Part shown: positions 1-64,000 of the stretch, one piece after another
How positions within the stretch are numbered: the first letter of the stretch is position 1
Layout: every line of letters starts with the position of its first letter
DNA from: Terriglobales bacterium
Lineage (GTDB): Bacteria; Acidobacteriota; Terriglobia; Terriglobales; Acidobacteriaceae
Length of the DNA: 64,000 nucleotides
Reading direction: 5' to 3'
Assembly: GCA_041691575.1 (NCBI GenBank)
Contig: JBEPUJ010000014.1
Span: 24,238-88,237 of the forward strand
Notes under the pieces: model-generated
What the model saw: only the letters and a program-made list of their open reading frames with translations
Databases searched by the model: none
What the model was told of the DNA's origin: nothing
Program-made: the position numbers and the translations under genes

Positions 1-1
1 C

Positions 2-664
2 TTTTCTTTTTCAGGATCGAAGCTGCCCGGCTACATCCTGCCCTCCATCCCGCCGCTCACTATTCTTGCCGCCGATTATCTCTATCGCAATCGCCGTATC
101 GGTCTGCCCCGCTGGCTCCTCTGGTCCCATGCTGCCATCTGCGCCATCCTTGTCTTCGTCCTTGTGCTTGCCCCGCAGCACATGAAGTACGAGACCCTTA
201 TACCCTCCGTGCAATGGCTCCTGATCGCCGGTGGCTCGGCGCTGGTCATCGGCGGCGCCGTCTTCATCATCATTCGCCGCTGGGGGATCGCCCAGCTTGT
301 CAACGCGACCTTCATCCCCGTGGCGGCGTCGCTCGTCTTTCTGCTCGGCTTCCACGGCAAGGACCTCGATCTCAACTACTCCGCCCGCCCCCTTGCCCGC
401 GAGATCCAGCGTCTGGATCCCAACGAGAAGATCCTGGCTCTCCATGAAGTCAAGCGCGACATGGACTACGGCCTCGCCTTCTACCGCAACAGCCCTCTGG
501 TCCACTACAACACCGACGGCGTCCCGGCAGAAGAGCATCTGCTTGTCATCCCTGCCAACAACGCATCTGAACTCAACCAGTGGCTTGCCGGGCGCGTCTA
601 TAAGCCCCTATTTCTCTATGACACGCAGGGCCTCGAAGTTTACAAGGTCTATGCCAGTCACTAA
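2..664 (+). CDS. GT39/ArnT-like membrane glycosyltransferase, C-terminal part (5' end outside window)
   Basis: The frame of ORF 164..664 is open back to the window edge and reads FSFSGSKLPGYILPSIPPL, the SKLPxYILP motif of ArnT-like enzymes, followed by TM helices. Confidence 0.7.
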   Translation, partial: FSFSGSKLPGYILPSIPPLTILAADYLYRNRRIGLPRWLLWSHAAICAILVFVLVLAPQHMKYETLIPSVQWLLIAGGSALVIGGAVFIIIRRWGIAQLVNATFIPVAASLVFLLGFHGKDLDLNYSARPLAREIQRLDPNEKILALHEVKRDMDYGLAFYRNSPLVHYNTDGVPAEEHLLVIPANNASELNQWLAGRVYKPLFLYDTQGLEVYKVYASH

Positions 665-732
665 GGGAATTCAGAAAATTCCGTGAATTTGCTATAAGCT
701 CGACGAAAGCTCCCAGCGAGCTGAACTCCCCC

Positions 733-1707
733 ATGCCAGTCGCGACCCAACTCGAAGTTCTCGACCTCAGGCATTTCTCCGCCCGCCAGTTGAGACCGCT
801 GCTCGAGTCCGAGGCGGATGTCTGGCTGCGTCGCCTGCGCTGGGACTATCGCGGTTCCATCGAGCTGCTTCTGCAATACCTCGACTCCCGCATTCTGCCC
901 GGCTTTGTCGCGCTCGACCGTGGCCGCGTCTGTGGCTTCACCTTCTGCGTCTACGAGGGCAACAAGGCGGTCGTGGGCGACGCCTATGCGGTCGCCGGCG
1001 ATCGAGAGCAAGCGCTTCAGATCACCCACACCCTCCTTGGGCACCTGCTCGAACTCCTGCTGCACTCTCCCGGCATCAACCGCATCGAGTCCCAGCTGCT
1101 GCTCTACGACGCCGGTTCCGTGGACGAGATCTTCCGGCAAGCCGGCTTCAATCTGCACCCCCGTCTCTTCATGGAGTACAATTTCGAGGCCGCCGCCGCA
1201 AACGCAACCAGCCTTGAGCCACCGCTTCCGGAGAACATCGAAATCTGCGGCTGGTCGCCGGAGCACTATCAGCACGCTGCTGAACTGATCCACGAGGCCT
1301 ACACCGGCCACATCGACGCCCTCATCAACGATCAGTATTGTTCACTCCATGGTTCGCTTCGTTTCCTGCACAACATCGTGCGCTTCCCCGGCTGCGGAGT
1401 CTTCGACGCTGCCAACTCCTGGGTACTTCGCGAGACTCGCACCGGAGAACTCGCAGGTGTGGTCCTCTGCTCTCGCGTAGCCGAAGAGGTCGCGCATATC
1501 ACTCAGCTTTGCGTGGCAAAGAACCGGCGCGGTCACCGGTTGGGAAGGACGCTCCTGCGGCACTGTATGGGGCAACTCGCTCGATCCAGCTTCAAAGCAA
1601 TCACGCTAACCGTGACCGAAGCCAACCATCAAGCCGTGAACCTCTACGAAGATCTCGGCTTCCACACCCGCCATCGCTTCGAGGCGATGGTCTTCAACAA
1701 AACCTAA
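733..1707 (+). CDS. Tandem-domain GNAT acetyltransferase
   Basis: C-terminal GNAT motif A (QLCVAKNRRGHRLGRTLL) and NHQAVNLYEDLGF; N-terminal half looks like a second GNAT fold. Confidence 0.75.
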   Translation: MPVATQLEVLDLRHFSARQLRPLLESEADVWLRRLRWDYRGSIELLLQYLDSRILPGFVALDRGRVCGFTFCVYEGNKAVVGDAYAVAGDREQALQITHTLLGHLLELLLHSPGINRIESQLLLYDAGSVDEIFRQAGFNLHPRLFMEYNFEAAAANATSLEPPLPENIEICGWSPEHYQHAAELIHEAYTGHIDALINDQYCSLHGSLRFLHNIVRFPGCGVFDAANSWVLRETRTGELAGVVLCSRVAEEVAHITQLCVAKNRRGHRLGRTLLRHCMGQLARSSFKAITLTVTEANHQAVNLYEDLGFHTRHRFEAMVFNKT

Positions 1708-1878
1708 TCTCCAAACAACTGCCGACGCTGACCCACACATGGCGGAATCCTTTTGTTGCTGTCTGTTGCTGATAGCTGCAAATAGGTGTTAAGCCTTTTA
1801 TACGCTGCAACTTAGAGGTGACGCTATAATTCCAGCAGATTCAGGACGTGATGAAGAGCTCTTGTCAGGGAGGAAAGA

Positions 1879-2295
1879 ATGGAAACGGGCAACAAGGCAG
1901 TGATCAGCATGTTTGTCGAAGAGGTAATTAATCAGGGACGTTTGGAACGAGCCGATGATCTGGTTGCCGCTGACTTTGTAGAGCTGGATCCTCTCCCCGG
2001 CCAACAGCAAGGGCGAGATGGTCTAAAGGAAGTCATCGGCGGCATACGCGCTGCGTTTCCGGATATCCATTGGGTTCTTGATGAGATGGTGGCTGAAGGG
2101 GATAAGGTGGCCAGCCGCTTCACCTGGTCCGGCACGCATCGCGGCGTCTTCTTCGGTATTCCCGCCACAGGTAAAAGCATCAGCGTCAAGGGTGTGGTCA
2201 TCGACCATGTGGTGGCGGGCAAGATGGTTGACAGTCGCATGCTCATGGACAGTCTGAGCATGCTGCAACAGTTGGGCGCAATCCCGGTTCCGTAG
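1879..2295 (+). CDS. SnoaL-like ester cyclase family protein
   Basis: AFPDIHW...MVAEGDKV...FTWSGTHRGVFFGIPATGK pattern; RBS GGAGG upstream. Confidence 0.85.
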   Translation: METGNKAVISMFVEEVINQGRLERADDLVAADFVELDPLPGQQQGRDGLKEVIGGIRAAFPDIHWVLDEMVAEGDKVASRFTWSGTHRGVFFGIPATGKSISVKGVVIDHVVAGKMVDSRMLMDSLSMLQQLGAIPVP

Positions 2296-2348
2296 ACGGG
2301 CAACGTCTACGCAGCACCATCCAAGGTTCGAACGAAGTCTTTGCCCGC

Positions 2349-2376
2349 TAGTCCCTGGTTCCTAGTCCCTGTTTTT
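2349..2376. repeat. Short heptamer (STRR-like) array between convergent genes
   Basis: TAGTCCC TGGTTCC TAGTCCC TGTTTTT immediately after the guaB stop. Confidence 0.45.
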
Positions 2377-2377
2377 C

Positions 2378-3904
2378 CTACTCCACGTGATAGTTCGGAG
2401 CTTCCCGCGTGATGATCACATCATGCACATGGCTCTCGCGCAGCCCCGCATTCGATATCCGGATAAACCGTGCATTCGTCTGCAAATCTGCGATGGTCGA
2501 GCACCCCAGATACCCCATGCCGGACCGCAACCCGCCAACCAACTGGTAGACCATCGCCTCCAGCGGTCCGCGATGAGGAACCCGCCCTTCAATCCCCTCG
2601 GGAACGAACTTGCCCAGCCGATTCTGCGAGCTGCCCTCCCGTGCCGTCAGTGACGGGCGCTCCGTGCTTGCCGCCTCGTCAATATCTTCCTTGCCCTGGA
2701 AATACCGCTCTCCCGAGCCCTGCGACATCGCCGACAGCGAACCCATGCCGCGATAGGCCTTGAACGACCGCCCCTGATACAGGATCGTCTCGCCCGGGCT
2801 CTCATCCACCCCGGCAAACAGCGAGCCAATCATCACCACGCTGGCACCGGCGGCAATGGCCTTGGCCACGTCGCCCGAATACTTGATGCCGCCGTCGGCA
2901 ATCACCGGAATTCCGTGCTGGCTGGCCGCGCGGTACGCTTCCGAGATGGCCGTAATCTGCGGCATTCCAGCGCCCGTTACCATGCGTGTCGTGCAGATCG
3001 ATCCCGGCCCGATGCCGACCTTGATAGCGTCGGCTCCCGCATCGATCAGGGCCATCGCACCGTCATAGGTCGCGATATTCCCCGCCATCAGATCGACGTC
3101 AGGGAAGCGCTTCTTCACCTCGGCAACCGCTTCGAGAACCCGCGAAGAGTGTCCATGCGCGGAATCGATTGCCAGCGCATCCACTCGCGCCGCCACCAGT
3201 TCGGCCGCCCGCTCCAGAAAGTCGCCCGTCGCTCCGATTGCTCCTGCCACCCGCAGTCTGCCCTGGCTGTCCTTGGACGCATTGGGATACTTCAGCTTCT
3301 TCTGAATGTCCTTTACGGTAATCAGGCCCTTCAGCTCATAGTCGTCGTTGACGACCAGCAGCTTCTCCACCCGATGCTGATGGAGGATGTGTTCAGCCTC
3401 TTCGAGCGTCGTGCCTACCGGAACCGTAATCAGGTTCGTCTTCGTCATCACCGAATCAATCGTCAGATCGGTGCGCGAGACAAAGCGCAGGTCGCGATTG
3501 GTCAGGATGCCGACCAGCTTCTTGTTCTTGGTCACCGGCACGCCCGAGATCTTGTACCGCCGCATCACATCCAGCGCCGCGGCAATCGTCTGCTCCGGGT
3601 CGATGGTCACCGGATCGACGATCATCCCACTCTCCGACCGCTTGACCTTGTCGATCTCGCCTGCCTGCTGCTCGATGCTCAGATTCCGGTGGACAACGCC
3701 CAGTCCACCCTGCTGCGCCATCGCAATCGCCAGCCGCGACTCTGTCACCGTATCCATTGCCGCCGAGACCAGCGGCGTGTTCAGGCTGATGTTCTTGGTC
3801 AGTTGCGTCTGCGTGCTTACCTGGGTCGGGATGATGTCGCTATAGGCGGGAATGAGGAGAACGTCATCGAAGGTGAGGGCTTCAGGAATCGGAGAATTGA
3901 TCAT
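2378..3904 (-). CDS. guaB: IMP dehydrogenase
   Basis: [11 protein letters not shown] pair, catalytic loop [24 protein letters not shown]. Confidence 0.98.
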
Positions 3905-4080
3905 ATATTTATGGGTCCGGGCGAGCGGCCAGGCGTCAACAGAGCCCTAATGTCGCGGGGATTAGATCGATTGTAGAGTCGCCCACGACCCATAGCAAAT
4001 ACACCCCGGTTAGCATACCGGCGACACACCGGCGCGCATCGGGGTATTTCATGCCCCCGGCTTCTGTTATGAATATCCCC

Positions 4081-4491
4081 ATGAGCTTCGAACTCTCTCC
4101 GATCGGCTATGTGCATTCCACCCTCAAGACGCGCTCCGGCGCTCCGCATCAGGGATCGGAGGGCGCTCCCGACGCACGGCTGGAAATCCACCCGGAATTT
4201 GCCCAGGGCCTCGATGGCATCGAGGCTGGGCAAGAGATCTGGATCTTGACGTGGCTCCATGAATCGCGGCGATCTGTGCTCAAGGTGCATCCACGAGGCG
4301 ATACGCTTAATCGTGAGAAGGGGGTGTTTGCAACGCGTTCTCCGGATCGTCCCAACCCGATAGGTCTGCATCGCGCAAAGGTTCTCAGCACGGACGGCGA
4401 CGGCTGGCTTCTGGTGCAGGGGCTGGAGGCCATCGATGGCACTCCGATCGTCGATCTCAAGCCGGTTCTCGAACGCAGCGGTGTTTCCTGA
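4081..4491 (+). CDS. trmO: tRNA t6A37 N6-methyltransferase TrmO-like protein (short form)
   Basis: PIGYVHS, GVFATRSPDRPNPIGL, LEAIDGTPIVDLKP; start could be 4051, 4069 or 4081. Confidence 0.88.
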   Translation: MSFELSPIGYVHSTLKTRSGAPHQGSEGAPDARLEIHPEFAQGLDGIEAGQEIWILTWLHESRRSVLKVHPRGDTLNREKGVFATRSPDRPNPIGLHRAKVLSTDGDGWLLVQGLEAIDGTPIVDLKPVLERSGVS

Positions 4492-4564
4492 AGGAACCCA
4501 GCGCAAAACCCCAGCAAAAGTCTGTTCCCATTGAATTCCCCAAAATCTGGATGTATCATGGAGG

Positions 4565-4593
4565 TTGCAGACGATTTTGTTCCGTCCTATAGT
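4565..4593 (+). promoter_or_regulatory. Sigma70-type promoter of rimP-nusA-infB
   Basis: TTGCAG-N17-TATAGT. Confidence 0.6.
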
Positions 4594-4641
4594 TGATGTA
4601 GATTGAGCCGTGATCGCACCGGCCATTTGACGGAAGAGATG

Positions 4642-4663
4642 AGTGGGCCAGAGCCCACTTTTT
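4642..4663 (+). terminator. Leader terminator/attenuator upstream of rimP
   Basis: AGTGGGC-CAGA-GCCCACT followed by a T run, between the promoter and the rimP start. Confidence 0.65.
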
Positions 4664-4706
4664 ATTTGTCCTAAAAAGCAATTGGAAATCGCGGCAAAAC
4701 ATCACC

Positions 4707-5279
4707 ATGGCCCTGAAATTAGACACAATTCGAGCCACCGCCCAACGCGTCGCAGCGTCGCATAACCTCGACCTCGTCGATATCGAGTTCCAGGGCGGCG
4801 GCAAGTTCCGGACTCTGCGGATCTTCGTCGAAAAGAATGCACTTGAGCGCGCGAAGCTGGCAGAAACCGCCAACCCCGAAGAGCTGCCAAAGGGCGTTCC
4901 GGTGGAGAGGCTCTCCGGCGTAACTCACGAAGATTGCACCACCTTTGCCCAGGACTTCGGTACTGTCCTCGATGTAGAAGACCTGATTCCCGGCGCTGAA
5001 TATACCCTCGAGGTCTCTTCGCCCGGTCTTGAGCGCAAGCTGTCCAGCGCAGAAGATTTCGCCAGATTCCAGGGGAATCTGGTGAAGATCCAAACATTTA
5101 CGCCGATCAACAATAACCGGCAGTGGCAAGGCCGTCTTACCGGATTCGCGGACAACACCGCGACCATCGACCTCTCCGCCGTAAAGCAAAAAGGCAAGGC
5201 AAAGAAGGCCGCAACCGAACAAACCGTCGATATACCGTTGGCAAATATCGAAAAGGCAAACCTGGTCGCGGAGATCTAG
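4707..5279 (+). CDS. rimP: Ribosome maturation factor RimP
   Basis: THEDC, YTLEVSSPGLERKL; first gene of the nusA-infB operon. Confidence 0.95.
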   Translation: MALKLDTIRATAQRVAASHNLDLVDIEFQGGGKFRTLRIFVEKNALERAKLAETANPEELPKGVPVERLSGVTHEDCTTFAQDFGTVLDVEDLIPGAEYTLEVSSPGLERKLSSAEDFARFQGNLVKIQTFTPINNNRQWQGRLTGFADNTATIDLSAVKQKGKAKKAATEQTVDIPLANIEKANLVAEI

Positions 5280-5350
5280 TTACCCGCATCAAAGAGACAA
5301 TAAGCTCGAAGAAGCCCTGTATTTTATGGGCAGTGAAGGACAAGTGACCG

Positions 5351-6946
5351 ATGGCAAGTGTTCTGTATCAATCGATTGAGACGTTAAGCCGGGACAAGGG
5401 AATCGAGCCCGAGATCGTAGTGGGCGCGGTTGAGGATGCCATCGCTCTTGCCACCCGCAAGTACTACAAAACGCAGGAAAACATGCGCGCCGAGATGGAC
5501 CGCGAGACCGGCGAAATCCGCGCTTATGTCTACAAGACCGTGGTCGAAACGCCCGAGCAGGTCGAAGACGACGTCAATCAGTTGACGCTCGAGCAGGCGC
5601 GCGAACTCGCTCCAGAGGTTGAAGTCGGCGGCGAACTCCGCTTCTACAAGGACACGACACCGCTCGGCCGCATCGCCGCGCAGATGGCCAAGCAGGTCAT
5701 CTTCCAGAAGGTCCGCGAAGCTGAGCGTGATACCGTCTTCAACGAGTACAACCACCGCGCCGGCGAGGTCCTCAACGCCACCGTCAAGCGCCTTGAGCCG
5801 ATGGACGTGATCTTCGACCTGGGCAAGGCCGAGGCCCGCATGCCCAAGCGCGAGCAGTCGCGGCTGGAGCAGTTCGCCGTCGGCGAGCGCGTCCGCGTCG
5901 TTCTTCTCCGCGTCGACCGCGCCGCCAAAGGCCCGCAGGTTATCGTCTCCCGCGCCGCGCCGGGTCTGGTGCAGAACCTGTTCCAGAGCGAAGTTCCCGA
6001 GATCTACGATGGCACCGTGACCATCCGCGCCATCGCCCGCGAGGCCGGCGAGCGCACAAAGATTGCTGTCGTCAGCCGCGACAAGGACGTCGATCCGGTC
6101 GGCGCCTGCGTCGGCATGAAGGGCATGCGCGTCCAATCGATCATCCGCGAGTTGCGCGGCGAAAAGATCGACATTATCGAGTTCTCTGAAGAGATCACCA
6201 CATTTGCCGAGAAGGCGCTGCAACCCGCAAAGGTCAGCCGCGTCTCCATCGTCGACCTCGCCGACAAGCAGATCGAGGTCATCGTCGATGACACGCAACT
6301 CTCGCTCGCCATCGGCAAGAAGGGCCAGAACGTCCGGCTTGCGGCGAAGCTGCTGCAATGGAAGATTGATATCAAGAGCGAAGAGGAGAAGCGCCAGGAG
6401 GTCGAGCAGCAGATGCAGGCCATGGGCGGCGGTCCCACTACGCCCATCGAGCAGGTCACGGAGCTTGGCGAAGCTGTTCTCGAGAAGCTCATCGCCGCAG
6501 GCATCACCACGGTCGAAGCACTGGCCGATATGACGCCCGAGCAGCTCGAAGAGGTTCCCGGCATCGGCGAAAAGACGGTCGAGAAGATCTCCGTCGCAGT
6601 GCGCCATTACTTCGGTCAATACGAGGAAGGCGAGGAGCGCCCAGTGGTTGAAGCGCCGGCAGCAGAAGCCGCATCGGAAGGCGAAGAAGCCGAGGGCGAG
6701 GCCGCAGCCAAAACGCCGGAAGCGATTCTTGCCGAAGAGGCAGAGACGGGAACGGCTGAAGAGGTTGACGACGTCTCGACGGAACAGATTGCAGATGCTG
6801 AAGATGAAGCCAGCGATGCACTCAGTGCCGCCGATGCGCGTGAAGAGCAGATTGAAACAGATAATGACGCCGTAGATTCACTGGTGAACGAGAGCCAGGA
6901 GACCTCCGGTGAAGGCATCGATTCGGATGGGCACGACCGTGGTTAG
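5351..6946 (+). CDS. nusA: Transcription factor NusA with acidic C-terminal tail
   Basis: FGRIAAQ-type motif, S1 and KH domains (DPVGACVGMKG, SLAIGKKGQNVRLA). Confidence 0.98.
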   Translation: MASVLYQSIETLSRDKGIEPEIVVGAVEDAIALATRKYYKTQENMRAEMDRETGEIRAYVYKTVVETPEQVEDDVNQLTLEQARELAPEVEVGGELRFYKDTTPLGRIAAQMAKQVIFQKVREAERDTVFNEYNHRAGEVLNATVKRLEPMDVIFDLGKAEARMPKREQSRLEQFAVGERVRVVLLRVDRAAKGPQVIVSRAAPGLVQNLFQSEVPEIYDGTVTIRAIAREAGERTKIAVVSRDKDVDPVGACVGMKGMRVQSIIRELRGEKIDIIEFSEEITTFAEKALQPAKVSRVSIVDLADKQIEVIVDDTQLSLAIGKKGQNVRLAAKLLQWKIDIKSEEEKRQEVEQQMQAMGGGPTTPIEQVTELGEAVLEKLIAAGITTVEALADMTPEQLEEVPGIGEKTVEKISVAVRHYFGQYEEGEERPVVEAPAAEAASEGEEAEGEAAAKTPEAILAEEAETGTAEEVDDVSTEQIADAEDEASDALSAADAREEQIETDNDAVDSLVNESQETSGEGIDSDGHDRG

Positions 6947-7078
6947 CCGGTCGAGCCATACACCACAACGATCTCTGAAATCGCCGGACCGGTATTTCAG
7001 AGATAATTACAATAAAGATTCCTACCTCAATGAGGCTGATATGAACAGCTAAGGGCGCAGGGAAGCGAAAAGGGACGG

Positions 7079-10000
7079 ATGAGCAAAGTTCGAATCAACG
7101 ATCTGGCACGGGAACTGGAAGTAAAGAGCAGGCCGATTCTGGACGCGCTCGAAGCAATCGGCGTTACTGGAAAGACGCACTCCAGCTCCATCGAGGCCGA
7201 TCAGGCCGAGAAAGTGCGCAACTATTTCAACGGCGGCAACCGCACCGCAAGTGCGAGCAGGCAGCCCGCCGAGGTCAAGCCGCGGTTTGATCTTTCGAAG
7301 GTCTCCAAGCCTGGCGACGCCCTGAAGGCTATCCTTGAGCGCAAGCAGGCTGAGGCTGCGGCCAAGGCCGCGCCGCCGCGTCCTAAAGCGGTGGTTGCGC
7401 CTCCGCCCTCTGTGCCTGTCGCCGCTGCGCCGCCAAAAGCAGCCGCTCCGGTTGCCGTCGCCGCCTTGGCTCCAGCATCTTCAACTCCGCCGGCGCCTCG
7501 CCGCATCGTTCCGCTGCCTCGGCAGGCCGCAAATATCGTTGTTCCCGCTCCGGCGCCAGCCATCGCCAGCAAGCCGCCGGTCGGCCCTGTGATCGCTCGC
7601 CCGCCCGCCGCTGCTCCTGCGGCTGTGCATCCCCCTGTTGCCGTTGCTCCGCCTGTTGCGGTTGCTCCGAGCCCAGCGAAGCCTGCCGCGCCTGCACCTC
7701 CAGCCGAAGCTGCTGCCGCGCCTGCATCTGCACCGCAGCCTGCCGCGCCCGCGTCTTCAAGCTCTCCGGCTGTATCCGAGGCCGAGACGGCAGTCGCAGC
7801 AGTAGCCGAGACCCCGGTTGAAGCAGCAATTCCGGCGCCAGTCGTGCCCGCAGGACCTCCTCCGCGGCGCATCATCATGCCGCAGACGGGACCGCGTCCT
7901 ATCTACACCGCACCGCCGGTCGCTCCGGGAACACCGGCGCGCAGCCGTCCCATCTTTGAGCGCCCACGGCCTCAGACTCCTGGCGCTCCCGGTTCACGTC
8001 CTCCATACACGGCTCCCGGCGCTCGCCGGCCCATGCACCCGACCCGCACCTATCCTGGTGGGCCCGGTGGTCCGGGCGGCGCTCCCGGCCGTCCTGGCTT
8101 TGCTCCCGGCGGTGCACGTCCCGCCTTTGGCGCACGTCCTGGCTTTGGCGCGCGTCCCGGCGGCGCTCCTGGTGCTCCCGGCGTAATGCCCGGCCCGGGT
8201 GAGGGCATGCGCCCAGCGGCACGTCCTGGCCAGCGTCGCGGCGGACAGCGCTACGAGAAGTCCAAGGAAGGCCCAATGAAGGGCTTTCAGCCGCCACCGC
8301 GTTACGGCGGCCAGCAGATCTCGCGCGAACCGGTGCCGATCACCCGCACCATCACCGTCACCGAAGGCATCAGCGTCAAGGACCTTGCCGAGAAGCTCGA
8401 CGTGCGCGGCAAGGACCTGATCGCCAGCCTGCTCATGCGCGGCGTCTTCGTTACCGTCAACCAGTCGCTCGAAGGAGAGCTGGTTAAGGACGTGGCGCGG
8501 CAGTTCGGCGCGGATGCCCAGGTCATCACGGTCGAAGAGCAGTTGGAGAACGAGGCCATCGAAGGCTTCCTCGAAGACACGACCGGCATGGTCGAGATCA
8601 CCCGTTCACCCGTCGTCACGGTGATGGGCCACGTCGACCACGGCAAAACCTCGTTGCTCGACGCCATTCGCTCCACGGAGAACGACAAGGTCGACGTCGC
8701 CAGCGGCGAAGCCGGCGGCATCACCCAGCACATCGGCGCGTACAAGGTCAAAATCACCAAGCCCGACTCTCCCGCCTTTGGGCGCGAGATCGTGTTCCTC
8801 GATACGCCGGGTCACGAGGCCTTCACCCGTATGCGTGCCCGCGGAGCCAAGGTCACCGACATCGTTGTCGTTGTGGTTGCCGCCGATGACGGAGTCATGC
8901 CCCAGACGCTCGAAGCTATCGATCACGCCCGCGCCGCGAACGTTCCCATCATCGTGGCGGTCAACAAGATCGACAAGCCCGAGGCGAACCCCGCGAAGGT
9001 CATCCAGCAGTTGTCCGCTCGCGGTCTTCAGCCTTCCAACCAGGGCGGCGACACCGAATTCGTCGAAGTCTCCGCGAAGAAGCGTCTCAACCTCGACCTG
9101 CTCGAAGAGATGATCTGCCTGGTCGCCGACATCGCCGCACCCAAGGCGCAGCCGGATCGTCCTGCCGTCGGAACCGTTATCGAAGCGAAACTCGATCGTG
9201 GCCGCGGTGCGGTCGCCTCGATCCTCGTCCAGAACGGGACTTTGCACCTGGGCGACAGCTACATCGTCGGCAATACCTTCGGCAAGATCCGCGCCATGTT
9301 CGACGATCGTGGACGCTCCATCACCGAAGCCGGACCATCGACTCCGGTCGAGATCCTCGGTCTCGAAGGCATGCCGGACGCCGGAGACACCTTCCTGGTG
9401 ATGGCGGACCGCGACAAGGCCAAGGGCATTGCACAGTACCGCAAGATGAAGGAACGCGAGGCGCAACTGGCCAAGAGTTCTCGCGTCTCGCTCGAAGGAC
9501 TCGCCGAACAGATCAAGCAGGCCGGAATGAAGGACCTGAACCTGATCCTCAAGGGCGACGTGCAGGGCTCGGTCGAGGTTCTGGCCGACTCGCTGCAGCG
9601 CATGTCCACCGAGAAGGTTCGCGTTCGCGTGCTGCACTCAAGCGTCGGCGCGATCACCGAGTCCGATGTGCTGCTGGCTTCGGCATCGAACGCGGTTGTC
9701 ATCGGCTTCAACGTCCGGCCCGACCGCAAGGCTGCCGAGATCGCCGAGCGCGAGAACGTCGAGATTCGTCTGCACTCGATCATCTATGAGCTCCAGGACG
9801 AGATCACCAAGGCGATGTACGGCCTGCTCGAACCGGTCTTCAAGGAAAACTACGCGGGCCGCGCCGAAGTGCTTCAGGTCTTCAAGATCACCAAGGTCGG
9901 CCAGATCGCCGGTTGCCGCGTGACCGACGGCCTCATCAAGCGCGACGCGCAGGTGCGCGTTCTGCGAGATGGCGTCGAGGTCTGGAAGGGCAAGATCTCC

Positions 10001-10240
10001 AGTCTCAAGCGCGTCAAGGACGACGTCAGCGAGGTCCGGCAGGGTGTCGAGTGCGGTATCGATCTCGCCGGTTTCAAGGACATCAAGGCGGGCGACATCA
10101 TCGAGTCGTTCACCACCGAAACGCTCGCCGCCGAGCTTGGCCAGAACTCAGCCGTTGCGCGCAAGGCGGAGAAGGCTGAGAAGGAAAGGGTAGCCGCTGA
10201 GGCAGCCGCCGCAGCGGCGGAAACCTCGGTCAACGCATAG
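7079..10240 (+). CDS. infB: Translation initiation factor IF-2
   Basis: [24 protein letters not shown]; long Pro/Ala/Gly-rich N-terminal region. Confidence 0.98.
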
Positions 10241-10277
10241 AGACCGGGAATTTTTCCGGCTCGCTGTTTGTGCCCTT

Positions 10278-10403
10278 GAGGGGGTACCCCCCCGGGGTAC
10301 TTCCGACCCAAAGTATTGATAGTAGATACTTTAGGGAGAGGGTAAAAGGGTAAAGTATTCATTCCAGATACGTTACAGGCAAAGTATTTTATCTAAACAA
10401 GTT
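10278..10403. other. Non-coding module: G/C palindrome plus three related 24-bp boxes
   Basis: GGGGTACCCC palindrome, then AAAGTATT-N6-ARAYAVKTTA boxes at 10310, 10352 and 10381. Confidence 0.5.
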
Positions 10404-10435
10404 AGGCCCAGCGAATTCGCTGGGCCTTATTTTTT
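10404..10435 (+). terminator. Intrinsic terminator
   Basis: Perfect 24-bp palindrome AGGCCCAGCGAATTCGCTGGGCCT followed by TATTTTTT. Confidence 0.7.
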
Positions 10436-10609
10436 CTGCTGTTTCTATTTTACCGAATGGGGCGGAACTAAAGTGCCACGGCTGGGATATATTTATTTGG
10501 CATCGTAAGTGTCTGTTTTGATATAACTTGCGAGATTTACCCGGTTGGTTTTGGAGAGTCTGGGGGCTTGACATCACGCAGGAGCGTTGGTAACAGCGCC
10601 CAGAGTCGA

Positions 10610-10711
10610 AATACAGGGATCTCTCCACTGCGCCGTGCGATGAAACTGCACGGCTTCGGTCGAGATGACGTTTTGGGGAGCATGAGTAAAAGTTCGTCGA
10701 GATGACGTTTT
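10610..10711. repeat. REP-like palindromic repeat (family C, copy 1, with partial tandem tail)
   Basis: AATACAGGGATCTCTCCACTGCGCCG...CGGCTTCGGTCGAGATGACG, near-identical to 12238-12298; GTCGAGATGACGTTT repeats at about 10697-10711. Confidence 0.8.
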
Positions 10712-10734
10712 TAGAGCGCTACTAAAGTTTCTAA

Positions 10735-10853
10735 GGAAGGTCTGATTAAGTCTCCGAAGATTCCCTCAGCGGCTAAAGCCGCATTGCGGGCAAGTCACTT
10801 ACGGCACGGCTGAAGCCGTGCCCTTAACAGAGCCTGACTTAATCAAAGGCTCC
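10735..10853 (+). mobile_element. 119-bp MITE with IS5-like ends carrying a REP-like double hairpin (family A, copy 1)
   Basis: TIR GGAAGGTCTGATTAAGTC / GACTTAATCAAAGGCTCC; 4-bp duplication CTAA at 10731-34 and 10854-57. Confidence 0.8.
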
Positions 10854-10878
10854 CTAAGGCAAATCTGTCACAAGAGGG

Positions 10879-12201
10879 ATGAGACCGGCATTGAATTTTT
10901 CTGCTGTAGACCTTAGTGCATCCGATGCCGCTTTGAACCGCGCGATCTCGCGAACGATCAGGCGGCTGGCACCCTGCCTGATGCTCATGTACGTCGTCTC
11001 ATTTCTCGACCGCTCGAATATCGGTTTTGCCAAGCAGGCGTTGCAGCAATCGGAAGGTATCTCAGAGGCTGTCTATGCTCTGGGCGCGGGCCTGTTTTTT
11101 ATCAGCTATTCCCTGTGCGGATTCCCCAGCAACCTGATTCTTTATAAAGTGGGCGCGAAGATCTGGCTGGCTGTACTCATGGCGGGCTGGGGAGTCGTGT
11201 CGATGGCCACCATGTTCATCAGCGGAGCCACCTCGTTCTACCTGTTGCGGCTGCTGCTCGGCGTACTGGAGGCCGGTTTTTTCCCGGGCGCGATCCTCTA
11301 CCTGACCTATTGGTTCCCGAACCGTGCTCGCGGCCGGGTTCTTGGACTGTTCTACCTGGGGGTTCCGCTTGCTCTCATCGTTGGCGGCCCGCTCTCGGGG
11401 ATGCTGCTGGAGATCCGTCCGTGGGGCGGGCTCCAAGGCTGGCAGTGGATGTTTCTTGTGGAAGGCTTTATCGCAGTCGCTGTCGGGGGCTTCGCATTCT
11501 GGTATCTGGATGACAGGCCGTCCAATGCTGCATGGCTGTCCGCGGAGGAGAAACAGGCGCTGGCGAAGGCATTGGCTTCTGAAGAGGAGGAGCGGCACTC
11601 TGTTGGGCCCGCGGAGATTCTCCCCATGCTGCGTGATCGTCGGGTCATGCATTTTCTGCTGATCTATGCCCTCATCCAGATCAGCACCTATGGGGCTGTC
11701 TTCTATCTTCCTGTTGAGATATCGGCCCTGCTGCATAAGCCGGTGGGGATCGAAGTCGGCCTGGTGTCGGCAATCCCGTGGATTTGCACGCTGGTCGCTG
11801 TCTATTTCCTGCCGCGCGCAGCCGATAAGTTCAATAAACATCGGCAACTCGCATCGCTGGCGCTGCTGATCTCGGGTTGCGCCAGTTTTGCGTTTCCCAC
11901 TGCCGGGCCACGCATGGGACTGGTCATGCTTTCGCTTGCGGTCACAGGATTTATTGCCGTGCAACCGCTCTTCTGGACGTTTCCAACGGGATACCTGGCC
12001 GACCGCGCCGCGGCCGGCGGGATCGCGGTGATAGGAATGGGCAATCTGGGCGGATTCCTTGCACCCAACCTGAAGGTCTGGACCGACGAATATTTTGGTT
12101 CACAGCGGGCGGGCTTGTATCTTCTGGCGGGACTTACGGTTCTAAACGCGGGCTTGATCCTGCTTGTGAAAAATCGCCGCGTGGCCGAACGAGCGAAGTG
12201 A
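10879..12201 (+). CDS. MFS transporter, anion:cation symporter family (RhmT/TtuB-like sugar-acid transporter)
   Basis: FLDRSNIGFA, LGVLEAGFFPG, 12-TM pattern. Confidence 0.85.
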   Translation: MRPALNFSAVDLSASDAALNRAISRTIRRLAPCLMLMYVVSFLDRSNIGFAKQALQQSEGISEAVYALGAGLFFISYSLCGFPSNLILYKVGAKIWLAVLMAGWGVVSMATMFISGATSFYLLRLLLGVLEAGFFPGAILYLTYWFPNRARGRVLGLFYLGVPLALIVGGPLSGMLLEIRPWGGLQGWQWMFLVEGFIAVAVGGFAFWYLDDRPSNAAWLSAEEKQALAKALASEEEERHSVGPAEILPMLRDRRVMHFLLIYALIQISTYGAVFYLPVEISALLHKPVGIEVGLVSAIPWICTLVAVYFLPRAADKFNKHRQLASLALLISGCASFAFPTAGPRMGLVMLSLAVTGFIAVQPLFWTFPTGYLADRAAAGGIAVIGMGNLGGFLAPNLKVWTDEYFGSQRAGLYLLAGLTVLNAGLILLVKNRRVAERAK

Positions 12202-12237
12202 AGCCCGGGGAACAAGCGGTGGCTGGAACCAAGGAAA

Positions 12238-12346
12238 AATACAGGGATCTCTCCACTGCGCCGCGCGATAAAACCGCGCGGCTTCGGTCGAGATGACGTG
12301 GATTTGGGGTGGGCGAAACCGTGGCTTCGGTCGAGATGACGTTTTT
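12238..12346. repeat. REP-like palindromic repeat (family C, copy 2, with partial tandem tail)
   Basis: Matches 10610-10670; GGCTTCGGTCGAGATGACG recurs at about 12323-12341. Confidence 0.8.
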
Positions 12347-12439
12347 GCAGTGGAATTAAGCGGGTTCTGAATTCGTCTAGAGGATCTCGAAACTCGCGCC
12401 GTGCAGTTTATCTGAGACGAGTGGGTTAAGATGGCGTGC

Positions 12440-13624
12440 ATGGATATTGCTGCGATTCAGGCTGCGCTTCGTGACCAGAAATTGGATGGGTGGCTGTTTT
12501 ACGATCACCATCATCGCGATCCACTTGCCTACCGCATCCTGGGGCTCGACGAAGATTCTTTCGTCTCCCGCCGCTGGTTCTACTTCATCCCCGCGCAGGG
12601 CCAGGCCGGCAAACTCGTCCACCGCATCGAGTCCGGCAAACTCGATACTCTGCCCGGCTCCAAGGAAGAGTACTCGTCGTGGCAGGAGTTGGAGCAGAAG
12701 CTCGAAACGATGGTGGGGGGAGCAGGAAAAGTCGCGATGCAGTACTCCCCGCGCAATGCGATTATGTACGTCTCCATGGTCGATGCCGGGACGATTGAGC
12801 TGGTTCGCGGCATGGGAATGGAAGTCGTCTCTTCCTCCGATCTGGTCAGCATCTTCGAGGCCGTCCTCAGCGAAGCCCAGATTGCCAGCCACTACGCGGC
12901 CCAGCAAAAGCTCGACGAAGTGCTTCGCGCCGGGTGGAACCGCATCGGCGAAGCTGCCCGCAAGGGGGGCACCGACGAGCACACCGACGAGCACAGTATG
13001 GTCACCTTCCTGCAGGAGGGCATCGAGCGCGCCGGTCTCTGGACCGATCACGGCCCCAACGTCTCGGTCGGCGCGAACTCGGCGGACTCGCATTACGAGC
13101 CTACGGCAGCGTCCTCCAGGCCCATTCGCTCGGGCGACTTCGTCCTGATCGATATCTGGGCCAAACTCGCGCATGATCCACAGGCCGTCTGGTACGACAT
13201 CACCTGGACCGGCGTTGTTGACCGCGAGCCGACAGAGCGCGAGCAGAACATCTTCGAGACCGTCCGTAACGCTCGCGACGCATCCATCGCTGTGGTCAAA
13301 GATGCCTTTGCCTCGAATACCCCGATTGCCGGTTGGGAGGCGGATGACGCCGCTCGCGAGGTGATTCGGCGAGCCGGGTTTGGGGAGTGGTTTACGCATC
13401 GGACGGGGCACAATATCGGCACGGTGATCCATGGGAATGGAGCGAATCTCGACAATCTGGAGACGCACGATGAGCGGCGGATTCTGCCGAATACCTGCTT
13501 TTCGGTGGAGCCGGGGATCTATTTTCCCGGTGAGTTCGGGGTGCGCAGCGAGATCGATATGATGACACGAGCGGGGAAGGCCGAGGTGACGGGAAGGATA
13601 CAGACGGAGTTGGTGCGGGTGTAG
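12440..13624 (+). CDS. M24 family metallopeptidase (Xaa-Pro peptidase-like)
   Basis: DIWAK, YDITW, HRTGHNIG, SVEPGIY, GVRSEID metal ligands; alternative start 12431. Confidence 0.9.
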   Translation: MDIAAIQAALRDQKLDGWLFYDHHHRDPLAYRILGLDEDSFVSRRWFYFIPAQGQAGKLVHRIESGKLDTLPGSKEEYSSWQELEQKLETMVGGAGKVAMQYSPRNAIMYVSMVDAGTIELVRGMGMEVVSSSDLVSIFEAVLSEAQIASHYAAQQKLDEVLRAGWNRIGEAARKGGTDEHTDEHSMVTFLQEGIERAGLWTDHGPNVSVGANSADSHYEPTAASSRPIRSGDFVLIDIWAKLAHDPQAVWYDITWTGVVDREPTEREQNIFETVRNARDASIAVVKDAFASNTPIAGWEADDAAREVIRRAGFGEWFTHRTGHNIGTVIHGNGANLDNLETHDERRILPNTCFSVEPGIYFPGEFGVRSEIDMMTRAGKAEVTGRIQTELVRV

Positions 13625-13643
13625 CCGCCGCCGCGTAACTGCT

Positions 13644-14072
13644 ATGATGACAACTGAAATGGCGAATAACGTACAGGTTCCGGCGCGCGCCGCTGGCAGA
13701 TCTTCTTCGATGGCGCTTCTGGTGCTGGTTGCCGGATGGCTGGTTCCGGGTGCAGGTCATCTGCTGCTGGGAAAATGGGTGCGGGGACTGGTGCTGTTTG
13801 TGACGCTGGTGCTGATGTTCAGCATCGGCATCGCTCTGCGGGGCAAGATCTACTCGCCCAATACAGGCGATCTGCTGGACATTCTGAACTTTGCGGGCGA
13901 CCTGGGGACGGGGCTGCTCTATGTTGTGGCGAAGGTCTTTGATCTTGGCCAGGCGGCGGTGGTCACGGTTACGGGCGACTATGGGACCAAGTTCATGGTG
14001 GTGGCGGGGCTGCTGAACGTAATTGCGGCGGTGGACGCGCATTCGCTGGCGACCGGGAGGAAAGCCTCTTGA
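13644..14072 (+). CDS. Small membrane protein (DUF6677-like)
   Basis: WLVPGAGHLLLGK...AGLLNVIAAVDA pattern. Confidence 0.6.
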   Translation: MMTTEMANNVQVPARAAGRSSSMALLVLVAGWLVPGAGHLLLGKWVRGLVLFVTLVLMFSIGIALRGKIYSPNTGDLLDILNFAGDLGTGLLYVVAKVFDLGQAAVVTVTGDYGTKFMVVAGLLNVIAAVDAHSLATGRKAS

Positions 14073-14074
14073 CG

Positions 14075-14245
14075 ATGACGCATTTTGAAGCAGTGCTGCT
14101 GTTCGCCCTGTTTACCTCGGTGGTCTTCGGCATTACGCAGCGGTCGGAGCCACGGATGATGATCCGGTTTGGCGCGTTCTGCTTTGGGTTGTTCGTGGTG
14201 GGGACGATTGCGGCAAGCTGGTTGATGTGGCTGATCAAACACTAG
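14075..14245 (+). CDS. 56-aa two-TM membrane protein (not in the supplied track)
   Basis: Hand translation MTHFEAVLLFALFTSVVFGITQRSEPRMMIRFGAFCFGLFVVGTIAASWLMWLIKH; starts 2 nt after the preceding stop. Confidence 0.65.
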   Translation: MTHFEAVLLFALFTSVVFGITQRSEPRMMIRFGAFCFGLFVVGTIAASWLMWLIKH

Positions 14246-14302
14246 AGCAAATTTCTTAATGGTGTATCGCGACCTGTGGCAAGGAGATGGATCGGGCCTT
14301 CA

Positions 14303-14430
14303 GAGGCTGCTGAAGAACTCCGTTGCGGTGCGCAAAGAGCCCTCAGCGGCTAAAGCCGCACTGCCAGCAAAGCATTTACAGCACGGCTGAAGCCGTGTCC
14401 TTAACAAAACTGGACTTTTTCAGCAACCTC
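14303..14430 (+). mobile_element. 128-bp MITE-like element with GAGGYTGCTGAA ends carrying the same double hairpin (family B, copy 1)
   Basis: Ends GAGGCTGCTGAAGAA / TTTTTCAGCAACCTC; CTTCA duplicated at 14298-302 and 14431-35. Confidence 0.75.
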
Positions 14431-14461
14431 CTTCAGCCGTTGCCCTCCGGTACTCCCGCGG

Positions 14462-14507
14462 ACCTAGGGCTTTGCCCTAAGCTGGTATAGTCCGCGCCCT
14501 TGGCGCT
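14462..14507. repeat. Two-hairpin REP-like element (single copy here)
   Basis: TAGGGC-TTT-GCCCTA ... GCGCC-CTT-GGCGC. Confidence 0.45.
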
Positions 14508-14549
14508 ATGGTCGCCGAATTCCATATACCACAAGAAAATCCGCTCTGG

Positions 14550-14668
14550 GGAGCTTCTGATTAAGTCAGGCTCTGTTAAGGGCACGGCTTCAGCCGTGCC
14601 GTAAGCGCGTTGCTTGCAGTGCGGCTTTAGCCGCTGAGGGAATCTTCGGAGACTTAATCAGACCTTCC
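14550..14668 (-). mobile_element. Family A MITE, copy 2 (119 bp)
   Basis: Reverse copy of 10735-10853; CTGG duplicated at 14546-49 and 14669-72. Confidence 0.8.
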
Positions 14669-14688
14669 CTGGGGCTCAGCTCTGCAGG

Positions 14689-16722
14689 TCAGGGGCGGTC
14701 GTTGAGCTGGTGTTCCAGTTTTGACACGAGTTCCAGCAGCTTCTGTTTTTCCTGGATGGCTTCGTCGATATCCTGAATGGCGAGCACAGCGCCCACGATA
14801 CTTCCGTTCTTTCCGCAGACGGGCGCAGCGGTCGTCCTGATCCAGGCGTGGGTGCCGTCGCCGCGCCGATAGAGAATCTCTTCGGGATCGGTTGTCTGGC
14901 CACTGCCGATGGCGCGTTCGATGGGATATTCTTCGGCCCCGAAGCTGCGTCCATCGGCGTGGAAGAGATTCGATTGGCGGTAAGTATCAATACTTTTACC
15001 GATGGGGATGGCGCGGCGTAATATCGCCTCCGCCCGAGGATTGCTCATAAGGACGCGGCCGTTAGGAACGTCTGCGATGAGGATGCCTACAGGGACGGCG
15101 TCGAAGATGGCCCTGAGAAGAGCCTCGCTTTCGCGGAGAGCCTCTTCAGCTTTTTTGCGGTCGTCGATATCTTCGAGATTTCCATACCAACGGATAATCC
15201 CGCCGGAGGAGTCCCGGCGCGCCGCCGCGTGGGAGCGCACCCAGCGCCACACTCCATCGCCGTGGCCGATACGAAATTCGATATCCAGCGAACGTCCGCT
15301 TCGCAGGGAAGCGTTCCATCGATGAAGGGTTGGCACAACGTCGTCGGGATGCAGTCCCTTGATCCAACCGTCGCCGTGCGTTTGTTCCGATGTCAATCCC
15401 GTGGCCGTCTGCCAGAGCGGGCCCGCTTCGAGAATCATGCCTTGGGGATCGCTTGTCCAGGGAACCTGAGGACTCAGCTGGACGGAGTGGCGGTAGTGGT
15501 CTTCGCTCTCGCGAAGAGCCTCTTCGGCGAGCTTGCGTTTGGTGATGTTGATGACGGCGATGGAGATGCCGATCACCTCATCGGCTTCATCGCGGACGGG
15601 CTGGTAGCTGACGAGAAAGGTCCGGGGATGACCATCGGCGTTGGGTCGTGGGCTGGAGATTTCGAGATCGTTGAAGGATTCCCCCCTGAGAGCGCTCCGG
15701 ATATATGGTTCGAGAGTAGGGAAGAGCTCGGGGATCATCTCCTGGATAGGTCTGCCAAGATGGTCGGCGACGGGAGCGCCATTGATCTCGGCGAGGCGCT
15801 GGTTGATGCTGATGTAGCGGAGATTGCGGTCGACAAAGCAGAGGCCGACGGGAGCGCCGTCGTAGATTGCCTGCAACTGGGCGAGGCGCTGCGCGGGAAG
15901 GGCTTCGAGGCTGGGCAGCCTGTCGTCGCCGGAAGATTCCGGGCCGGCGGTAAGTGCCAGCGGCCAGACGGAGAGAACGCTGGGCAGGTCACATGCGGGA
16001 ATGGGAGGGCCATAGAGCCAGCCCTGGCCGCGATCGCAGCCCAGCCGGAGGAGCATGTCGGCCTGGGCTTTGGTCTCGACGCCTTCGGCGACCGTGGTGA
16101 GGCCCAGGCTATGGCCGAGGCCGATGACGGCAGCGACGATCTTTCTGCTCTCACGCGTGTCCGACATCTCGCGGATGAAGCTGGCGTCGACCTTGAGTTC
16201 GTCGAAGGGCAGGGACTGGAGATGACGGAGGCTGGAGTAGCCGGTGCCGAAGTCGTCGAGGGCAAGGCGTACACCGAGAGTCTTCAACTGCTGCGCGATG
16301 GAAAGCGCCTGGTCCATGTTGTCGATCAGAGCGCTCTCGGTGATCTCGAGGACGAGCCGGGAAAGAGAAAAACCTGTATCTTGCGCGGCGGAAAGAATTT
16401 GGTCGGGGAGAGAGCGGTCATGAAACTGGAGGGCGGAGATATTGAACGAGATGGAGATATCTTCGGAGTTGGAGCTTGCCGGGGCCGAGACAAAGACCTT
16501 GTGCAATAGATTTCGAGTGAGCGTGCTGATCACGCCGATATCTTCGGCGAGCGGGATGAACACATCCGGCGCGATGGAGCCGTGGGCAGCGTGGCGCCAG
16601 CGGGCGAGGGCCTCGAAGCCGGTGAGGAGGCCGGTGCGTAATTCTACCTGGGGCTGGAAGTAAGGAACGATTTCATCTGCGTCCAGAGCCCTGCGTAGAT
16701 CGGTCGCGTAGGATGCTGCCAT
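14689..16722 (-). CDS. EAL c-di-GMP phosphodiesterase followed by three PAS domains
   Basis: FEALARW, DDFGTGYSSL, AEGVET; three PAS/PAC repeats; no GGDEF. Confidence 0.88.
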   Translation of the reverse strand: MAASYATDLRRALDADEIVPYFQPQVELRTGLLTGFEALARWRHAAHGSIAPDVFIPLAEDIGVISTLTRNLLHKVFVSAPASSNSEDISISFNISALQFHDRSLPDQILSAAQDTGFSLSRLVLEITESALIDNMDQALSIAQQLKTLGVRLALDDFGTGYSSLRHLQSLPFDELKVDASFIREMSDTRESRKIVAAVIGLGHSLGLTTVAEGVETKAQADMLLRLGCDRGQGWLYGPPIPACDLPSVLSVWPLALTAGPESSGDDRLPSLEALPAQRLAQLQAIYDGAPVGLCFVDRNLRYISINQRLAEINGAPVADHLGRPIQEMIPELFPTLEPYIRSALRGESFNDLEISSPRPNADGHPRTFLVSYQPVRDEADEVIGISIAVINITKRKLAEEALRESEDHYRHSVQLSPQVPWTSDPQGMILEAGPLWQTATGLTSEQTHGDGWIKGLHPDDVVPTLHRWNASLRSGRSLDIEFRIGHGDGVWRWVRSHAAARRDSSGGIIRWYGNLEDIDDRKKAEEALRESEALLRAIFDAVPVGILIADVPNGRVLMSNPRAEAILRRAIPIGKSIDTYRQSNLFHADGRSFGAEEYPIERAIGSGQTTDPEEILYRRGDGTHAWIRTTAAPVCGKNGSIVGAVLAIQDIDEAIQEKQKLLELVSKLEHQLNDRP

Positions 16723-16786
16723 GGCTGGCCAGAAGAATACACTCTATAAAGAACGGTTGCACCATAACTTTTGGTAAAGGGGAGAG

Positions 16787-17140
16787 ATGAGCACGGACAA
16801 GATGAGCATGGTTCGAGGGCAAGAGGCGCAGAGCTTCACCCCGGAGGCAGGAATGACGCGGCAGGTACTGGCGCACAACGATCAGTTAATGCTGGTGAGA
16901 CATTACTTTGAGCAGGGTTGGGTGGGCGCGCGGCATAGCCACCCTCATCACCAGTTGGTGTATGTGGTGAAGGGATCGCTGCGCGTGGATATAGATGGGA
17001 AGAAGACGTTCGATGTATCGGCGGGAGACAGTTTTGTAGTCGACGGAGGCGTGGAGCATCAGGCTTCGGCGCTGGAAGCTTCGGAGGTGCTGGATGTGTT
17101 TACGCCGGTGCGGGAAGAGTATCGGGATCTGGTGAAGTAG
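16787..17140 (+). CDS. Cupin, KdgF-like
   Basis: HSHPHHQ...GVEH...DVFTPVREEY. Confidence 0.8.
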   Translation: MSTDKMSMVRGQEAQSFTPEAGMTRQVLAHNDQLMLVRHYFEQGWVGARHSHPHHQLVYVVKGSLRVDIDGKKTFDVSAGDSFVVDGGVEHQASALEASEVLDVFTPVREEYRDLVK

Positions 17141-17216
17141 GGTGGGTGGGGCAGCCGAGGTTGGCTGCCCTACTAGTTAGAGCGGCGTCTCCGGTGGTGC
17201 ATCGGTACCCCAAACC

Positions 17217-17250
17217 GCAGATTCCTCCGCTTCGCTGCGGAATAACAACC
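17217..17250. repeat. REP-like hairpin between convergent genes
   Basis: GCAGATTCCTCCGCTTCGCTGCGGAATAACAA; family assignment from memory, single copy here. Confidence 0.4.
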
Positions 17251-17289
17251 AAAAGGAATCAAAACTCTACACCAATGGGAGTTCCTGCT

Positions 17290-18213
17290 CTAAGGTTTGG
17301 TGGCGCGGTAGAGGCCGGCGGTGCCGAAGGTGTAGCTGGTCCAGGTGGGGTCGGTGAAGCCGGCGTTGGCGATGAGTTCGATCATGCGGGCGGGGCGGGG
17401 GAAGCGGGCTACGGAGTCGGGGAGATAGGTGTAGGCTGCCGGGTCTCCGGAGATGAGGCCGCCGAAGCGGGGGAGAATCTGCTTGAAGTAGAGGTTGTAG
17501 AGCGCTCCGGTGATGCCTTCGGGCTGGTTGAAGTCGAGGATGCCGATCTGGCCGCCGGGGCGGAGGATGCGGTGAAGTTCGGCGAGGCCTGCTTCGTAGT
17601 TGCTCAGGTTGCGGAAGCCGAAGGCTGAGATGACGAGATCGATGGAGTTGTCGGCCAGGGGCAGGTGGAGGGCGTCGGCTTCGATGGGGAGGATGTTGTG
17701 CGAGGCGAACTTTTCGGCTCCGCGGGAGAGCATCTGGTGGGAGAAGTCTACAGCGAGGATGGGGGCGATTTCAGGGTTGTCGTCTCCTATCCTTCGCGAT
17801 GAAGCTGCGAAGGATGGGGCACCCGGAGTGTCTTCCCTCTCGATGAGGGGTTGATCTGAATTTTGTGGCGATTCTCCCACCTTAGCGACGATAGAACTGT
17901 CGCGAAGATGGGGCACCCGGTTTTGTGCTGCTGAGGGGCGGTGCTTGAGCAGGGCGAGGGTCATGTCGCCGGTGCCGCAGCAGAGGTCGAGGGCGACGGC
18001 TTCGGGGCGCTGGAGGATGGGGCGGAAGCTGCGGGCGGCCCGGGACCACCACCAGCGGTCGATGCCGATCGAGAGAACATGGTTGAGCAGATCGTACTTC
18101 GGGGCAATGGTGTCGAACATCTGCTGGACGTTCGCGGCGGCGTCCTGATCGGTGGTGGCGCCGATGGGACGGGCTCCGGTGGTACGTTCGTGTTCGGGTA
18201 GCTGCGCTGCCAT
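17290..18213 (-). CDS. ubiE: UbiE/MenG quinone methyltransferase with a ~55-aa internal insertion
   Basis: MFDTIAPKYDLLNHVLS, LDLCCGTGD, ISAFGFRN, LRPGG; overlaps the aroB stop (TAATG). Confidence 0.9.
   Translation of the reverse strand: MAAQLPEHERTTGARPIGATTDQDAAANVQQMFDTIAPKYDLLNHVLSIGIDRWWWSRAARSFRPILQRPEAVALDLCCGTGDMTLALLKHRPSAAQNRVPHLRDSSIVAKVGESPQNSDQPLIEREDTPGAPSFAASSRRIGDDNPEIAPILAVDFSHQMLSRGAEKFASHNILPIEADALHLPLADNSIDLVISAFGFRNLSNYEAGLAELHRILRPGGQIGILDFNQPEGITGALYNLYFKQILPRFGGLISGDPAAYTYLPDSVARFPRPARMIELIANAGFTDPTWTSYTFGTAGLYRATKP
17785..17920 (-). repeat. Two in-frame copies of palindromic family D inside ubiE (17785-17826, 17875-17920)
   Basis: ATCCTTCGC-GATGAAGCT-GCGAAGGAT-GGGGCACCCG and CCCACCTTAGCGAC-GATAGAACT-GTCGCGAAG-ATGGGGCACCCG. 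Confidence 0.85.
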
Positions 18214-19349
18214 TACCGCTTGCGCTTTCGTGCGGCTGTGGGTTTGGGCGCAGCGGTGTGCTGGCGCATGAGAGCGAGCATGGATTCGGCGGCGGTGAGG
18301 AGTTCGGCGGAGGTGACGTCGCGGACGATCTGGACGGTGCCGATGCCGGTGGGCAGGATGAAGGAGAGCGTGCCGCTGCGGTTCTTCTTGTCGCCGGCGG
18401 TGAGAGCTACCAGCTTTGCGGCGGCGGCCTTGAAGGGCGAGAGCGGGCCGTAGCCGAGGATGAGCGCGATGATGCGATCGGACTGCGCCTGCGTGATGAG
18501 CTTGCGCGATAGGCCGAGGTGAGTGGCGGCGATCGAGCCCCAGCCTACGGCTTCGCCGTGGAGGAGTTGCTTGTAGCTGGTGGCGGCCTCGATGGCGTGG
18601 CCGAGGGTGTGGCCGTAGTTGAGGATCATGCGCAGGCCGGACTCGCGCTCGTCGTTGGCGACGACGTTGGCCTTGACGCGGACGCTGGCGGCGACGACGT
18701 GGGCGAGCGCCCTGGCGTCTCCGCTGAGGACGGCTTCGGCATTCTGTTCGAGGTATTTGAAGAGGCGGGGATCGCGGATGATTCCGGCTTTGACGGACTC
18801 TTGTAGCCCGGCGCGGAGTTGGGCAGGGGGCAGGGTGGCGAGAAGTTCGGTGTCGGCGAGGACGGCGAGGGGATGGTTGAAGCTGCCGACGAGATTTTTT
18901 CCGGCGACGAGATTGACTCCGGTCTTGCCGCCGATGGAGGAGTCGACCTGCGCGAGGAGAGTGGTGGGAATTTGGATGTAGGGAATGCCGCGCATGTAGA
19001 TGGCGGCGAGGAAGCCGGTGACGTCGCCGATGACGCCGCCGCCGAAGGCGATGAGCAGCGAGTCGCGGTCCGCTCCGGCGGTGGCCAGTTGCTGGGCGAG
19101 CGATTCCACGCTGGCGAGACGCTTGTGGGCTTCGCCGCTGGGAAGGAAGAGAACGGTGGGCGGTTGCTTGAAGGAGGCGAGAACCTGCTTGTGCCAGAGG
19201 CCCCAGATGTTGGGCGAGGTGACGATGAAAGGGCGGAAGGGCTTGCCTTGCATCAGCTTGTTGAGGCGCGGCGCGAGCGTCCGCAGGAGACCGGAGGCGA
19301 TGGTGATGTCGTAGGCGGCGGAGGGAGTCTTAAGGGCGATGACTGGCAC
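18213..19349 (-). CDS. aroB: 3-dehydroquinate synthase
   Basis: [36 protein letters not shown]. Confidence 0.97.
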
Positions 19350-19414
19350 AATATCTCCATCGTATCGCGTATTGCGATGATTCTGCGGGGGCTTTTGGGT
19401 AGTAGCATCGAAGG

Positions 19415-20977
19415 ATGGAACAAGTTGATTTTCTTGTGGTCGGTGCGGGAATTGCTGGGCTGAGTGCGGCGATTTGCCTGGCGCGGGTGGGCAAGGTGAT
19501 GGTTGTCACCAAGGAAGAGCTGGCTGAGTCGAACACGGCTTATGCGCAGGGCGGCATCGCGGTGGCGATGGGCGGGGATGAAGATGTGGCGCTGCATCTG
19601 GAAGATACGATGAACGCGGGCGATGGGCTGGTGAACCGCGAGGCTGCCGCGGTGCTCGTGGAACAGGGGCCGAGACGGGTGGAGGAGTTGCTGGCGTGGG
19701 GCACGAAGTTTGACCGCGAAGATGGGGAGCTGATGCGAACGCGCGAGGGCGCGCATAGCCTGCCGCGGATACTGCATGCTAACGGAGATGCTACGGGCAA
19801 GGAGATCGCCGTTTCGCTGCTGCGGCATGTGCGGGAGATGGATTCGATTGAGCTGATGGAATGGACGACCGGCGTTGATCTGCTGGTCGAAGATGGCCGC
19901 GTGGCGGGTGCGACGCTGCTGGATGGCGAGGGCGGCGTGCGAGTCGTTCGAGCGAAGGCGGTGCTGCTGGCCAGCGGAGGTGCGGGGCAGGTTTATAGCG
20001 ATACGACCAATCCGGCGGTGGCTACCGGGGATGGGATCGCGATGGCTTACCGGGCGGGAGCCGAGGTGAGCGATATGGAGTTCTACCAGTTTCATCCGAC
20101 CGCGTTCAGTGCGCCGGGGGCTCCCAGGTTTTTGATGAGCGAGGCGCTGCGGGGTGAGGGAGCGTATCTCGTCAATACGAAGGGCGAGCGGTTTATGGAG
20201 CGGTATCATCTTCTGCTGGAACTGGCTCCGAGGGACGTGGTGGCGCGGGCGATTACGCGCGAAGGGATGGACGGCCCGGTGTATCTCGATATGCGCCATG
20301 TGAAGAAGGATTTGCAGGCGCGGTTTCCGGGGATCTCACGATTTTTAGCCGGGCATCAACTGGAGTTGGGCAGGGATTTGATCCCGGTGCGTCCGGCGGC
20401 GCACTACCTGATGGGCGGGGTGCGGACGGATGTGCATGGGCGGACTTCGTTGCCGGGATTGTATGCGGCGGGGGAGGCGGCGTGTACGGGCGTGCATGGA
20501 GCGAACCGGCTGGCCAGCAATTCGCTGCTGGAGGGGCTGGTGTTTGGAGTACTGGCGGCAGAGGCAGTGCTGGCTGATGGCAGAGATCAGGATGGCAGGG
20601 ATCAAGGATTAGGGAAGAGAGATCAGTCGGCGGATGTGGTTGTGCCGGTTGCCGGTGGGGTCACCGGGGAGGCGGCTACAGAGCGATGGATTACGGAGCT
20701 GCGGAATTTGATGTGGAAGGATGCGGGGCTGCTGCGGGATGCCGCGGGGTTGCAGAGGGCGCAGCGGGGGCTGGATGCACTGGCAGTGACGATGCCGCGA
20801 GGGATGTTCCGGCGGGCTCTGGAGGCTCGCAACCTGCATACCGTGGCGGGCATGATCGTGGCTTCGGCGCTGGCGCGAGAGGAGAGCCGGGGAGCGCACT
20901 ATCGCAATGATTTTCCGCAGAGGGATGCGGTGGGGCGGCACTCGGTGATGAAGTCGGGGCAGTTGAAGTTTGTGTAA
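19415..20977 (+). CDS. nadB: L-aspartate oxidase
   Basis: [55 protein letters not shown]. Confidence 0.95.
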
Positions 20978-21015
20978 AGCTTCGGCGCGGCGCATCGGGA
21001 TGAGACGAAACCTGA

Positions 21016-21094
21016 ATCGACCGCGGATTAAACGGAAAAGTACGGATCAGGCTTTGTCTCTCATCCGTGTTAATCCGTGTAATCCGCGGTCGAT
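21016..21094. repeat. Long inverted repeat between convergent nadB and OMP genes
   Basis: ATCGACCGCGGATTAAACGGA ... TCCGTGTAATCCGCGGTCGAT (20/21 paired). Confidence 0.75.
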
Positions 21095-21117
21095 GTTGTT
21101 TTGCTGGCTGGCGGCTA

Positions 21118-21801
21118 TTAGAAGCGTAGGAAGAAGCCGAATCCGGGTTCGAAGGTTGAGGTGTGGTGCTTGATGGTCAGGTAATTCTGGCCGAAGTCAG
21201 GCGCCAGAAAGAAGACCTGACGGAACTGGCCGCGCAGGCCGAAGTGCGAGGATAAGATCATCTTTTCCGCGCCGATGGAGTAGTAGTAGGCCGCGCGCGC
21301 CTGGGTTTGCAGTGACTGGCCGCCAAAGGGAGTTGGGCGAAAGGCAAGGGTGCCAAGTCCAGCCGCGACGAACGGCTGTACGCCGAGCAAAGTCGGCGTA
21401 TGCGCGACGTATCCCAGGGTGTACTCCGCGACATTGGTCTGAACGCCGCCGGTTGGGGAGCTTCCGGGCAACGGAGAACCGAACGGGGTGAACTTCTCTG
21501 TGTAGCGGGCATAGCCGTAGTTGCCTTCAAACCCGATCAGTGGGGACTTGATATAGCGGAGGGTGACCAGCGCGCCGAGAGTATTGCCGGTATCCAGGGT
21601 TACGGTGGTGGGCTGTGCGTTGATGTTGACGACGCCCTTGCCGCTGCTGTTGAATTGGCCCACTCCGCTGACGCCGAAGTCGATGCGGGAGAGTTGTTTG
21701 GCAAGTGCGGGGGACTGTGCCGTTGCGGATGGTCCTGCGAGCGTGGCGAGCAGGAAAATCGGAAGACTCCAGACACAGGACAGGCGGGACACATTCAACA
21801 T
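21118..21801 (-). CDS. Outer-membrane beta-barrel protein
   Basis: Signal peptide, alternating beta strands, C-terminal GFGFFLRF. Confidence 0.75.
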   Translation of the reverse strand: MLNVSRLSCVWSLPIFLLATLAGPSATAQSPALAKQLSRIDFGVSGVGQFNSSGKGVVNINAQPTTVTLDTGNTLGALVTLRYIKSPLIGFEGNYGYARYTEKFTPFGSPLPGSSPTGGVQTNVAEYTLGYVAHTPTLLGVQPFVAAGLGTLAFRPTPFGGQSLQTQARAAYYYSIGAEKMILSSHFGLRGQFRQVFFLAPDFGQNYLTIKHHTSTFEPGFGFFLRF

Positions 21802-21883
21802 CGAGACGAGACTCCCTTGGGCGGTACGTTTGGATAGAACTGACGCTGCTTTCAGTTTACCCCGGTTGGCGGGGGGATGCCCC

Positions 21884-23221
21884 TCAGGAGGGGACGGAAT
21901 CTTCGGCGGGCTCGACGACGAGCGTGAGTCCTTCGATGCTGCGCACGAGCACGTGAGCGCCTTTGGGGAGGTGGGCCGAACCTTGCAGGGAAGCCTGCCA
22001 GAGCTCTCCGCGGATCGATACCTGGCCGTTAGGGGATAGCGGTGTCTGCGCGATGGCGACAGCGCCGAGCATGGCCTGGGGGCCGGTAAGGACTTTGCCG
22101 CGACGGGCGCGGAGAGCGATCCAGGCGAGGCCGAAGGAGATGGCTCCGAAGCCGATGCCTGCGCCGAGAGCGGTGCCGGTGTGGACCTGCATCTCGGGGA
22201 TGGGGCCGTTGACGAGCGTGGCGAGTCCGAAGACCAGCGAAATGGTGCCGGTGAGCGCGAGGATGCCGTGGCTGGCGAACTTGGTTTCGAGCACCATCAG
22301 CACGACGGCGGCAATCAGCAGAAGGATCGCCGTGTGCCGAATGGGTAGGAGATTCAGGCCGAAGAGGCTGAGCAGGACGAAGAGCGTTCCGAGCGAGCCG
22401 GGGATGATGGTTCCGGGCACATTGAATTCGAGATAGATGAGCAGGCCGCCGAGCACGAGCATAAGCACGGCGAGGTTGGGATCGGTCAGCCGGGTGAGGA
22501 GGCGTTCGCGCAGGGACGGCGGGACGGGAGTGACTTTGGCATTGTGCAGGTTCAGGGTCACGGTGCTGCCGTCGAAGCGCTTGATCTGGCGGCCATCGAG
22601 GGTGGAGAGCAGCGCTTGATCGTTGGGGGCGATGAGGTCGATCAGCTTGAGATTGAGGGCTTCCTCGTCGCTGTAGGACTTGGAGTTGCGGACGGCGTCT
22701 TCTGCCGCCTGCACATTGCGTCCCCGGCGGGAGACATAGGAACGCAGGAAGGCTGCGGCGTCGTTCTCGATCTTTTCCTTGAGAACAGCGTCGGGCTGGC
22801 GGCCTTCGGCGACGGGGTGAGAGGCTCCGGCGTTGGTTCCGGGAGCCATGACGGCGACGTCTGCCGCTTCGAGCAGGAAGAATCCGGCTGACCCGGCGCG
22901 GCTGCCCGTGGGGGAGATGTAGATGATTACGGGGACCGGCGAGTTCTCGATGGCTTCGACCATGACGCGGGTCGATTCGAGCAGGCCGCCCGGTGTGCCG
23001 AGGGAGATGAGGACTGCGCTGGCGTGGAGGCGTGCTGCTTCATTGAGGCCGCGTTGCAGATAGTCGGCGGTGATGGGCTGGATGGTGTCGTGGATGGTGA
23101 GTTTGACCACGACGTTATTGACAACGGTGTTGGACTTTGCGGCGTCAGCGAAGGAGGCTGTGGGTGCGAGACAGGCGAGCGCGATGAAAAAGAGAAAGAG
23201 GAATTTTATAGAGGTCTTCAT
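21884..23221 (-). CDS. nfeD: NfeD long form (ClpP-class membrane protease)
   Basis: TPGGL, RAGSAGFF (Ser), EKIEND (Lys), TM region, C-terminal OB domain (GELWQA). Confidence 0.9.
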   Translation of the reverse strand: MKTSIKFLFLFFIALACLAPTASFADAAKSNTVVNNVVVKLTIHDTIQPITADYLQRGLNEAARLHASAVLISLGTPGGLLESTRVMVEAIENSPVPVIIYISPTGSRAGSAGFFLLEAADVAVMAPGTNAGASHPVAEGRQPDAVLKEKIENDAAAFLRSYVSRRGRNVQAAEDAVRNSKSYSDEEALNLKLIDLIAPNDQALLSTLDGRQIKRFDGSTVTLNLHNAKVTPVPPSLRERLLTRLTDPNLAVLMLVLGGLLIYLEFNVPGTIIPGSLGTLFVLLSLFGLNLLPIRHTAILLLIAAVVLMVLETKFASHGILALTGTISLVFGLATLVNGPIPEMQVHTGTALGAGIGFGAISFGLAWIALRARRGKVLTGPQAMLGAVAIAQTPLSPNGQVSIRGELWQASLQGSAHLPKGAHVLVRSIEGLTLVVEPAEDSVPS

Positions 23222-24927
23222 GGGAGACGCTGTCCGCGGGCCAGCAGGGCCTGCTTCATGGCGAGTGCCGCCGGATTTTTAGGGTCGAGCTTGAGGGCAT
23301 TGCTGACATCGGTGGCGGAGGCGGCCAACTGCTTGGCCTGAAGTTCAATCCGGGCGAGAACAAGGTAGGCGTCGACGGTGGGGCGCAGCTTGAGGGACGT
23401 CTCGGCCTCGTTGCGGGCGGCGTCGGTGTCTCCGGTGTGCGCGCGTACCTGGGCCAGACCGGTGTGGGCTTCGGCGCTGGAGGGATCGGCGGTGATGGCG
23501 GCCTGAAACTCCTGCTCGGCTTCGGGAATGAGGCCCTGGGTGAGGTAGTCCTTGCCTGATTGGGTGTACTCGGTGGCCTGCTGGGCAGGTGGCAGATGAG
23601 CGAGGCGCATGGCGCGCATCTGGTCGAGCTGGAAGGCTGCCTGCCGGAAGGAGGCCTCGGAGTAGGTTCTGCGGATGCGCTCAAGCGGATCGAAGTCGGA
23701 GTTGCCGGAGGAGGCTGGCGCGGCTTTTGCGGTTGGCTTTGTGGTGGCGGGCTTTGGGGATGGCGAAGAGGTTTCGAGGCGGCGGCCGGAGCTGATTCGA
23801 GCCTTCAGCAGGGCGGCTTCGGGATCGGCAGGCCTGAGCTTCAGGGTGAGGTCGACCTCCTGCTGCGCTGCGGCGAAGTCGCCTTGGCGTAGCTGGGCAA
23901 CGGCGAGGTTGTAGTGGTAGTCCGCGTCGCTGGGATCGGCGGTGGAGGCGCGCTGAAACAGGGGAATGGCGTTGCGGCCCTGGCGGCTGGCGGCGACGCC
24001 CTGGTTATTGACCACCTCGGGGAGAGGGAGACGACTGGCGACGAAGGTAAAGGCAGCTTCCGCCTCGGCATATCTTCCGGAGTTGAACCGGGCGAGGCCG
24101 AGGTAAAAACCAGCCTCGAGCGCACGGCGGTCGCTGCGCGGAACTTTGGCGAGAGTTACGGCGGCGTGATCGAAGTCTCCCTGCGCGAACTGGACCTTGC
24201 CGAGCGCGAGCAGAGCGGCAGGATAGTTGGGCGTGATGGCGATTGCCATCTGGAGGCGCTTGATCTGCTCCTGCGGAGACGATGCGCCGACGCCGCGAAT
24301 GTAGTTCTCGAAGGCGCTGAGGGGAACGCCTCCCGCAGCGGAGAGAAAGGTCTGCTGGGCGACGTTGAAGTGAGGATCGATCTGGCGCGCAACCTTCCAG
24401 GCGATGGCGTTTTCTACATCGAAGAGGCGGGGAAGATCGCTTGAGTCGTCGAGCGGTTGAGAGAGTCGCAGCTTGTCGACGTTGAGAATCTGCGCGTGGA
24501 CGGCGATGCGTCCATTGCTGACGGTGTAGCTGCCCACGACGACGAAGTTGGCGTCGAGGGTCTGGGCGATGCGGATCGTGGTGGCGCGGGTGGGCTTGAA
24601 GTCCACGGGGAGACCGAGGTGGTCGAGCGCGAACTGACGGTCGTCATTGGAGATGGTGAGAAAGCCGGCGGAGGTCAGGCGCTGGTTGAGGGTGTCGGGG
24701 AAGGAGTCGCCGATCCAGTCGAGGGTGGGCTGGCCGGAGCGGTTGTCGAAGGGGAGGACGAGAACGACACGTCCGATGACCTCAGCTGGGGCGGCGTCGG
24801 GCGTGGCTGAGGGAGCGGCGGCTGCGGTTTGTGCGAGGCCGGAGGTGGCTGACAGGCAGCACAGAATGAGCGCCAGAGGCAGCCAGTTTTTTCGAAGGAG
24901 CGAGGTCAGTTTGAACGGTCTCAGCAC
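23218..24927 (-). CDS. Exported TPR protein with TolB-like N-terminal domain
   Basis: Signal peptide, VLVLPFDNRSG...LDWIG, multiple TPRs; ATGA overlap with nfeD. Confidence 0.75.
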   Translation of the reverse strand: MLRPFKLTSLLRKNWLPLALILCCLSATSGLAQTAAAAPSATPDAAPAEVIGRVVLVLPFDNRSGQPTLDWIGDSFPDTLNQRLTSAGFLTISNDDRQFALDHLGLPVDFKPTRATTIRIAQTLDANFVVVGSYTVSNGRIAVHAQILNVDKLRLSQPLDDSSDLPRLFDVENAIAWKVARQIDPHFNVAQQTFLSAAGGVPLSAFENYIRGVGASSPQEQIKRLQMAIAITPNYPAALLALGKVQFAQGDFDHAAVTLAKVPRSDRRALEAGFYLGLARFNSGRYAEAEAAFTFVASRLPLPEVVNNQGVAASRQGRNAIPLFQRASTADPSDADYHYNLAVAQLRQGDFAAAQQEVDLTLKLRPADPEAALLKARISSGRRLETSSPSPKPATTKPTAKAAPASSGNSDFDPLERIRRTYSEASFRQAAFQLDQMRAMRLAHLPPAQQATEYTQSGKDYLTQGLIPEAEQEFQAAITADPSSAEAHTGLAQVRAHTGDTDAARNEAETSLKLRPTVDAYLVLARIELQAKQLAASATDVSNALKLDPKNPAALAMKQALLARGQRLP

Positions 24928-24945
24928 AGCTACGAGTATAGAGGG

Positions 24946-26550
24946 TCAACGCGAAGGGGGGAGCGTGAGCGAGGCATTGACGGCGCGGGGAAAGCGAAGG
25001 ACGGCGACCCACTCGCCTTTGCGGTGCGCCTCGAAGACAATCTCTCCGTGCAGCAGGGCAGCAGCTTGCGCGGGGCGGAGGTCGCGATGGAAGTCGAAGA
25101 AGCGCGTGTCGGCGGATACGTTTCGCTTGCCGAGATTGATGGCGCCGGGTGGTGGCTCCCACTTGGTGGAGAAGAGCAGCGCGGTGTCGTAGACGCCGGG
25201 ATCGGCGGCGGCCTGTTGCATCTGCTGGAGAGAGAAGTCGTGAATGGCTGCGACCTTGATGGGGTGTAGGGTGTAGCCGATCTCGGGCCGGGAGAGTTCG
25301 GAGGTGGCCGGCCATGCGGTGAGCACGGTCGCCTGCGGGTAGCGCTGTTCGATGAGATGAACGGCCTGCTGGTGCAGGACGATCATGTCGCGATAGGTGA
25401 GGTTGTCTTCCGGCGCGAAGGCGTAGGGAGGATTGATCCAGATGGCGGAGAGAAAGGCGGCGGCGCTGAGCGCGGCGATGAGCCACCAGCGGCGGAGATG
25501 CCTGCGCCATATCGACACGCAGAGGAGCAGGATCAACGGATACATGGGCAGCAGATAGCGGGTGAGGAGCGCTCCGCCGAGGATGGAGAAGGCGATCCAG
25601 TTGGCCACGAGGATGACGGCGATGGCCTTGAGCGCGGGTTTACGAATATTTTGGGGTGCGTCGGGTGAGGTGACAGGGATCAGAAAGAGGGCGATGGTCG
25701 CGACGACGGGGACGAACAGGTTCATGTGCGTCGTCAGATGAAGGAAGCGGTGCCAGAGGCAGAGCGCGATGCGGTAGGCGCTGAGGTTTGCGGTGGCGTT
25801 GTAGCGGAGATACTCGGGGTTGCCGAAGATGAAGCCGGTGCGGTGATAGTGGAAGGCGTACCAGGCTGCGAGAGGAAGGATGGGGAAGAGGAGCGCGGCG
25901 ATCCAGCTCAGGGTTTGCGACCTGCGGCGGTTCTGGAGAAAGAGGAGTGCCTCCCATAAGGCAAGGGCCGCAGGGGTGATGACTGCGGTCTCTTTCGACA
26001 GCGCGGAGAGGGAAAACAGGATGGCCGCGAAGAGTTGGTTCTTCGTGGTGGTCTGATTGGCTTCGTCGCGGTCGAAGTAGAAGGCCAGTCCCCACAGGGT
26101 GAAGGCAGCGGCGAAGATGTCGGCGTGGGCGAGCGTGCTTTGCGCGAACCAGATGGGGTAGATGGCCGTAAGGGAGGTGACGACGGCTGCTGCCGTGGCT
26201 CCCGCGAGGGTTCTTGCGAGTTTGTAGACGCCGAGCAGGGCAGAGGCGCTGACGATGCAGACCAGAGTGCGGGTGCCGCTGATGACGTATCCGGAGAGGT
26301 GCCACCAGCCTGCGAGCAGGATGGACGGAAGCGGCGGATGGGCGTTGGTGGCGGTGGTGATCGGGATAAGACTGCCGGTGCGGAAGAAGTCCCACGCGGC
26401 AGGAATATAGTAGCCGCCTTCGTCCCAGAAATAAGGGAGGCGGAGGAGGTTGAGGTGAGAGAGATAGATGACAACGAAGAAGAGCGGGAAGAGCATCCAG
26501 AGAGGGATGTCGCCGGACGCGGAATTTTTATTTCCTACAGGGGCGCGCAC
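24946..26550 (-). CDS. GT39/ArnT-like membrane glycosyltransferase
   Basis: LPYFWDEGGYY, AHPPL, LSKETAV, TRYLLP; start uncertain (26550 GTG to 26610). Confidence 0.7.
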   Translation of the reverse strand: MRAPVGNKNSASGDIPLWMLFPLFFVVIYLSHLNLLRLPYFWDEGGYYIPAAWDFFRTGSLIPITTATNAHPPLPSILLAGWWHLSGYVISGTRTLVCIVSASALLGVYKLARTLAGATAAAVVTSLTAIYPIWFAQSTLAHADIFAAAFTLWGLAFYFDRDEANQTTTKNQLFAAILFSLSALSKETAVITPAALALWEALLFLQNRRRSQTLSWIAALLFPILPLAAWYAFHYHRTGFIFGNPEYLRYNATANLSAYRIALCLWHRFLHLTTHMNLFVPVVATIALFLIPVTSPDAPQNIRKPALKAIAVILVANWIAFSILGGALLTRYLLPMYPLILLLCVSIWRRHLRRWWLIAALSAAAFLSAIWINPPYAFAPEDNLTYRDMIVLHQQAVHLIEQRYPQATVLTAWPATSELSRPEIGYTLHPIKVAAIHDFSLQQMQQAAADPGVYDTALLFSTKWEPPPGAINLGKRNVSADTRFFDFHRDLRPAQAAALLHGEIVFEAHRKGEWVAVLRFPRAVNASLTLPPSR

Positions 26551-26554
26551 GCTC

Positions 26555-26866
26555 TTAGTGGACGGGGCCATTGGGCTGCGCGGGAACCTGTTCCAGCGTG
26601 ATCTGGCCAAAGGCCTGCTCGTACTGGGCGAGGTTGTGGCCCAGCACGTTCCAGAGGGCCTTGGCCTGTTGCGGGCTGAGGTAGATGCCCTCGAAGTTTT
26701 TGACGTGAAGCTCTTCAGGGCTGCTCTGGGTCATGGTACCGAAGACGAGAAAGAAGTCCCATACGCTCATGCGCACCTGAACGCTGTTGGCGTAGTCCTC
26801 ACGGTAGTTCTCGGTCGTGGTGAGCTTGAGTGCGGGTTGATCGGCGGGCTGATTGGGCTGGCTCAT
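26555..26866 (-). CDS. DUF3467 family protein
   Basis: YANSVQVRMSVWDFFLVFG...SPQQAKAL; start MSQPNQP lies downstream of the tRNA. Confidence 0.75.
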   Translation of the reverse strand: MSQPNQPADQPALKLTTTENYREDYANSVQVRMSVWDFFLVFGTMTQSSPEELHVKNFEGIYLSPQQAKALWNVLGHNLAQYEQAFGQITLEQVPAQPNGPVH

Positions 26867-26913
26867 TTGAATCGCTTTCGGAAGATACCTGCGGATAATG
26901 GATGATAAAGAGT

Positions 26914-26998
26914 TGGTGCGAAAGGGGGGACTTGAACCCCCACGGATTGCTCCGCCAGATCCTAAGTCTGGTGCGTCTGCCAATTTCGCCACTTTCGC
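26914..26998 (-). tRNA. tRNA-Leu(TAG)
   Basis: GCGAAAGTGGCGAAATTGGCAGACGCACCAGACTTAGGATCTGG...GGTTCAAGTCCCCCCTTTCGCACCA: anticodon TAG, long variable arm, encoded CCA. Confidence 0.97.
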
Positions 26999-27328
26999 GT
27001 AACTATCATCTTAACACTGAATTTCGATATTTCGATGAGAACCGCGCTTTTGGAGACGCGGGTCTTTTATATAACGATTGCATGCTGAACGTATGGGTGA
27101 GTGGAACTCAGGAAAAGCTGATTCCAGAGACTATGATGGACACCTTGCGTCAGGAAGACGGAATCTGCCGGCAACTTTGCCATGCATAGTATGGAAAGTT
27201 CACGGCAGGATGTTGAGAGTCATTTACCTATTTATTTAGAAGCTGAAATTGCGAGTGAATCCAGCCCAACTGCGCCTCAAGGAAGACCGGTTCGACCTGA
27301 ATTTCGACTTGGATCAAGAATCGAGGAT

Positions 27329-28966
27329 ATGTTGACCATTTCTGTTAGAGGAACGCTTCTGGCGATTGCCTTGATTGGCCAGGGGATTGCGATGGCCGCT
27401 GGTAAAGATGCTGAACCTACAGCCACGCCCATCAAACATGTCGTCGTGATCTTCGGCGAGAACATCTCGTTCGATCACTATTTCGGGACTTATCCCAATG
27501 CATTGAATTCAACGGGCGAACCCGCATTTCACGCAAAGCCGGATACGCCCACCATTAATGGATTGAACTCGACGCTGTTGGAACACAATCCGAATTTTCT
27601 GAATCGCGAGGCGAATGGGAAGGACGCGGTCAACCCCTTCCGGCTGTCGCGGGCGCAGGCGGCAACAGCGGATGAAAACCACGACTATACGGCGGAGCAG
27701 CGTGCCTTTCATGCAGGGCTGCTGGACTCGTTTCCGAAGTACACCGGGGTGTTGGGGTCGCCAAAGGTGAAGCAGCGGCTGGGTAACGAAAGTGCGGACG
27801 CCTCCGACCTGTACGCGCACCAGGCCAAGGGGCTGGTGATGGGCTATTTCGACGGCAATACCGTGACTGCGATGTGGAACTATGCGCAGCGGTACGCGCT
27901 GAATGACAACTCGTACGGTTCGACGTTTGGGCCTTCGACGCCTGGGGCAATCGAGCTGATCTCGGGTCAGACCAACGGCATCAGCGACAAGGTGAACGCC
28001 GGAAACACGGTTATCGAGGGCGGCGATGGCACTTATACGATGATTGGAGACCCTGAGCCGATCGGCGATGTCTGTTCTCCGACTTCGGGAGCGCTGGCGA
28101 GCTTAGGCGGCAATAACATTGGGAAGATGCTCTCAAAGAGCAATGTGACGTGGGGATGGTTCGAGGGCGGGTTCGACCTGACGAAGACGAACCCCAATGG
28201 GACGACGGGATGCCTGCGCAGCACCTATTCGAAGATCGTCCGGCTGACGGTCCATGATTACAGCCCGCATCACCAGCCTTTCCAGTATTACGAGGAGACG
28301 GCAAACCCGAAGCATGTGCGGCCTACATCCATCAAGATGATTGGCCGCGACGGTGATGCGGCGAATCACCAGTACGACACGGACGATTTTTTTGACGCAG
28401 TAAAGGCCGGGAACTTTCCGGCAGTCAGCTTCCTTAAAGCTCCCTCGTATCAGGATGCCCATGCCGGGAACTCCAATCCGCTGGACGAGCAGACATTTGT
28501 TGTTCAGGTGATTAATTTTCTGCAGAAGCAGCCGGACTGGAAAAGCACTGCTGTCATTCTGGCGTATGACGACTCGGATGGCTGGTACGACCATCAGATG
28601 GGTCCCATCGTGAATCAATCGACGACGAAGGCTGATGCGCTGACCGGACCGGGAAAGTGCGGCGATGGCTCGACTGCATTGCCGGGGCCGAAGACTGCTC
28701 ATGCACAGGGGCGATGCGGTTATGGGCCGCGATTGCCGCTGCTGGTGATCTCCCCTTATGCGCGGCAAAACTTCGTGGACCACTCCTTGACCGACCAGAC
28801 TTCGGTGCTCCGATTTATCGAGGACAACTGGCTTGGCGGCGAGCGTGTGGGCGGCGGCTCCTTCGATGCCATCGCCGGGTCGATCAATGGGATGTTCGAC
28901 TTCAAGCATTCCAATTCGCGGCCTTACATCCTGAACGAGTCTACCGGGCTGGTGGCGAAGCAGTGA
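27329..28966 (+). CDS. Exported phosphoesterase (phospholipase C / AcpA acid phosphatase family)
   Basis: HVVVIFGENISFDHYFGTYP, YDDSDGWYDH, GPRLPLLVISPYA, DQTSVLRFIE; signal peptide after ATG 27329. Confidence 0.85.
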   Translation: MLTISVRGTLLAIALIGQGIAMAAGKDAEPTATPIKHVVVIFGENISFDHYFGTYPNALNSTGEPAFHAKPDTPTINGLNSTLLEHNPNFLNREANGKDAVNPFRLSRAQAATADENHDYTAEQRAFHAGLLDSFPKYTGVLGSPKVKQRLGNESADASDLYAHQAKGLVMGYFDGNTVTAMWNYAQRYALNDNSYGSTFGPSTPGAIELISGQTNGISDKVNAGNTVIEGGDGTYTMIGDPEPIGDVCSPTSGALASLGGNNIGKMLSKSNVTWGWFEGGFDLTKTNPNGTTGCLRSTYSKIVRLTVHDYSPHHQPFQYYEETANPKHVRPTSIKMIGRDGDAANHQYDTDDFFDAVKAGNFPAVSFLKAPSYQDAHAGNSNPLDEQTFVVQVINFLQKQPDWKSTAVILAYDDSDGWYDHQMGPIVNQSTTKADALTGPGKCGDGSTALPGPKTAHAQGRCGYGPRLPLLVISPYARQNFVDHSLTDQTSVLRFIEDNWLGGERVGGGSFDAIAGSINGMFDFKHSNSRPYILNESTGLVAKQ

Positions 28967-29000
28967 TCGGGTACGCAGAGAGAGCGAACCTGAAAAAGGA

Positions 29001-30623
29001 GTGTATTTGATTACTCGGAGGAGTTTTCTGGGACAGGCCGGAGTGTTTGCGACCGGTCTGCTGTTGACGGAGGCGGCGGCTGCCCATGGGATGGGGCATG
29101 AGGCGGCTGCTCCGAGTTCGGAGGTGATCGGCGCTGGTACGCTGACGCCTTTTGTCGATGAGCTTCCGCTTCCGCCGATAGCGAAGCGTGCGGGAACGCG
29201 GGCGAACCCGGAGCGCAGCGGCGAGCAGATTCCGTATTACAGGGTGGCGATGCGCGAGATGCGGATGAAGGTGCATCGCGATCTGCCTCCTACGCGCGTG
29301 TGGGGGTTCGATAACAGCTCGCCGGGGCCGATCTTTGAGACCAGAAGCGGAGAGGCGCTGCTGGTGGAGTGGGCCAATGAGCTTCCGCTGAAACATTTTT
29401 TGCCGATTGACTACACGCTGCATGGAGCGGAGAAAGATGTTCCGGAGGTGCGGAGCGTGGTCCATCTGCATGGCGGCAGGACTCCGCCGGAGAGCGACGG
29501 CTATCCCGAGGACTGGTATGTGCCGGGTAAATCGGCGGTCAATTTTTATCCGAACCGGCAGGATGCGACGACGCTGTTCTATCACGACCATGCGATGGGG
29601 ATTAATCGGCTGAACGTCTATGCCGGACTGCAGGGGATGTTCGTGATTCGCGATGCGGTGGAAGATGCGCTGAATCTTCCGCGAGGCAAGTATGAAGTGC
29701 CGCTGCTGATCTGCGACCGCTTTCTGCGCAAGGACGGGCAACTGGAGTATCCGGTCTCCGCCATACCCGGCAAGCCGTGGGTGCCAGAGGTCTTCGGCAA
29801 CGTGGTGATGGTGAATGGGAAGGTGACGCCTTATTTCGAAGTCGAGCCGAGGAAGTACCGGTTTCGCATCGTGAATGGATCGAATGGAAGGTTCTACCGG
29901 CTCTCGTTCGGCGATGGGCATGAGTTCCATATGATCGGCTCGGACCAGGGATTACTTGAGAGCCCGGCCCCGCTGAAGCGGGTGCAACTGAGCCCGGCAG
30001 AACGCGCCGATGTGATCGTCGATTTCAGCAAGTATGCGGGCCAGCAGGTTCTGCTGAGCAGCGATTCGCTGCAGATCATGCAGTTTCGCGTAGCGTCGCA
30101 AGGCGCCCCGGATACGAGCGCGCTGCCGAAACAACTGCGCGCGGTGGAGCGGATCAAGGAGTCCGATGCCGTGAAGAAGCGGCTGCTGACGCTCGACGAA
30201 CATCTGAACCTTGCCGACCAGTCGATGGACATGATGCTGAACAATACTCCGTGGCATATGCCGGTGACGGAGAATCCTGTCATCGATACGACGGAGATCT
30301 GGGAACTGGTGAATCTGACGGAGGACACTCATCCCATTCACCTTCATCTGGTGCGGTTTCAGATTCTGGATCGGCAGCGCATCGATACCAATGCCTTTTT
30401 CGATGACAGGACGGTGGACTTTACCGGTGAGGTTGAACTGCCTGCGGCGCATGAGGCCGGATGGAAGGATACGGTGCGCGTCGAGTCGGGAACGATGACG
30501 CGGATCATTGTTCCGTTCCGGGGTTTTACCGGCCGCTATGTGTGGCATTGCCATATGCTGGAGCACGAAGACAACGAGATGATGCGGCCGTATGAGGTCG
30601 TTGCCGCCCCGAACGAAGCTTGA
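29001..30623 (+). CDS. Tat-exported multicopper oxidase (CotA/bilirubin oxidase-like)
   Basis: TRRSFL Tat motif; HLH, YHDH, HPIHLH, HCHMLEHEDNEMM copper motifs. Confidence 0.92.
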   Translation: MYLITRRSFLGQAGVFATGLLLTEAAAAHGMGHEAAAPSSEVIGAGTLTPFVDELPLPPIAKRAGTRANPERSGEQIPYYRVAMREMRMKVHRDLPPTRVWGFDNSSPGPIFETRSGEALLVEWANELPLKHFLPIDYTLHGAEKDVPEVRSVVHLHGGRTPPESDGYPEDWYVPGKSAVNFYPNRQDATTLFYHDHAMGINRLNVYAGLQGMFVIRDAVEDALNLPRGKYEVPLLICDRFLRKDGQLEYPVSAIPGKPWVPEVFGNVVMVNGKVTPYFEVEPRKYRFRIVNGSNGRFYRLSFGDGHEFHMIGSDQGLLESPAPLKRVQLSPAERADVIVDFSKYAGQQVLLSSDSLQIMQFRVASQGAPDTSALPKQLRAVERIKESDAVKKRLLTLDEHLNLADQSMDMMLNNTPWHMPVTENPVIDTTEIWELVNLTEDTHPIHLHLVRFQILDRQRIDTNAFFDDRTVDFTGEVELPAAHEAGWKDTVRVESGTMTRIIVPFRGFTGRYVWHCHMLEHEDNEMMRPYEVVAAPNEA

Positions 30624-30953
30624 AGCGGAATCGACATTTCTGCCCCGCCTTGCTTCCATTATTTTTGCCATCGTCTTCCATTCATAAATTTTTAAAAGAA
30701 CAAGTAGGATGCTTATGCCTCTTGTCATAGGCGTGCAGCGGTTCTCTAGGAGATGATCCATGCAGAGGCGCAAACAGAGGTCGCCGATACATAATTTGGA
30801 AGGTCTTGACCGATATTCGATGGATGTTTGCTTCGCCTGTTTCTCCTGGAGTATGGTGGTTTTCGACAAGCTTTAAATGACTTCAACCGGCCGACTACGA
30901 TGAGGTACTACTCGTTTTGGGCATTCAGTAAGGAATGAGAGGTCAAGGCGCGC

Positions 30954-32048
30954 GTGGGTCGCAGAGCATCACAAATCGCTTGTTTGATCGTTAGTTGCCT
31001 GCTGTGGATGGCGTGTCCCGCGTTTGGGGCGTTAGCCGGGGGCGCTTCCTCTTCTGCGCGACCTGGAACCGGAGCTCATTCGCCGGAGTATCTCTCCCAG
31101 GGCTCAACCAGCATCTTCGACCCAGCCGCGACACCGTCGCATTGGATCTTCACGCTCTCGATGTTCGTGCTGGTCATCACGCTGGCGATTTTTTTGATCG
31201 TCGCGGGGCTGCTGATCTATGCGCTCATCCGCTATCGGCATCGCAACCTGGAGACGTACAACGAACCGGCGCAGATCTACGGGAGCAACCAGATTGAGCT
31301 TGCCTGGACGGTAATTCCCGCGCTGATCGTCGTCATGCTGTTCCTTACCTCGTCGCGAGTTATTCTTGCCACCGAGGATGCCAGGAAACCTGCGGATGCC
31401 GTCGATGTGGTGGTGGTCGGACATCAATTCTGGTGGGAATATCGCTATCCCAAGCTTGGCATCGTCACTGCAAACGAACTGCACATTCCGACCAGCGATC
31501 CTCAGCATCCAACGCCGACTTATCTCGAAATGTCGTCCGCGGACGTGGACCACAGCTTCTGGGTTCCGCGCCTTGCCGGAAAGATGGATCTCATCCCGAA
31601 TCGCGTGAACACGATGTGGATCGACCCTGAGACGCCTGGTCTCTATCTGGGGCAGTGCGCCCAATTTTGCGGCGTTCAGCATGCCAAGATGCTGCTGCGC
31701 GTCTATGCGGATACGCCTGCCGAATTTGCTGCATGGGCGGCAGAACAGAAGAAGCCCGCGGTAGAAGATCCGAGCGTTGCGGAAGGGCGTGAGGTATTTC
31801 TGCATAGCGCCTGCGTCAACTGCCACACCGTCTCCGGCACCATGGCGAATGGACGGTTCGGCCCCGACCTGACGCATTTGGCGAGCCGCGACACGATTGC
31901 CGCGGGCGCGGTTGAGAATAACGCAGACAACATGAAGAAATGGATCGATGCCCCGGCTTCTTTGAAGCCCGGCGCCTTGATGCCTCCCATGCATTTGAAC
32001 GAACACGATCTCAATGCGGTCACAGCGTACATGATGTCGCTTCACTAA
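30954..32048 (+). CDS. coxB: Cytochrome c oxidase subunit II with fused C-terminal cytochrome c (caa3 type)
   Basis: GHQFWW, DVDHSFW, CuA motif CAQFCGVQHAKM, CVNCH. Confidence 0.93.
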   Translation: MGRRASQIACLIVSCLLWMACPAFGALAGGASSSARPGTGAHSPEYLSQGSTSIFDPAATPSHWIFTLSMFVLVITLAIFLIVAGLLIYALIRYRHRNLETYNEPAQIYGSNQIELAWTVIPALIVVMLFLTSSRVILATEDARKPADAVDVVVVGHQFWWEYRYPKLGIVTANELHIPTSDPQHPTPTYLEMSSADVDHSFWVPRLAGKMDLIPNRVNTMWIDPETPGLYLGQCAQFCGVQHAKMLLRVYADTPAEFAAWAAEQKKPAVEDPSVAEGREVFLHSACVNCHTVSGTMANGRFGPDLTHLASRDTIAAGAVENNADNMKKWIDAPASLKPGALMPPMHLNEHDLNAVTAYMMSLH

Positions 32049-32114
32049 TCGGGAGATTCCTAGGCAGCCCGGATCGAGAATTTGCCGGCCAGATGGACTG
32101 AAGAAAGGGAAACG

Positions 32115-33812
32115 ATGGCTGATTCCGTATCGAGCCTTCCAGCACTGGAAGCGATCGACCCGACGGCGGAACAAAGTTCGCGGCGGTTATTCTTCGAGGT
32201 GCTGCACGACTGGGTGACGACGGTCGATCACAAAAAGATCGGCCTGATGTATATCGGCTACGCTCTGCTTTTTATGGTGGCGGGCGGCATAGAAGCGCTC
32301 ATCATGCGGATCCAGCTTGCGGTGCCGCATAACCACTTCGTCTCCCCCGAGGTCTTCAACCGGATGTTCACCATGCATGGGACCACGATGGTCTTCTTCA
32401 TGGGTATGCCCATCCTGTTTGGATTTGGAAACTACCTCATCCCCTTGATGATCGGCGCGCGCGACATGGCGTTTCCGCGCTTGAATGCGTTCAGCTTCTG
32501 GATCTCCGCGCTGGGCGGGCTGTTGCTGTATTACAGCTTCATCGGCGGATCAGGGCTTTATGGAGCGGGCAGCGCGCCGGATGTAGGCTGGTTCGCCTAT
32601 GCTCCGCTGACGGCCAAGGCCTTCTCGCCGGGACACAGCACGGACTACTGGACGATCAGCATTCTGCTAAGCGGGATCGGCAGCATCGGCACCGCGCTCA
32701 ATATCGTCGCTACGATTATTTCGATGCGCTGCCCGGGCATGAAGCTCAGCCGGATGCCGCTGCTGGCGTGGCTCTATTTAGTGCTGTCGAATATGGTCTT
32801 CATCACCGTCAGCCCGTTGACGGCGGCGCAGATCATGCTGATGCTCGATCGCTACGCTGGTTCGCATTTCTTTGATACGCAGGCTGGCGGCTCCGCTGTG
32901 CTCTGGATTCACTTCTTCTGGATCTTCGGACATCCTGAGGTCTATATCCTGGTGATGCCGGCGTTCGCGTTCATGAATGAGATCATTCCGGTCTTTTCGC
33001 GCAAGGCGATCTTCGGCTATCCGGCTATGGTGGCGGCATCGGTTGGCATCGGCTTCGTCAGTATGAGCGTCTGGGCTCACCACATGTTTACTGTCGGCAT
33101 GGGCGCGGGAGCTAATGTCTTCTTCGTCCTGTCGAGCATGGTCGTCGCGATACCGACCGGCATCAAGATCTTCAACTGGCTGGCCACGATATGGGGCGGC
33201 AAAGTGCGCTTTGCTTCTCCAATGTTGTTCAGCGTCGGCTTCCTGTTCCAGTTCCTGATTGCCGGACTCACCGGCATTATGCTTGCCGCCGCGCCGTTCG
33301 ACTGGCAACTGAACAACTCCTATTTTGTGGTCGCTCACTTCCATTACGTTCTGGTCGGCGGAATTCTCTTCGCCTTCTTCGCCGCATTCTATTACTGGTA
33401 CCCGAAGGTGACCGGCCGGATGATGAATGAGCGGCTCGCCAAATGGCACTTCTGGCTGATGGTGTTCGGGTTCCACATGACGTTCGACTTCATGCACATC
33501 CCTGGTTTGCTCGGGATGCCTCGCAGGGTCTACACCTACGAACCCCGGCCCGGATGGGAGATTCTGAACCTGATTGTGAGCATTGGCGCGATCTTCCAGG
33601 CCATTGCCGTCCTCCTGTTCGTGATCAACCTGATCCGGTCGAATTACAAGGGAGATATCGCAGGCAACGATCCCTGGGATGCGTGGACGCTCGAATGGTC
33701 TACCGCTTCGCCACCCCCGGTCTACAACTTTGCCTCCACCCCGGTTGTGTACAGCCGCCGCCCGCTGTGGGACATCAAGCATCCGGAAGACCCCGACTGG
33801 AACTACGAATGA
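32115..33812 (+). CDS. ctaD: Heme-copper oxidase subunit I, A1 type
   Basis: TMHG, ARDMAFPRLN, GHPEVY, WAHHM, PTGIK, AHFHY, GMPRR. Confidence 0.97.
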   Translation: MADSVSSLPALEAIDPTAEQSSRRLFFEVLHDWVTTVDHKKIGLMYIGYALLFMVAGGIEALIMRIQLAVPHNHFVSPEVFNRMFTMHGTTMVFFMGMPILFGFGNYLIPLMIGARDMAFPRLNAFSFWISALGGLLLYYSFIGGSGLYGAGSAPDVGWFAYAPLTAKAFSPGHSTDYWTISILLSGIGSIGTALNIVATIISMRCPGMKLSRMPLLAWLYLVLSNMVFITVSPLTAAQIMLMLDRYAGSHFFDTQAGGSAVLWIHFFWIFGHPEVYILVMPAFAFMNEIIPVFSRKAIFGYPAMVAASVGIGFVSMSVWAHHMFTVGMGAGANVFFVLSSMVVAIPTGIKIFNWLATIWGGKVRFASPMLFSVGFLFQFLIAGLTGIMLAAAPFDWQLNNSYFVVAHFHYVLVGGILFAFFAAFYYWYPKVTGRMMNERLAKWHFWLMVFGFHMTFDFMHIPGLLGMPRRVYTYEPRPGWEILNLIVSIGAIFQAIAVLLFVINLIRSNYKGDIAGNDPWDAWTLEWSTASPPPVYNFASTPVVYSRRPLWDIKHPEDPDWNYE

Positions 33813-33822
33813 GAGAGTATCG

Positions 33823-34419
33823 ATGAGCACGATTCCCATCACTCCCGATGTAGCCGAAGAGCCCTGGGTCCTGCCGGATCGAGGCACCGTCGGCATGGTC
33901 TGCCTGATCGTTGCCGAGTCCGCGATCTTCCTCATCTTCGTCGTCGCCTACATCTTTTACATGGGGCAGAGCCTGGGCGGGCCAACGCCGCAGCAGGTCC
34001 TCCAGTTGCCGATCTTCATCACGGTCTGCCTGTTGTCGAGCAGCCTGACGCTCCACTGGGCGGTCGCGGCGCTGCGTAAAAGCAAGATCGGGGCCTGCGC
34101 CGCGTGGCTTGCGGCTACCGTCGCGCTGGGCACTATCTTCCTCGTCGGAACGGGTATGGAGTGGCACCACCTTATCTATGTCGACGGTCTTTCGATTCGC
34201 ACCAATCTTTTTGGCACCACATTTTATTCGCTGATCGGTCTGCATGCGACCCATGTGGTCGTCGGTCTGGCGATGCTTTTGATGGCGCTCGTCTTTGCCC
34301 TGACCGGCCATGTGAAGGAAGAACATGCGCATCGTCTGGACGTGCTTGCGCTCTATTGGCACTTCGTTGATGCGGTGTGGGTTGTTGTATTCACGGTTGT
34401 CTATGTGCTCGGACGATGA
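33823..34419 (+). CDS. ctaE: Cytochrome c oxidase subunit III, short 5-TM form
   Basis: GMVCLIVAE, FGTTFYSLIGLHATHV, LYWHFVDAVW. Confidence 0.92.
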   Translation: MSTIPITPDVAEEPWVLPDRGTVGMVCLIVAESAIFLIFVVAYIFYMGQSLGGPTPQQVLQLPIFITVCLLSSSLTLHWAVAALRKSKIGACAAWLAATVALGTIFLVGTGMEWHHLIYVDGLSIRTNLFGTTFYSLIGLHATHVVVGLAMLLMALVFALTGHVKEEHAHRLDVLALYWHFVDAVWVVVFTVVYVLGR

Positions 34420-34458
34420 GAGCTTTGCAAATTTTGAGGGATGCTCGAAAGGGATTCG

Positions 34459-35313
34459 ATGTCAGTCGCTGAATCAGAACACGGACAAGAGCGTACAGGC
34501 GTAGTGGTGTTGCCGACACCGACCGCGTGGCCGCTGGTGCTCTCGCTTGGCATTACGCTGCTGCTGGCGGGGCTGCTGACGCATTGGTTTATCAGCGTCC
34601 TCGGCCTGGCGTTGATGGTCCCGTCCTCGATTGGATGGTTTCGCCAGGTGCTGCCGCACGAGCAGCATGAGTCGGTGCCCGTTCGCATCAAGGTGGAGAC
34701 CATCACGACGCGGCGCATCAACGTGGTCAGAATTCCCCTCGACGAGAACCATCGAAAAGTTCTGCCCTACGAGACCTACACCATAATGGCCGGAGTCAAG
34801 GGCGGCCTCGTCGGCGGTATTGCGATGATCGTACCGGCGACGCTCTTTAGCCTCATTCGATATCACAGCCTCTGGTACTCCGCGAATTTGCTGGCTGCTG
34901 GCGGCTTTGTGGACTGGGCGAATGCGAGCGACGCCTTCCTGTCGAGCTTTCATATGGAGGGACTGCTCGCCGCAGCGGCCATCCATATCGTCACCTCGCT
35001 GCTGGTGGGGCTGCTTTATGGAGCCATGCTTCCGATGTTTCCCTGGAAGCCGATCTTGACCGCCGGCTTTGTCGCTCCGTTTCTCTGGACAGGAATTCTT
35101 TACAGCGCGCTGGGCGTCATCAGCCCGATTCTGGATCAGCGCATCGACTGGCTCTGGTTCATCGTCTCGCAGATTGCATTCGGCCTGGTCTGCGGCTTTG
35201 TCGTGAACCTGCAGGTAAGGGTGCGAACCGCGCAATTCCGCTCGTTGCCATTTACCGTTCGCGCGGGAATCGAAGGTGCCCACAAGAAGGGCGAGAACGA
35301 GGAGGACGAATAG
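34459..35313 (+). CDS. Membrane protein: CtaF/subunit IV-like N-terminus fused to an extra multi-TM domain
   Basis: PTPTAWPLVLSLG...GWFRQVL resembles COX3 helices I-II; five to six further hydrophobic segments. Confidence 0.55.
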   Translation: MSVAESEHGQERTGVVVLPTPTAWPLVLSLGITLLLAGLLTHWFISVLGLALMVPSSIGWFRQVLPHEQHESVPVRIKVETITTRRINVVRIPLDENHRKVLPYETYTIMAGVKGGLVGGIAMIVPATLFSLIRYHSLWYSANLLAAGGFVDWANASDAFLSSFHMEGLLAAAAIHIVTSLLVGLLYGAMLPMFPWKPILTAGFVAPFLWTGILYSALGVISPILDQRIDWLWFIVSQIAFGLVCGFVVNLQVRVRTAQFRSLPFTVRAGIEGAHKKGENEEDE

Positions 35314-36080
35314 TGAGAATGTCCTCCGTCCTCTCTCTCCTTGCTGCCTCTCTTTTGTGTGCGGCGACCTTTGGCTGTAACAGCGCGCCGGGACGTCCCA
35401 AGGCTGGCCCCGAAGTTTTGCGTCCCGACGAGGTGCAGGATTTCGCCACGCTCTACAAACAGAATTGCGCTGCCTGCCACGGAGAAAATGGCAGGCAGGG
35501 TGCAGCCGCCTCTCTGGCCAATCCTGAATATCTGGCATTGGCAGGAGAAAATTCGCTGCTCCAGGTTACGTCGTTAGGCGTGCCCGGCACGCTGATGCCC
35601 GCGTTTGCGCAGAGCGCGGGAGGCATGCTCACCGACCGCCAGATCCATAGCCTGGTAGACGGCATGATGAAGCAGTGGGGAAAGGCTGACGCTCTGGCCG
35701 GACAGAATCCTCCGCCATACGCAGCGGCAACCGCAGGAGACGCCCAACAGGGGCAGCAGGTCTTCGCAACGTATTGCGCCCGCTGCCATGGCGCCGACGG
35801 CAAGGGCGCGACGGCCAGAGATGCAGGCGCAAAGACTGAGCGCAAACTTGGGTCGATCGTCGATCCTTCCTATCTCGCGCTGGTCAGCAACCAGAGTTTA
35901 CGAACGATGACGATTGTCGGCATTCCGGATGAAGGGATGCCGGACTGGCGCGGAGATCTTCTCTCGCACCCCATGACCGACAAGGAAGTTACGGATGTAG
36001 TGGCATGGCTGGCCTCCCAGCGGTCGCCTTATCCCGGCCAACCTTACCCCACAGCGCCTGCAGCCCAGCGCCCGCACTAA
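35313..36080 (+). CDS. Diheme cytochrome c lipoprotein (QcrC-like)
   Basis: Lipobox TFGC; CAACH and CARCH; distal Met candidates (LMPAF, GMPDW). Confidence 0.88.
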   Translation: MRMSSVLSLLAASLLCAATFGCNSAPGRPKAGPEVLRPDEVQDFATLYKQNCAACHGENGRQGAAASLANPEYLALAGENSLLQVTSLGVPGTLMPAFAQSAGGMLTDRQIHSLVDGMMKQWGKADALAGQNPPPYAAATAGDAQQGQQVFATYCARCHGADGKGATARDAGAKTERKLGSIVDPSYLALVSNQSLRTMTIVGIPDEGMPDWRGDLLSHPMTDKEVTDVVAWLASQRSPYPGQPYPTAPAAQRPH

Positions 36081-36100
36081 CCGGCAAGACGGAGACACTG

Positions 36101-36760
36101 ATGAGCGAACACGAGAGCGAGCACCTGACCGGCGATCCGAGACCGGAAGAAAATAAATTGCAGAGTGAGGCACGGCCTGTATCCAACTCTAAGAATGATC
36201 CTAAAGACCATTCCCGTCGTGTCTTCCTGTTCAAGGTCTCTTTGTTGATCAATGGGGCGGTGGGCGTGGTGCTTGCCGTTCCCGTTCTCGGATATCTGCT
36301 GGGGCCGGTGATCCAGAAGAAGAATGGCTACCACTCCTGGATCACGCTGGGCAACGTGAACGATTTTCCGGAAGGCGAGACGCGGCTGGCCAACTATCGT
36401 AATCCATCCACCACGCAGTGGGACGGCCAGACGGGCGACATTCCGTGCTGGGTTCGCCGCGTATCGGGCAATCAGTTTCAGGTCTTCGCCATCAATTGCG
36501 CCCACCTCGGCTGTCCGGTCCGATGGTTCTCTGAGTCGAAGCTCTTCCTCTGCCCCTGCCATGGCGGCGCGTACTACGAAGATGGCGAGCGCGCTGCAGG
36601 GCCGCCCGAGCGTGGTCTCTTCGAATACAAGTACAGGGTCGCGGGAGCCAAGCTGATGATCAATGCTGGTGAGATGCCGACGCTCTCAACCCCGGCCAGC
36701 TCGCCGAGCGCCAACTTTGTACCACTGGAAAAAATAGGGTGTGGATCATGCAAGAGCTAA
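36101..36760 (+). CDS. qcrA: Rieske iron-sulfur subunit of a bc complex
   Basis: SRRVFL Tat motif, TM anchor, CAHLGC and CPCHGGAY. Confidence 0.92.
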   Translation: MSEHESEHLTGDPRPEENKLQSEARPVSNSKNDPKDHSRRVFLFKVSLLINGAVGVVLAVPVLGYLLGPVIQKKNGYHSWITLGNVNDFPEGETRLANYRNPSTTQWDGQTGDIPCWVRRVSGNQFQVFAINCAHLGCPVRWFSESKLFLCPCHGGAYYEDGERAAGPPERGLFEYKYRVAGAKLMINAGEMPTLSTPASSPSANFVPLEKIGCGSCKS

Positions 36761-38316
36761 AGAAGTCCGGTCTGCGAAAACTCGGCATGGGAGTGTACGA
36801 CTGGTTCGAGTATCGTCTCGGCCTCGGCAAACCGGCGATGGACGCGGCGGCGCATCCCGTTCCGGCCAGCAGCGCAAGCTGGTGGTATGTTTTTGGCAGC
36901 GCCGCGACGGTGCTGTTCGCATTGCAGATCATGACCGGCGTTCTGCTTGCGCTGGTTTACACACCGTCCGCAAGTGAGGCGTGGAACAGCCTCCAGTTCC
37001 TCAACGACAAGGTTGCGCTGGGCTGGTTCCTGCGCGCATTGCATGGATGGGGCTCGGACTTCATGGTCGCCATCGTGCTCATCCACATGATGCAGGTCTT
37101 CATGTTCGGTGCGTACAAGTTTCCCCGCGAACTGACCTGGATTATCGGAGTGTTTCTTCTGCTCCTGACCCTGGGCATGGCCTTCACCGGACAGGTGCTG
37201 CGCTTCGATCAGGACGCCTACTGGGGCCTCGGCATCGGCGCTTCGATTGCGAGCCGCGTGCCTCTTATTGGCGCGCCTCTGGTTCATCTGATGCTCGGCG
37301 CACCCATCATTGGCAGCGCTACGCTCTCACGCTTCTTTACCCTTCATGTCTTTGTTATCCCCGGCATCCTGCTGGCTGGTATCGCGCTTCATCTTTTGAT
37401 GGTGCTACGGCTTGGAATCAATGAGTGGCCCATGCCCGGGCGCGTCGTTCGCAAGAGCACCTACGAGGCGGAGTATCACAAGCTCACCGAAAAAGAGGGC
37501 ATTGCCTTTGTGCCCGATGGCGCATGGAAGGATGCCATCTTCGCCGCCGCCATTGTGCTGGCGGTAATGGCATGCGCCTTCTTCTTCGGCCCGTTCGGCC
37601 CCACCGGCCAGCCCGATCCTACGATCATCCAGACAGCGCCGAAGCCGGACCCTGCGTTCCTCTGGATCTTCGCCGTGCTCTCCCTTCTGCCGGCCAGCCT
37701 GGAGACGCCGATCATCCTGATCGCGCCCGTAATCATTATCGGAGCCATGCTGTTGCTGCCGCTGGTCGCGGGCGAAGGTGAAAAACACTGGGCCCGCCGT
37801 CCGCTCGCTGTGTTGATGGTCACGGTCATCGCGGTCTCTCTCGGCATCTTTACCCGGCTGGGAATCACCACTCCGTGGAGCCCGGTGATGAATGCGTGGT
37901 CCAGCGACATCATTCCTCCGAAACTCCTTCATGAAGCCACGCCGCTTGAACGGCAGGGCGCGCTCGTCTTCCAGAACAAGCAGTGCCGCAACTGCCACGA
38001 GGTTGCCGGGCAGGGCGGACAGAGAGGCCCCGATCTCGATTCTGTGGCGACACGCCTGACCGAAGACCAGATGGTGCGCCAGGTATTGCAGGGCGGCGGA
38101 AATATGCCCGCCTATGGCAATGCCCTCAGCCCGTCGCAGACCACGGCGCTGGTTGCCTTTCTCAAGACTCTGCGCGGCAATGACCTGAGACCCGCGCAGG
38201 ATGCCTCCCGCGCTCTCGGCAATATCAATCCTCCGGAATCAACCAGGCCCGGCGAGCAGATTCCTTCAGGTCAATCGCACCTGTCGAAGGAATCGCCTGC
38301 TTCGGGGAAGCCATAG
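36748..38316 (+). CDS. qcrB: Cytochrome b (b6 plus subunit IV fused) with C-terminal cytochrome c
   Basis: LHGW/LIHM and TLHV/ALHL heme pairs, DQDAYWG, CRNCH; start 36739 or 36748. Confidence 0.92.
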   Translation: MQELKKSGLRKLGMGVYDWFEYRLGLGKPAMDAAAHPVPASSASWWYVFGSAATVLFALQIMTGVLLALVYTPSASEAWNSLQFLNDKVALGWFLRALHGWGSDFMVAIVLIHMMQVFMFGAYKFPRELTWIIGVFLLLLTLGMAFTGQVLRFDQDAYWGLGIGASIASRVPLIGAPLVHLMLGAPIIGSATLSRFFTLHVFVIPGILLAGIALHLLMVLRLGINEWPMPGRVVRKSTYEAEYHKLTEKEGIAFVPDGAWKDAIFAAAIVLAVMACAFFFGPFGPTGQPDPTIIQTAPKPDPAFLWIFAVLSLLPASLETPIILIAPVIIIGAMLLLPLVAGEGEKHWARRPLAVLMVTVIAVSLGIFTRLGITTPWSPVMNAWSSDIIPPKLLHEATPLERQGALVFQNKQCRNCHEVAGQGGQRGPDLDSVATRLTEDQMVRQVLQGGGNMPAYGNALSPSQTTALVAFLKTLRGNDLRPAQDASRALGNINPPESTRPGEQIPSGQSHLSKESPASGKP

Positions 38317-38328
38317 AAATGCCGTTGT

Positions 38329-39177
38329 ATGGCCGCTGATATCCAATCAACCATCGCTTCGTGGCAGCCGTCTTACTGGCTCTCCGCTTCGGTGCTGCTC
38401 AGCTCGGCAGTGTACTGCCGGGGATGGCTGGCGATCCGAAAGACGAGGCCCGCGCAATTCCCCCTGTGGCGGCTGAATACCTTTCTGCTGGCCATGACGA
38501 TTTTGTGGCTGGCGATCGGCTCCCCGCTGGACGCATTTGCGGATGTGACGCTGTCCGCGCACATGGTCGAGCACCTGCTGCTCATGTCGGTTGTGCCGCC
38601 GCTGGTCTGGCTGTCCAATCCAACTGTCCCCATGCTGCGCGGACTGCCTCGCTGGCTGGTGAAGCGCGTGCTTGGCCCACTCATCCGCATCCGGCGGCTG
38701 CGGCAGTTCAGCCATTGGCTCATCCGCCCGCGCATCGCCTGGATCGTGCTGAACGTCATCTTTCTGGGATGGCATGTCCCTGCCGCCTATGACTTTGCCC
38801 TGACGTACGAAGGGTGGCACATCGTCGAGCACATGTGTTTTCTCTTTGCGTCTCTGCTCTTCTGGTGGCCGATCATTCGTCCATGGCCTACCGGCGGACG
38901 TGTCTATACCTGGGGGCTGATCCTGTATCTCCTCTCAGCGGACGTCGTCAACACCGCGCTCTCCGCGTTCCTCGCCTTCTGCACCCGGCCGATGTATCCG
39001 TTCTACCTGACGCAGCCGAATCCGTTTGGGCTTTCGCCGCTTGCCGATCAGGTGATCGGAGCGGTCATCATGTGGGTCTTCGGCTCTATCGTCTTCCTGA
39101 TTCCCGCCATCTTCATCACGCTCAGGCTGCTCCAGCCTGAGCAGCTTCGCGTCCCCGACAGGGAATATGGCGTCTGA
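38329..39177 (+). CDS. ctaG: caa3-type oxidase assembly factor CtaG
   Basis: SAHMVEHLLL, GWHVPAAYD, HIVEH, DQVIGAVIMW. Confidence 0.9.
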   Translation: MAADIQSTIASWQPSYWLSASVLLSSAVYCRGWLAIRKTRPAQFPLWRLNTFLLAMTILWLAIGSPLDAFADVTLSAHMVEHLLLMSVVPPLVWLSNPTVPMLRGLPRWLVKRVLGPLIRIRRLRQFSHWLIRPRIAWIVLNVIFLGWHVPAAYDFALTYEGWHIVEHMCFLFASLLFWWPIIRPWPTGGRVYTWGLILYLLSADVVNTALSAFLAFCTRPMYPFYLTQPNPFGLSPLADQVIGAVIMWVFGSIVFLIPAIFITLRLLQPEQLRVPDREYGV

Positions 39178-39199
39178 TGTTCCCATTCTGCGATGGCGT

Positions 39200-41209
39200 T
39201 CACGGTAATACTGTCAACGCGGCATTGCTCGATGTCTCCGGCTCAACTTCATCGAAGTGCTTGCGGATTCGCTTTGCCGTCGCCGCATTCACCACTGCGG
39301 TCAACGCATCCGGCCCTGCCTGCCGAATGCCTCGTATGCTGCCGAAGTGCTCGATCAGGCGCTGTCGCGTCCTTGGTCCCACGCCCGGAATCTCCAGCAA
39401 CTCGCTGTCGCGGTCGCGCATCTGCCGCCGTTTGCGGTGATAGGTCACCGCGAAGCGATGGCTCTCGTCGCGAATCTTCTGCATCAGGTGGAGCACGGGA
39501 GAGCGGCGGTCCAGCACCACCGGCTCATTCTCCTGCCCATAGACGTAGATGATCTCTTCCCGCTTGGCAATCGAGGCGAGCGGTTGCAGCGTGACGCCAA
39601 TCTCTTCCAGCGCCGCATACGCTGCATGAAGCTGGCCGAGGCCGCCATCGATGAGGATGAGCGAAGGGAACGGTTTCTTGTCATCCTGTAGCCGCTTGTA
39701 GCGCCGCTGAATTACCTCGCGCATGCTGGCAAAGTCGTCGACTCCGCTCACAGTCTTCACCTGGAACTTGCGGTAGTCGGACTTCTTCATCGCCCCGTCT
39801 TCCCACACGACCATGGAAGCTACTGTCTCCGCGCCCTGGATGTGCGAGATGTCGAAGCACTCGATCCGTCGCGGCAACTCTTCCAGCGTCAGGGCATCCT
39901 GCAACGCCTCTTGAATCGCCTTCATCGCAGGTTGCAACACGCGGAACCGCTGGTCGTAGGACTGCTTCGCATTCTGGCACACCAGGTCCACGAGCGAGCG
40001 CTTCTCGCCTCGCTGCGGAACCAGAATTTCAACCCGCTTGCCGGTGCGTTCCGAGAGCATCTCCGCCAGCACCGCACGGTCGGGAAACTCCACTGGCACC
40101 AGAACGGATCGCGGTACATAGCTCTGGTCGAGGTAGAGCTGTTTGAGAAACGCCGCGAAGAACACCGATGGGCTGAATCGAGCGCCGGGCTCTGAGACCG
40201 CCGTATGCTGCACGACCTCGCTGCCCTCGCCAACGTTGCCCTCGCCAATCTCGGGAGCCGTCACCGCAGGATCAGGCTCTATCCGGGGGGAAGCTTCGAC
40301 TTCGTCCTTTTCGCCGGTGTGCTCATTCAGCGTCTCCGACAAAAACTCCGGCAGGTCCTCCCAGAAGAAATCGCGGCGATCGACGATCTTGCCATGACGC
40401 ATATGGAAGAGGTTCACCGCGATCATCTCGTTCTCGTAGTGATAGCCGAAGACGTCCGCATCCTCGTTATCGGTCGTGGCGATCCTCTGCTTGTCGTGCA
40501 TCTGGTGGACGGTCACGATCTGGTCGCGCAGCCGCCCGGCCAGCTCAAACTGTTCTGCCTCGGCGGCCTCCTCCATGCGCCGGGTCAGCGAATGCTCCAA
40601 CTCAGTCGTTCGCCCTTCGAGAAAGAGTTGCACATCGCGAATGGTCTCTTTGTAGATCTCAGGAGTCGTCAAGCCTTCGACGCATGGCCCCAGGCATCGC
40701 TTGATGTAGTACTGCAAACACGCCCGCGGATGATAGCGCGACAGATCGACCTTGCAGCTTGGAATAAGAAAGCTGCGATGGATTAAATCCACCAGCCGGT
40801 ACGCCAGATTGCCGGGAAAGTACGGCCCAAAGTAGGCCGCGCCATCCTTCCTGAGCCGCCGTGTCACAAACACCTTCGGATAGCGGTCGTTCATCGTCAG
40901 CTTGATATACGGATAGGTCTTGTCGTCGCGCAGCAGGATATTGAATCGCGGCTTCTTCTGCTTGATGAGGTTGTTCTCGAGCGCCAGCGCCTCATGCTCA
41001 TTGGCGACCGTGATGTACTCCACATCGACCGCCTCGCGCATCAGCGATCCGGTCTTTGCGTTCGCCTGCGATGCCTCCAGGAAATACGACCGCACGCGCG
41101 CGCGCAGGTTCTTCGCCTTGCCGACGTAGATCACCTCGCCCTCGGCGTTTTTGTAGAGGTAACAACCCGGCTGCGTGGGGATGGTTCGAATTTTCTGGTG
41201 AAGGTCCAT
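39200..41209 (-). CDS. uvrC: Excinuclease ABC subunit C
   Basis: GCYLY..YVGKAKNLRARVRSYF, ECFDISH, IDGGLGQ, RDESHRFA, HhH. Confidence 0.97.
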   Translation of the reverse strand: MDLHQKIRTIPTQPGCYLYKNAEGEVIYVGKAKNLRARVRSYFLEASQANAKTGSLMREAVDVEYITVANEHEALALENNLIKQKKPRFNILLRDDKTYPYIKLTMNDRYPKVFVTRRLRKDGAAYFGPYFPGNLAYRLVDLIHRSFLIPSCKVDLSRYHPRACLQYYIKRCLGPCVEGLTTPEIYKETIRDVQLFLEGRTTELEHSLTRRMEEAAEAEQFELAGRLRDQIVTVHQMHDKQRIATTDNEDADVFGYHYENEMIAVNLFHMRHGKIVDRRDFFWEDLPEFLSETLNEHTGEKDEVEASPRIEPDPAVTAPEIGEGNVGEGSEVVQHTAVSEPGARFSPSVFFAAFLKQLYLDQSYVPRSVLVPVEFPDRAVLAEMLSERTGKRVEILVPQRGEKRSLVDLVCQNAKQSYDQRFRVLQPAMKAIQEALQDALTLEELPRRIECFDISHIQGAETVASMVVWEDGAMKKSDYRKFQVKTVSGVDDFASMREVIQRRYKRLQDDKKPFPSLILIDGGLGQLHAAYAALEEIGVTLQPLASIAKREEIIYVYGQENEPVVLDRRSPVLHLMQKIRDESHRFAVTYHRKRRQMRDRDSELLEIPGVGPRTRQRLIEHFGSIRGIRQAGPDALTAVVNAATAKRIRKHFDEVEPETSSNAALTVLP

Positions 41210-41461
41210 GCTGCAATTCAACCCTGGAGTTTCAGTGTAGCCGGATACAGTTCGTGCGGCTTTCGCACCGAATCGACTGGGTAGATTTGACGCATCTTTG
41301 AATCAAAAGTTCCCGATTTACCAAACTTCGTTAAAAGCCGCCTTCATCGCTTCTATTCCATATGACTGAAAAATAATGGTTTATATCGTGGAGCGTTTGG
41401 CAGATGGATTGCACTCGTATCTGCGTTGAAGATTGTCACAAACAAACAGGAGATGAAACCA

Positions 41462-42232
41462 ATGAGCTCCAATATGCGATTAGATAACCGCACCGCAACA
41501 AAAATAAAGTCTGCCTGCACCCTCTTCCTCGCCAGCGCATTTGTTGTTGCCTGCACGGTCGGCTGCTCCAGCAAAAACTATGTCCGCTCGCAAACCGCGC
41601 CGATTGTTCAACAGACCAACGAGCTGGATGCCAAGACCGCTGCCGATCACCGCAATATTCTGGATACCGATGAGCGTGCCCAGCATGGAATTGCCGGAGC
41701 CCAGACTGCTGCCGATACTGCAAACCAGCACGCCGTCGCTGCCGGTCAGTCTGCTGATACGGCAACCCAATCCGCGCAGGAAGCGTACAACCGCGTCGAT
41801 AGCCTGAGCGGGGTTGTCGCCAACCTGGACAACTACAAGCCGCTCTCCGAAGTGAGCGTTACCTTTGCATTCGATAAGTCCGTCCTTACCGCTGCGGACA
41901 AGAAGAAGCTCGATGACCTCGCAACCAATTTGGCCACTGCTCGCGGCTACATTCTTGAAGTAACTGGCGGCACCGATTCGACCGGCGATGCGAACTACAA
42001 CTACCAGCTAAGCCAGCATCGTGCAGACGCTGTGGTCAATTACCTGGCGTCGAAGTACAACATCCCGCCTCATAAGTTCTACCTGATCGGCATCGGCAAG
42101 GATCAAGAGGTTGCGAGCAACCGGACTGCGGCTGGTCGTGCCCAGAACCGTCGCGTCGAAATTAAACTGATGTCGAATATAGCCAATCAACCGGCTAACG
42201 CTGCAGCTACGCCAGGCCCGAACGGCCAGTAG
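41462..42232 (+). CDS. OmpA-family lipoprotein
   Basis: Lipobox VGC; TDSTG..YNYQLSQHRA..V, NRRVEI; AGGAG upstream. Confidence 0.88.
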   Translation: MSSNMRLDNRTATKIKSACTLFLASAFVVACTVGCSSKNYVRSQTAPIVQQTNELDAKTAADHRNILDTDERAQHGIAGAQTAADTANQHAVAAGQSADTATQSAQEAYNRVDSLSGVVANLDNYKPLSEVSVTFAFDKSVLTAADKKKLDDLATNLATARGYILEVTGGTDSTGDANYNYQLSQHRADAVVNYLASKYNIPPHKFYLIGIGKDQEVASNRTAAGRAQNRRVEIKLMSNIANQPANAAATPGPNGQ

Positions 42233-42263
42233 TCTGCTCTTCGCAAGCCTCTCGGTAAAATGC

Positions 42264-42298
42264 AGCGCGCCCGTCATGCGGGCGCGCTTGCTTTTTTA
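42264..42298 (+). terminator. Intrinsic terminator
   Basis: AGCGCGCCCG-TCATG-CGGGCGCGCT then TGCTTTTTT. Confidence 0.75.
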
Positions 42299-42308
42299 TG
42301 TGATGGAT

Positions 42309-42536
42309 CTAGTTTTTGTACTTCCAATAAACGATTGCCATCAGCGCGGAAGCCACGATCACCCAGGAAAACTGATACCAGTAGAAAAAAGGAAAGCCCC
42401 ATAAGGCCGGTGTTGCGCGCGCATAGATCTGGGGAAAGCATAGCCCGAAGTAAGGCAGAGTAAGCAGCAGGAGATACCACCTGCGCTGCTTTGGCTGGGC
42501 TGTTGTCTCCGGGGCTTGATCTACATTTTGCGCCAT
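42309..42536 (-). CDS. DUF3311 small membrane protein
   Basis: YARATPALWGFPFFYWYQFSW. Confidence 0.8.
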   Translation of the reverse strand: MAQNVDQAPETTAQPKQRRWYLLLLTLPYFGLCFPQIYARATPALWGFPFFYWYQFSWVIVASALMAIVYWKYKN

Positions 42537-42601
42537 ATGCTCGAAAGCATAACTCATAACTCGTGGGCAGGGAACTGCGAGCAATCGAGTAAAGTGGAGC
42601 T

Positions 42602-43498
42602 ATGGCCGTGCCCGCTCCAAAACTTCCAGAACCTGAGCCACTTCAGCCTGCGCCTGTCAGCATGGATGCGATAGCTGAAGCGATCGCCATCATGGCTCGC
42701 CTGCGCGGCCCTAACGGCTGCCCGTGGGACCGCGAGCAGACCTTCGACACCATCAAGCGGCACACGCTGGAGGAGACCTACGAGGTCTTCGATGCAATCG
42801 AACGCCGCGCGTGGCCCGATCTGAAAGATGAGCTTGGCGACCTCCTCCTGCAGGTTCTCTTCTATGTGCAGATGGCCGCCGAAGCTGGCCACTTCAACAT
42901 TGCGGATGTCGCAGCCAATCTCAACGCCAAACTCATTCGTCGCCATCCGCATATCTTTGGCGATGTGCAGGCGACCGATGCCGAAGCGGTGCTTCGCAAC
43001 TGGGAGCAGATTAAGCGCGCAGAGAAAGATGTGTCGAAAGAGGCGTCCGCGAAAACACACGCCTCCATGCTGGACGACATTCCCCGAACCATGCCGGCGA
43101 TGCTGGAGGCAGGCAAGCTTGGCTCGCGCGCTGCCAAGGTCGGCTTCGACTGGCCCAGCGCCGACGGCCTCTTCGACAAGCTGCAGGAGGAGATCGCTGA
43201 GCTTCACGCCGAACTGCCTTCTACGGAGAGTCAACCCGCAGCCTCAGCATCTACAGCATCTTCAGCCGCCGAAGAAGAGCTTGGCGATCTTCTCTTCACC
43301 GCGGTCAACCTCGCCCGTCATCTCAAGCTCGATCCGGAATCGGCCCTTCGCTTCAGCAACGCAAAATTTCGCCGCCGCTTCGCCGCAATGGAGTCGGAGG
43401 CCGGTGGCCGGGATGCGCTGAGCGCCCTTACGCCGCAGCAATTGGATGAGCTATGGAACCGCGCGAAAGATGTCGTCCGGGAGCCGTCAGAACGATGA
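42602..43498 (+). CDS. mazG: Nucleoside triphosphate pyrophosphohydrolase
   Basis: GCPWDREQT, EETYEV, ELGDLLLQV, RRHPHIFG, EELGDLLF. Confidence 0.96.
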   Translation: MAVPAPKLPEPEPLQPAPVSMDAIAEAIAIMARLRGPNGCPWDREQTFDTIKRHTLEETYEVFDAIERRAWPDLKDELGDLLLQVLFYVQMAAEAGHFNIADVAANLNAKLIRRHPHIFGDVQATDAEAVLRNWEQIKRAEKDVSKEASAKTHASMLDDIPRTMPAMLEAGKLGSRAAKVGFDWPSADGLFDKLQEEIAELHAELPSTESQPAASASTASSAAEEELGDLLFTAVNLARHLKLDPESALRFSNAKFRRRFAAMESEAGGRDALSALTPQQLDELWNRAKDVVREPSER

Positions 43499-44259
43499 GT
43501 GCCACTCCACAGCGCGATATTCGCATCAGCCCGCTCACCAGCTTCGAGCACTTTGATCGCTGTGCCGAGGTGCAGCAGGAGATATGGGGTTACGGAGATG
43601 GAGATGTTGTCTCCCGCCGCATCTTCACTGTTGTGTCGCACATTGGCGGCCAAATACTCGGCGCCTTCGATGGCGACACAATCGTAGGCTTTGCCTTTTC
43701 GTTGCCCGGCTACCGCGAAGGGCATGCATATCTCCATTCGCACATACTCGCTGTCCTGCCGGACTATCGCAACGCCGGCATCGGACGCCGCCTCAAACTT
43801 GCGCAGCGCGATGATGCCATCGCAAGAGGGTTCGATCTGATGGAGTGGACCTTCGATCCGCTGGAGATTAAAAATGCGCACCTGAATATCGCCCGGCTTG
43901 GCGCCATCGTTCGGCGCTACGAGCCCGATTGCTACGGCCCTTCCACTTCTCCCTTGCAGGGCGGCCTTCCGACGGATAGGCTATACGCGGAGTGGTGGCT
44001 GCGGTCTCCGCGCGTGGCCGATCTGCTGCGCGCAGAGGCTCCTCCAGCCCAGTCTGTCGAGCAACGTGTAACTGTCCCACATGACACCTATCACTGGAAG
44101 CAGGACCCGCAGCAGCGAAGTCTCGCACAAGCAGTACAAAGCGGTAATAGGGAGGCACTTGAATCGGCATTCCATCGCGGCCTGGCCGTCATCGGCTACG
44201 AGTGCGACCGCGATGGCAACGGTACTTTTCTTCTTGGCAGATGGGATGCGCCTCGATAG
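43495..44259 (+). CDS. GNAT acyltransferase of the type linked to NSAR/OSBS
   Basis: LHSHILAV..YRNAGIGRRLKLAQR, WTFDPLE..NA..N, PTDRL; ATGA overlap with mazG. Confidence 0.8.
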   Translation: MSATPQRDIRISPLTSFEHFDRCAEVQQEIWGYGDGDVVSRRIFTVVSHIGGQILGAFDGDTIVGFAFSLPGYREGHAYLHSHILAVLPDYRNAGIGRRLKLAQRDDAIARGFDLMEWTFDPLEIKNAHLNIARLGAIVRRYEPDCYGPSTSPLQGGLPTDRLYAEWWLRSPRVADLLRAEAPPAQSVEQRVTVPHDTYHWKQDPQQRSLAQAVQSGNREALESAFHRGLAVIGYECDRDGNGTFLLGRWDAPR

Positions 44260-44374
44260 ACGCGATAGATGAGATAGATGAAATTTGCGTGAAGAGTGCT
44301 GGTGTCGGCCCATTCTCTTCACTGGATCACCGACAATTCATTAAGATCGAAATCCTCGAAAGACAGGAGTGCTC

Positions 44375-45505
44375 ATGCTGAAGATCGATGCCATCCACCT
44401 GCGCGAGATCAATATGCCGCTGGCCTATCCATTCGAAACCAGCTTCGGCCTCACTACCAGACGCCGCATTCTTCTGATTGAGCTTGAGTCGGAAGGCCTC
44501 TCTGCATGGGGCGAGTGTATCGCCGGGGAGCATCCTTACTTCAGCGACGAGATGATCGACACCGCGTGGATCGTCACCGAGACGGAACTCGCTCCACGTC
44601 TGCTTGAGGCGGAGTTGCAAGGCGGCGGCGGTTGTCCCCATCTCTTTCGCCAGGTCCGCGGCCATCGCATGGCTAAGGCCGCGCTTGAGAATGCGGTATG
44701 GGATCTTGAGGCGCAGATTGGAAAGATGCCTCTCGCAGAGCTTCTCGGCGGCACGCGCGCCGTTATCTCCTGCGGAGTCTCTATCGGCATCCAGCCCTCG
44801 GTCGAGCATTTGATGGACAAGATCGCCACTGAATTAGCGGCGGGTTACCAGCGCATCAAGCTCAAGTGCAAACCTGGCTGGGACACCAGCATCTTCGAGG
44901 CGGTGCGCGCCCGCTGGCCTGAGATCACGCTGAGCTGCGACGCCAACTCCGCCTACCGCATGAAGGACTTCGATCACATCGCCAGTTGGGATCAGTTCAA
45001 CCTGCTGATGATCGAGCAGCCACTCTGGTACGACGATTTCTACTTTCATGCCATGCTGCAGAAGCGTCTCGAAACCGCCATCTGCCTGGACGAATCCATT
45101 CGCAACCGACGCGATGCCCTGGCCGCCATCGACATGGAGTCCTGCCGCATCCTCAACATCAAGGTCGGCCGCGTCGGTGGATTCAGTGAAGCCATCGCTG
45201 TTCACAACGCCGCAGCCGAGCGAGGCATTCCTGTCTGGTGCGGCGGCATGTTGGAGACCGGGATAGGCCGCGCCCACAACATTGCGCTCTCTTCGCTGCC
45301 CAACTTCTCGCTTCCCGGCGACGTCTCCGCCTCCAGCCGCTACTGGACCGAAGACATTATCGAACCGGAAGTCACGGTCAGCAAAAAAGGAGAGATCGTT
45401 GTCCCAACCTCCATCGGTAGCGGCTACAAGATCGAGCGCGACCATATCGAGAGGTTGACGGTTCGCCGCCAGACTCTGCGACCGCAGGCGCGCGTAATTG
45501 CCTGA
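44375..45505 (+). CDS. menC: o-succinylbenzoate synthase / N-succinylamino acid racemase family enolase
   Basis: PFETSFG, RIKLK, DAN, EQP, DES, NIKVGRVGG, WCGGMLE. Confidence 0.9.
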   Translation: MLKIDAIHLREINMPLAYPFETSFGLTTRRRILLIELESEGLSAWGECIAGEHPYFSDEMIDTAWIVTETELAPRLLEAELQGGGGCPHLFRQVRGHRMAKAALENAVWDLEAQIGKMPLAELLGGTRAVISCGVSIGIQPSVEHLMDKIATELAAGYQRIKLKCKPGWDTSIFEAVRARWPEITLSCDANSAYRMKDFDHIASWDQFNLLMIEQPLWYDDFYFHAMLQKRLETAICLDESIRNRRDALAAIDMESCRILNIKVGRVGGFSEAIAVHNAAAERGIPVWCGGMLETGIGRAHNIALSSLPNFSLPGDVSASSRYWTEDIIEPEVTVSKKGEIVVPTSIGSGYKIERDHIERLTVRRQTLRPQARVIA

Positions 45506-45514
45506 GCACGCGCA

Positions 45515-46549
45515 TTATTTTGTTGGCAGAGGCGTATCCAGCAGCATTCGGACAGCGTCCTGATAGCTGATCGGACCGGGCAATGTCTGAAAGGATTCCG
45601 CCGACACATCGGCATTGACATTGATTGTCTTCAGCAGCAACGCCCTCACTTTTACCTGCTGCGTGAAGTGCGTAAAGATCCATCGGTTGTCGCCAACATG
45701 CGTCTGGTCCAGCGTAACGCGTCCGCCCGGATAGATATGCGCCAGCATGCCCCAGCCGAAGTTGACCGGGCGAAAGATCGTTCCTTCCAGGCGAACCAGT
45801 TGACGGCTCTTCGCGTCGATCCAGACTCGCCCTTCCAACCCTGTCAAAGCCTGTGCGGGCGTGCTGGGCGGATTGAACTTCGGATTGGGTTTGTAGTCGA
45901 GCACAACTTCCAGCGCGCCGCCATTGTTGCCCGTTTGCGGCTGTCCGGGCGTGTAGCTGTAGATCATGGCATCAGGCAGCAGGCGCATCAGTTGGTCTGC
46001 GAGCTTCTTGCCCTCGCCTTCATTCTTGACGTGTTTGGCATAATCCGATGGAGAGGCGATCATGTCGGCCAGACGCTGCCGCTCCGCCTTATCCTCTTCT
46101 TCGGTTAGCGGCCGTCCATCCTTCAATATTAATCGTGCTACCGGGCCATCCTTGCTTTCGATGAGATCCCGCACCCGGTCGCCCTTGGTGTCGATCGTGT
46201 GCATGCGGTAGCGCAGATACGATCCCGAATGGTACATCGCCGTCAGTTCGTTTGCCACCGTATCGACAATCCAGGATCGCGGGGACTCCGCCAGCGGGTT
46301 CGCTGGGGCTGCATGCCTGGTTGTTGGCCCGTTCTGTCCCAGAGCCGCCGGGCTGGTTGATCCGGCGCATAACACGAGGGCTCCCACGATAAGCCAGCAC
46401 GTTCTCAAGAGGCACCTTTGAAATGCTTGCTGTCGCAGCGTATCTAGCGGAATATCGTCACCTCTACTGGCAGCGCCTCTTGTCAACCCCGACTCCCGAT
46501 CTTCAGCCTGTTCCACCCATCCTAAGTCAGACGTATAAAGAGGCCGCAA
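45515..46549 (-). CDS. Hypothetical exported protein
   Basis: Long ORF with hydrophobic signal/anchor; start uncertain. Confidence 0.65.
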   Translation of the reverse strand: MRPLYTSDLGWVEQAEDRESGLTRGAASRGDDIPLDTLRQQAFQRCLLRTCWLIVGALVLCAGSTSPAALGQNGPTTRHAAPANPLAESPRSWIVDTVANELTAMYHSGSYLRYRMHTIDTKGDRVRDLIESKDGPVARLILKDGRPLTEEEDKAERQRLADMIASPSDYAKHVKNEGEGKKLADQLMRLLPDAMIYSYTPGQPQTGNNGGALEVVLDYKPNPKFNPPSTPAQALTGLEGRVWIDAKSRQLVRLEGTIFRPVNFGWGMLAHIYPGGRVTLDQTHVGDNRWIFTHFTQQVKVRALLLKTINVNADVSAESFQTLPGPISYQDAVRMLLDTPLPTK

Positions 46550-46584
46550 AGTTTGCTCATAAGTCGTTGCAAAGTTTGCTCAGT

Positions 46585-46613
46585 TTGCCTCTCAACTTGG
46601 GCTTGGGTATAGT
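46585..46613 (+). promoter_or_regulatory. Sigma70-type promoter of the bactofilin operon
   Basis: TTGCCT-N17-TATAGT. Confidence 0.55.
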
Positions 46614-46664
46614 TCGGGCAAGACACACTCTCAGTTGACAGCGTCACGAGGAGAATAAAAGCGA

Positions 46665-47084
46665 ATGAAGCCAGCAGAAGGTTCCACCGTTATTGGTAAG
46701 TCAGTCGTTATCCGCGGAGAGATCTCCGGCAAAGAAGATCTATACCTGGACTGCGACATCGAGGGCACCATTACTCTGCCCGAAAGCCAGTTGACCCTGG
46801 GGCCGGACGCGCGCATTGTCGCCAATGTCACTGTCCGCGACCTTATCGTCTTCGGCAAACTCACCGGCAACGTTCAGGCCACAGGGCGCGTCGATCTGCG
46901 CCAGTCCGCGTCCGTTACGGGAGACATTGTTGCCGGTCGGCTCTCGATCGAGGAAAGCGCCATACTCAAGGGACGTGTGGAACTAAAGACCGGCGAAGCG
47001 CAATCGACGGCCCCCATCACGAAACAAACTTCGCCCGCGGCGGTGGTTGGCTCTGAGCCTCTCGTCCTCCAGCCCAAGGCCTGA
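46665..47084 (+). CDS. Bactofilin (polymer-forming cytoskeletal protein)
   Basis: IGKSVVIRGEISGKEDLYLD..IEG, V.GDI....LSIEE.A...G beta-helix repeats. Confidence 0.9.
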   Translation: MKPAEGSTVIGKSVVIRGEISGKEDLYLDCDIEGTITLPESQLTLGPDARIVANVTVRDLIVFGKLTGNVQATGRVDLRQSASVTGDIVAGRLSIEESAILKGRVELKTGEAQSTAPITKQTSPAAVVGSEPLVLQPKA

Positions 47085-47104
47085 ACAGAAAGGGAAGCGA
47101 GTGA

Positions 47105-47740
47105 ATGCGCAATCTCTTCGGCAGCGATAACACCGGCAGCGCCAAAGGAGCGGGAGGCGACCGCATCCCCCGCCATTCGAGCGGGTGGAAGGAGTTGCTC
47201 AAGCATCTGAGCACGCAGGAATCGCTGCGCGTTCTCGACATCGGCCCTACATCGTCGACCAACATCAACTACATCACCAGCCTCGGCCATAGCATCTACA
47301 TGGCGAATCTGGTAGAAGAGGCGGCAAAGCCTGAGTGGATGGTCCCCGGCGAGGAAGGCGCGCCGCCCAGCTTTAATGTCGACGGCTTTCTTACGGCTAA
47401 CCTCAATTTTTCCGGACGCATCTTCGATGTAGTGATTCTCTGGGACACGGCGGATTATCTGCCCGAACCTCTGCTTGCGCCGGTCTTCGCCCGTATTCAC
47501 GAGGTGCTGCAACCCGGTGGCCTCATGCTCGCGTTCTTTCATGCGGCGGCGGACCCGGAAGCGCCGTTTCATCGTTACCATCTCACCGACACGGATGTCG
47601 TTGAGATGCAGCGCTCGGGAAACTATCCGCTGCTGCATGTCTACAGCAATCGAAAGATCGAGAACATGCTGACTGAATTCAGTAACTATCGCTTCTTTTT
47701 GGCGAAAGATAGTTTGCGTGAAGTCATTATCACGCGATAG
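47105..47740 (+). CDS. Class I SAM-methyltransferase-fold protein
   Basis: VLDIGP, FDVVILWD..DYL, LQPGG. Confidence 0.65.
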   Translation: MRNLFGSDNTGSAKGAGGDRIPRHSSGWKELLKHLSTQESLRVLDIGPTSSTNINYITSLGHSIYMANLVEEAAKPEWMVPGEEGAPPSFNVDGFLTANLNFSGRIFDVVILWDTADYLPEPLLAPVFARIHEVLQPGGLMLAFFHAAADPEAPFHRYHLTDTDVVEMQRSGNYPLLHVYSNRKIENMLTEFSNYRFFLAKDSLREVIITR

Positions 47741-47785
47741 CCCAGGCCTCTATCGAGGCTCTTCCCAAAAATCAGCTTATAAAGT

Positions 47786-47830
47786 AAAAAAGCGCAAGCG
47801 CCATAGGTCATGGCGCTTGCGCTCTTTATT
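47786..47830. terminator. Bidirectional intrinsic terminator
   Basis: AAAAA-AGCGCAAGCGCCAT-AGGTC-ATGGCGCTTGCGCT-CTTT between convergent genes. Confidence 0.8.
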
Positions 47831-47839
47831 CTTGCGAAA

Positions 47840-48100
47840 CTAGCCTTTTGCGTTCTGCTTCCTTCGCTCGGCCCAACGCTTTTTCATGGCATCGGCGATG
47901 CGCTTGCGGCCTTCGGGGCTTAACTTACGTTTACGCGGCGCCGCGGCTGCCGGCGCTGCCTTGGCGGCTGGTTTGCGCCCTTTAGGACGGCCCGGGCCTT
48001 TGTTCGCGGACTGTTGTGTCGTCCCAGCCAGCACAGCACGCGCCTGCTGTAACTTCGATATCTGCGCGTCGATCTCGGCGATAATGCGGCTTACTTCCAC
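47840..48100 (-). CDS. Small basic protein, candidate nucleoid-associated protein
   Basis: GTG start with GGAGG RBS; coiled coil, PGRPKGRK, KRKLSPEGRKRIADAMKKRWA. Confidence 0.7.
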   Translation of the reverse strand: MEVSRIIAEIDAQISKLQQARAVLAGTTQQSANKGPGRPKGRKPAAKAAPAAAAPRKRKLSPEGRKRIADAMKKRWAERRKQNAKG

Positions 48101-48357
48101 GTGTTGCCTCCTGTTGGCATCGGTCAATCCAATCACTCGGTCCATGGATCGTTATAACTCGAATGTATGCAATGCCACCTTCGACGATACAGAAGTGACT
48201 AGGCACATGCAAATAATTTGTAAGTCAAAATGCTGATGGGAACATCTTGTATCAGCTTTCATCATTGGACGAAGTTTGTCGTAGCCTCCATCTTCGGCAT
48301 TCGCGCCAACGGTCAGCATCCTATCTTCGAGAACATAAATGCTAGACTGCATCTGCG

Positions 48358-50040
48358 ATGCGACTTATTCCACTGCGGCTCTGGTTGCTGGCCGTACTGT
48401 CCGGCATTCTTCAGGTGTTACCTTTTCCTATCGCTGGTCCAACGCCTCTTTGGCGAACGGCCTTCTGCTGGGTAGCGCTTCTCCCGCTGCTCTGGGCGCT
48501 GCTCAGTGATAGCAGGACCGGGAATCCACTTACTCTAAAGCAGGGTGCGGCTCTCGGTTATGTCGCTGGATTCGTCTGGTATCTCGGCAACTGCTATTGG
48601 ATCTACCAGACCATGTATCTCTACGGCGGTCTCGCGAAGCCGATTGCCGTGGGCATTCTCACTCTCTTCTGTCTTTATCTCGGTCTCTATCACGCCCTCT
48701 TCGCAACGCTCCTCGCAGCTTGCCGCATGCGCTTCGGACGCCAGGCAGCGCTCTTCCTAGTTCCTTTTGCATGGGTCGCTGTAGAACTGGCCCGCGCTCG
48801 TATTACCGGCCTGCCGTGGGACTTACTCGGCGTCGCACAGGTAGACAGTCCGCTACTTACGCGTCTCGCCCCGGTTACGGGCGTCTACGGGCTCTCTTTT
48901 CTCATCGCTGCGATCAATGCACTATGGCTTATTCGCATTCGTGTTCGCGAGCATCGGTTCACCCGTCCGGCGCTGACACTGGCGGGCGTTGTCATCGTCG
49001 TGCTGTATGTCTTGTTCCTGCGCGGGGTCGCTATTCACAAAGATGTCTCGGTAACTGCGCAGGCAACGCTGCTACAGGAAAATCTTGAGGTTGGAGCAGC
49101 CGATATCGGACCTCAGTTATCCACCCAGCAATTGCTCAACTCTTTTTCGAAGCTGAGCCTCTATCCGTCTCCCTCTCGCTGCAATGGGATTCCCGAACTC
49201 GCGTCAACTCAATGTGTCGCTTTTACAACCCCAATACCGAACCGCGAAAGCGGAGCGCCGACTTCAACCGACCTTATCGTCTGGCCTGAGTCGCCCGCTC
49301 CCTTTGAGGAGCAGGACCCGCCATTCCGCGATGCGCTCTCTGCGCTTGCCCGCGAAGCCAACGCACCCATCATCGTCGGCAACATCGGTATCGACCGCAG
49401 CAATGAAAATACACGCGGATACAACCTCTTCAACTCCGCATCTTTCATCGCGCCGAATGGAGATTTTGCCGGACGCTACGACAAGATGCATCTGGTCCCA
49501 TTTGGCGAGTATGTTCCCTTCAAGAATCTCTTCTTCTTTGCCAAGAGTCTGCTCAACGAAGTAGGGACCTTCGATCCTGGCACGCACCGCGTCGTCTTTA
49601 CCGCGAACGGTCATACCTATGGAACTTTTATCTGTTACGAATCCATCTTTGCGAACGAGGTCCGCCAGTATGTTCAGCAGGGAGCGGAGGTTCTCGTCAA
49701 CATCTCCAATGACGGCTGGTATGGCGATACCAGCGCTCCCTGGCAGCATCTCAACATGGTCCGCATGAGGGCTATCGAAAACCATCGCTGGATTCTTCGT
49801 GCAACGAACACCGGCGTCACCGCTGTCATCAATCCCTACGGCCAGGTGACTGCGTCTGCGCCACGCCACATCCGCACCGCGCTCCATGCAGGTTTTGGAT
49901 ACGAGCGCGACATCACCTTCTACGCTGCGCACGGCGATCTATTTGCCTACGCCTGCGCTATCCTCAGCGCGCTGGTTCTCATCCTCAGCCTTTCCGGAGA
50001 TGGAAAAAGGGATACTACGCGCCGGGATCTTCGGACGTAG
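48358..50040 (+). CDS. lnt: Apolipoprotein N-acyltransferase
   Basis: WPES, YDKMHLVPFGEY, ICYES, NDGW, RATNTG. Confidence 0.95.
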   Translation: MRLIPLRLWLLAVLSGILQVLPFPIAGPTPLWRTAFCWVALLPLLWALLSDSRTGNPLTLKQGAALGYVAGFVWYLGNCYWIYQTMYLYGGLAKPIAVGILTLFCLYLGLYHALFATLLAACRMRFGRQAALFLVPFAWVAVELARARITGLPWDLLGVAQVDSPLLTRLAPVTGVYGLSFLIAAINALWLIRIRVREHRFTRPALTLAGVVIVVLYVLFLRGVAIHKDVSVTAQATLLQENLEVGAADIGPQLSTQQLLNSFSKLSLYPSPSRCNGIPELASTQCVAFTTPIPNRESGAPTSTDLIVWPESPAPFEEQDPPFRDALSALAREANAPIIVGNIGIDRSNENTRGYNLFNSASFIAPNGDFAGRYDKMHLVPFGEYVPFKNLFFFAKSLLNEVGTFDPGTHRVVFTANGHTYGTFICYESIFANEVRQYVQQGAEVLVNISNDGWYGDTSAPWQHLNMVRMRAIENHRWILRATNTGVTAVINPYGQVTASAPRHIRTALHAGFGYERDITFYAAHGDLFAYACAILSALVLILSLSGDGKRDTTRRDLRT

Positions 50041-50093
50041 GTTTCACCCAAACCCGGAAGTCAAACCACTGGATGCACTAAACTCAAAACATC

Positions 50094-51225
50094 ATGTTGA
50101 GCGACCTAGAATTTACCTACAACCCAGTTCGCGACAAAGTGCGCGATCTGCGGGAGTATCTTTGACTCGGCCCGCCTGCGCCGTGAACTAGCCATCATTG
50201 AAGAGAAGACCGCCGACCCCACCATCTGGGCCGACGCCGCGCGTTCGCAGCCGCTCATGCGCGAGCGCAAGCGCCTCGAAACCCTGCTCGCCGACGACGC
50301 CGAACTTGCCCGCCGGTCCGATGACATCGATGCGTACTTCGATCTCGCCAAAGAAGGCGAGGACACCGAGCCCGATCTCGTCCGCGAGATTCCCGCGTTG
50401 ATCGAATTCGCCGACAAGCTCGAATCCAAAACCATGCTCTCCAACGAGACCGATCCCCTCAACGCCATCGTCGTCGTCCACCCCGGCGCGGGCGGCACCG
50501 AGTCGCAGGACTGGGCCGAGATGCTCATGCGCATGTACATTCGCTGGGGCGAGCGCCAGAACTTCAAAGTCGAGATCAACGAAGTCCAGGACGGCGACGA
50601 AGCCGGCATCAAGTCGGCCACCTTCACCATCTCCGGCGACTTCGCCTTCGGGCTGTTAAGCGGAGAGACCGGCGTCCATCGGCTGGTTCGCATCTCTCCC
50701 TTCGACTCCGCCAAGCGCCGCCACACCAGCTTTGCCAGCGTCTTCGTCTCGCCCGAGATCGACGACACCATCGTCATCGACATCAAGCCCGACGACCTCC
50801 GCATCGACACCTACCGCTCCGGCGGCAAGGGCGGCCAGCACGTCAATACCACCGACTCCGCCGTCCGCATCACTCACCTTCCGACGGGACTCGTCGCCGG
50901 CTGCCAGAACGAGCGCTCCCAGCACAAAAATAAAGAGCGGGCGATGAAGCTCCTCCGCTCACGCATCTACGAGTACGAACTCGATAAGAAGAAGGCCATC
51001 AGCAGAAAGCTGGAGGACTCGAAGCTCGACATCAAGTTCGGCTCCCAGATTCGCAGCTACGTTCTCCAGCCCTACCGCATGGCAAAGGATCTGCGCACCC
51101 GCGTCGAAGTCGGCGATGTTGATCGCGTCCTCGACGGAGATCTCGAACCCTTCATTCGCGGCTATCTTCGCATGAGGCGTGAAGGAAACTTCCCGGCCGA
51201 AGCCGCGGAGGACGAGGATATCTAA
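50094..51225 (+). CDS. prfB: Peptide chain release factor 2 (programmed +1 frameshift)
   Basis: ATG 50094 gives MLSDLEF...REYL then CTT TGA C; +1 frame carries GGTESQDWA, SPF and GGQ. Confidence 0.96.
50152..50166 (+). promoter_or_regulatory. RF2 autoregulatory frameshift site
   Basis: GGGAG-TAT-CTT-TGA-C. Confidence 0.92.
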
Positions 51226-51278
51226 CTGGTTCGACGCTCGTTCTTCAAGCATCCAATTCAGTAGAGAGAAGAGGACCT

Positions 51279-51800
51279 ATGAGCGCATCGACAGATCGAG
51301 GCAAAGATCAAGGCAAAGACCAACTCGCCGAACTCCGCAAACAACTTGTCGCGCTGTTGAATGGCGGTCAGGCCCACGCCACCTTAGACGCCGCCGTCAA
51401 GGACTTTCCGGCGGAACTTCGCGGCAAGGTTCCACCCAACCTACCCTACTCCGCCTGGCAACTGCTTGAACACATGCGCATCACCCAGCGCGACATTCTC
51501 AACTTCAGCGCGCCCCCTACCGGCGGCTATCATGGCCTCGAATGGCCCGATGCCTACTGGCCCAAATCGCCTGAGCCGCCCACAGCGCACTCATGGGACC
51601 AGGCCGTATTTGCCATCCGCAAGGACCGCGAGTTATTCGAAGCTCTCTTCCAAAGGCCCGAGGCTGACCTCTTCAAGCCATTCCTCTGGGGCGACGGTCA
51701 GAATCTGCTCCGCGAGGCTCTCCTCATCGCCGACCATACCGCCTATCATCTCGGCGAACTCATCGTTCTTCGCCGCCTGCTTGGAGCATGGCATACGTAG
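51279..51800 (+). CDS. DinB family protein
   Basis: AHA, WQLLEHM, DHTAYHLGE helical-bundle pattern. Confidence 0.8.
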   Translation: MSASTDRGKDQGKDQLAELRKQLVALLNGGQAHATLDAAVKDFPAELRGKVPPNLPYSAWQLLEHMRITQRDILNFSAPPTGGYHGLEWPDAYWPKSPEPPTAHSWDQAVFAIRKDRELFEALFQRPEADLFKPFLWGDGQNLLREALLIADHTAYHLGELIVLRRLLGAWHT

Positions 51801-51812
51801 AAAAGAGGCTGA

Positions 51813-52214
51813 GTGAACGAACCCGAAGTTATCCGTGCCATGCTTGGAGCGCCGCCGCGCACCATCGCCGTCATCGGCCTCTCCGCCAACTCCGGCAAGC
51901 CCAGCCACTACGTTCCTGCCTACATGCAGCAGCATGGCTACCGCATCCTGCCTGTGAATCCTACGGTCGATGCCGTTCTCGGCGAAAAATCCTTTGCCTC
52001 GCTCAGCGATCTCCCCCTCAAACCCGATATCGTCAATGTCTTTCGCCTGCCGAAGTACATCCCTGCCATCGTCGACGAGATGCTCCAGCTCGGGCTGAAG
52101 AACCTCTGGGTCCAACTGGGGATCGTCGACCTTGAAGCCGCCGCCAAAGCCGAGGCAGGCGGCATCCACGTCGTTATGGACCGCTGCATCATGGTCGAAC
52201 ACCGGCGGCACTGA
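51813..52214 (+). CDS. CoA-binding domain protein (YccU-like)
   Basis: IAVIGLS..KPS..V..Y....GY...PVNP, WVQLG, VMDRC. Confidence 0.88.
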   Translation: MNEPEVIRAMLGAPPRTIAVIGLSANSGKPSHYVPAYMQQHGYRILPVNPTVDAVLGEKSFASLSDLPLKPDIVNVFRLPKYIPAIVDEMLQLGLKNLWVQLGIVDLEAAAKAEAGGIHVVMDRCIMVEHRRH

Positions 52215-52363
52215 AACATTGTACGGAGGTGCGGGAAAAATCTGCTGCGGCCAACGTCTAACCCAGAAGATCACCGGTTCCTGACCACCAACAACCACGT
52301 CATTTCCAGCAAAACTAAGCAAAACGTCAGTATTATTAAGCTTTCGGCCTACAATTAAACCAA

Positions 52364-54451
52364 ATGAAAATTCGCTACCCTCTGCTCGCTGCGGTCTGCA
52401 TTCTTTTCCCCCTCCTGACCGCTCACGCGCAGCTTCCGGTAGCTGGCGACGGAGGCCCCGGCCCCGCGAAGGCCCTGCATCTGACGGCAGAGCTGGTCTC
52501 GGCGTCTTCCACCATCGCCCCCGGCGGAACCCTCCAGACCGGTCTCGTGATTACTCTCGATCCTCACTGGCACGTCTACTGGATCAACGCCGGAGACTCC
52601 GGCCAATCGCCTCGGGTCGACTGGACTCTTCCCGCCGGAATCACCGCCAGTCCAATGCAGTTTCCCATCCCCAGCCGCCTTCCCCTCGGCCCGCTGATGG
52701 ATTTCGGCTACGAGAATGCAGTAACTTTCCCCGTCCAATTTACCGCGGACAAGTCCCTGAAGACAGGGAAGGTCCACCTCGATGCGAAGGTAAGCTGGCT
52801 GGTCTGCCGCGAGGTTTGCATCCCCGGCAAGGCCCATCTGGGCCTCGATCTGACCGTTGCTCCCGGCGCTACGATCCAGCCGACAGGCGTACTGGCTGAA
52901 GCCCTCAACCTCATCCCCAGGCCGCCTCCGCCCGATGCGAAGTTCACCGTCATCGGCGGCAAATCCGACCTGGTCCTCACCCTGATTACCGGCCACAACG
53001 AATCTTCCGCCGAGTTCTACCCCTTCGATCAGGATCAGATCGTCAACGCCGCGCCTCAAACAGTGGAGCCCCTGCCGAATGGAGTCCGCCTCCGCATTCA
53101 GCGCGCCCCGGACCTCGCCAAACTTCCCACGCAACTTCACGGCGTCATCAAATTAAGTGCCACGCAGGCCTACGACGTCACTGCGCCCGTCACACCCGGC
53201 GAAGTGGCTCCCGCTGCTGGAACCAGACCGGCGAACAGCGCCAGCGGCATCACGACCATCACCGCCATCGGCCTCGCCTTCCTTGGCGGCATCATCCTCA
53301 ACCTGATGCCCTGCGTCTTTCCTGTGCTCTTCCTCAAGGGGCTGGCGCTGGTGCAGTCCTCGGGCGAAGCGCGCAGCCGTCTGCGCAGCCATGGCCTGGT
53401 CTACACCCTTGGCATTCTGGTGTCCTTCTGGGTCATCGTGGCCGTTCTGCTCGGGCTTCGAGCGGGAGGAGCGCAGGCAGGATGGGGCTTCCAGCTCCAG
53501 TCTCCCGCCTTCATCGCGGTGCTCTCGCTCGGCATCTTCTTCTTTGCCCTCTCGCTTGCCGGACAGTTCGAACTTGGCCTCTCCTTCACCAGTGTCGGTG
53601 GAGAACTGGCGAAGAAGCAGGGCTTTGCCGGCAGCTTCTTTACCGGCGTGTTGGCCACCATCGTTGCCACGCCATGCACGGCCCCGCTGATGGGCGCAGC
53701 CATCGGCTTTGCCCTTGCCCAGCCCGCGGGGATCACTTTCGCCGTCTTTACCGCGCTTGGACTGGGGTTGGCCACGCCATATCTACTGCTCAGCTTCCAG
53801 CCTGCGTGGACACGGATCCTTCCTCGTCCGGGACAATGGATGGAGACGCTCAAGCAACTCACCGCCGTCCCTCTCTTTGCCACGGTGATCTGGCTGACCT
53901 GGCTCTACGGGCGTCTGTATGGCACCTCTACCTCGCAGGGGCTGGATCATATGGCCTATCTGCTGGGCGGTTTCCTGCTGGTAGCGATTGCGGGTTGGGT
54001 GCTGGCCCGCTGGCCTGCGCGCTGGGGTTCGACGATTGCGGCACTCATTCTTGGCGCGGCTGCGATTGCCACGTCGCTCTATTCCCCGAAGGACACGACG
54101 CTGGTCTGGCAGCCTTATTCGCAGCAGGCGCTCGATCAGGCTCGCGCCGACGGCCATCCGGTGTTCATCGACTTCACGGCTGCGTGGTGCCTGAGCTGCC
54201 AGGTCAACGAGCGGCTGGTTCTGCGCTCGGCTGATGTTCAGCGGCAGTTTGACGACCGTAAGATGACTCTGCTGAAGGCTGACTGGACGCAGTACGATCC
54301 CGAGATTACCAAGGAGCTTGCCCTGCTGAACCGCAGCGGAGTTCCTACCTACGTCATCTATCCGTCCAGCCCCGGCGCTGCTGCCGATGTGCTGCCGGAG
54401 CTGCTGACCAAGGATATTGTTCTTGCGGCGATCGCCCGCGACGCTCGCTAG
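52364..54451 (+). CDS. dsbD: Thiol:disulfide interchange protein DsbD
   Basis: WHVYW/CREVCIP N-domain, MPCVFP and TPCTAP TM cysteines, WCLSC thioredoxin. Confidence 0.9.
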   Translation: MKIRYPLLAAVCILFPLLTAHAQLPVAGDGGPGPAKALHLTAELVSASSTIAPGGTLQTGLVITLDPHWHVYWINAGDSGQSPRVDWTLPAGITASPMQFPIPSRLPLGPLMDFGYENAVTFPVQFTADKSLKTGKVHLDAKVSWLVCREVCIPGKAHLGLDLTVAPGATIQPTGVLAEALNLIPRPPPPDAKFTVIGGKSDLVLTLITGHNESSAEFYPFDQDQIVNAAPQTVEPLPNGVRLRIQRAPDLAKLPTQLHGVIKLSATQAYDVTAPVTPGEVAPAAGTRPANSASGITTITAIGLAFLGGIILNLMPCVFPVLFLKGLALVQSSGEARSRLRSHGLVYTLGILVSFWVIVAVLLGLRAGGAQAGWGFQLQSPAFIAVLSLGIFFFALSLAGQFELGLSFTSVGGELAKKQGFAGSFFTGVLATIVATPCTAPLMGAAIGFALAQPAGITFAVFTALGLGLATPYLLLSFQPAWTRILPRPGQWMETLKQLTAVPLFATVIWLTWLYGRLYGTSTSQGLDHMAYLLGGFLLVAIAGWVLARWPARWGSTIAALILGAAAIATSLYSPKDTTLVWQPYSQQALDQARADGHPVFIDFTAAWCLSCQVNERLVLRSADVQRQFDDRKMTLLKADWTQYDPEITKELALLNRSGVPTYVIYPSSPGAAADVLPELLTKDIVLAAIARDAR

Positions 54452-55098
54452 GTTTTTTTGAGCGCGATGTGGGCGGCGCGGACGTCGCTGGCGGTGAAGA
54501 CGGAGAAGAAGGGTGCTCCGGCTGCGGCCGCTTCAATGTGGGCGCGGCCACCTTGCTCGCGGTCAACCAGGCAAAGGACTCCGGCTACGATCATTCCGGC
54601 TTCGCGGGCAGCTTCGATGGCGGTGATGGTTGAGCCGCCGGTGGTGCATACGTCATCGACGATGACGACCTGCGCGCCTTTTTTCAGGAAGCCCTCGATG
54701 CGGCGTCCGGTGCCGTGAGATTTTTCGGCCTTGCGGACGAGAAAGCCATGGATGAGGGTCGGGGCAGGCTCGGAGCCGGCTTCGAGCTCGAGTTCGCTGG
54801 AAAGTGCGAGCATCTCGGTGTGATCGGCGAGCGCCCAGGCGCTGGCGCTGGCTGTGTTGGAGACCAGAGGATCGGCGCCCATGGTGAGGCCGCCTACTGC
54901 TTCCACCTGGGGGAGATGCTCGCGGATGAGGTCGTAGAGGACCAGGCCCGAGAGGCGGCCACCTTCGGCGTCGAGCGTGGTGGTGCGGCAGTCGATGTAG
55001 TAGTCGGACTTCTGGCCGCTGGCGAGGGTGAAGTCGCCCAGCTTGAAGGAGAGGGTGGCGATGAGCTTGAGCAGGTCGGTGCGGGCGTCGTTTGGCAT
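54448..55098 (-). CDS. pyrE: Orotate phosphoribosyltransferase
   Basis: FTLASGQKSDYYID, GLTMGADP, VRKAEKSHG, VDDVCTTGGS. Confidence 0.93.
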   Translation of the reverse strand: MPNDARTDLLKLIATLSFKLGDFTLASGQKSDYYIDCRTTTLDAEGGRLSGLVLYDLIREHLPQVEAVGGLTMGADPLVSNTASASAWALADHTEMLALSSELELEAGSEPAPTLIHGFLVRKAEKSHGTGRRIEGFLKKGAQVVIVDDVCTTGGSTITAIEAAREAGMIVAGVLCLVDREQGGRAHIEAAAAGAPFFSVFTASDVRAAHIALKKT

Positions 55099-55227
55099 GG
55101 TCTCGTTTGATTGTAGATGGTGCGCCGGGTTCACTTTGAGCGAAGCGCCGAGAGCGACGGGCTCAGTCACGCTATGATATTTCCGAACCTGCGATCGGTT
55201 TTTCAATTCCGCGAACCTGGAGAGACC

Positions 55228-55989
55228 ATGCCCTACGGCGAAAGAACTCATTCTGTGTTGTTGAAGGCGCTGGTGTTGATGGTCTGCGTGGGAGGCTTGA
55301 ACTCGGGCGAGGCGCAGGCGATCCCGGCGCACAAGTCCGCGATTGTTCTATTCGATGGGTCCAATCTCAAGAACTTCGACACCTTTCTGCCGAGCAAGGG
55401 CTTGAACTCCGATCCTGACCATGTGTTTCAGGTAGAGGATGGCGTCATCCACATCTCGGGCAAGGAGATGGGCTACATCATCACGAAGAAGGCGTACCGG
55501 AACTTCTACCTGCGCGCGGAGTTCAAGTGGGGAGAGGGAACGTATGGAAGCCGCGAGGGCAAGGCCCGCGATAGCGGCATCCTCTACAACGTGCAGGGAG
55601 AGCAGAAGGTCTGGCCGCGGTCCATTGAGTTTCAGATCACGGAGGGGGGCACCGGCGACTTCTGGCTGACCGACGGAGCGGCTTTGACCGGCAAGAATGG
55701 CACGCGGGTCACTGGACCAGCGGGAAAATCATTAAACATCGACCGTTTTGGCAAAGGACCGTCAGAGAACGTGGTCGGATACCGCGATCCGGTGGGTGAG
55801 GTGGAGAAGCCCCATGGCGAGTGGAATGTGCTGGAACTGGTGACGCAGGGGAACGACGTCAAGCAATACGTCAATGGGAAGCTGGTCAATGAAGGCACGG
55901 ACCCCTCGCCGGTGAGCGGCAAGATCCTGTTCCAGTCCGAGGGAGCCGAGGTCTATTTCCGTGACATGAAGCTCTACCCGCTCAAATAA
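55228..55989 (+). CDS. DUF1080 (3-keto-disaccharide hydrolase family) exported protein
   Basis: LFDG, NFYLRAEFKWG, DSGI, EFQI, GEWN, FQSEG.EV.FR. Confidence 0.85.
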   Translation: MPYGERTHSVLLKALVLMVCVGGLNSGEAQAIPAHKSAIVLFDGSNLKNFDTFLPSKGLNSDPDHVFQVEDGVIHISGKEMGYIITKKAYRNFYLRAEFKWGEGTYGSREGKARDSGILYNVQGEQKVWPRSIEFQITEGGTGDFWLTDGAALTGKNGTRVTGPAGKSLNIDRFGKGPSENVVGYRDPVGEVEKPHGEWNVLELVTQGNDVKQYVNGKLVNEGTDPSPVSGKILFQSEGAEVYFRDMKLYPLK

Positions 55990-55995
55990 GCGGGA

Positions 55996-56148
55996 GAGGT
56001 TGCTGAAAAAGTTCGCGGGTGACGTTGCCGAAAAAGTCTAGCTCTGTTAAGGGCACGGCTTCAGCCGTGCCGTAAATGCTTTGCTTGCAGTGCGGCTTTA
56101 GCCGCTGGGGGATATTTCCGCGCCGCAACTGAGTTTTTCAGCAGCCTC
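55996..56148 (-). mobile_element. Family B element, copy 2 (153 bp)
   Basis: Ends GAGGTTGCTGAAAAA / TTTTTCAGCAGCCTC around the same double hairpin; partial internal repeat of one end; no clean target duplication. Confidence 0.7.
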
Positions 56149-56176
56149 TGGAGATCATCGGGTGCCAGACCACCAC

Positions 56177-57135
56177 TTACCGGGTGATTCGGTCCAGGTG
56201 CCGGTAGCCGCCGGTGATGAGGAAGAGGGCGAGGAAGACCGACAGGTTGTAGCAGGCGTGGACCAGCGCGGCGCAGGCTACCGACTTGGTCCGAATGCGA
56301 ACCAGGGTGAGGACGAGCGAGACGCAGAAGAGGACGAAGAGCGCTCCCCAGGCGTGGGCCAGTTGCTCGGCATGGAGCAGGCCAAAGAGGATGCTGGTGA
56401 CGATGGCCGAGAAGAGCAGACCGGCGGTGGTCAGGCTCGTGGTGGTCTGCCAGCGTTGTTGCGCGACCGGGGTGCGGGGCAGGCTCAGCCAGTCGTAGGC
56501 GATGGCGAAGGCGGGCAGAAGGAAGCCGCGGAAGCAGATCTCCTCAAAGATCGGGGCGAGCAGCGTGCCGAAGAGGGTGACCAGCCAGACGTCGGAGGGA
56601 GTGCGGAAGAAGTTGTCCATGGGGATGGACTTGGGCACAGGGATCAGCGAAGAGATGGCCTGAACCGTCCAGCCGAGGACCAGGCCGAGAGCGATCAGCT
56701 TGAGGATGTTGCGGCGGGCTGCGGCGAAGTTCCATTCGATACCGTCGGTGAAGGAACGGTTCCACAGCAGAGGGAAGAAAAACCACGAGGCGACGAGAGC
56801 GGAGACGTAAGCGACAGCCATGGCGGCGACCAGAAGCTTGGGCTGCTGCATGGAAATCGCTATCTTTTGTCCGTCGTGCAAGGGATGGGCGAAGAAGCCG
56901 AGCAGCGCCGCCTGAGCCAGCAGCAGGATAAGGCCGGCGAAAGCGACGAAGAGGATGGCGTGGCCGAGGTGAGGGATGCGGCGAGGCGTGTAGTCCGACG
57001 AGGTATTGGGGGTGTCGGGAAGGAACATGGTTGTTTCGTCCTCGGCGCCGGTGGGGCGAAACGAGGGGAGAGCAGGGGCAGGAGCCTCGGGTGAGGCGGG
57101 CTGGTCGCCGAAGGAGAGATTGGGAGGAAGTTCGC

Positions 57136-57139
<4 letters not shown>
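56177..57139 (-). CDS. CPBP (CAAX/Abi) intramembrane metalloprotease
   Basis: [20 protein letters not shown]. Confidence 0.9.
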
Positions 57140-60285
<3,146 letters not shown>

Positions 60286-60518
60286 GAATGATTGTGGCCG
60301 GTGTGGGCCAAGTCTCTAGGATACGGCATTCCGGGTGGGGAGGCGAAGAAGGGGTTTGGTGCAGGGTGGCAACCCAAAATGGGAAAGATGTATCCGATGG
60401 AGCAACAGGATTTTTTTGAGGGTTATTGTAAACGCTGCCGGATTTGTAAGAATATCGACGTAGCAGTATGCCGCAGAAGCGTCTTGGCTCGCGGTCCAGG
60501 TTGGAATCAGGGGTATTT

Positions 60519-60692
60519 GTGAATTCGTCGATCGTATTGATCTGTGCGGTGTTGGCTTCGCTGGCGGTTGGCGTCCTGTTAGCCTATGGAGTCTGTATGG
60601 CGATGTTCAATGTGTTTCGCATTCATGCCCGGCAGGTGGCGGTGAAGTCGGCGCGCGGAGTGGTGGCTTCACCGCGGGTGGTTCAGAGCTAA
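60519..60692 (+). CDS. Small single-TM hypothetical protein
   Basis: MNSSIVLICAVLASLAVGVLLAYGVC...; GTG start; coding status inferred. Confidence 0.5.
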   Translation: MNSSIVLICAVLASLAVGVLLAYGVCMAMFNVFRIHARQVAVKSARGVVASPRVVQS

Positions 60693-60826
60693 AGAGCTTC
60701 TGATTAAGGAGCTTCTGATTAAGTCCGGCTCTGTTAAGGGCACGGCTTCAGCCGTGCCGTAAGTGACTCGCCCGTAATGCGGCTTTAGCCGCTGAGGGAA
60801 TCTCCCGAGACTTAGTCAGACCTTCC
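60693..60826 (-). mobile_element. Family A MITE, copy 3 (119 bp plus 15-bp tandem duplication)
   Basis: CTAA at 60689-92 and 60827-30; GAGCTTCTGATTAAG twice (60694-60723). Confidence 0.8.
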
Positions 60827-60926
60827 CTAAGAGCTTGGCCGGGAGCTGTAAGAGCAATCCTCTCAACCAGATCATCAGCACGTCATCTCCAGCGGAGCAA
60901 ACGCTGGAGATTTTTAGTTTAAGGCG

Positions 60927-61550
60927 CTACTGCCGAGCTGGCTGCGGCTGTTGTTGCTGCTGCTGGCGAATGCGCTGTAGCTGCTCGAAGATCTGTTGAG
61001 GCGTCTTGACGGAGTTGGAAGACTCAGGCACGGCGGGTTGTGACGCCTGGGGATTGCCGGGCGCGGTCTCTTCCGGGGCAGGCGCGGGGGGATAGTCGGG
61101 CCGTGCCGGGGGTGGGAGCGGTTCCTCTTCGCGTGCGGCGGCGTTGGGGTTAGGCGGGGTGGGACCGCCGCGGCGCGGGGTCAGGACCAACTCGGCTGGG
61201 GTGGTGCGGGTGGCTTCGAGCAGAAGCATGTTGCTGCCGGTGCCGTCGAGCAGCGTGCGCAGGATCTTCGATGGAGCGGCAGGGCCGTACTGGCCGAAGA
61301 CGCGCTCATCAGCGACGGCTCCGGTGAGCTTCATCCCCGTCGCGTGGGCGATGTCGCGGAGAATCTGATTGAGGCTGGAGTTATTGGCGGAGACGAAAAG
61401 CTGGCCGGCGGTATAGGTGACTTCGGCGCGATGCTGCTGTTGCTGCGCAGCAGGCGCCGGCTGCGTCGTTTGTGCCGACGCCAGCGCGGCGAGCGCGGAG
61501 AGCGCGATGCCAAGGGTAGCGGCGAGCCGGATTTTAGCGAACTGCTTCAT
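60927..61550 (-). CDS. Exported protein with STN/secretin-N-like domain and Pro/Gln-rich tail
   Basis: Signal peptide MKQFAKIRL...; SLNQILRDIAHATG...LRTLLDGTG; domain call tentative. Confidence 0.55.
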   Translation of the reverse strand: MKQFAKIRLAATLGIALSALAALASAQTTQPAPAAQQQQHRAEVTYTAGQLFVSANNSSLNQILRDIAHATGMKLTGAVADERVFGQYGPAAPSKILRTLLDGTGSNMLLLEATRTTPAELVLTPRRGGPTPPNPNAAAREEEPLPPPARPDYPPAPAPEETAPGNPQASQPAVPESSNSVKTPQQIFEQLQRIRQQQQQQPQPARQ

Positions 61551-61741
61551 GTGATGGGTGGGACGCACGGCGGCGGCGGAGGTCACTGTTCCCGGGCCGC
61601 CGCTGGCAATCAGTCTATCGCGTGGCGATGACCGACGTTGCGGCGGCTGCTCCGGCTGGGTGGTTGTACTAGACTGTGCAGAGATATTCGCGGGATTTTC
61701 CGGGTTTCCGGACGGAGCGTAAAAGCCGCATGGTGGACGGG

Positions 61742-62755
61742 ATGATGAGATTGAAGGTTGCGTTGCTGGCGGTGGGGATGCTGCTCTCGGGAGTGGCCGG
61801 GGCCGAGGTGTGCATGACACAGTCGCAGATGACGGCCACGGACCGCGACGGTCTGGCGGAGGCGGCGCGCGACCTGGCGACCAAGGTGCAGGCCGACGAT
61901 GTAAACGGTCTGCGGTCGGCGACGGTGGCCGAGTATGCCAATGACTTTAGCGGCATAGGGAATGTCGTGGGTCCGACCGCTGCGAAGCTGAAGGGCGGCA
62001 CGATTGTGGTGGAGCAGGTCTATCTGCTGAACGGCACGCCGTTGAAGAAGAATGCGGACGGATCGGTGCCGGACGCCCAGTTTTTCTGTTCGCTGAACCA
62101 GTCGGTCGCGGAGGTGGACTTTTTTATTCCGGGGCTCATTCCGGGGCGCTATGGATTTGCGATGGTAGAGGTGAAGGGCGCGGCGTCTCCGTGGCGGCTG
62201 TCTTTTCTGCTGCGGCAGGATCAGGGACGATGGGAGATGGCGGGCTTCTATCCCAAGGCAATGACGGCGGCGGGGCACGATGGGCTTTGGTACTGGACCC
62301 AGGCCCGGGCGATGAATACACGCAAGGAGCAATGGAATGCATGGCTCTATTATCTGCAGGCGGAAGACCTGCTGCGGCCTACTAATTTCATTCAGAGCAG
62401 CCACTTGGAGAAGCTGAAGAACGAGCAGGCCGCCGCCGCGCCCCCTGCGCTGTCGGACGGTATCCGGCCCGAGGCTCCGCTGGTGGTGAAGGGAGCGGAT
62501 GGGACGGAGTATCGATTTATCGGGCTTGGTGTCGATGACTCGCTGGGCCTGGCGAAGATCGATGTGATGGCGCATCTGAAGGTAGACCAGGTGGGAGATC
62601 CGGCTGCCGCGAAGAAGCGCAATGGAGATGCGGCGAGCGCGCTGCTGGCGGCGTATCCTGAGTTGCGCAAGGCGTTTCATGGCGTGTGGATCTTTGCCGA
62701 AGCTGCCGGGCAAAATCCATATGCGACGGAAGAGGCAATGAACGAGATTCACTAG
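61742..62755 (+). CDS. Hypothetical exported protein
   Basis: Signal peptide MMRLKVALLAVG...AEVC; long ORF. Confidence 0.7.
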   Translation: MMRLKVALLAVGMLLSGVAGAEVCMTQSQMTATDRDGLAEAARDLATKVQADDVNGLRSATVAEYANDFSGIGNVVGPTAAKLKGGTIVVEQVYLLNGTPLKKNADGSVPDAQFFCSLNQSVAEVDFFIPGLIPGRYGFAMVEVKGAASPWRLSFLLRQDQGRWEMAGFYPKAMTAAGHDGLWYWTQARAMNTRKEQWNAWLYYLQAEDLLRPTNFIQSSHLEKLKNEQAAAAPPALSDGIRPEAPLVVKGADGTEYRFIGLGVDDSLGLAKIDVMAHLKVDQVGDPAAAKKRNGDAASALLAAYPELRKAFHGVWIFAEAAGQNPYATEEAMNEIH

Positions 62756-62858
62756 CTCCGGTAGTTTTCAAATGCCAGAGCATGATTTTTGAGAGAGAAT
62801 GTTTCCGCACTGGCAGGGTTGAATTGACATCCTAATAGATGGGACGAGAAAGAGAAGG

Positions 62859-63503
62859 ATGGCAGAGATTAAGACATTGAGCGAGGCGATCGAGGGCAGG
62901 CGGGCAACGCCCAGCTTCGATGGCGAGCCGATTCCGGCGGAGGATCTGCAGCGGATTCTCGACGCGGGCCTTCATGCTCCGAGCGGCTACAACATGCAGC
63001 CATGGCGCTTTATCGTGGTGCAGTCGCCGGAGCAGAAGAAGCGGTTGCGGGGGGCAAGCTACAACCAGGGCAAGGTGGAAGAAGCGTCCGCCGTGATCGT
63101 GGCCTGCGGCGATGCGGATGGGTGGCGAAAGGATCTCGACCTGATGTTGCAACTGGGGCGCGAAGGCGGCATGCCGGAGAGCTACGCAGTGCAGGCCCAG
63201 AGCAGCGTCTTCAATTATCTTTCGAGCTTCAGCAGCGCGCAGATGCAGGCCTGGCTGAATAAACACGTGATGCTCGCCTTCACCCACATGATGCTGATGG
63301 CCGAGGTGATGGGATACGACACCGCTCCGATGGAAGGATTCGAGCAGGAGAAGGTGCATGAGGTGTTGCGCCTGCCGCTGAGCTACTGGGTGGTGGCGCT
63401 GCTCGGCATCGGCCATCTGAAGGGACCGGATAAGTTCAACGGCGGCCGCTTCGATATGGGACATACGGTGTTTGGAGAAGAGTTCGGCAAGCCGTTGAAG
63501 TGA
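62859..63503 (+). CDS. Nitroreductase family protein
   Basis: RRATPSF, APSGYNMQPWRF, PMEGF. Confidence 0.92.
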   Translation: MAEIKTLSEAIEGRRATPSFDGEPIPAEDLQRILDAGLHAPSGYNMQPWRFIVVQSPEQKKRLRGASYNQGKVEEASAVIVACGDADGWRKDLDLMLQLGREGGMPESYAVQAQSSVFNYLSSFSSAQMQAWLNKHVMLAFTHMMLMAEVMGYDTAPMEGFEQEKVHEVLRLPLSYWVVALLGIGHLKGPDKFNGGRFDMGHTVFGEEFGKPLK

Positions 63504-63525
63504 AAAGGCAGGGAGTGACAGGACG

Positions 63526-64000
63526 ATGAAGCGTGGACTTCGAGTTGTCGCTCTGCTGTTGTTGCTGTGTGTCGCGGCGGGGATCGTCTTGTATTGCTAT
63601 CCGATTCAGGTGGCGGACCGGATGCTTCGTCTCCATCTGTGGCGCGAGGGCGTACAGAGTAAATATGTCGAGGCCGGCGGATACCGGATGCACTACTTTG
63701 AAGCGCGGCCTGCGGATGGGACCGAGGGAACTCCGCTGCTGCTGATCCATGGGCTGGGCGCGCGCGGGGAGGACTGGGCGCCAATGATTCCGCCCCTAAC
63801 CGCAAAAGGGTTTCATGTGTATGCCCCGGACCTGCTGGGATATGGTCGGTCGGCGCGCCCCGATGTGAGTTACTCCATCGCGTTCGAAGAAGCGGCGGTG
63901 GTGAACTTCATGCAGGCGGTTCATCTGCCGCGAGCCGATGTCGGGGGCTGGTCGATGGGCGGCTGGGTCTCGATGAAACTGGCGCTCGATCATACTGAGA
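63526..64000 (+). CDS. Alpha/beta hydrolase (3' end outside window; not in the supplied track)
   Basis: Hand translation: LLLIHGLG, PDLLGYGRS, nucleophile elbow GWSMGG. Confidence 0.85.
   Translation, partial: MKRGLRVVALLLLLCVAAGIVLYCYPIQVADRMLRLHLWREGVQSKYVEAGGYRMHYFEARPADGTEGTPLLLIHGLGARGEDWAPMIPPLTAKGFHVYAPDLLGYGRSARPDVSYSIAFEEAAVVNFMQAVHLPRADVGGWSMGGWVSMKLALDHTE

Follow-up and report, generated by a model that had tools for sequence, protein, structure and literature searches.

In the 64-kb window examined here, by which we mean the whole stretch of DNA that was analysed, an intact M24 metallopeptidase gene changes from a C-rich to a G-rich coding strand partway along its length. Our analysis confirms that this strand flip is real, and likewise that the composition domains around it, which ignore gene direction, are real, extend genome-wide in this Acidobacteriaceae genome and recur across the family. 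We consider it probable that the flip is the joint of a mosaic gene, set amid tiles of opposite strand bias that rearrangement has juxtaposed and on which a long-acting strand-specific process has left its mark.

The M24 gene (12431-13624, plus strand) encodes an Xaa-Pro peptidase-like protein in an uninterrupted frame of 397 codons, with a match to Pfam Peptidase_M24 (PF00557) at 1.5e-34. An earlier note on this DNA, working from hand counts, had placed a flip near 13330, and its counts are exact on recount: G18/C22 at 13081-13140 and G29/C9 at 13561-13620 on the plus strand. In 50-codon bins, GC3 skew along the gene runs -0.10, 0.00, -0.20, -0.30, -0.28 and -0.37, then +0.37 and +0.51, and the DUF6677 gene 3' of it stands at +0.39. 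The maximum-likelihood change point falls at 13357/13360, with a 2-lnL interval of 13306-13384; third positions are G:C 94:143 to its left and 119:48 to its right (Fisher p 2.9e-10), and none of 2000 shuffles reached the observed likelihood. Because the flip is present at fourfold sites alone (-0.38 left versus +0.57 right), amino-acid composition is not its cause. It is absent from all orthologues: in about 90 of them skew is uniform along the gene, leaving the present genome as the outlier. The fourfold sites, the permutation and the uniform orthologues thus rule out noise, chance and an amino-acid effect.

The skew change point and a change point in ancestry coincide. Amino-acid identity to G006, which with G014 is the nearest genome, shifts at codon 297 (296-316; nucleotide window 13319-13379), from 71% before to 90% after (LR 31). 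By segment, 5' and 3' identities are 71.2% and 90.7% for G006 and 70.2% and 87.6% for G014, and they run the other way for the Edaphobacter-like clade of P0004, P0005, P0012 and P0013, at 84.5-79.6% and 78.4-75.3%. Elsewhere G006 is closer to this genome than that clade is (infB 94 versus 83%, nusA 91 versus 89%, DUF6677 89 versus 67%). In a tree of the M24 3' part with DUF6677, our genome groups with G006 and G014 (SH-aLRT 96), and in a tree of the 5' part it stands alone, although for the 5' part by itself the AU test does not reject a clade with G006 and G014 (p 0.36). The gene thus shows what is expected of a mosaic, namely two parts with reciprocal nearest relatives and a localised breakpoint, read with that 5'-part AU result. 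Since ancestry changes at the flip, the shift in skew marks a shift in the history of the DNA. The earlier note had attributed the flip to a local mutational process and had named a recombination junction among the findings that would refute it; with ancestry and skew changing at the same codon, a recombination junction takes the place of that cause.

The segment identities suggest that the 5' tract (12431-13330, plus strand; M24 codons 1 to about 300), with its C-rich coding strand and fourfold skew of -0.38, is an import. In the scenario that we favor, recombination in the lineage of this genome would have replaced roughly 0.9-1 kb with DNA from a different Edaphobacter-like lineage whose coding strand is C-rich at M24, and one crossover, in the conserved 3' third of the gene, would have left the protein intact. 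Such a donor-like locus, L258, is C-rich throughout (fourfold -0.50 in the 5' part and -0.41 in the 3' part), and a donor search returned none closer than about 84%. The remainder of M24 (codons ~300-397), DUF6677 (13644-14072) and the DNA to their right would be native and part of a strongly G-rich block. This native tract (13331-14072, plus strand) is G-rich at +0.4 to +0.57, forms the left edge of the G-rich domain and is 88-91% identical in amino acids to G006 and G014. Both the replacement and its direction are our reading of these comparisons. In its reciprocal nearest relatives, its breakpoint in the most conserved stretch and its tract of about 1 kb, M24 resembles mosaic genes left by interlineage recombination elsewhere. 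It differs from them in that the joint is visible by eye as a flip in strand composition, because donor and recipient DNA carry opposite and very strong skews.

A joint within a conserved gene could also be made by an assembler that fuses two organisms. The left edge of the divergent tract adjoins a multi-copy repeat (12224-12312) and its right edge lies in a conserved coding stretch, and such edges are spots where assembly graphs can switch paths. Independent metagenome (Logan) contigs from two other samples, L256 and L257, are nevertheless 93% and 90% identical in DNA, encode the full-length mosaic M24 (95% and 92% identical protein) and carry the same flip, with fourfold skews of -0.19 and +0.51 in L256 and -0.25 and +0.32 in L257. 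The same mosaic and flip in two independent assemblies indicate a recombination joint rather than an assembly error, and the DNA to the left of the tract shares its nearest relatives, at comparable distances, with the DNA to the right. We regard a chimera as highly improbable, and the independent contigs rule it out as a working candidate. The earlier note had argued that a simple inversion cannot put a flip inside an intact gene, and we agree. Inversion by way of an inverted M24 paralogue also fails, as the genome holds no second copy and the sole homologue, on contig C7, is 32% identical. An origin-like reading of the 13.3 kb switch was rejected as well: four distant relatives do switch from C to G near M24 and DUF6677, but after DUF6677 and at synteny breaks, and dnaA lies on another contig.

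Segmentation of the window by an HMM on third positions places the M24 flip among at least five changes of skew sign or strength in 64 kb. A mostly C-rich domain covering rimP, nusA and infB (1-10153) continues from the ribosomal-protein operon upstream on the contig, and is followed by a neutral stretch at 10.2-12.8 kb and a C-rich one at 12.8-13.36 kb. From 13360 to 26545 the plus strand is strongly G-rich (HMM skew +0.50; per-gene GC3 skew +0.29 to +0.62), with genes on both strands that include EAL/PAS, cupin, ubiE-like, aroB, nadB, NfeD, TPR and PMT_2 genes. A weaker G-rich segment at 26548-30596 is a separate synteny block (G006:C2 at 1.27 Mb), and the near-neutral segment at 30599-41464 is neutral in G006 and G014 too. 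The C-rich domain at 41467-53752 holds the uvrC edge, prfB and the 5' two-thirds of dsbD, and orthologues of its genes in G002 and G004 are more strongly skewed, at -0.55 to -0.7. A neutral transition zone (53755-56180) begins inside dsbD, at about codon 400-450, where the DNA is collinear with that of G006 and G014; this intragenic switch recurs in those two genomes and is missing from G002 and G004, where the neighbourhood differs. The last domain (56183-64000) is G-rich and carries a Rce1-like gene, uvrA and the genes that follow on both strands. Within any one domain, the strand on which a gene lies makes no difference to its plus-strand skew. The earlier note's rough map (C-rich at 1-10 kb, G-rich at 13.3-30, neutral at 30-39, C-rich at 39-53.9 and G-rich beyond) agrees with the HMM, and its gene names nadB, uvrA, uvrC, prfB and dsbD are correct.

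Several of these borders coincide with rearrangement breakpoints. In ten relatives, M24 and DUF6677 are followed on the same strand by genes 19 to 15, and the region is uniformly C-rich; here that cluster (21.1-27.0 kb) is inverted relative to M24 and G-rich on the plus strand. Relative to G006, synteny breaks at 10.2-10.9, 12.2-12.4, 17.1-17.3, 27.0-27.4 and 30.6-31.1 kb. Tiles travel with their genes, and within the window rearrangement has brought them side by side, as the 21-27 kb cluster and the breaks at 17.2, 27.2 and 30.8 kb show. The cluster and the borders near 27 and 30.6 kb lie at synteny breaks; the 13.36 kb border, inside M24, and the dsbD border, in collinear DNA, lie away from them. 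Genome-wide, 11 of 18 sharp sign switches are intragenic, and in one gene (C1:591663) the fourfold sites of this genome, G004 and G002 alike grade from C to G within the gene. We found no change of ancestry at the dsbD and C1:591663 switches, and M24 may therefore hold a domain border for reasons other than import.

Two repeat families flank the M24 region. R70, a REP-like hairpin repeat, lies at 10601-10679 (plus strand) with a second copy at 12224-12312 in the same orientation, so that the pair brackets an MFS gene. About 105 copies occur across the genome, which has five Y1-transposase ORFs, and their orientation follows local skew polarity 57:14 irrespective of gene direction; this orientation bias confounds the R70 substitution spectrum. 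R125, a MITE-like repeat with terminal inverted repeats (10730-10858), has an inverted copy at 14528-14670 (93% identical), the two bracketing MFS, M24 and DUF6677. Neither the orientation nor the position of R125 marks borders, beyond a slight proximity to them. Among R125 copies in skewed domains, 746 differences from the consensus, shared variants included, show no strand asymmetry (195 to G versus 183 to C). An Rfam search with the repeats gave only a sub-threshold match to Acido-Lenti-1.

Across the genome, tiles of 5-70 kb alternate with neutral stretches, and the earlier note's proposal of domains that do not depend on gene direction is borne out. Fourfold skew in G tiles is +0.61 for plus-strand and +0.65 for minus-strand genes, with -0.65 and -0.62 in C tiles, and the plus-strand skews of neighbouring genes on opposite strands correlate at r 0.59. 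Fourfold sites in the tiles have no T>A (AT) skew, and twofold sites on the G-rich strand favor G over A and T over C, which is the direction of deamination. First and second codon positions and intergenic DNA shift in the tile's direction, the intergenic skew reaching only about ±0.18, and fourfold GC is 0.80 in tiles, up from 0.68, against an unchanged 0.53 in intergenic DNA. Contigs of 100-600 kb in this genome are mostly of one sign (C1 40% versus 8%, C8 62% versus 0%). A sawtooth test on the skewness of bin-to-bin changes gives 0.05 at 2 kb, 0.25 at 3 kb and 0.36 at 5 kb, with 17 jumps above 0.5 going up and 9 going down at 5 kb bins.

Transcription is an obvious candidate for such a bias, as 73% of strongly skewed genes, by gene count, have a C-rich coding strand and the jumps cluster at convergent and divergent gene pairs. 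Yet within a tile genes of either strand have equal fourfold skew, and just 57% of the coding bases in tiles lie on the C-rich strand, a share that drops to 14-26% in some large tiles. A gene's own direction has no effect, so we reject transcription-driven skew, including read-through from convergent operons; that skew follows transcription, or reflects amino-acid composition or chance, is very improbable.

In the one complete chromosome that we sampled, the MAG G004 (100 x 20 kb), gene orientation is clearly bipolar, with turning points at dnaA (1.24 Mb) and near 3.2 Mb. Its mean leading-strand GC3 skew is nevertheless only +0.026, with both polarities about equally common on both arms. Neither in G004 nor in the window are sign changes confined to an origin and terminus with a G-rich leading strand between them. 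Across seven complete genomes, M24 skew has no consistent relation to leading or lagging position. Orthologue skews correlate at r 0.82-0.98, and at r 0.77-0.86 between species in 100-codon bins, even though fourfold sites are nearly saturated between G002 and G004 (excess identity 0.09-0.16, about 85-90% turnover).

As for what maintains the bias within a tile, we would guess at a strand-specific process, tied to replication or to the exposure of single strands, that acts over the long term while rearrangement and the relaxation of skew proceed at about equal rates; several results do not fit its simple form. In a rival reading, the tiles would be slowly relaxing fossils of ordinary but unusually strong replication skew in a genome scrambled by inversions and translocations, with neutral stretches caught in mid-relaxation. 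Skew is an established record of past inversions and transfers (PMC8941118). In the window, many borders do lie at synteny breaks, and twofold sites point in the direction of deamination. Of the large up-jumps 66% are at convergent gene pairs, and of the down-jumps 59% are at divergent pairs, a pattern that inverted co-oriented gene arrays would give. By our own estimate, a mean/equilibrium skew of about 0.22 against a variance/equilibrium squared of about 0.2 on the contigs of this genome also matches a flip-and-relax model. Replication skew plus inversions does not explain everything, however. Tiles of either sign reach full strength on each arm of G004, whose mean leading-strand skew is several-fold too small, G002 and G004 keep equally strong orthologue skews through their fourfold turnover, intragenic borders are common to several species, and noncoding DNA is weakly skewed. 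We hold this reading to be possible but on balance doubtful.

To a similar, tentative degree, we entertain a local strand-specific process with its own switch points, unrelated to replication arms, in which case the M24 flip would be a border beside an import. Candidates would repeatedly expose or resynthesise one strand, starting from many fixed sites, as in recombination-dependent or multi-site replication or polar repair tracts. The earlier note had proposed a local strand-biased mutational process, and the part of its claim that concerns locality draws on the skew conserved between species at near-saturated sites, the lack of arm organisation in G004, the C1:591663 gradient and dsbD switch shared among species, the frequency of intragenic switches, and up-jumps that are slightly sharper than down-jumps at the coarser bins. 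It is weakened by the borders that lie at rearrangement breakpoints, by the dependence of the arm comparison on one complete MAG chromosome, by the large-scale sign dominance of our own contigs, which replication arms would give, by a sawtooth asymmetry that is weak and absent at 2 kb, and by M24 itself, where the ancestry change explains the flip. We also know of no such local process in bacteria. The part of the claim that called the bias mutational fares less well, given the small intergenic skew and the symmetric noncoding MITE differences. These same observations, together with the rise in fourfold GC over flat intergenic GC and the contrast between fourfold (±0.63) and intergenic skews, could instead reflect a bias that is not mutational but acts on fixation at the silent sites of conserved genes, such as strand-biased GC-biased conversion during recombination with relatives, and the M24 mosaic is itself a case of diverged lineages recombining in this genome. 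We think this unlikely, as codon positions 1 and 2 and intergenic DNA shift the same way, most of the MITE differences may be older than the insertions, and hairpin elements make poor neutral probes; to our knowledge, no conversion process tells strands apart over tens of kilobases.

The tiles share features with several known systems without matching any of them. In replication skew, the leading strand has G over C, usually accompanied by T over A, and inversions and transfers leave local reversals. The tiles are similarly a property of the strand and not of gene direction, are strongest at silent sites with a slight shift at codon positions 1 and 2, often have borders at rearrangement breakpoints and leave our contigs mostly of one sign. 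They depart from replication skew in lacking T>A skew at fourfold sites and, in the one complete relative G004, arm organisation, in alternating with neutral stretches, in keeping their skew at saturated divergence and in barely affecting intergenic DNA and MITEs. Animal mitochondrial DNA, whose asymmetry stems from long single-strand exposure during replication, has fourfold skew of similar size and twofold sites in the same deamination direction. Its asymmetry has one polarity and a strong AT component, whereas here one chromosome carries many tiles of both polarities, and the strands differ strongly in purine content as well. In the N-domains of mammalian chromosomes, skew jumps at replication origins and declines gradually between them. 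The window follows a similar course: skew jumps sharply from C to G at 13.36 kb, falls in steps to C-rich DNA at 41-54 kb and jumps again at 54-56 kb. However, the genome-wide sawtooth is weak, sharp down-jumps occur too, and the first jump is the recombination joint. The amplitude of the tiles, up to 0.3 in raw skew and about 0.63 at fourfold sites, is about 10 times the 2.5% typical of bacterial GC skew (PMC8941118).

The M24 case illustrates that under very strong strand bias an intragenic recombination joint becomes legible from silent-site composition, so that silent-site flips offer soil metagenomics a cheap marker of mosaic genes. Of greater importance than M24 is the wider pattern: silent-site bias of mitochondrial strength in tiles that ignore gene direction, a mosaic for which we found no published description. 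Acidobacteriaceae chromosomes might carry tens to hundreds of evolutionarily stable strand-polarity domains, kept up locally and independently of replication arms and transcription, with intragenic borders that persist across species, a generalisation that we offer only tentatively. If a local process maintains the tiles, this would challenge the view of bacterial strand asymmetry as the report of a single origin and terminus, would bear, in a dominant soil phylum, on origin prediction, skew-based misassembly checks, codon-usage inference and phylogenetics, and would imply that bacteria have an undescribed way of repeatedly exposing one strand, resynthesising it or converting it with a bias. 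If the tiles are instead fossils of rearrangement, then rearrangement in these genomes roughly keeps pace with the evolution of their silent sites, which would itself be an unusual regime.

The M24 metallopeptidase gene (12431-13624, plus strand) is an intact ORF with a clear Pfam match, and it changes strand polarity partway along its length. Its GC3 skew lies between -0.37 and 0.00 in codons 1-300 and then rises to +0.37 and +0.51, and the adjoining DUF6677 gene (13644-14072) stands at +0.39. The maximum-likelihood change point falls between 13357 and 13360 (interval 13306-13384), at about codon 309, with third-position G:C counts of 94:143 to its left vs 119:48 to its right (Fisher p = 2.9e-10). 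The observed likelihood was attained in 0 of 2000 shuffles, and fourfold sites alone give -0.38 vs +0.57. The thirds of M24 share one skew in 80 loci from other species and in nine same-genus genomes (pairwise r >0.9), the genome studied here being the exception. This genome comprises 5.06 Mb in 196 contigs at 58% GC, the window being C14:24238-88237; relatives of its M24 belong to Acidobacteriaceae such as Granulicella, Edaphobacter and Bryocella, and the nearest genomes compared, G006 and G014, share 78-91% DNA identity with it across most genes. The earlier note's G and C counts near the flip proved exact and its gene names correct, its map of polarity domains was reproduced by an HMM on third positions, and the independence of plus-strand sign from gene direction is borne out by nadB, a plus-strand gene at +0.54 amid minus-strand genes at +0.39 to +0.62.

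The flip had been attributed to a local strand-biased process. Sequence comparisons point instead, with good confidence, to the joint of a mosaic gene, an outcome that the note itself had named as counting against its reading. Identity of M24 to G006 is 71% in codons 1-300 and 90% beyond, and the identity change point at codon 297 (interval 296-316) agrees with that of the skew. In a search of a large protein collection, P0002 and P0003 were 95% and 92% identical to this M24 over the 5' and 3' parts alike, and are thus close relatives bearing the same mosaic. A clade of four further proteins (P0004, P0005, P0012 and P0013), which includes one from an Edaphobacter MAG, has 80-84.5% identity to it in the 5' part but only 75-79% in the 3' part, and G006 and G014 behave in the opposite way (70-71% and 88-91%). 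The flanking genes place G006 nearer overall (infB 94 vs 83%, nusA 91 vs 89% and DUF6677 89 vs 67%, for G006 vs the P0004-clade side), yet it reaches just 71% in the 5' part of M24; the 5' tract was therefore probably imported, and the 3' tract is native. In a tree built from the 3' part plus DUF6677, this genome forms a clade with G006 and G014 (SH-aLRT 96); a tree of the 5' part leaves it on its own, although an AU test on the 298 columns of that part leaves the G006/G014 clade unrejected (p = 0.36). M24 at the donor-like locus L258 is C-rich throughout; the imported tract thus probably keeps the polarity of its donor, whereas the native tract has that of the G-rich block on its right. An assembly chimera is very unlikely as the cause of the flip, since independent assemblies from two other sequencing runs (L256 and L257, 93% and 90% DNA identity) carry the same flip, and inversion mediated by a second M24 copy is ruled out because the genome has no such copy.

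The surrounding region has itself been rearranged. Ten relatives, drawn from several genera, have five genes on the same strand after the nusA-infB-...-M24-DUF6677 run, and their M24 region is C-rich throughout on the M24 strand. Here the counterparts of those five genes occupy 21.1-27.0 kb of the minus strand; the cluster is thus inverted relative to M24, consistent with its G-rich plus strand. Between infB and M24 lies an MFS gene (10879-12201), sited elsewhere in G006 and missing from this position in other relatives, which is flanked by two direct copies (10601-10679 and 12224-12312) of R70, a REP-like hairpin of ~70 nt with ~105 copies genome-wide. Two copies of R125, a MITE-like repeat of ~125 nt with terminal inverted repeats and two hairpins (10730-10858 and 14528-14670), are inverted relative to each other, 93% identical, and flank MFS-M24-DUF6677. 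The gap between DUF6677 and an EAL/PAS gene holds a sub-threshold Rfam match to Acido-Lenti-1 (14463-14507, plus strand; 30 bits vs a gathering score of 37, E 5e-4). Synteny with G006 breaks at 10.2-10.9, 12.2-12.4, 17.1-17.3, 27.0-27.4 and 30.6-31.1 kb, and the window is collinear with G006 from 31.1 kb to past 60 kb. The prfB ORF (50257-51225) begins at PCRF profile position 28, which would be consistent with a putative programmed +1 frameshift of the usual kind and a putative short upstream ORF. Upstream of the window on C14, from -24 kb to -6 kb, a ribosomal-protein operon shares its strand with nusA-infB-M24; in G004, G007 and L258 this operon faces M24 from the other side, and gene order around M24 has therefore been repeatedly rearranged within the genus.

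Polarity tiles extend across the genome. The standard deviation of GC3 skew among genes is 0.29, five-kilobase windows span -0.26 to +0.28 (1st-99th percentile), and signed patches 6 kb or longer add up to ~2 Mb. Strongly skewed tiles have fourfold skews of ±0.61-0.65 whichever strand a gene is on, and a fourfold-site GC of 0.80 vs 0.68 in neutral DNA. Codon positions 1 and 2 shift slightly in the same direction, and intergenic DNA takes the tile's sign but only at ±0.18, its GC unchanged. No AT skew was found at fourfold sites of tiles; at twofold sites the G-rich strand favours G over A and T over C. Large up-jumps fall at convergent gene pairs in 66% of cases and at divergent pairs in none, and 59% of down-jumps are at divergent pairs. 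Transcription is excluded as the source of polarity, because the C-rich strand holds only 57% of coding bases across tiles and 14-26% in some tiles of 20-35 kb. A literature search found no published description of this mosaic. The domains of the earlier note are confirmed, and are stranger than a simple inversion record.

The tiles could be ordinary replication skew scrambled by inversions, a reading supported by the established view that inversions and transfers leave their record in skew (PMC8941118), by the coincidence of block borders in the window with the inverted cluster and the G006 synteny breaks, and by the predominance of one sign over 100-600 kb in this genome's contigs. The complete chromosome of the same-genus genome G004 (L126-L225), however, has no two-arm pattern of skew. 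Its genes are oriented in a bipolar way, the curve dipping cleanly at dnaA (1.24 Mb) and peaking near 3.2 Mb, yet GC3 skew on the leading strand averages +0.026; every 0.5 Mb slice holds strong tiles of both signs, and the two signs occur about equally often. Nor, across seven complete genomes, is M24 polarity consistently related to whether the gene is leading or lagging. Among five genomes, orthologues correlate in coding-strand skew (r 0.82-0.98; 0.77-0.86 in 100-codon bins at fourfold sites), while excess identity at fourfold sites between G002 and G004 is only 0.09-0.16, and no higher for purine/pyrimidine class. Most silent sites have therefore been replaced in each lineage with skews of 0.5-0.8 retained, a persistence that also speaks against scrambled replication skew.

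The same reading is at odds with switches inside genes, to which 11 of 18 sharp sign switches belong, their support intervals excluding intergenic DNA. A second C-to-G switch in the window begins inside dsbD (52364-54451) at codon ~400-450, with a transition zone at 53755-56180; it is common to this genome, G006 and G014 in collinear DNA, and no ancestry change was found there. In G002 and G004, where its neighbourhood differs, dsbD stays at -0.6 to -0.8 throughout. At fourfold sites, the gene at C1:591663-592935 shifts gradually from C to G in this genome (-0.04 to +0.67), as do its orthologues in two other species, G004 (at ~155 kb; -0.58 to +0.58) and G002 (C2, at ~210 kb; -0.38 to +0.9). 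Noncoding repeats count against it too. R125 occurs here 111 times without overlap (~165 BLAST hits) and is also abundant in G014, G006 and G004; 68 copies in skewed tiles carry 746 consensus differences that do not distinguish the strands (195 to G, 183 to C; C>G 45 vs G>C 46), a count that includes copy-shared differences, many of which may predate insertion. The case against replication and inversions draws on a single complete chromosome, that of a MAG, and on fairly few loci.

R70 offers an independent marker of polarity, as its orientation tracks that of the tile 57:14, irrespective of neighbouring gene direction. Y1 transposases of the IS200/IS605 and REP-associated types use single-stranded DNA at the replication fork as their substrate, with strand-specific insertion, and this genome has five Y1-transposase ORFs. 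Together, R70 orientation and these transposases would provide a candidate link between tile polarity and single-strand exposure.

What the first reader, a model, noticed from the sequence alone, without database searches (positions are those of the whole stretch)
17764..17934. Palindromic repeats translated in frame inside ubiE/menG
Seen: a ~55-aa insert after the SAM-binding motif contains two copies of a hairpin element, giving RVPHLRDSSIVAKVG and PGAPSFAASSRRIG in two different frames; the ORF stays open and motifs on both sides are intact. Known: Rickettsia palindromic elements create new peptide segments this way. Inference: a similar protein-invading repeat family in this lineage. All three copies in the window are intragenic and in the same sense orientation.
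Basis: partly seen in the sequence, partly recalled or inferred. Interest (0 to 1): 0.68.

Follow-up and report, generated by a model that had tools for sequence, protein, structure and literature searches.

The report
Mobile REP hairpins translated inside ubiE
Three copies of a small mobile DNA hairpin (a REP element, moved by its own RAYT transposase) sit in frame in a floppy surface loop of the only ubiE/menG methyltransferase gene of a soil Edaphobacter; this is real and happens in about 16 housekeeping genes of this genome, but in-frame REPs are already described in other bacteria.

Summary
Residues 94-149 of the only ubiE/menG gene (window 17767-17934, minus strand) are a tandem array of three ~45-nt repeat units. 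Two are intact hairpins read in different frames and the middle one is decayed. The array adds a net 51 codons and leaves every catalytic motif intact.

The repeat is a REP family with 96 copies in this 5.06-Mb Edaphobacter genome, in two subtypes. Each subtype has a RAYT gene flanked by inverted copies.
- 71% of copies are intergenic.
- 21 copies lie in frame in 16 well-identified genes, including uvrA, mutS, polA, mnmG, trmFO, asnS, thrS, murI, folC, ispE and rnr.
- Most orthologues have the empty ubiE loop (65 of 79 species).
- At least 9 species carry a REP in the same loop.

The insert is predicted to be disordered (pLDDT below 50).

The "same sense orientation" reading does not hold. Orientation follows GC skew (21 of 21 intragenic copies), not gene strand (13 versus 8).

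At 10 of 17 intragenic sites, sister species carry a REP at the same spot with a different hairpin.

In-frame REPs are already published (Di Nocera 2013; Rickettsia RPEs). This scan has also noted this family, and intragenic REPs in Acidobacteria, on other DNA. Verdict: a new member of a known kind, of moderate interest.

The parts
17290..18213 (-). ubiE/menG (demethylmenaquinone/ubiquinone C-methyltransferase) CDS, 307 aa; the only homologue in the genome at E<=1e-20
17767..17934 (-). REP-derived insert, residues 94-149, lying between the helix after SAM motif I and strand beta-2; net +51 aa compared with the standard loop
17876..17918 (+). Type B REP hairpin CCCACCTTAGCGACG..CGTCGCGAAGATGGGGCACCC, with its tail GGTTTTGTG running to about 17930; translated as VPHLRDSSIVAKVG
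17834..17868 (+). Degenerate middle REP unit: a short hairpin CCCTCTCGATGAGGG plus the tail TTTTGTGG
   Evidence: (family D1, spacing 44/45)
17786..17824 (+). Type A REP hairpin CCTATCCTTCGCG..CGCGAAGGATGGGGCACCC; translated as GAPSFAASSRRIG
57136..60285 (-). uvrA CDS (1049 aa), the host of the third window copy
59561..59605 (+). Type B REP hairpin inside uvrA. Its arm reads TTCG instead of the usual TTAG, which removes the stop codon in the frame used. It lies in a variable loop (59521-59643) that is 38 codons shorter in the two nearest relatives

Best explanation
The ubiE insert is a tandem array of three REP elements: type B, a decayed unit, and type A. They belong to a REP/RAYT system of the genus Edaphobacter. 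REPs are short imperfect palindromes that a Y1 (HUH) tyrosine transposase, the RAYT, is thought to cut and paste as single-stranded DNA at replication forks. That mechanism would give them a fixed orientation relative to replication. Insertions fall everywhere. Inside genes, only copies that keep the reading frame, carry no stop codon and land in a tolerant surface loop survive. Most copies of this family are stop-free in 2 of 3 frames on both strands, so in-frame survival is easy. In ubiE the array is translated as a 56-residue disordered loop between helix alpha-A and strand beta-2 of the class I methyltransferase fold, and the enzyme stays functional. Shown here: the repeat family, its RAYT genes, the skew-linked orientation, the empty and filled orthologous sites, the intact motifs and the predicted disorder. 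Inferred: that the RAYT mobilises these copies, that the insert is translated, that the enzyme is active, and that the G-rich strand is the leading strand.
For: The family has 71 exact cores, and 96 copies by nhmmer at E<=0.01, split into two subtypes with compensatory stem differences. An intact 154-aa RAYT at C5:198067-198531 scores 107 bits against NCBIfam NF047646 (cut-off 80) and is flanked by inverted type B REPs. A degraded RAYT at C2:357839-358453 is flanked by inverted type A REPs. 68 of 96 copies are intergenic, where random placement predicts 14%, and they are enriched between convergent genes. Orientation follows local GC skew: 74 of 92 copies (Fisher p=5.5e-9) and 21 of 21 intragenic copies, while genes show no strand bias. 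The ubiE site is empty in 65 of 79 species, including G006 at 91% identity. Other REP hairpins occupy the same loop in at least 9 species, and the tree needs at least 6 changes of state. Length differences at 14 filled-versus-empty comparisons are all multiples of 3. The motif residues D76, CCGTGD 78-83, D156 and FGFRN 198-202 are invariant, and this is the only copy in the genome. In the AlphaFold2 model, residues 104-146 have pLDDT below 50 while the flanks score 87-96. The core 12-mer is found in 60 of 61 genomes of the genus.
Against: RAYT-mediated mobility has not been shown for this family, and no target motif or target-site duplication was seen. The conserved head is GGGTGCCCCA, not the GTAG or CGTC tag of published REP superfamilies. 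Most copies are single or in direct tandem rather than in inverted REPIN pairs (one search list). Strand blocks in two complete relatives are only roughly two-part.
Confidence: 0.82

Rival explanations
1. The inserts are kept because they do something useful. The stable hairpins in the mRNA might pause ribosomes or protect the transcript, or the added peptide might act as a functional linker or docking segment. On this view the recurrence in the same loops reflects selection for the insert.
For: The insert RNA folds into three hairpins at -59.5 kcal/mol, z=-3.95. The same loops of ubiE, uvrA, folC, trmFO, polA, asnS, thrS and mutS carry REPs in several species. The inserts in GT39 and polA are shared across species.
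Against: 65 of 79 species manage without the ubiE insert. The peptides differ in frame and sequence between hosts. The insert is predicted to be disordered. Copies are strongly depleted in genes: 26% observed against 79% expected. Orientation follows GC skew rather than gene sense, so the mRNA carries either strand.
Confidence: 0.1
2. The ubiE copy is inactivated or decaying, and the open frame is an accident, made likely because REPs contain few stop codons.
For: REP copies are open in 2 of 3 frames on either strand, so an open frame across one element is weak evidence on its own.
Against: This is the only ubiE/menG homologue in a 99.5% complete genome. All invariant motif residues are kept. 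Coding potential is positive on both sides of the insert. The net insert length is a multiple of 3. The same holds for 15 other hosts, which include essential genes.
Confidence: 0.04
3. The loop expansions are not mobile DNA. They would be local low-complexity growth by slippage that happens to look palindromic.
For: Some orthologues carry non-palindromic QQPTTSNQQP-type expansions in the same loop (L038, L065).
Against: The two intact units match genome-wide families of 64 and 32 copies over about 45-60 nt, including flanking consensus sequence. They also match the repeats that flank the RAYT genes.
Confidence: 0.01

Closest known systems
REP elements with RAYT/TnpA_REP transposases (REPtrons; E. 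coli, Pseudomonas, Stenotrophomonas)
   Same: Short imperfect palindromes in high copy, mostly extragenic and enriched after convergent genes. A RAYT gene is flanked by inverted copies. The hairpins vary by subfamily next to a conserved head. Orientation is tied to strand asymmetry.
   Different: The conserved head is a 10-12 nt GGGTGCCCCA(T) rather than GTAG or CGTC. Copies are mostly single or in direct tandem, not REPIN/BIME inverted pairs. About a quarter of copies are intragenic. The phylum is Acidobacteriota.
Intragenic GTAG/CGTC REPs (Di Nocera, De Gregorio, Rocco 2013, PMC3733652)
   Same: In-frame REPs, single or clustered, encoding 20-80 aa within intact genes. DNA repair and replication genes (uvrA, polA), tRNA synthetases and RNA enzymes are over-represented, as they are here (one search compared).
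   Different: A different tag, and a lineage not covered there (that paper mentions only Koribacter TIR-type elements). ubiE was not found as a host in the passages read.
Rickettsia palindromic elements (RPE)
   Same: Palindromic repeats inserted in frame in functional genes and tolerated on protein surfaces.
   Different: From my own recollection, RPEs are about 100-150 bp, belong to an obligate intracellular alpha-proteobacterium and have no known dedicated transposase. The units here are about 45-60 nt and have cognate RAYTs.
IS200/IS605 (IS608, ISDra2) single-strand transposition
   Same: A Y1 HUH enzyme, recognition of hairpins, and an orientation bias relative to replication (PMC6006769).
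   Different: The REPs encode no transposase. No defined target tetranucleotide was found here.

Membership tests
REP/RAYT (REPtron) system | Short (20-40 nt stem-loop) imperfect palindrome in tens to hundreds of copies | tested here: met
   71 exact cores and 96 nhmmer copies. The stems are 12-15 bp, with a conserved C.A mismatch on one strand that is a G.T pair on the other.
REP/RAYT (REPtron) system | Cognate RAYT gene flanked by REPs in inverted orientation | tested here: met
   The RAYT at C5:198067-198531 scores 107 bits against NF047646 (cut-off 80), with type B REPs at 197904(+) and 198533(-). The truncated RAYT at C2 has type A REPs at 357860(-) and 358464(+).
REP/RAYT (REPtron) system | Predominantly extragenic, enriched downstream of genes | tested here: met
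   68 of 96 copies are intergenic against 14% expected. 24 of 67 lie in convergent spacers, which make up 16% of spacer length. Gene calls come from my own codon-model finder.
REP/RAYT (REPtron) system | Conserved GTAG (or CGTC) tetranucleotide at the foot of the hairpin | tested here: not met
   The head is GGGTGC followed by the stem CCCAT...; there is no GTAG or CGTC.
REP/RAYT (REPtron) system | REPIN/BIME organisation (inverted pairs) | tested here: not met
   Inverted doublets occur only beside the RAYTs. Elsewhere the copies are single or in direct tandem.
REP/RAYT (REPtron) system | RAYT binds and cleaves its REP as single-stranded DNA | not testable with these tools
   This needs biochemistry.
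Rickettsia palindromic elements | Sequence membership in RPE-1 to RPE-10 of Rickettsia | not tested
   No RPE library was at hand. Size, host phylum and the presence of a RAYT differ, so the likeness is one of behaviour only.
MITE | Terminal inverted repeats of an IS, plus a target-site duplication | tested here: inconclusive
   I did not notice a duplication or IS-like ends in the filled-versus-empty alignments, but I did not search for them systematically, and the boundaries are blurred by divergence.
UbiE/MenG/COQ5 methyltransferase | Full-length match to PF01209 with SAM motif I and the post-I acidic residue | tested here: met
   157 bits, covering 27-306 of the protein and 7-233 of 233 in the profile. 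CCGTGD 78-83 and D156 are invariant. The nearest solved structure is Coq5, 4obw.

The most novel reading that the evidence does not exclude
The conserved 10-12 nt head GGGTGCCCCA acts as a lasting docking and cleavage site, and the hairpin behind it is an exchangeable cassette. Once a loop of a housekeeping gene has been colonised, whichever REP subfamily the genome's current RAYT drives overwrites the hairpin in place. Intragenic 'landing pads' would then persist through speciation while their sequence turns over. The evidence is as follows. At 10 of 17 intragenic sites, and at one intergenic site, G000 carries type A or B where G006, G014 or G004 carry type C (GTCTCGATTCTGAGAC) at the same spot, with the head kept. 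Subfamily abundances differ by genome. The alternative readings are independent hits on a few tolerant loops, or gene conversion between copies.
Probability: 0.3. Interest if true: 0.6.

Novelty: new member of a known kind. Interest (0 to 1): 0.4.

Why it matters
It shows that Acidobacteriaceae, a dominant group of soil bacteria, tolerate REP hairpins translated inside about 16 core genes for repair, translation and cofactor synthesis. These inserts mislead annotation and inflate the apparent diversity of 'hypothetical' peptides such as VPHLRDSxIVAKVG and GAPSFAASSRRVG. The system is also a natural data set: many orthologous sites are empty, filled, or filled with a different hairpin. That makes it useful for working out how RAYTs move REPs, which is still unsettled.

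Tried and rejected
- **Rfam:** the region scanned at a permissive threshold gave nothing relevant.
- **Gene-sense orientation rule:** rejected, with 13 versus 8 by gene strand against 21 versus 0 by GC skew.
- **Target-site mimicry:** the native ubiE sequence GCCCCCATCCTCGCC resembles the REP head TGCCCCATCCTTCGC, but I saw no such motif at the clean empty sites I inspected (mnmG-1, ispE, acylase and murI). I dropped it as a general rule.
- **Target-site duplication or IS-like ends:** none noticed in the alignments; not searched systematically.
- **Replichore strand blocks in complete relatives G007 and G011:** only roughly two-part, so I did not rely on them. G015:C6 shows a cleaner switch.
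- **Intergenic filled-versus-empty comparison:** only 4 of 14 sites had both flanks conserved.
- **Literature:** searches found no description of this family in Acidobacteria.

Full report
**1. The observation**

The minus-strand ORF 17290..18213 encodes a 307-aa protein. It matches Pfam Ubie_methyltran over essentially the whole profile (E=5.5e-46, profile positions 7-233 of 233). Its nearest solved relative is yeast Coq5, 4obw.

Between the helix that follows SAM motif I (LDLCCGTGDMTLALLKHRP) and strand beta-2 (APILAVDFSH) lie residues 94-149, which correspond to window 17767-17934. This stretch is three head-to-tail units spaced 44-45 nt apart (family D1):
- an intact hairpin at 17876-17918, CCCACCTTAGCGACG...CGTCGCGAAGATGGGGCACCC ('type B');
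- a decayed unit at about 17834-17868;
- an intact hairpin at 17786-17824 ('type A').

On the mRNA strand the two intact copies are read in different frames, as VPHLRDSSIVAKVG and GAPSFAASSRRIG. The 12-mer GATGGGGCACCC occurs three times in the window against 0.59 expected. The third copy is in uvrA, at 59561-59605.

**2. What the repeat is**

The genome (G000) is 5.06 Mb in 196 contigs with 58.4% G+C. The names of its nearest relatives place it in Edaphobacter/Tunturiibacter. It holds 71 exact cores and 96 copies by nhmmer at E<=0.01: 64 of type A and 32 of type B. The consensus unit runs TTTACAT-hairpin-GGGGCACCCGGnnTTTGTGG. The stems of the two types differ by compensatory changes. All copies share a C.A mismatch on the GGGGCACCC strand, which reads as a G.T pair on the other strand.

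Five Y1 transposase matches exist in the genome. Two of them look like REPtrons:
- The intact 154-aa gene at C5:198067-198531 scores 107 bits against NCBIfam 'REP-associated tyrosine transposase' (cut-off 80). It is bracketed by inverted type B copies.
- A truncated gene at C2:357839-358453 is bracketed by inverted type A copies.

I called genes with a self-trained codon model, which gave 3961 genes covering 82% of the genome. With those calls, 68 copies are intergenic, 25 lie inside predicted genes and 3 overlap gene ends. Random placement would put 79% inside genes. Intergenic copies are enriched between convergent genes. This is the anatomy of a REP/RAYT system. The core 12-mer is present in 60 of 61 sampled genomes of the genus, at 0-150 copies each, while the reversed control gives about 0.

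**3. The ubiE insert is a late, recurrent addition**

In a same-genus sample, most orthologues have a short loop. G006, at 91% protein identity, reads HRPKTGSEAPILAVDFS. Among 79 species representatives, 65 have the standard 28-30-residue segment between CCGTGD and DFS, and 14 are expanded. At least 9 of the expanded ones carry a GGGTGCCCC-headed hairpin in this same loop, always in the same orientation. One has three tandem type B units, making a 135-residue segment.

A tree built from UbiE plus AroB, with the loop removed, needs 9 changes of insert state, of which 6 are forced by well-supported branches. The window's genome sits in a well-supported clade of four in which all members have some expansion of the loop. 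A REP was therefore probably already present in their common ancestor, and the array was remodelled later.

This is the only ubiE/menG homologue in a 99.5% complete genome. All residues that are invariant in 35 orthologues are kept. AlphaFold2 with that alignment gives confident flanks (pLDDT 87-96) and pLDDT below 50 for residues 104-146. The mRNA of the insert folds into three hairpins at -59.5 kcal/mol, z=-3.95.

**4. The same thing happens across the genome**

Twenty-one copies lie inside 16 genes that have positive coding potential on both sides of the copy. All 16 have family-level identification:
- DNA repair and replication: UvrA, MutS (2 copies), MutS2, DNA polymerase I;
- tRNA and RNA enzymes: MnmG (3), TrmFO, AsnRS, ThrRS, RNase R;
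- metabolism and cell wall: UbiE (2), MurI, FolC, IspE;
- others: a penicillin amidase (2), a family-5 solute-binding protein, and a PMT_2 glycosyltransferase.

I compared these sites with the two nearest relatives, G006 and G014. Every length difference I could measure from the alignment boundaries was a multiple of three: 42, 45, 69, 69, 78, 84, 93, 120, 129, 129, 129, 147, 153 and 153 nt. For uvrA the difference is 114 nt.

Most copies are stop-free in two of three frames on both strands. The uvrA copy is read in the frame where type B normally has TAA, and there it has TTCG instead of TTAG. Only 1 of 19 intergenic type B copies has that change, compared with 2 of 10 intragenic ones. This fits a selective filter: insertions fall anywhere, and within genes only in-frame, stop-free copies in tolerant loops persist.

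**5. Orientation**

The three window copies share a strand because the whole family follows strand asymmetry. The GGGGCACCC strand lies on the locally G-rich strand for 74 of 92 copies (Fisher p=5.5e-9) and for all 21 intragenic copies. Predicted genes show no strand preference relative to skew. Intragenic copies split 13:8 with respect to gene sense. The window's + strand is G-rich.

A fixed orientation relative to replication is what single-strand Y1 transposition at the lagging-strand template predicts (PMC6006769). That the G-rich strand is the leading strand here is my inference.

**6. Same site, different hairpin**

I aligned the filled sites with G006 and G014 at nucleotide level. Seven sites are empty in both relatives: uvrA, mnmG site 1, ispE, the amidase, murI, the solute-binding protein and rnr. 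At ten sites a relative carries a REP at the same position but with a different stem, typically GTCTCGATTCTGAGAC ('type C'), behind the same GGGTGCCCCA head. These ten are ubiE, folC, trmFO, mnmG site 2, thrS, polA, the glycosyltransferase, asnS and two sites in mutS. G004 shows the same thing in uvrA, and so does one intergenic site.

Subfamily abundances differ by genome. The A/B core occurs 71 times in G000, 5 in G006 and 10 in G014. Type C, allowing up to two mismatches, occurs 12, 14 and 32 times in those genomes, and 47 times in G004.

Three readings are possible: old colonised sites are overwritten in place, tolerant loops are hit again and again, or copies convert one another. I cannot separate these here. 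I give the first as the most novel reading that is not excluded.

**7. Comparison with what is known**

Di Nocera et al. 2013 (PMC3733652) describe in-frame GTAG/CGTC REPs, single or clustered, that encode 20-82 aa in intact genes. They note a striking excess in uvrA, polA, recombination genes and tRNA synthetases, and they relate these to the Rickettsia RPEs.

The present family behaves the same way and meets the REPtron criteria. It lacks the GTAG/CGTC tag and the REPIN pairing.

I found no paper describing this family in Acidobacteria. This scan's own earlier notes do record the same family in another genome, including its skew-linked orientation and in-frame copies. They also record intragenic REPs in other Acidobacteria. 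Those notes agree with what I found independently, but they are not independent evidence.

**8. Verdict**

The finding is real and well-behaved, and it is a new member of a known kind. The gene-sense reading of orientation is wrong. The recurrent reuse of sites with hairpin turnover is the part worth following up.

Translation of the insert and activity of the enzyme remain inferred.

Noticed in passing
G000 C5:205052-207784 (MutS2), C23:34931-35917 (MurI), C30:3792-5453 (FolC), C10:18702-20234 (TrmFO), C2:244588-246039 (AsnRS): A second, unrelated repeat family (TGTCATCCTGAGCG...GAAGGACCTGC) is also translated in frame next to the REPs, as CHPERSAAESKDL or LLSSRSEAEGPAV. MutS2 carries three tandem copies. 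A loose pattern finds 42 copies in the genome, 6 of them well inside genes.
   Followed up: partly
L041 (Edaphobacter sp. MAG JBDTEQ010000012.1), ubiE loop: Three near-identical tandem units of about 105 nt, each holding a type B REP, give a 135-residue segment between CCGTGD and DFS. This is an intragenic REP array that is expanding.
   Followed up: no
G000 C2:357839-358453: The type A RAYT gene appears truncated or frameshifted after about residue 95 (59 bits against a cut-off of 80). My predicted ORF for it runs through a type A REP at its 3' end. Type A may now be non-autonomous or driven in trans.
   Followed up: partly
whole genome G000: GC skew is unusually strong (median absolute value 0.10 in 40-kb windows), yet predicted genes show no strand bias relative to it (970/955 and 798/784).
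   Followed up: partly
L038, L065, L048 ubiE loops: Non-palindromic Q/P/T/N-rich expansions (QQPTTSNQQPA) occupy the same loop in some species. They may be decayed repeats or the product of slippage.
   Followed up: no
G015:C6, about 0.83-0.92 Mb: Copies of the core 12-mer switch from mostly minus strand to exclusively plus strand, as would be expected at a replication origin or terminus.
   Followed up: no

Follow-up and report, generated by a model that had tools for sequence, protein, structure and literature searches.

An eight-gene bc-caa3 operon of the Acidobacteriaceae with an apparently divided oxidase subunit III and a candidate interface protein

Introduction

Acidobacteriaceae are among the commonest soil bacteria, and an operon of the kind described here encodes one of the chief pathways by which their electrons reach oxygen. 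The copy analysed lies in a 64,000-nucleotide stretch of a Terriglobales genome (assembly GCA_041691575.1, contig JBEPUJ010000014.1), referred to below as the window, and places the genes for a bc complex beside those for a caa3-type oxidase. The question it raises is whether the products work as one machine, as in the original prediction for this locus, which saw in it a self-contained operon and a candidate obligate supercomplex, or as two complexes that are made together.

That prediction left open whether such an operon had been characterised in the lineage. It has: neither the operon nor the idea of a supercomplex is new, both having been published for soil Acidobacteria, Acidobacteriaceae included, by Trojan et al. 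(2021, mSystems; PMC8407424), who describe a 'bc1-A1 caa3 superoperon' and propose that its products form a supercomplex. Their gene list (Data Set S1) reads ctaC, ctaD, ctaE, ctaF-like, petC, petA, petB, ctaG, with the dihaem c annotated as petC, and all eight genes are transcribed in strain KBS 83 at roughly 100-400 TPM. The eight genes, their order, the family and the A1-type oxidase are identical here, and with no structural difference between the two this is another genome's copy; the locus is thus very probably one operon of the published type, encoding a complete quinol-to-oxygen branch. The published account is silent on the four haems, on the division of subunit III and on the fusions in Planctomycetota. 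What is new here, as read from sequence comparisons, is the predicted hairpin and additional domain of orf4, the fusion found in Pirellulales, the conserved gene order, and the co-occurrence of orf4 with the cytochrome b. In the literature searched we found no paper that reports the purification or the structure of a bc-caa3 complex from either acidobacteria or planctomycetes.

Results and Discussion

Organization of the operon

The ORF list places eight close-packed genes on the + strand at window positions 30954-39177, in the order coxB, coxA, coxC, orf4, dihaem c, Rieske, cytochrome b and Caa3_CtaG, and together with profile matches it bears out the identities that had been assigned to them. 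The features are as follows.

30624..30953, + strand: intergenic leader 5' of coxB, presumed promoter region (330 nt)
30954..32048, + strand: coxB/ctaC, subunit II of the oxidase, bearing a CuA site (CAQFCGVQHAKM) and, fused at its C-terminus, a class I cytochrome c (profile matches)
32082..33812, + strand: coxA/ctaD, A1-type haem-copper oxidase subunit I (PF00115, TIGR02891)
33823..34419, + strand: coxC/ctaE, short subunit III of 198 aa, five helices (COX3 match)
34441..35313, + strand: orf4, 290-aa membrane protein, 'ctaF-like' (family profile, AF2 model)
35313..36080, + strand: dihaem class I cytochrome c, probable lipoprotein (two class I cytochrome c domains, CAACH and CARCH)
36101..36760, + strand: Rieske [2Fe-2S] subunit with one membrane anchor (PF00355)
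36739..38316, + strand: cytochrome b, a seven-helix fusion of b6 and subunit IV, with C-terminal class I cytochrome c (Cytochrome_B match)
38329..39177, + strand: Caa3_CtaG-family oxidase assembly factor, last gene of the operon (PF09678, 191 bits)

With refined starts for coxC (33823) and the Rieske gene (36101) the seven intergenic gaps are, in order, 33, 10, 21, -1, 20, -22 and 12 nt, in line with the short gaps and overlaps predicted. The four tethered haem c sites are likewise present, CVNCH in coxB, CAACH and CARCH in the dihaem c and CRNCH in the cytochrome b, and all four sit on membrane-anchored subunits.

The leader fills the interval from the stop of a multicopper oxidase ORF (30623) to coxB. 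A promoter scan picked up no sigma-70 consensus and returned no promoter where 3.5 were expected, so that a promoter at this position is presumed only. A terminator scan returned nine terminator-like sites where 7.7 were expected, all of them intragenic and all but one on the coding strand. The gene following Caa3_CtaG is a convergent uvrC (39200-41221, - strand). We considered a functional tie to the upstream multicopper oxidase and phosphoesterase and rejected it, since in none of 80 relatives does either gene go with the operon; because conservation does not extend into the neighbouring genes, the boundaries of the unit fall exactly at coxB and ctaG.

The lack of a free cytochrome c gene, ctaA, ctaB or sco, part of the original prediction, holds within 30954-39177 and for the operon only; all are encoded elsewhere in the genome. 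Other contigs carry ctaA, ctaB and three Sco genes, and there are at least five candidate small monohaem cytochromes c, each with a signal or a lipoprotein leader, one of them a 114-aa lipoprotein. The genome also carries an ACIII-Sco-caa3 cluster and two more A-type oxidase gene sets, and its sole Rieske/cytochrome b complex is that of the operon. The description of the operon as self-contained is thus not supported, given the biogenesis genes on other contigs, and neither is that of the supercomplex as obligate, given the additional oxidases and candidate small cytochromes.

The oxidase genes

The coxB product has COX2_TM, COX2 and Cytochrom_C domains (TIGR02866, 172 bits, cut-off 147.7), with PF00034 extending over residues 275-363 and CVNCH at residue 287. 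CoxA scores 518 bits with COX1 (PF00115) and 699 bits with TIGR02891 (cut-off 670.75), and its translation carries FGHPEVYILV, which contains the GHPEV motif with the helix VI glutamate that marks the A1 type; its true start is likely the ATG at 32115. The COX3 match of coxC spans only model positions 78-257 of 258, showing that it lacks helices 1-2 and departs from the canonical seven-helix form (PF00510). The other COX3 paralogues in the same genome are not canonical seven-helix forms either.

A split subunit III and the orf4 protein

The missing helices direct attention to orf4, which consists of a hairpin at residues ~12-69 followed by a Gly-rich four-helix domain at ~115-257. Its similarity to actinobacterial CtaF (Cyt_c_ox_IV, PF12270) is partial: residues 28-67 match at a sub-threshold 17 bits (cut-off 26.9) and cover only model positions 84-123 of 132. 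The best relative reaches 26.8 bits against the same threshold of 26.9, and 15 of 27 family members match the model at E <= 1 (best 8e-6). The family profile aligns to residues 4-65 of solved COX3 chains at E = 1.9e-4, and the best 15 of its 16 solved-chain matches are COX3, although the Pfam COX3 model itself gives no match to orf4. These statistics are modest, and they suggest that the N-terminal hairpin is the equivalent of subunit III helices 1-2, which would complement a coxC that begins at COX3 model position 78. A comparable arrangement is known in M. smegmatis, where CtaE and CtaF make up subunit III and form the contact between complexes III and IV (PMC8361435); by analogy, if a supercomplex exists here, orf4 would be its most likely interface subunit.

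The family is large (more than 4300 homologues, and 1181 clusters at 50% identity), and the closest homologues (81-86% identity) come from Edaphobacter and Acidobacteriales genomes, which fits an Acidobacteriaceae host. An alignment-based AF2 model of orf4 has a pLDDT of 83.8, compared with 52 for a single-sequence AlphaFold run. A Foldseek search of the PDB with the model returned nothing significant (best E = 0.26), and the C-terminal domain matches no solved fold; DUF1440 and DUF6789 give weak matches in a few family members. In Pirellulales orf4 and the dihaem cytochrome c form one polypeptide, which retains a hydrophobic segment and a lipobox between the two parts and so matches the topology required.

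The dihaem c, Rieske and cytochrome b subunits

The start of the dihaem c gene overlaps the orf4 stop by 1 nt. Its signal peptide ends in TFGC, an atypical lipobox. Of the 40 relatives inspected, 39 have the lipobox Cys, and the one that lacks it resembles a truncated or frame-shifted ORF. Similarity to actinobacterial QcrC is weak but specific, with NF050122 matching at E = 2.2e-11, below its cut-off, and PDB QcrC chains matching as well.

The Rieske protein has a twin-arginine motif (SRRVFL) and the boxes CAHLGC and CPCHGGAY; the second, which had been predicted, carries the G-Y signature and is present as CPCHGG[AVT]Y in 78 of 78 relatives. Its nearest solved relatives are b6f-type Rieske proteins. 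The cytochrome b is a single 525-aa polypeptide (alternative start ATG 36748) with CRNCH at residue 416, H-x13-H and H-x14-H spacing, and the Qo motif PDPA. Its alignment to solved cytochrome b6 (161 bits) is gap-free through helix D and agrees with the predicted b6-like spacing of 14 residues (H-x14-H) and with the loss of the haem-ci Cys, that position being occupied by Val (YVFG rather than YCLG). These features are conserved among relatives, in which the Qo motif begins with PD followed by variable residues, not PDWY. Published work associates complexes that oxidise menaquinol with a G-Y Rieske signature and with a Qo motif that begins Pro-Asp (PMC4122944), in keeping with the quinol-to-oxygen gene set originally proposed.

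Synteny and distribution

Related loci were retrieved with an alignment of eight orf4 sequences. Scattering of the genes among relatives would have spoken against the prediction, and the order is instead strictly conserved: it is colinear in 80 of 80 Acidobacteriaceae loci wherever the contig permits, with all eight genes present in 68, and identical in six distant loci whose orf4 is 32-41% identical, three of which are from Planctomycetota (Pirellulales, Phycisphaerales). Among the 34 genomes scored for co-distribution, an orthologous cytochrome b-c accompanies orf4 in all 15 with a full-length copy and occurs in none of the 19 without any orf4 match, and the operon is carried by seven of 14 genomes of the same genus. 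These patterns support the view that the gene set has been gained or lost as a unit. No other electron-donor gene is conserved beside the operon in the 80 relatives.

Relationship to known systems

With the actinobacterial bcc-aa3 supercomplexes of M. smegmatis and C. glutamicum the operon shares a dihaem cytochrome c, a menaquinol-type Rieske/cytochrome b complex, and a subunit III shared between a five-helix CtaE and a hairpin from a second protein. It differs in that the cytochrome b is b6-like with its own c domain, and subunit II bears another, giving four c-haems as against two; in addition, the hairpin protein is extended by the four-helix domain, the dihaem c is a probable lipoprotein, and the genome encodes other small cytochromes c. 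Consistent with this distance, the actinobacterial NCBIfam models (NF0501xx; QcrA, QcrB, QcrC, CtaC, CtaD and CtaE) score 26-619 bits, all under their cut-offs of 190-880.

The b6-like haem spacing, the c domain after the subunit IV helices, a caa3 oxidase whose subunit III has five helices, lipoprotein cytochromes of the c type and a Caa3_CtaG factor are shared with the Firmicute b6c (QcrABC) and caa3 system of Bacillus, and a III-IV supercomplex has been isolated from Bacillus PS3 (PMC8361435). Here, by contrast, a single polypeptide comprises b6 and subunit IV and lacks the haem-ci Cys, and the dihaem c and orf4 are additional. The fusion and the missing Cys separate this cytochrome b from the haem-ci cytochromes b6 of b6f and Firmicute complexes, with their ci Cys and separate b6 and subunit IV. 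A further counterpart is the 'PDWY-cyt c clade' of cytochrome b-cytochrome c fusions that Kao and Hunte (2014; PMC4122944), who also describe the G-Y Rieske type, report from Acidobacteria, Planctomycetes and others, with low or mid-minus potential Rieske partners and a suggestion of horizontal spread. The C-terminal class I cytochrome c fusion and the Pro-Asp Qo start are common to both, although Qo positions 3-4 are PA here, not WY.

One machine or two

The quinol:cytochrome c oxidoreductase would be b6-like. Its Rieske protein, predicted to have a mid-to-low potential, would be exported through Tat, its seven-helix cytochrome b would bring its own periplasmic c-haem domain, and the dihaem c lipoprotein would be its third component. 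It would feed an A1-type caa3 oxidase whose subunit III is divided between the five-helix CoxC and the orf4 hairpin and which a CtaG-type factor would assemble. Electrons would pass from menaquinol through the Rieske cluster and the cytochrome b c-haem to the two lipoprotein haems, and from there by way of the CoxB c-haem, CuA, haem a and haem a3-CuB to oxygen, each carrier being membrane-anchored. The analysis shows gene identities, motifs, conserved order and inheritance as a unit; from these we infer which quinol is used, how the c-haems follow one another and that the complexes associate physically.

A coupled complex III-IV is favoured by the anchored haems, conserved order, inheritance as a unit, menaquinol-type signatures and the Pirellulales fusion of orf4 with the dihaem c. 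At the same time, the small cytochromes c, the ACIII and the other caa3-type oxidases mean that electrons could leave or enter through other carriers, and from the genes we would put a stable III-IV supercomplex at about an even chance. Somewhat short of even, but a serious contender, is the view that the bc complex and the oxidase are separate, merely co-expressed and independently diffusing, with orf4 simply completing subunit III; to the same degree, electrons may then move by collision of tethered c domains or through small cytochromes c. Several candidates for such a carrier are encoded, the 114-aa lipoprotein among them, the other cytochrome c oxidases require a donor, III-IV association is facultative in most Gram-negative bacteria (PMC8361435), and gene clustering alone does not prove contact. 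Harder to reconcile with two unconnected complexes are an eight-gene order kept across two phyla, the shared presence or absence of orf4 and the orthologous bc complex, and, in Pirellulales, an oxidase-type hairpin protein covalently joined to a dihaem c.

At the other extreme, an obligate and self-contained supercomplex like the actinobacterial bcc-aa3, from whose bc complex electrons could leave by no other route, would account for the placing of all four c-haems on anchored subunits, the presence of only one Rieske/cytochrome b complex in the genome and the actinobacteria-like split of subunit III. It is nonetheless improbable, since the genome has small cytochromes c as well as cytochrome c oxidases beyond that of the operon, both of which actinobacteria lack (PMC8361435), the haem A synthesis and Sco genes are located elsewhere, and carriage by half of the same-genus genomes points to an accessory branch. 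The dihaem c might alternatively belong to the oxidase, held there by orf4 and taking in electrons from several periplasmic donors, leaving the c domain of the cytochrome b as the true c1 equivalent. The Pirellulales fusion partner is indeed an oxidase-type orf4 and not a bc subunit, the two genes overlap here at start and stop, and a cytochrome b that already has a c domain recalls Bacillus QcrC; yet the QcrC similarity, specific if weak, the petC annotation in PMC8407424 and the lack of any other conserved donor gene beside the operon make this assignment unlikely.

Returning to a coupled III-IV complex, we suggest tentatively, as a possibility that is still rather doubtful, that the orf4 family is the dedicated bridging subunit of a third III-IV supercomplex architecture beside bcc-aa3 and ACIII-aa3, with its hairpin in the caa3 oxidase and its four-helix domain holding the dihaem c and the cytochrome b. 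If so, Acidobacteriota and Planctomycetota would possess a menaquinol:O2 wire of four c-haems that works without a diffusible carrier. Some Pirellulales carry the Gly-rich four-helix domain twice, and others have it joined to the dihaem c. Structurally, a stable bc-caa3 supercomplex with four tethered haems would represent a new type and would suit cryo-EM well, and it would show a way for diderm bacteria to dispense with soluble cytochrome c.

An eight-gene bc-caa3 operon

The operon spans window positions 30954-39177 and comprises eight ORFs, all on the + strand, whose families were assigned by Pfam and NCBIfam.

Genes of the operon, in order
coxB, 30954-32048, +: both COX2 domains, with a class I cytochrome c fused at the C-terminus
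coxA, second gene, +: COX1 (518 bits); TIGR02891 (699 bits, exceeding the cut-off)
coxC, third gene, +: 198 aa; the COX3 model (258 positions) is matched at 78-257 only
orf4, 34441-35313, fourth gene, +: 290-aa membrane protein; CtaF match below threshold, no other family match
dihaem class I cytochrome c, fifth gene, +: 255 aa
Rieske protein, sixth gene, +: twin-arginine motif SRRVFL, single membrane anchor
cytochrome b, seventh gene, +: 525 aa, with a cytochrome c domain at the C-terminus
Caa3_CtaG assembly factor, eighth gene, +: 191 bits

With starts refined, the intergenic distances are 33, 10, 21, -1, 20, -22 and 12 nt. CoxA is of the A1 type by its GHPEV motif, four CxxCH motifs are present (CVNCH, CAACH, CARCH and CRNCH), and the two Rieske boxes are CAHLGC and CPCHGGAY. 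Alignment of the cytochrome b with a solved cytochrome b6 (161 bits) runs through helix D without gaps, giving a spacing of H-x14-H, and places Val at the haem-ci Cys; because the protein has seven hydrophobic helices, its c domain is predicted to be periplasmic. The gene set, motifs and spacing described in the original prediction are thus correct in every checkable detail. The CuA loop of CoxB (30954-32048) reads CAQFCGVQHAKM, with Gln at the site of the canonical subunit II Glu that also ligates the Mg/Mn ion.

The original prediction could not say whether such an operon had been characterized in this lineage, and both the operon and the supercomplex idea have already been published. In Acidobacteriaceae the A1 caa3 genes are always in an operon upstream of bc1 genes, a 'superoperon' suggested to act as a respiratory supercomplex in which soluble carriers are bypassed (Trojan et al. 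2021, mSystems, PMC8407424). The version in strain KBS 83 (ctaC, ctaD, ctaE, 'ctaF-like', petC, petA, petB and an assembly factor; Data Set S1) is identical to the operon here in its eight genes and their order, and all eight are expressed at ~100-400 TPM (Data Set S2; Trojan et al. 2021, PMC8407424). Cytochromes b with a C-terminal class I cytochrome c fusion form a clade found in Acidobacteria, Planctomycetes and others, whose partner Rieske proteins are of low or mid-minus potential; in the scheme used there, which predicts potential from the second and fourth residues past CxCH, the G-Y type is mid-minus (~200 mV) and associated with menaquinol (Kao & Hunte 2014, PMC4122944). The Rieske protein of the operon is of the G-Y type. 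A literature search for purification or structure of such a bc-caa3 complex found none. The operon is real, well conserved and of a type already described.

Conservation and distribution

Using the orf4 family (more than 4300 matches; 1181 clusters at 50% identity) as synteny anchor, we find that the genes are not scattered in relatives: all 80 Acidobacteriaceae loci are colinear for every gene within the contig, and 68 contain all eight. Every one of the 78 Rieske proteins has CPCHGG[AVT]Y, and 39 of 40 inspected dihaem cytochromes carry the lipobox Cys; YVFG at the haem-ci position, the H-x14-H spacing and the 1 + 2 + 1 haem pattern are likewise kept. The Qo motif is PDPA (37645-37659); among the 80 relatives its first two positions are mostly Pro-Asp and the other two are highly variable (PDFA, PDFF, PDFP, PDFY, PDLP, PDPP, PDVP), so that the loss of Trp-Tyr is a family trait and not specific to this genome. 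Six distant loci, three of them in Planctomycetota (Pirellulales, Phycisphaerales), have the identical gene order with orf4 identities of 32-41%.

The flanking genes, including an OmpA-like gene and the convergent uvrC immediately downstream, are not kept alongside the operon in relatives, which sets the limits of the unit exactly at coxB and ctaG. The upstream neighbours at 27182-30623, which encode a phosphoesterase resembling phospholipase C and a multicopper oxidase with a Tat signal, adjoin it in none of the 80. Distribution is patchy, with an orf4 match in 18 of 401 genomes sampled evenly across the phylum, including 7 of 14 of the same genus. An orthologous cytochrome b-c (at least 56% identity) was found in all 15 scored genomes with full-length orf4 and in none of 19 without, and from this joint presence and absence the eight genes behave as one accessory module.

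The orf4 family

A profile built from 27 orf4 members aligns to solved COX3 chains at residues 4-65 (best E = 1.9e-4; the top 15 of 16 matches are COX3). These residues make up helices 1 and 2 of canonical subunit III, which the short CoxC lacks. Of the 27 members, 15 also match the actinobacterial CtaF model over its final two helices at E <= 1 (best 8e-6). There is only moderate statistical support for the orf4 hairpin corresponding to subunit III helices 1-2. In M. smegmatis subunit III is made of CtaE and CtaF, with helices 1-2 from CtaF, and this pair is the main complex III contact (Brzezinski et al., PMC8361435).

Residues ~115-257 are modelled as four Gly-rich helices (pLDDT 83.8), for which comparison with solved structures gave no significant match and in which no conserved metal or haem ligand was seen. 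In some Pirellulales this domain is tandemly duplicated, as in a ~438-aa homologue (P0364; L097:8001-9317), which hints that it works as a pair.

Many Pirellulales encode orf4 and the dihaem cytochrome as one polypeptide of ~525 aa, which keeps a hydrophobic segment and lipobox between the two parts, consistent with the required topology. Such a fusion, of an oxidase-type hairpin to a cytochrome usually assigned to complex III, provides the strongest new evidence in favour of physical coupling. The internal hydrophobic stretch of these fusions (P0238, P0274; L096:8001-9596) ends in a lipobox, LFAGC or LAGC; the product might still undergo cleavage and lipidation, or the stretch may form a seventh helix.

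In three genomes of another family of the phylum (G100, G336 and G353; for example G353:C6:729587-729781) the match covers only the N-terminal hairpin (~65 aa), contains an in-frame stop codon and adjoins a cytochrome b-c orthologue of 42-46% identity. They may represent a variant consisting of the hairpin alone, or a gene in decay.

Electron transfer and the question of obligate coupling

The most likely path would lead from menaquinol through the Rieske cluster to the c-haem of cytochrome b, then via the dihaem lipoprotein to the CoxB c-haem, and from there through CuA and haem a to haem a3-CuB; we infer how the three middle haems are ordered. We consider the chances about even that the two complexes form a stable III-IV supercomplex. 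That they are separate, exchanging electrons by collision or via a small cytochrome c, is a serious possibility of somewhat less than even probability; this genome encodes five or more candidate small monohaem cytochromes c that bear a signal or lipoprotein leader.

The original prediction went further, proposing a self-contained operon and a candidate obligate supercomplex. The former does not hold, as ctaA, ctaB and three Sco genes are on other contigs. A strictly obligate association draws some support from the operon holding the only Rieske/cytochrome b complex of the genome, but the small cytochromes c, an alternative complex III (ACIII)-caa3 cluster, two more A-type oxidase gene sets and two weaker COX1 homologues mean that obligate coupling in the actinobacterial sense is not derivable from gene content, and we regard it as improbable. 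The ACIII-Sco-caa3 cluster, a second superoperon, lies at the start of another contig (C2:36-8856, at the contig edge) in the order NrfD-like (ActC end), ActD, dihaem c, unassigned membrane protein, Sco, caa3 II, I and III, and COX4_pro subunit IV, matching the arrangement that Trojan et al. (PMC8407424) give for ACIII-A2 caa3.

Follow-up and report, generated by a model that had tools for sequence, protein, structure and literature searches.

Ligands of the non-redox Mg/Mn site are replaced in an A1-type caa3 oxidase and its Terriglobia clade

Can an A1-type oxidase lose its non-redox Mg/Mn site and otherwise remain canonical? An operon in the genome of a Terriglobales bacterium raises this question. 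The routes by which water and pumped protons have been proposed to leave A-type oxidases pass through the Mg/Mn site and its water cluster, whose role is the subject of a long-running dispute. One view holds the Mg-containing cluster to be the store for pumped protons (PMC12901375), while another places the proton exit at Glu198 (PMC8795186; bovine numbering is used for 198 and 369 throughout). The site is a typical, though not a defining, feature of subfamily A1. We analysed a window of 64,000 nucleotides, by which we mean the whole stretch of DNA under study; all coordinates below refer to its + strand.

The operon encodes an intact caa3 oxidase of the A1 type. Subunit II (ctaC/coxB, 30954..32048; Pfam COX2, COX2_TM and Cytochrom_C) combines a pair of transmembrane helices with a CuA domain and carries a cytochrome c domain fused at its C-terminus, and its best solved match is subunit II of the Thermus caa3 oxidase (2YEV_B, E 3.7e-65). 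The CuA ligands H200, C235, C239, H243 and M246 occur together with the haem motif CVNCH (31812-31826), within domains PF00116 and PF00034, as expected for a caa3-type protein. Subunit I (ctaD/coxA, 32115..33812) matches Pfam COX1 (PF00115, E 3.7e-155) and aligns end to end with its closest solved homologues in the PDB (E about 1e-160). Its residues are numbered here from the TTG at 32082, the start of the longest open reading frame, whereas database gene calls begin at Met12 (32115) and relatives are called at 565 aa. The motifs MHG, GHPEVY, AHHMF and AHFHY account for all six His residues that coordinate haem a, haem a3 and CuB, and for the Tyr of the cross-link. FGHPEVY at 32925-32945 carries the helix VI Glu and so separates the protein from the A2 type (YSHPxV); the GHPEVY portion (32928..32945) supplies a His that binds CuB, the Glu286 typical of A1 and the cross-linked Tyr. 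The D-channel entrance residues D128 and N135 in GARDMAFPRLN (32463..32486), the K-channel Lys362 in PTGIKIF (33165..33167) and the Arg pair R481/R482 are also present. The first-pass annotation, which had called this an A1-type oxidase that retains the D-channel Asp/Asn, the GHPEVY Glu and the K-channel Lys, is borne out on each of these points. Downstream on the same strand follow a short-form subunit III of 198 aa (ctaE/coxC, 33823..34419, Pfam COX3) and, at 34441..38316, the rest of a superoperon, which encodes a membrane protein of 290 aa assigned to no Pfam family, a dihaem cytochrome c, a Rieske protein and a cytochrome b-cytochrome c fusion. For the annotation of this genome the result is an ordinary one, a functional caa3 oxidase operon. 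It is very unlikely that the substitutions described below mark a degenerating or diverted oxidase, for example a non-pumping one or one with another substrate. Beyond the lost site itself, that explanation can draw only on the proposal of Glu198 as the proton exit in Corynebacterium (PMC8795186). It has to contend with the conservation of all haem, CuB and CuA ligands, both channels, GHPEVY and the Arg pair, with 69-100% identity and many invariant columns over more than 200 sequences, and with a conserved bc-complex operon context of a superoperon type reported to be transcribed.

The Mg/Mn site is where the enzyme departs from this pattern. Translation of 33297-33347 gives FDWQLNNSYFVVAHFHY, in which subunit I reads FDWQL-N411-N412-S-YFVVAHFHY, and the two Asn codons (AAC AAC, 33312-33317) stand where the bovine enzyme has H368-D369, the H411-D412 of R. 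sphaeroides. Translation of 31656-31691 gives CAQFCGVQHAKM, the CuA motif C235-A-Q237-F-C239-G-V-Q-H243-A-K-M246, with Gln237 (codon 31662-31664) at the position of the canonical ligand Glu, bovine E198. Counted from the haem ligands (HFH) and from the CuA ligands (C..C...H..M), the alignment is free of gaps, which places N411/N412 at bovine H368/D369 and Q237 at E198. None of the three canonical ligands, His368 and Asp369 of subunit I and Glu198 of subunit II, is present. Both readings given earlier, WQL-N-N-SYFVVAHFHY in subunit I and CA-Q-FC in place of CxEC in subunit II, are thus correct. The accompanying statement that A-type oxidases read L-H-D-T-Y is too general, as HD, read by alignment, occurs in only 62% of the 131 cluster representatives that are full-length within the best 150 matches.

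The replaced ligands are shared by a large group of relatives. Neither Asp nor Glu occurs at 412 in any of the 201 distinct orthologues from Terriglobia (69-100% identity), and Gln is found in each subunit II that was paired within this clade. In 80 orthologues from genomes (69-85% identity) Gln is found in all and His-Asp in none, and Asp at 412 occurs in 0 of the 117 motif-readable proteins among the 120 closest database proteins. A pattern fixed across so large a clade is not the chance coincidence of one sequence. The clade is monophyletic in a tree of 251 sequences (support 1.0, stem length 0.36) and has a support of 0.785 in a separate tree of the 201 members, both trees being FastTree approximations. 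Its sisters read TD or SD, and deeper relatives HD or TD. Glu is present in the two G115 sisters, the ones with known subunit II; the pairing of subunits left out the non-acidobacterial sisters (P0001, P0002 and others), and genomes G008, G017, G043 and G068 were left out of all comparisons. Three fragments, P0056, P0094 and P0082, read FDWQL-SD/HD, for subunit I only and with the partner subunit II unpaired. On this comparative evidence the lost site is an old, lineage-wide remodelling, and not a peculiarity of this one organism.

Within the clade, the two subunit I positions are strikingly free to vary. At least 41 parsimony changes at 411 and at least 29 at 412 are required among the 201 members, never to D, E, K or R. 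Their column entropies (1.84 and 1.75 bits) rank 26 and 36 of 476 core columns, and their neighbours are otherwise invariant. Among orthologues, residue 412 can be Gly, Ala or Leu and residue 411 Gly, Ser or Thr; His-Asn, with Gln in subunit II, is the reading in relatives 94% identical to the window protein. We rejected the proposal that the clade began as His-Asn, since the Fitch sets at the root are ambiguous ({G,S,H} for 411 and {G,N} for 412) and the basal placement of the HN lineages is weakly supported. With the root state ambiguous, the tree does not show that an Asp to Asn step came first and drift afterwards.

The surroundings of the site changed as well. In the loop before helix VI (32877..32909), comparison of the clade with the Asp/Glu outgroup identifies T266, S271, A272 and I276 at bovine P222, D227, P228 and Q232. 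These four residues belong to the water cluster of the Mg site, were replaced on the stem branch on which the carboxylates were lost, and coincide with the published bovine list of water-cluster residues (PMC12901375 Table 1). In the second shell of subunit II, D212-L-I-P-N216 (31587..31601), Asp212 (bovine D173) is retained and Asn216 replaces bovine G177, which is Gly in 92% of Asp/Glu-type oxidases.

We regard the following explanation as probable: the window enzyme is an intact A1 caa3 oxidase of the proton-pumping type, co-transcribed with the bc complex, whose non-redox Mg/Mn site between subunits I and II was abolished at the stem of the Terriglobia clade. On that stem, Asp369 and Glu198 would have given way to uncharged residues, and on the same branch bovine Q232 would have become Met/Ile, P228 Ala, D227 Ser, P222 Thr and subunit II G177 Asn. 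As the metal contributes +2 and the two carboxylates -2, removal of all three would have kept the buried site neutral. The two subunit I positions could afterwards have drifted freely among small or uncharged residues, the Asn-Asn of this genome presumably being one recent drift state, and the site today would most likely be a water cluster only, as in Thermus ba3.

The principal competing possibility is that a cation (Mg2+, Mn2+, Ca2+ or Na+) is still bound through different ligands. The amide oxygens of Asn412 and Gln237, the retained Asp212 and waters could in principle ligate one, and paralogues with a formal charge of -1 (TE/Q, HD/Q) may still bind metal. We nevertheless judge it improbable, given that the Gly, Ala or Leu at 412 and the Gly, Ser or Thr at 411 of orthologues are unable to ligate, that 411 and 412 are among the most variable columns of the protein, that the equivalent of the water-cluster Gln232 is now Met/Ile, and that no cation is present in ba3, whose Asn/Gln pair is the same. 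A metal-free, neutral site is well supported by inference. What the sequences show directly is the residues, how these are distributed over the tree and how they co-vary; from this we infer that no metal is bound, that the site holds only water and that proton pumping continues. The pumping oxidase with a neutralised, metal-free exit site proposed by the first-pass annotation is partly supported: the former ligand positions are non-liganding, and the hypervariable yet uncharged 411/412, the fixed Gln, the remodelled water cluster and the identical pair in ba3 argue for a neutral site free of metal.

The two subunits co-vary strongly at the site. Among 174 unique acidobacterial I/II pairs, a non-acidic residue at 369 is combined with Gln in 98, Asp with Glu in 58, Glu369 with Gln in 10 and Asp with Gln in 8; a non-Asp369 with Glu198 is found in none of them. 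Of the coordinated change proposed for all three ligands, the part concerning Asp369 and Glu198 stands, as these are strongly linked in the 174 pairs, but His368 varies largely alone. A rule that non-Asp369 never occurs with Glu198 holds in the acidobacterial pairs and is broken by a separate metagenomic lineage, in which Arg368 or Lys197 is paired with Glu198, and we replaced it by a description in terms of charge balance. In 217 of 241 pairs the site has a formal charge of either -2 or 0.

What drove the loss is less clear. One possible hypothesis is adaptive: bacteria of acidic, Mg-poor and Mn/Al-rich soils might have shed from their oxidases a site on the outer (P) side that is labile in acid or readily takes up the wrong metal. 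Three paralogue families of the host genus, bc1-A1 (xx/Q), A2 (TE/Q) and a third A1 (HN/Q), independently gained Gln198 and non-Asp369, each nested among Asp/Glu relatives, and such parallel losses in one lineage hint at a lineage-level cause. The states of the A2 and the other A1 oxidase also tend to agree within a genome (E/E in 11 genomes, Q/Q in 7, mixed in 3). Gln is found in 18 of 23 other oxidases of genomes with the clade oxidase, compared with 11 of 64 in genomes without it, but all these counts ignore phylogeny and the seven Q/Q genomes amount to about three lineages. Many clade members come, by their record titles, from peat, palsa or acid-soil MAGs. Against this, two genomes of the same family (G067 and G091) hold Asp/Glu oxidases only, and three others (G140, G141 and G143) have this Mg-free oxidase plus Asp/Glu oxidases. 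The latter also led us to reject the idea that all oxidases of any host of this enzyme are Mg-free. If mutants of the Mg/Mn site in Rhodobacter and Paracoccus stay active, a neutral loss is plausible, which counts against an adaptive one. We therefore consider adaptive loss rather unlikely, and the adaptation to acid or low Mg suggested earlier is only hinted at. A broader reading, to which we lend tentative and minority weight, would combine a charge-balance rule (two carboxylates with a divalent metal, or no net charge, through Asn/Gln or through Arg368/Lys197 with Glu198) with a parallel metal-free switch of three paralogue families in one acid-soil lineage, by selection against a vulnerable outer-side metal site. 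If true, it would make available natural A1 oxidases that come from culturable bacteria and pump in the absence of an Mg-water cluster. From the comparative pattern one can also derive a simple rule for predicting metal occupancy from sequence: balanced charge, joint loss of Asp369 and Glu198, and Arg or Lys as a stand-in for the metal.

A literature search found no report of an A-family cytochrome c oxidase that naturally lacks the Mg site. A natural clade of this size, whose otherwise canonical A1 enzymes would have dispensed with the metal, both carboxylates and Gln232, offers a direct test system for the dispute without engineered mutants, and the cultured hosts among the matches, Granulicella, Edaphobacter and Tunturiibacter, make it accessible.

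Compared with the aa3 oxidases of bovine mitochondria (1OCC), R. sphaeroides (1M56) and P. denitrificans (1AR1), the window enzyme shares the fold, redox ligands, GHPEVY Glu, D-channel Asp/Asn, K-channel Lys, Arg pair and CuA. Unlike them, it has Asn-Asn and Gln in place of the His-Asp and Glu that hold Mg/Mn, and Ile, Ala and Thr in place of Gln232, Pro228 and Pro222. The closest solved subunit I proteins belong to the actinobacterial bcc-aa3 oxidases (M. tuberculosis 8HCR, M. smegmatis 6ADQ, C. glutamicum 7Q21; E about 1e-160), whose oxidase and bc genes are clustered as in the window and in which His368 is already replaced (V-T-D-S-YF). They keep Asp and Glu, whereas the window enzyme lacks both carboxylates, and because the T-Asp/Glu site of C. 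glutamicum binds Mn2+ (PMC8795186), Asp and Glu emerge as the decisive ligands.

The Asp to Asn and Glu to Gln replacements are shared with the B-family oxidase ba3. B-family ba3 has neither a D channel nor a GHPEVY Glu. Both are present in the window enzyme, in which only the Asn/Gln site is ba3-like, and among the PDB sequence matches listed for subunit I, the best of which are all A-family, there is no B-family chain. Every channel residue marks the window enzyme as A1-type, so its likeness to ba3 is convergent and confined to the site. Thermus thermophilus ba3 has H376-N377/Q151 with a water cluster and no Mg (PMC12901375), so that the Gln noted earlier in its CuA motif is confirmed as Q151, and the absence of Mg from ba3 is reported elsewhere too (PMC3141039).

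The gene arrangement and the bacterial family are those of the acidobacterial bc1-A1 caa3 superoperon (Trojan et al. 2021, PMC8407424), a paper in which the Mg/Mn site is unmentioned and a text search for 'magnesium' gave no occurrence. This superoperon type is transcribed in cultured acidobacteria down to nanomolar O2, in strains that may not be clade members (PMC8407424). For subunit II the best solved match, the caa3 oxidase of Thermus thermophilus (2YEV), has the same fused cytochrome c domain and differs from the window enzyme in keeping the Glu in CAELCG. It is an enzyme that we take to be A2-type.

The oxidase genes of the window form a tight operon on the plus strand, in which genes for caa3 subunits are followed by bc-type components: subunit II fused to a cytochrome c domain (30954-32048), subunit I (32082/32115-33812), subunit III (33823-34419), a 290-residue polytopic membrane protein of no Pfam family (34441-35313) and then, up to 38316, a dihaem cytochrome c, a Rieske protein and a cytochrome b fused to cytochrome c. 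Directly upstream on the same strand lies a three-domain multicopper oxidase (29001-30623) with a twin-arginine-like N-terminus (RRSFLGQAG). The gene order is that of the 'bc1-A1 caa3 superoperon' of cultured acidobacteria, for which transcription has been shown (PMC8407424), and in the source genome it is predicted to be an ordinary, functional oxidase operon. The nearest named relatives, proteins of Granulicella and Edaphobacter, assign the genome to the Acidobacteriaceae.

Translation of 33297-33347 gives the subunit I motif FDWQLNNSYFVVAHFHY, and that of 31656-31691 the subunit II motif CAQFCGVQHAKM. Because the alignments of these motifs to the haem ligands and to the CuA ligands, respectively, are gap-free, N411 and N412 (codons AAC AAC, 33312-33317) correspond to bovine H368 and D369 (R. 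sphaeroides H411/D412), and Q237 (31662-31664) to bovine E198. The first-pass annotation was thus correct that all three Mg/Mn ligand positions are lost, and also that the D-channel Asp/Asn, GHPEVY Glu and K-channel Lys are kept: D128/N135, GHPEVY and K362 are present, as are R481/R482 and every CuA ligand. Subunit I aligns end to end with solved A-family oxidases (top match M. tuberculosis 8HCR, 2.5e-160), and the best solved match of subunit II is Thermus caa3.

When species-representative genomes were scanned, 80 orthologous loci (69-85% identity) were recovered from Acidobacteriaceae, Bryobacterales, 'Acidoferrales' and other Terriglobia; the oxidase of this enzyme clade, with its predicted lack of metal, is called here the Mg-free enzyme. 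Genomes flagged as unpublished underlie none of the claims. Every subunit II found adjoining these loci has Gln, and none of the 80 has His-Asp in subunit I, where the states are SG, GN, SA, TG, SL, HN, TA, GG, SN or NG. Asp at 412 was likewise absent from the 117 motif-readable sequences among the 120 closest proteins in a 5.8-billion-protein collection; NN occurs in relatives 97-100% and 87-90% identical, and HN in those 94% identical. In an 85-sequence clade alignment, column entropy is 1.84 bits at 411 and 1.75 bits at 412 (ranks 26 and 36 of 476 core columns; median 0.37), with W408, Y414, V416 and A418-Y422 invariant nearby. A tree of 201 distinct members of the clade requires at least 41 changes at 411 and at least 29 at 412, and none of these members has D, E, K or R at either position. 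Such hypervariable yet never charged positions suggest that the ligand role is gone while a constraint to stay uncharged persists. A congener (G002:C2:1564212-1565556) holds a subunit I pseudogene with many in-frame stops (one piece has seven TGA, another has TGA, TAG and TAA), and a genome labelled 'Sulfotelmatobacter' (G141) has three copies of the Mg-free bc1-A1 oxidase (L207, L209 and L214, with SN, SL and GN).

FastTree analysis of 251 subunit I sequences recovers a monophyletic clade (support 1.0) whose stem is long, at 0.36; in the separate tree of 201 members, the clade node has support 0.785. The sister group has Thr/Ser-Asp, with Glu in subunit II of both sequences from G115, the sisters whose subunit II was recovered. 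A Bryobacteraceae genome encoding the Mg-free enzyme has, in addition, a 54%-identical copy, again with Glu, and deeper relatives are His-Asp or Thr-Asp. Since C. glutamicum aa3, with Thr-Asp391 and Glu287, binds Mn2+ at the site (PMC8795186), His368 is dispensable and Asp and Glu are the decisive ligands; the sequence comparison places the loss of both, Asp369 and Glu198, on the clade stem. Further pocket residues, checked against the published bovine Mg-water cluster list, differ between the clade and 49 acidobacterial Asp/Glu oxidases. Q232, Gln in 100% of the 49, is Met/Ile in the clade (Ile276 in the window protein), P228, D227 and P222 are replaced by Ala272, Ser271 and Thr266, and subunit II G177 by Asn216. 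These changes on the stem branch indicate an entire pocket remodelled, more than three isolated substitutions.

Among 174 unique acidobacterial subunit I/II pairs, 98 combine a non-acidic 369 with Gln198, 58 Asp369 with Glu198, 10 Glu369 with Gln198 and eight Asp369 with Gln198; none combines a non-Asp 369 with Glu198. Clustered at 65% identity, the non-acidic/Gln pairs form 5 clusters and the Asp/Glu pairs 14. His368 varies more freely, with Thr/Ser-Asp accompanying Glu 13 times; of the three positions first proposed to be lost together, 369 and 198 co-vary strongly and 368 is largely independent. Outside the phylum, an A1-type lineage related to cluster representative P0136 (L223-L302, peat and soil metagenome contigs) pairs, with few exceptions, Arg368-Gly369 with Glu198 (36 pairs), Asn-Gly with Lys197-Glu198 (10) and Asn/Tyr-Gly with Gln (18); here a basic side chain, Arg368 or Lys197, looks like a substitute for the metal ion. 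In 217 of 241 pairs the formal charge summed over 368, 369, 197 and 198 is either -2 or 0, and we infer that the conserved property may be an electroneutral buried site, in which either two carboxylates balance a divalent metal or no net charge is present.

In the source genome and seven congeners, Asp369 is missing from every A-family oxidase, and each partner subunit II that was recovered has Gln198; the same is true of G051, G079 and G126. Three paralogue families are affected: the variable-pair/Gln family, an A2-type (YSHP) family with Thr-Glu/Gln and a third, A1-type family with His-Asn/Gln in which the D-channel Asp is also replaced. The latter two groups each nest in the tree beside Asp/Glu sequences of same-family genomes (G067, G091), which gives three parallel changes. 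These changes, and the agreement of oxidase states within genomes, hint at a lineage-wide cause; but the within-genome counts come from phylogenetically non-independent genomes, and G140, G141 and G143 carry the Mg-free enzyme together with Asp/Glu oxidases. We consider the adaptation to acid or low Mg, as proposed earlier, rather unlikely.

Outside the window, the third A1-type paralogue of the source genome (C1:1472-3058, L004) reads GARRMAFPVAN, with Arg for the D-channel entrance Asp (R, T, S or H in congeners), a shifted K-channel motif (PASAKVL), a His-Asn/CTQVCG Mg site, and Leu and Asn at the equivalents of Gln232 and subunit II Asp173. Two A2-type (YSHPAVY) subunit I genes (C2:6132-7655, L003; C12:51719-53239, L002) have Thr-Glu at 368/369. 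The C12 copy is without an adjoining subunit II; the partner of the C2 copy has CTQYCG, and in this pair the carboxylate appears shifted from subunit II to subunit I. Five A-family subunit I cluster representatives near the query (P0006, P0025, P0072, P0083 and P0109) have GHPWVY or AHPWVY, with Trp in place of the Glu of helix VI, the residue defining the A1 proton path.

Ligand mutants of Rhodobacter and Paracoccus lose Mn and keep activity, which would make natural loss plausible. The literature searched contained no description of an A-family cytochrome c oxidase that naturally lacks the Mg site, and the clade offers a useful natural setting in which to probe the role of the Mg-water cluster. 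At the equivalent positions Thermus ba3 carries H376-N377 and Q151, the latter being the CuA-motif Gln noted in the first-pass annotation, and its water cluster is without Mg (PMC12901375 Table 1 and text; PMC3141039). With this precedent and the same arrangement, the best-supported mechanism is one in which a neutral site holding only water, above the haem propionates, would replace the Mg/Mn site; the neutralised, metal-free exit site proposed earlier is favoured in this form, by sequence comparison and the ba3 analogy. Like Thermus ba3, the acidobacterial A1 enzyme has arrived at the Asn/Gln arrangement of the Mg site, and unlike Thermus ba3, it retains the A1 proton channels.

Follow-up and report, generated by a model that had tools for sequence, protein, structure and literature searches.

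Textbooks recognise the quinol-oxidation (Qo) site of complex III by its PEWY motif, in which the tryptophan is conserved most strongly. In the window of 64,000 nucleotides analysed here, which derives from a Terriglobales bacterium, an open reading frame of 525 amino acids that encodes a cytochrome b (36739-38316, on the forward strand as are all features described below) reads PDPA where this motif is expected. An earlier note on this DNA had pointed out the loss of both aromatic residues and had proposed an altered or non-bifurcating Qo site, a different quinol or a degenerating paralogue as explanations. The locus raises the question of whether PDPA truly occupies the Qo position and, if so, what the missing aromatic residues mean for the enzyme.

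The reading frame encodes a fusion of a b6-like cytochrome b, a subunit IV-like region of three helices and a C-terminal class I cytochrome c. Pfam searches returned PF00033 with 156.7 bits (cut-off 27.2) as well as PF13631, and PF13442 and PF00034 were matched by the cytochrome c domain at residues 405-478; matches from the PDB comprised cytochrome b6 (E-value 5e-46) and full-length cytochromes b (1e-30 to 1e-39). Translation probably starts with the ATG at 36748 (MQELKK), which is also the start of the nearest homologue (P0002, from the nearest relative L120). The four-helix N-terminal domain carries the two bis-His heme b sites that characterise the Rieske/cytochrome b family: H102 (37042-44) and H116 (37084-86) in helix B aligned with the b6 His pair, H203 (37345-47) and H218 (37390-92) in helix D with the corresponding b6 ligands, and all four residues are invariant in the relatives. 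In the same alignment the heme ci Cys of the CxGG motif is absent, the protein reading SWWYVFGS opposite NIFYCLGG of b6. In the fused cytochrome c domain, heme c attachment is provided by CRNCH (C416-R-N-C419-H420, 37984-37998), with M456 (38104-06) as the likely Met ligand.

The motif itself, P303-D304-P305-A306, is encoded by CCG GAC CCT GCG at 37645-37656 and is followed by TTC for F307, such that the five residues span 37645-37659; F307-L308-W309 (37657-37665) form the nearly invariant continuation of the motif. Using HMMER, 'kpdpaflw' was aligned without gaps to KPEWYFLF of the bovine and ovine proteins, and whilst this piece is weak when taken alone (E-value 0.02), it falls within full-length cytochrome b matches with E-values of 1e-30 to 1e-46. 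MAFFT likewise placed PDPA without gaps in the four columns that hold PDWY, PDWF and PFWF in distant cytochrome b-c fusions. A shifted register, in which a two-residue insertion would turn F-L-W into a displaced W-Y-F, was excluded, as the outgroups already read PDWY-F-L-W. Homologues were aligned and the motif tabulated, as the earlier note had suggested, and no second motif resembling P[E/D]W[Y/F] was found anywhere else in the 525 residues; the position of PDPA at the Qo site and the absence of both motif aromatics (P305 and A306) are hence borne out. P303 supplies the Pro of position 1 and D304 the protonable side chain of position 2, with the departure confined to positions 3 and 4. Aromatic residues at these two positions are a usual, not a defining, feature of cytochrome b, because the Trp is likewise missing from actinobacterial enzymes that have been solved and are active (PDFY, PDVY).

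Codon 305 is CCT (37651-37653) in this gene and GCA, encoding Ala, in L120, and by this comparison Pro305 is a private Ala-to-Pro change from the PDAA of the nearest relative. Were codon 305 to be a sequencing or assembly error with Ala as the true residue, it would be understandable that no other member of the close subclade exhibits Pro at position 3; we nevertheless regard such an error as extremely improbable. The two codons differ at two bases and Pro at position 3 has arisen independently in other lineages (PDPA in P0043, PDPP in P0013), both of which make a one-base error unlikely, and the surrounding codons display ordinary synonymous divergence. Even a corrected PDAA would still be devoid of both aromatic residues.

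The homologue search covered 1.84 billion representatives. Cytochrome b-c fusions at 31-45% identity carry PEWY (31) or PDWY (17), and relatives at about 50-70% identity carry PDFF, PDYF or PDFY. Not one of 80 Terriglobales species genomes (Edaphobacter, Granulicella, Terracidiphilus, Terriglobus, Ca. Sulfotelmatobacter, Ca. Acidoferrum and other Terriglobales, including a few bins labelled otherwise) keeps the motif Trp: PDFF is found in 30, PDYF in 21, PDFA in 14, PDVA and PDFP in 3 each, PDAP and PDFI in 2 each, and PDYA, PDMP, PDAA, PDLP and PDFY in one each. Amongst the 120 closest proteins (72-97% identity), PDFA occurs 90 times, followed by PDFF (10), PDAP (6), PDGP (4), PDFP (4) and five single variants. 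The gene's own subclade (79-97% identity), which includes two genomes of the same genus, lacks an aromatic residue at either position and reads PDAA, PDAP, PDGP or PDPP. When sampling was extended to the whole phylum, PDFF (56% identity) and PDWY (46%) were found in the closest outgroup genomes; the remaining cytochromes b of Acidobacteriota, which are distant types at 30-40% identity, all read P[E/D/P]WY, including second copies within the family. Judged from these tabulations, PDPA is the tip of a graded, stepwise and lineage-wide series within the Terriglobales that leads away from PEWY/PDWY. For comparison, a survey of 166 representatives reported that position 3 is Trp in 96% and that position 4 is occupied by Tyr (84%) or Phe (13%), together 97%, and its main text makes no mention of PDFA-like motifs (PMC4122944); a full-text literature search for cytochromes b with PDFA, PDFF or PDYF returned only papers on the actinobacterial PDFY enzymes.

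The genomic setting is that of a respiratory operon. The Rieske and cytochrome b genes are immediately preceded by genes of a caa3 oxidase, the reading frames 32082-39177 together forming a superoperon: subunit I (32082-33812, with a COX1 match at the site), subunit III (within 33679-34419, corresponding to a COX3 gene call in the syntenic L120), a membrane protein of 290 amino acids without a Pfam match (34441-35313), a di-heme cytochrome c subunit (35313-36080, with two PF13442/PF00034 stretches and the same gene in L120), the Rieske iron-sulfur subunit (36005-36760, PF00355, with an orthologue of 219 amino acids in L120) and, as the last gene following cytochrome b, a CtaG-type caa3 assembly factor (38329-39177, PF09678 with 190.9 bits). 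The gene calls of L120 across the operon are COX2, COX1, COX3, cytochrome c, Rieske, cytochrome b and CtaG. The Rieske protein likely starts at 36101 (MSEHESE), and its box, CAHLGC...CPCHGGAY (36497-36562 plus the following codons), contains the CxH...CxxH cluster ligands; the G-Y of the box corresponds to the low-to-middle potential ('Mid-') type in the scheme of Kao & Hunte (PMC4122944). An A1 caa3-bc1 superoperon has been described in cultured Acidobacteriaceae, namely strains of Edaphobacter, Terriglobus and Acidobacterium, and in strain KBS 83 it is transcribed, with the bc1 gene petC upregulated at nanomolar O2 (PMC8407424). With respect to the quinol, the genome holds two PF02621 (MqnA/MqnD-type) genes, and neither MenA nor a proteobacterial-type UbiA was found in it above cut-off: by its gene content the organism makes menaquinone via the futalosine route. 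The use of a different quinol as the cause of the altered motif thus finds no support, given that nothing sets the genome apart from relatives with PDFF or PDFA.

A degenerating paralogue can be rejected, as the gene is the sole cytochrome b in a genome that is 99.5% complete. A second, canonical cytochrome b was not found in this genome; other members of the family carry a distant PEWY-type paralogue. Comparison with L120 (97% amino acid and 93% nucleotide identity) revealed 91 synonymous and 15 non-synonymous codon differences, corresponding to dN 0.013, dS 0.29 and a dN/dS of 0.044, and L120 holds the same eight-gene operon. The single copy, the low dN/dS and the conserved operon together indicate, at the level of codon comparison, that the gene is not decaying and is under strong purifying selection; the argument of the earlier note, that four intact heme histidines speak against decay, points in the same direction and holds in the alignments.

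This leaves the question of how far the organism depends on the complex. The genome also encodes an alternative complex III (ActD) next to another COX1, plus several further heme-copper oxidases, whilst cytochrome bd was not found in it. ActD is present in 35 of the 36 high-quality genomes of the genus (the present genome included) and an orthologue of the cytochrome b-c fusion in 19 of the 35 others, with several closed genomes of the genus having no cytochrome b at all; since ActD is nearly universal in the genus and the fusion occurs in about half, the bc-caa3 branch is accessory and dispensable, and selection on the bc complex could be weak in some lineages. From this distribution one could conclude that an impaired complex is being lost in the subclade, with the alternative complex III-caa3 branch carrying respiration and the bc genes persisting as relics that have not yet acquired disabling mutations. 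We consider this very unlikely, as the whole-gene dN/dS of 0.044 was obtained against a relative at a dS of 0.29, the cofactor ligands are all intact and the eight genes have been kept together in L120. The non-aromatic motif, furthermore, extends throughout a subclade spanning 79-97% identity, and therefore has persisted for long under constraint.

Positions 3 and 4 behave differently from the rest of the gene. In a tree of 236 sequences, built without the two motif columns (305 and 306), position 3 has switched between aromatic and non-aromatic residues at least 11 times and position 4 at least 12 times, with about 29 residue changes at 305 and 28 at 306 against a median of 10 for 346 core columns. 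Their neighbours hardly change in the same tree: P301 0, P303 0, D304 1, F307 2, L308 5 and W309 1. Parsimony counts over 110 codon sequences gave 17 synonymous and 25 non-synonymous changes for codon 305 and 22 and 21 for codon 306, compared to core means of 28.5 and 9.9; non-synonymous changes were nil at P301, P303, D304, F307 and W309 and numbered one at L308. The resulting N/S ratios of ~1.5 (305) and ~1.0 (306) stand against 0.35 gene-wide and about 2.5-3 under neutrality, bearing in mind that such codon counting is crude and that, with sequences this divergent, synonymous sites are close to saturated. Position 3 accepts F, Y, A, G, V, P, L, M, I and W, position 4 accepts A, F, P, Y and I, and the substitutions are always apolar. 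Given the ratios at codons 305 and 306 (37651-37656) relative to the gene-wide value, these counts point to relaxed rather than positive or diversifying selection. By the same comparison, the motif kept by selection in the Terriglobales clade is P-D-x-x-F-L-W, since 305 and 306 vary within apolar residues while P, D, F, L and W barely change. The altered Qo site proposed in the earlier note can accordingly be retained in a weak sense, namely that positions 3 and 4 are relaxed to apolar residues; it is not peculiar to this gene, however, but a property of the whole Terriglobales clade that was acquired stepwise.

A further departure from canonical cytochrome b lies in helix C, where Gln152 (37192-37194) occupies the position of the conserved Qo-site Tyr in G-Y-x-L-P-W-(G/D)-Q, the protein reading F-T-G-Q-V-L-R-F-D-Q; 'aftGqvLrfDQ' aligns to GVTGYSLPWDQ of b6. 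We take this Tyr to be Tyr131 of the bovine, Tyr132 of the yeast and Tyr153 of the C. glutamicum protein. Gln152 is invariant in both alignments of relatives (A1 and A2). Of 31 PEWY relatives, 28 have Tyr at this position; Gln is found there in 7 of the 14 PDWY relatives and in nearly all of those that lack the motif Trp. From this distribution the order of events appears to have been a helix-C Tyr to Gln change, together with Trp at motif position 7 (a residue already present in the PDWY outgroups), then motif Trp to Phe or Tyr, then motif Tyr to Phe and onwards to Ala or Pro, and finally position 3 to Ala, Gly or Pro.

Such an order invites an adaptive interpretation, in which the Qo site has been re-engineered towards a new menaquinol binding mode or proton route, or towards escape from the Qo inhibitors of soil myxobacteria and fungi. 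The changes are nested and directional (PDWY to PDFF to PDFA to PD[AGP][AP]), with Gln152 present in half of the PDWY relatives before becoming almost general in those without Trp, and the organisms live in soil; the Tyr of PEWY can, moreover, hydrogen-bond myxothiazol (PMC7908018), and helix-C Tyr153 of C. glutamicum hydrogen-bonds stigmatellin (PMC8795186). We judge this interpretation to be unlikely. N/S ratios of 1.0-1.5 at 305 and 306 fit relaxed and not diversifying selection, the acceptance of many apolar residues at both positions looks like tolerance, and the classical resistance positions F149 and G163 (corresponding to bovine F128 and G142) are invariant. In addition, columns 20-399 were scanned for compensation of the loss of the position-3 aromatic using phylogenetically independent pairs, and no column within this range changed along with this loss in more than about 4 pairs out of 10; at position 311, a Tyr/Phe switch went the same way in 3.4 pairs and the opposite way in 0.2, with no difference in 6.4 (median p 0.25).

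We therefore favour as the probable explanation a working, menaquinol-oxidising Rieske/cytochrome b complex in which positions 3 and 4 are constrained only to be apolar, with PDPA as a neutral or nearly neutral variant at the tip of the series. Catalytic competence we infer from homology, purifying selection, the intact cofactor set, operon conservation and the analogy with the actinobacterial enzymes. The structure of the C. glutamicum enzyme shows the ring of stigmatellin stacked on the Pro of the motif, whose Asp forms the opening of Ex2, one of two proton exit paths (PMC8795186). By analogy with the actinobacterial structures, Pro303 would stack on the quinol ring and Asp304 would start a proton exit path, with the Rieske His acting together with these two residues and Gln152 likely replacing the helix-C Tyr. 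Residues 305 and 306 would then belong to the first turn of the ef helix, where Pro and small residues should be tolerated, whilst the invariant F307, L308 and W309 could supply packing; Trp309, one helical turn downstream, may stand in for the canonical Trp as helix anchor. An AlphaFold2 model computed from an alignment of 40 sequences gave a weak hint of a helix from residue 305, at a mean pLDDT of 54.8 and values below 50 over residues 286-312. The complex would oxidise menaquinol and send the electrons via its tethered c hemes to the caa3 oxidase of its own operon. For a non-bifurcating site, as had also been proposed, there is no support: the complex retains its Rieske ligands, both b hemes, the Pro and Asp of the motif and an intact cytochrome c domain.

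The loss of both aromatics together with the helix-C Tyr may alter quinol binding more than the term neutral implies. Taken to its end, this thought would have three hallmark Qo residues (helix-C Tyr, motif Trp and motif Tyr) given up in an enzyme that still oxidises menaquinol, through a geometry of Pro303, Asp304, Gln152 and Trp309 unlike that of every solved bc1, b6f and bcc complex; we regard this as a tentative proposal and rather doubtful, although, if true, the response to natural Qo inhibitors might be altered as well.

These soil bacteria are an abundant group, and in keeping the enzyme under strong purifying selection while positions 3 and 4 drift among apolar residues they amount to a natural mutagenesis experiment. 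Only the Pro, the acidic residue and the F-L-W that follows seem to be required in this scaffold, which narrows the possible role of the aromatics to packing rather than catalysis. Edaphobacter, Granulicella and Terriglobus offer a culturable target group for structural work on a menaquinol Qo site that differs from those solved to date, and for annotation, a missing PEWY in Acidobacteriota should not be taken for a dead cytochrome b. Both the caa3-bc superoperon and the Trp-less motifs PDFY and PDVY were known already; what is new is the motif of the Terriglobales clade, without aromatics at positions 3 and 4 in a subclade.

Amongst known systems, cytochrome b6f (PetB/PetD) provides the best match of the N-terminal four-helix part and has the same seven helices when subunit IV is counted, but it consists of two proteins, carries PEWY and binds heme ci on the Cys of YCLGG, whereas the present protein is a single chain with YVFGS and a fused cytochrome c. 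The A1 caa3-bc1 superoperon of Trojan et al. 2021 (PMC8407424) agrees in gene set and order and in the presence of alternative complex III-caa3 genes elsewhere in the genome; that study dealt with other strains, and the Qo motif was outside its scope. A parallel to a Qo site without Trp is offered by the actinobacterial III2IV2 bcc complexes; structures exist of the M. smegmatis (PDFY) and C. glutamicum (PDVY) complexes, both of which are active with menaquinol (PMC8361435). They share with the present protein menaquinol, Asp at position 2 and the lack of Trp at position 3; their genes, too, are found together with those of an aa3-type oxidase and of a di-heme cytochrome c, and a soluble carrier is not needed. 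They are, however, distant homologues only (E-values of 1e-19 to 1e-21), their cytochrome b comprises eight helices without a cytochrome c fused to it, and they keep the position-4 Tyr and the helix-C Tyr153 where the present protein has Ala306 and Gln152. The nearest described clades are 'PDWY-cyt c' and 'PEWY-cyt c' (PMC4122944), which resemble the present protein in the unsplit b6-like cytochrome b plus subunit IV, the C-terminal class I cytochrome c, Asp at position 2, the Acidobacteria amongst their members and a Rieske box of the G-Y type (CPCHGGAY). The PDWY motif that gives the former clade its name is PDPA here, relatives with PDWY or PEWY being found at 31-46% identity and the nearest of those with PDWY at 40-46% or less, and all motif classes of Kao & Hunte keep the Trp as well as Tyr or Phe at position 4, unlike the Terriglobales branch, which has lost the Trp, and the gene's own subclade, which has lost both aromatics. 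On the strength of these alignments, the PDPA gene is a derived branch of the 'PDWY-cyt c' clade with an altered motif.

In helix C of the window's cytochrome b, Gln152 (window 37192-37194) occupies the position of the conserved Qo-site Tyr in the segment G-Y-x-L-P-W-G/D-Q. This Gln is invariant across the window's clade, where the helix-C segment reads F-T-G-Q-V-L-R-F-D-Q, and it is also found in half of the PDWY-type relatives: the Tyr-to-Gln change is thus older than the loss of the motif Trp. At the place where the P-W-(G/D)-Q segment carries P-W, the window's protein shows R155-F156 (window 37204-37209), and relatives at 37-58% identity show R-W. F156 is a second Trp-to-Phe replacement within a single lineage, that of the window's cytochrome b.

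As listed, the cytochrome b-c reading frame begins with a GTG at 36739 and overlaps the Rieske gene; the start used by its nearest homologue corresponds to the ATG at 36748 (MQELKK), and this ATG is probably the real one. The Rieske reading frame, for its part, probably starts at 36101 (MSEHESE) and not at 36005. Further upstream, between the genes for oxidase subunit III and the di-heme cytochrome c, lies a gene for a 290-aa membrane protein (34441-35313), which gave no Pfam match and is kept at the equivalent place in the locus of the nearest relative (L120, 3694-4566).

The distribution of the complex was surveyed over the same-genus genomes G001-G060, with counts given for those of high quality: 19 of 35 hold a cytochrome b-c orthologue, 12 lack any cytochrome b and four carry a distant cytochrome b type alone. 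Of the 36 high-quality genomes of the genus, counting the window's own (G000), 35 encode ActD of alternative complex III. The bc gene occurs in two copies in a few same-genus genomes (G002, G017 and G033). Some genomes of the family (G091, G119, G166 and G291; loci L131 and L134-L136) have an additional, distant cytochrome b, at 34-39% identity, with the motif PEWY-Y-L-P or similar; this type is absent from the window's own genome.

That genome holds two PF02621 (MqnA/MqnD-type) genes (C38:8930-9703 and C7:171062-171862) and no MenA; its menaquinone therefore comes from the futalosine pathway. Its top UbiA-family match (C1:22430-23203), at 132 bits and under the cut-off, may be the prenyltransferase of this pathway.

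Among the distant cytochrome b-c fusions of the representative set, some keep the Trp of the canonical PEWY and have lost the Tyr alone, namely PEWN (three sequences), PEWQ (one) and PDWP (one). PDFY sequences have no Trp at motif position 7, their motif continuing as F-L-S or F-L-P; in sequences without the position-4 Tyr, the Trp at position 7 is nearly always retained.
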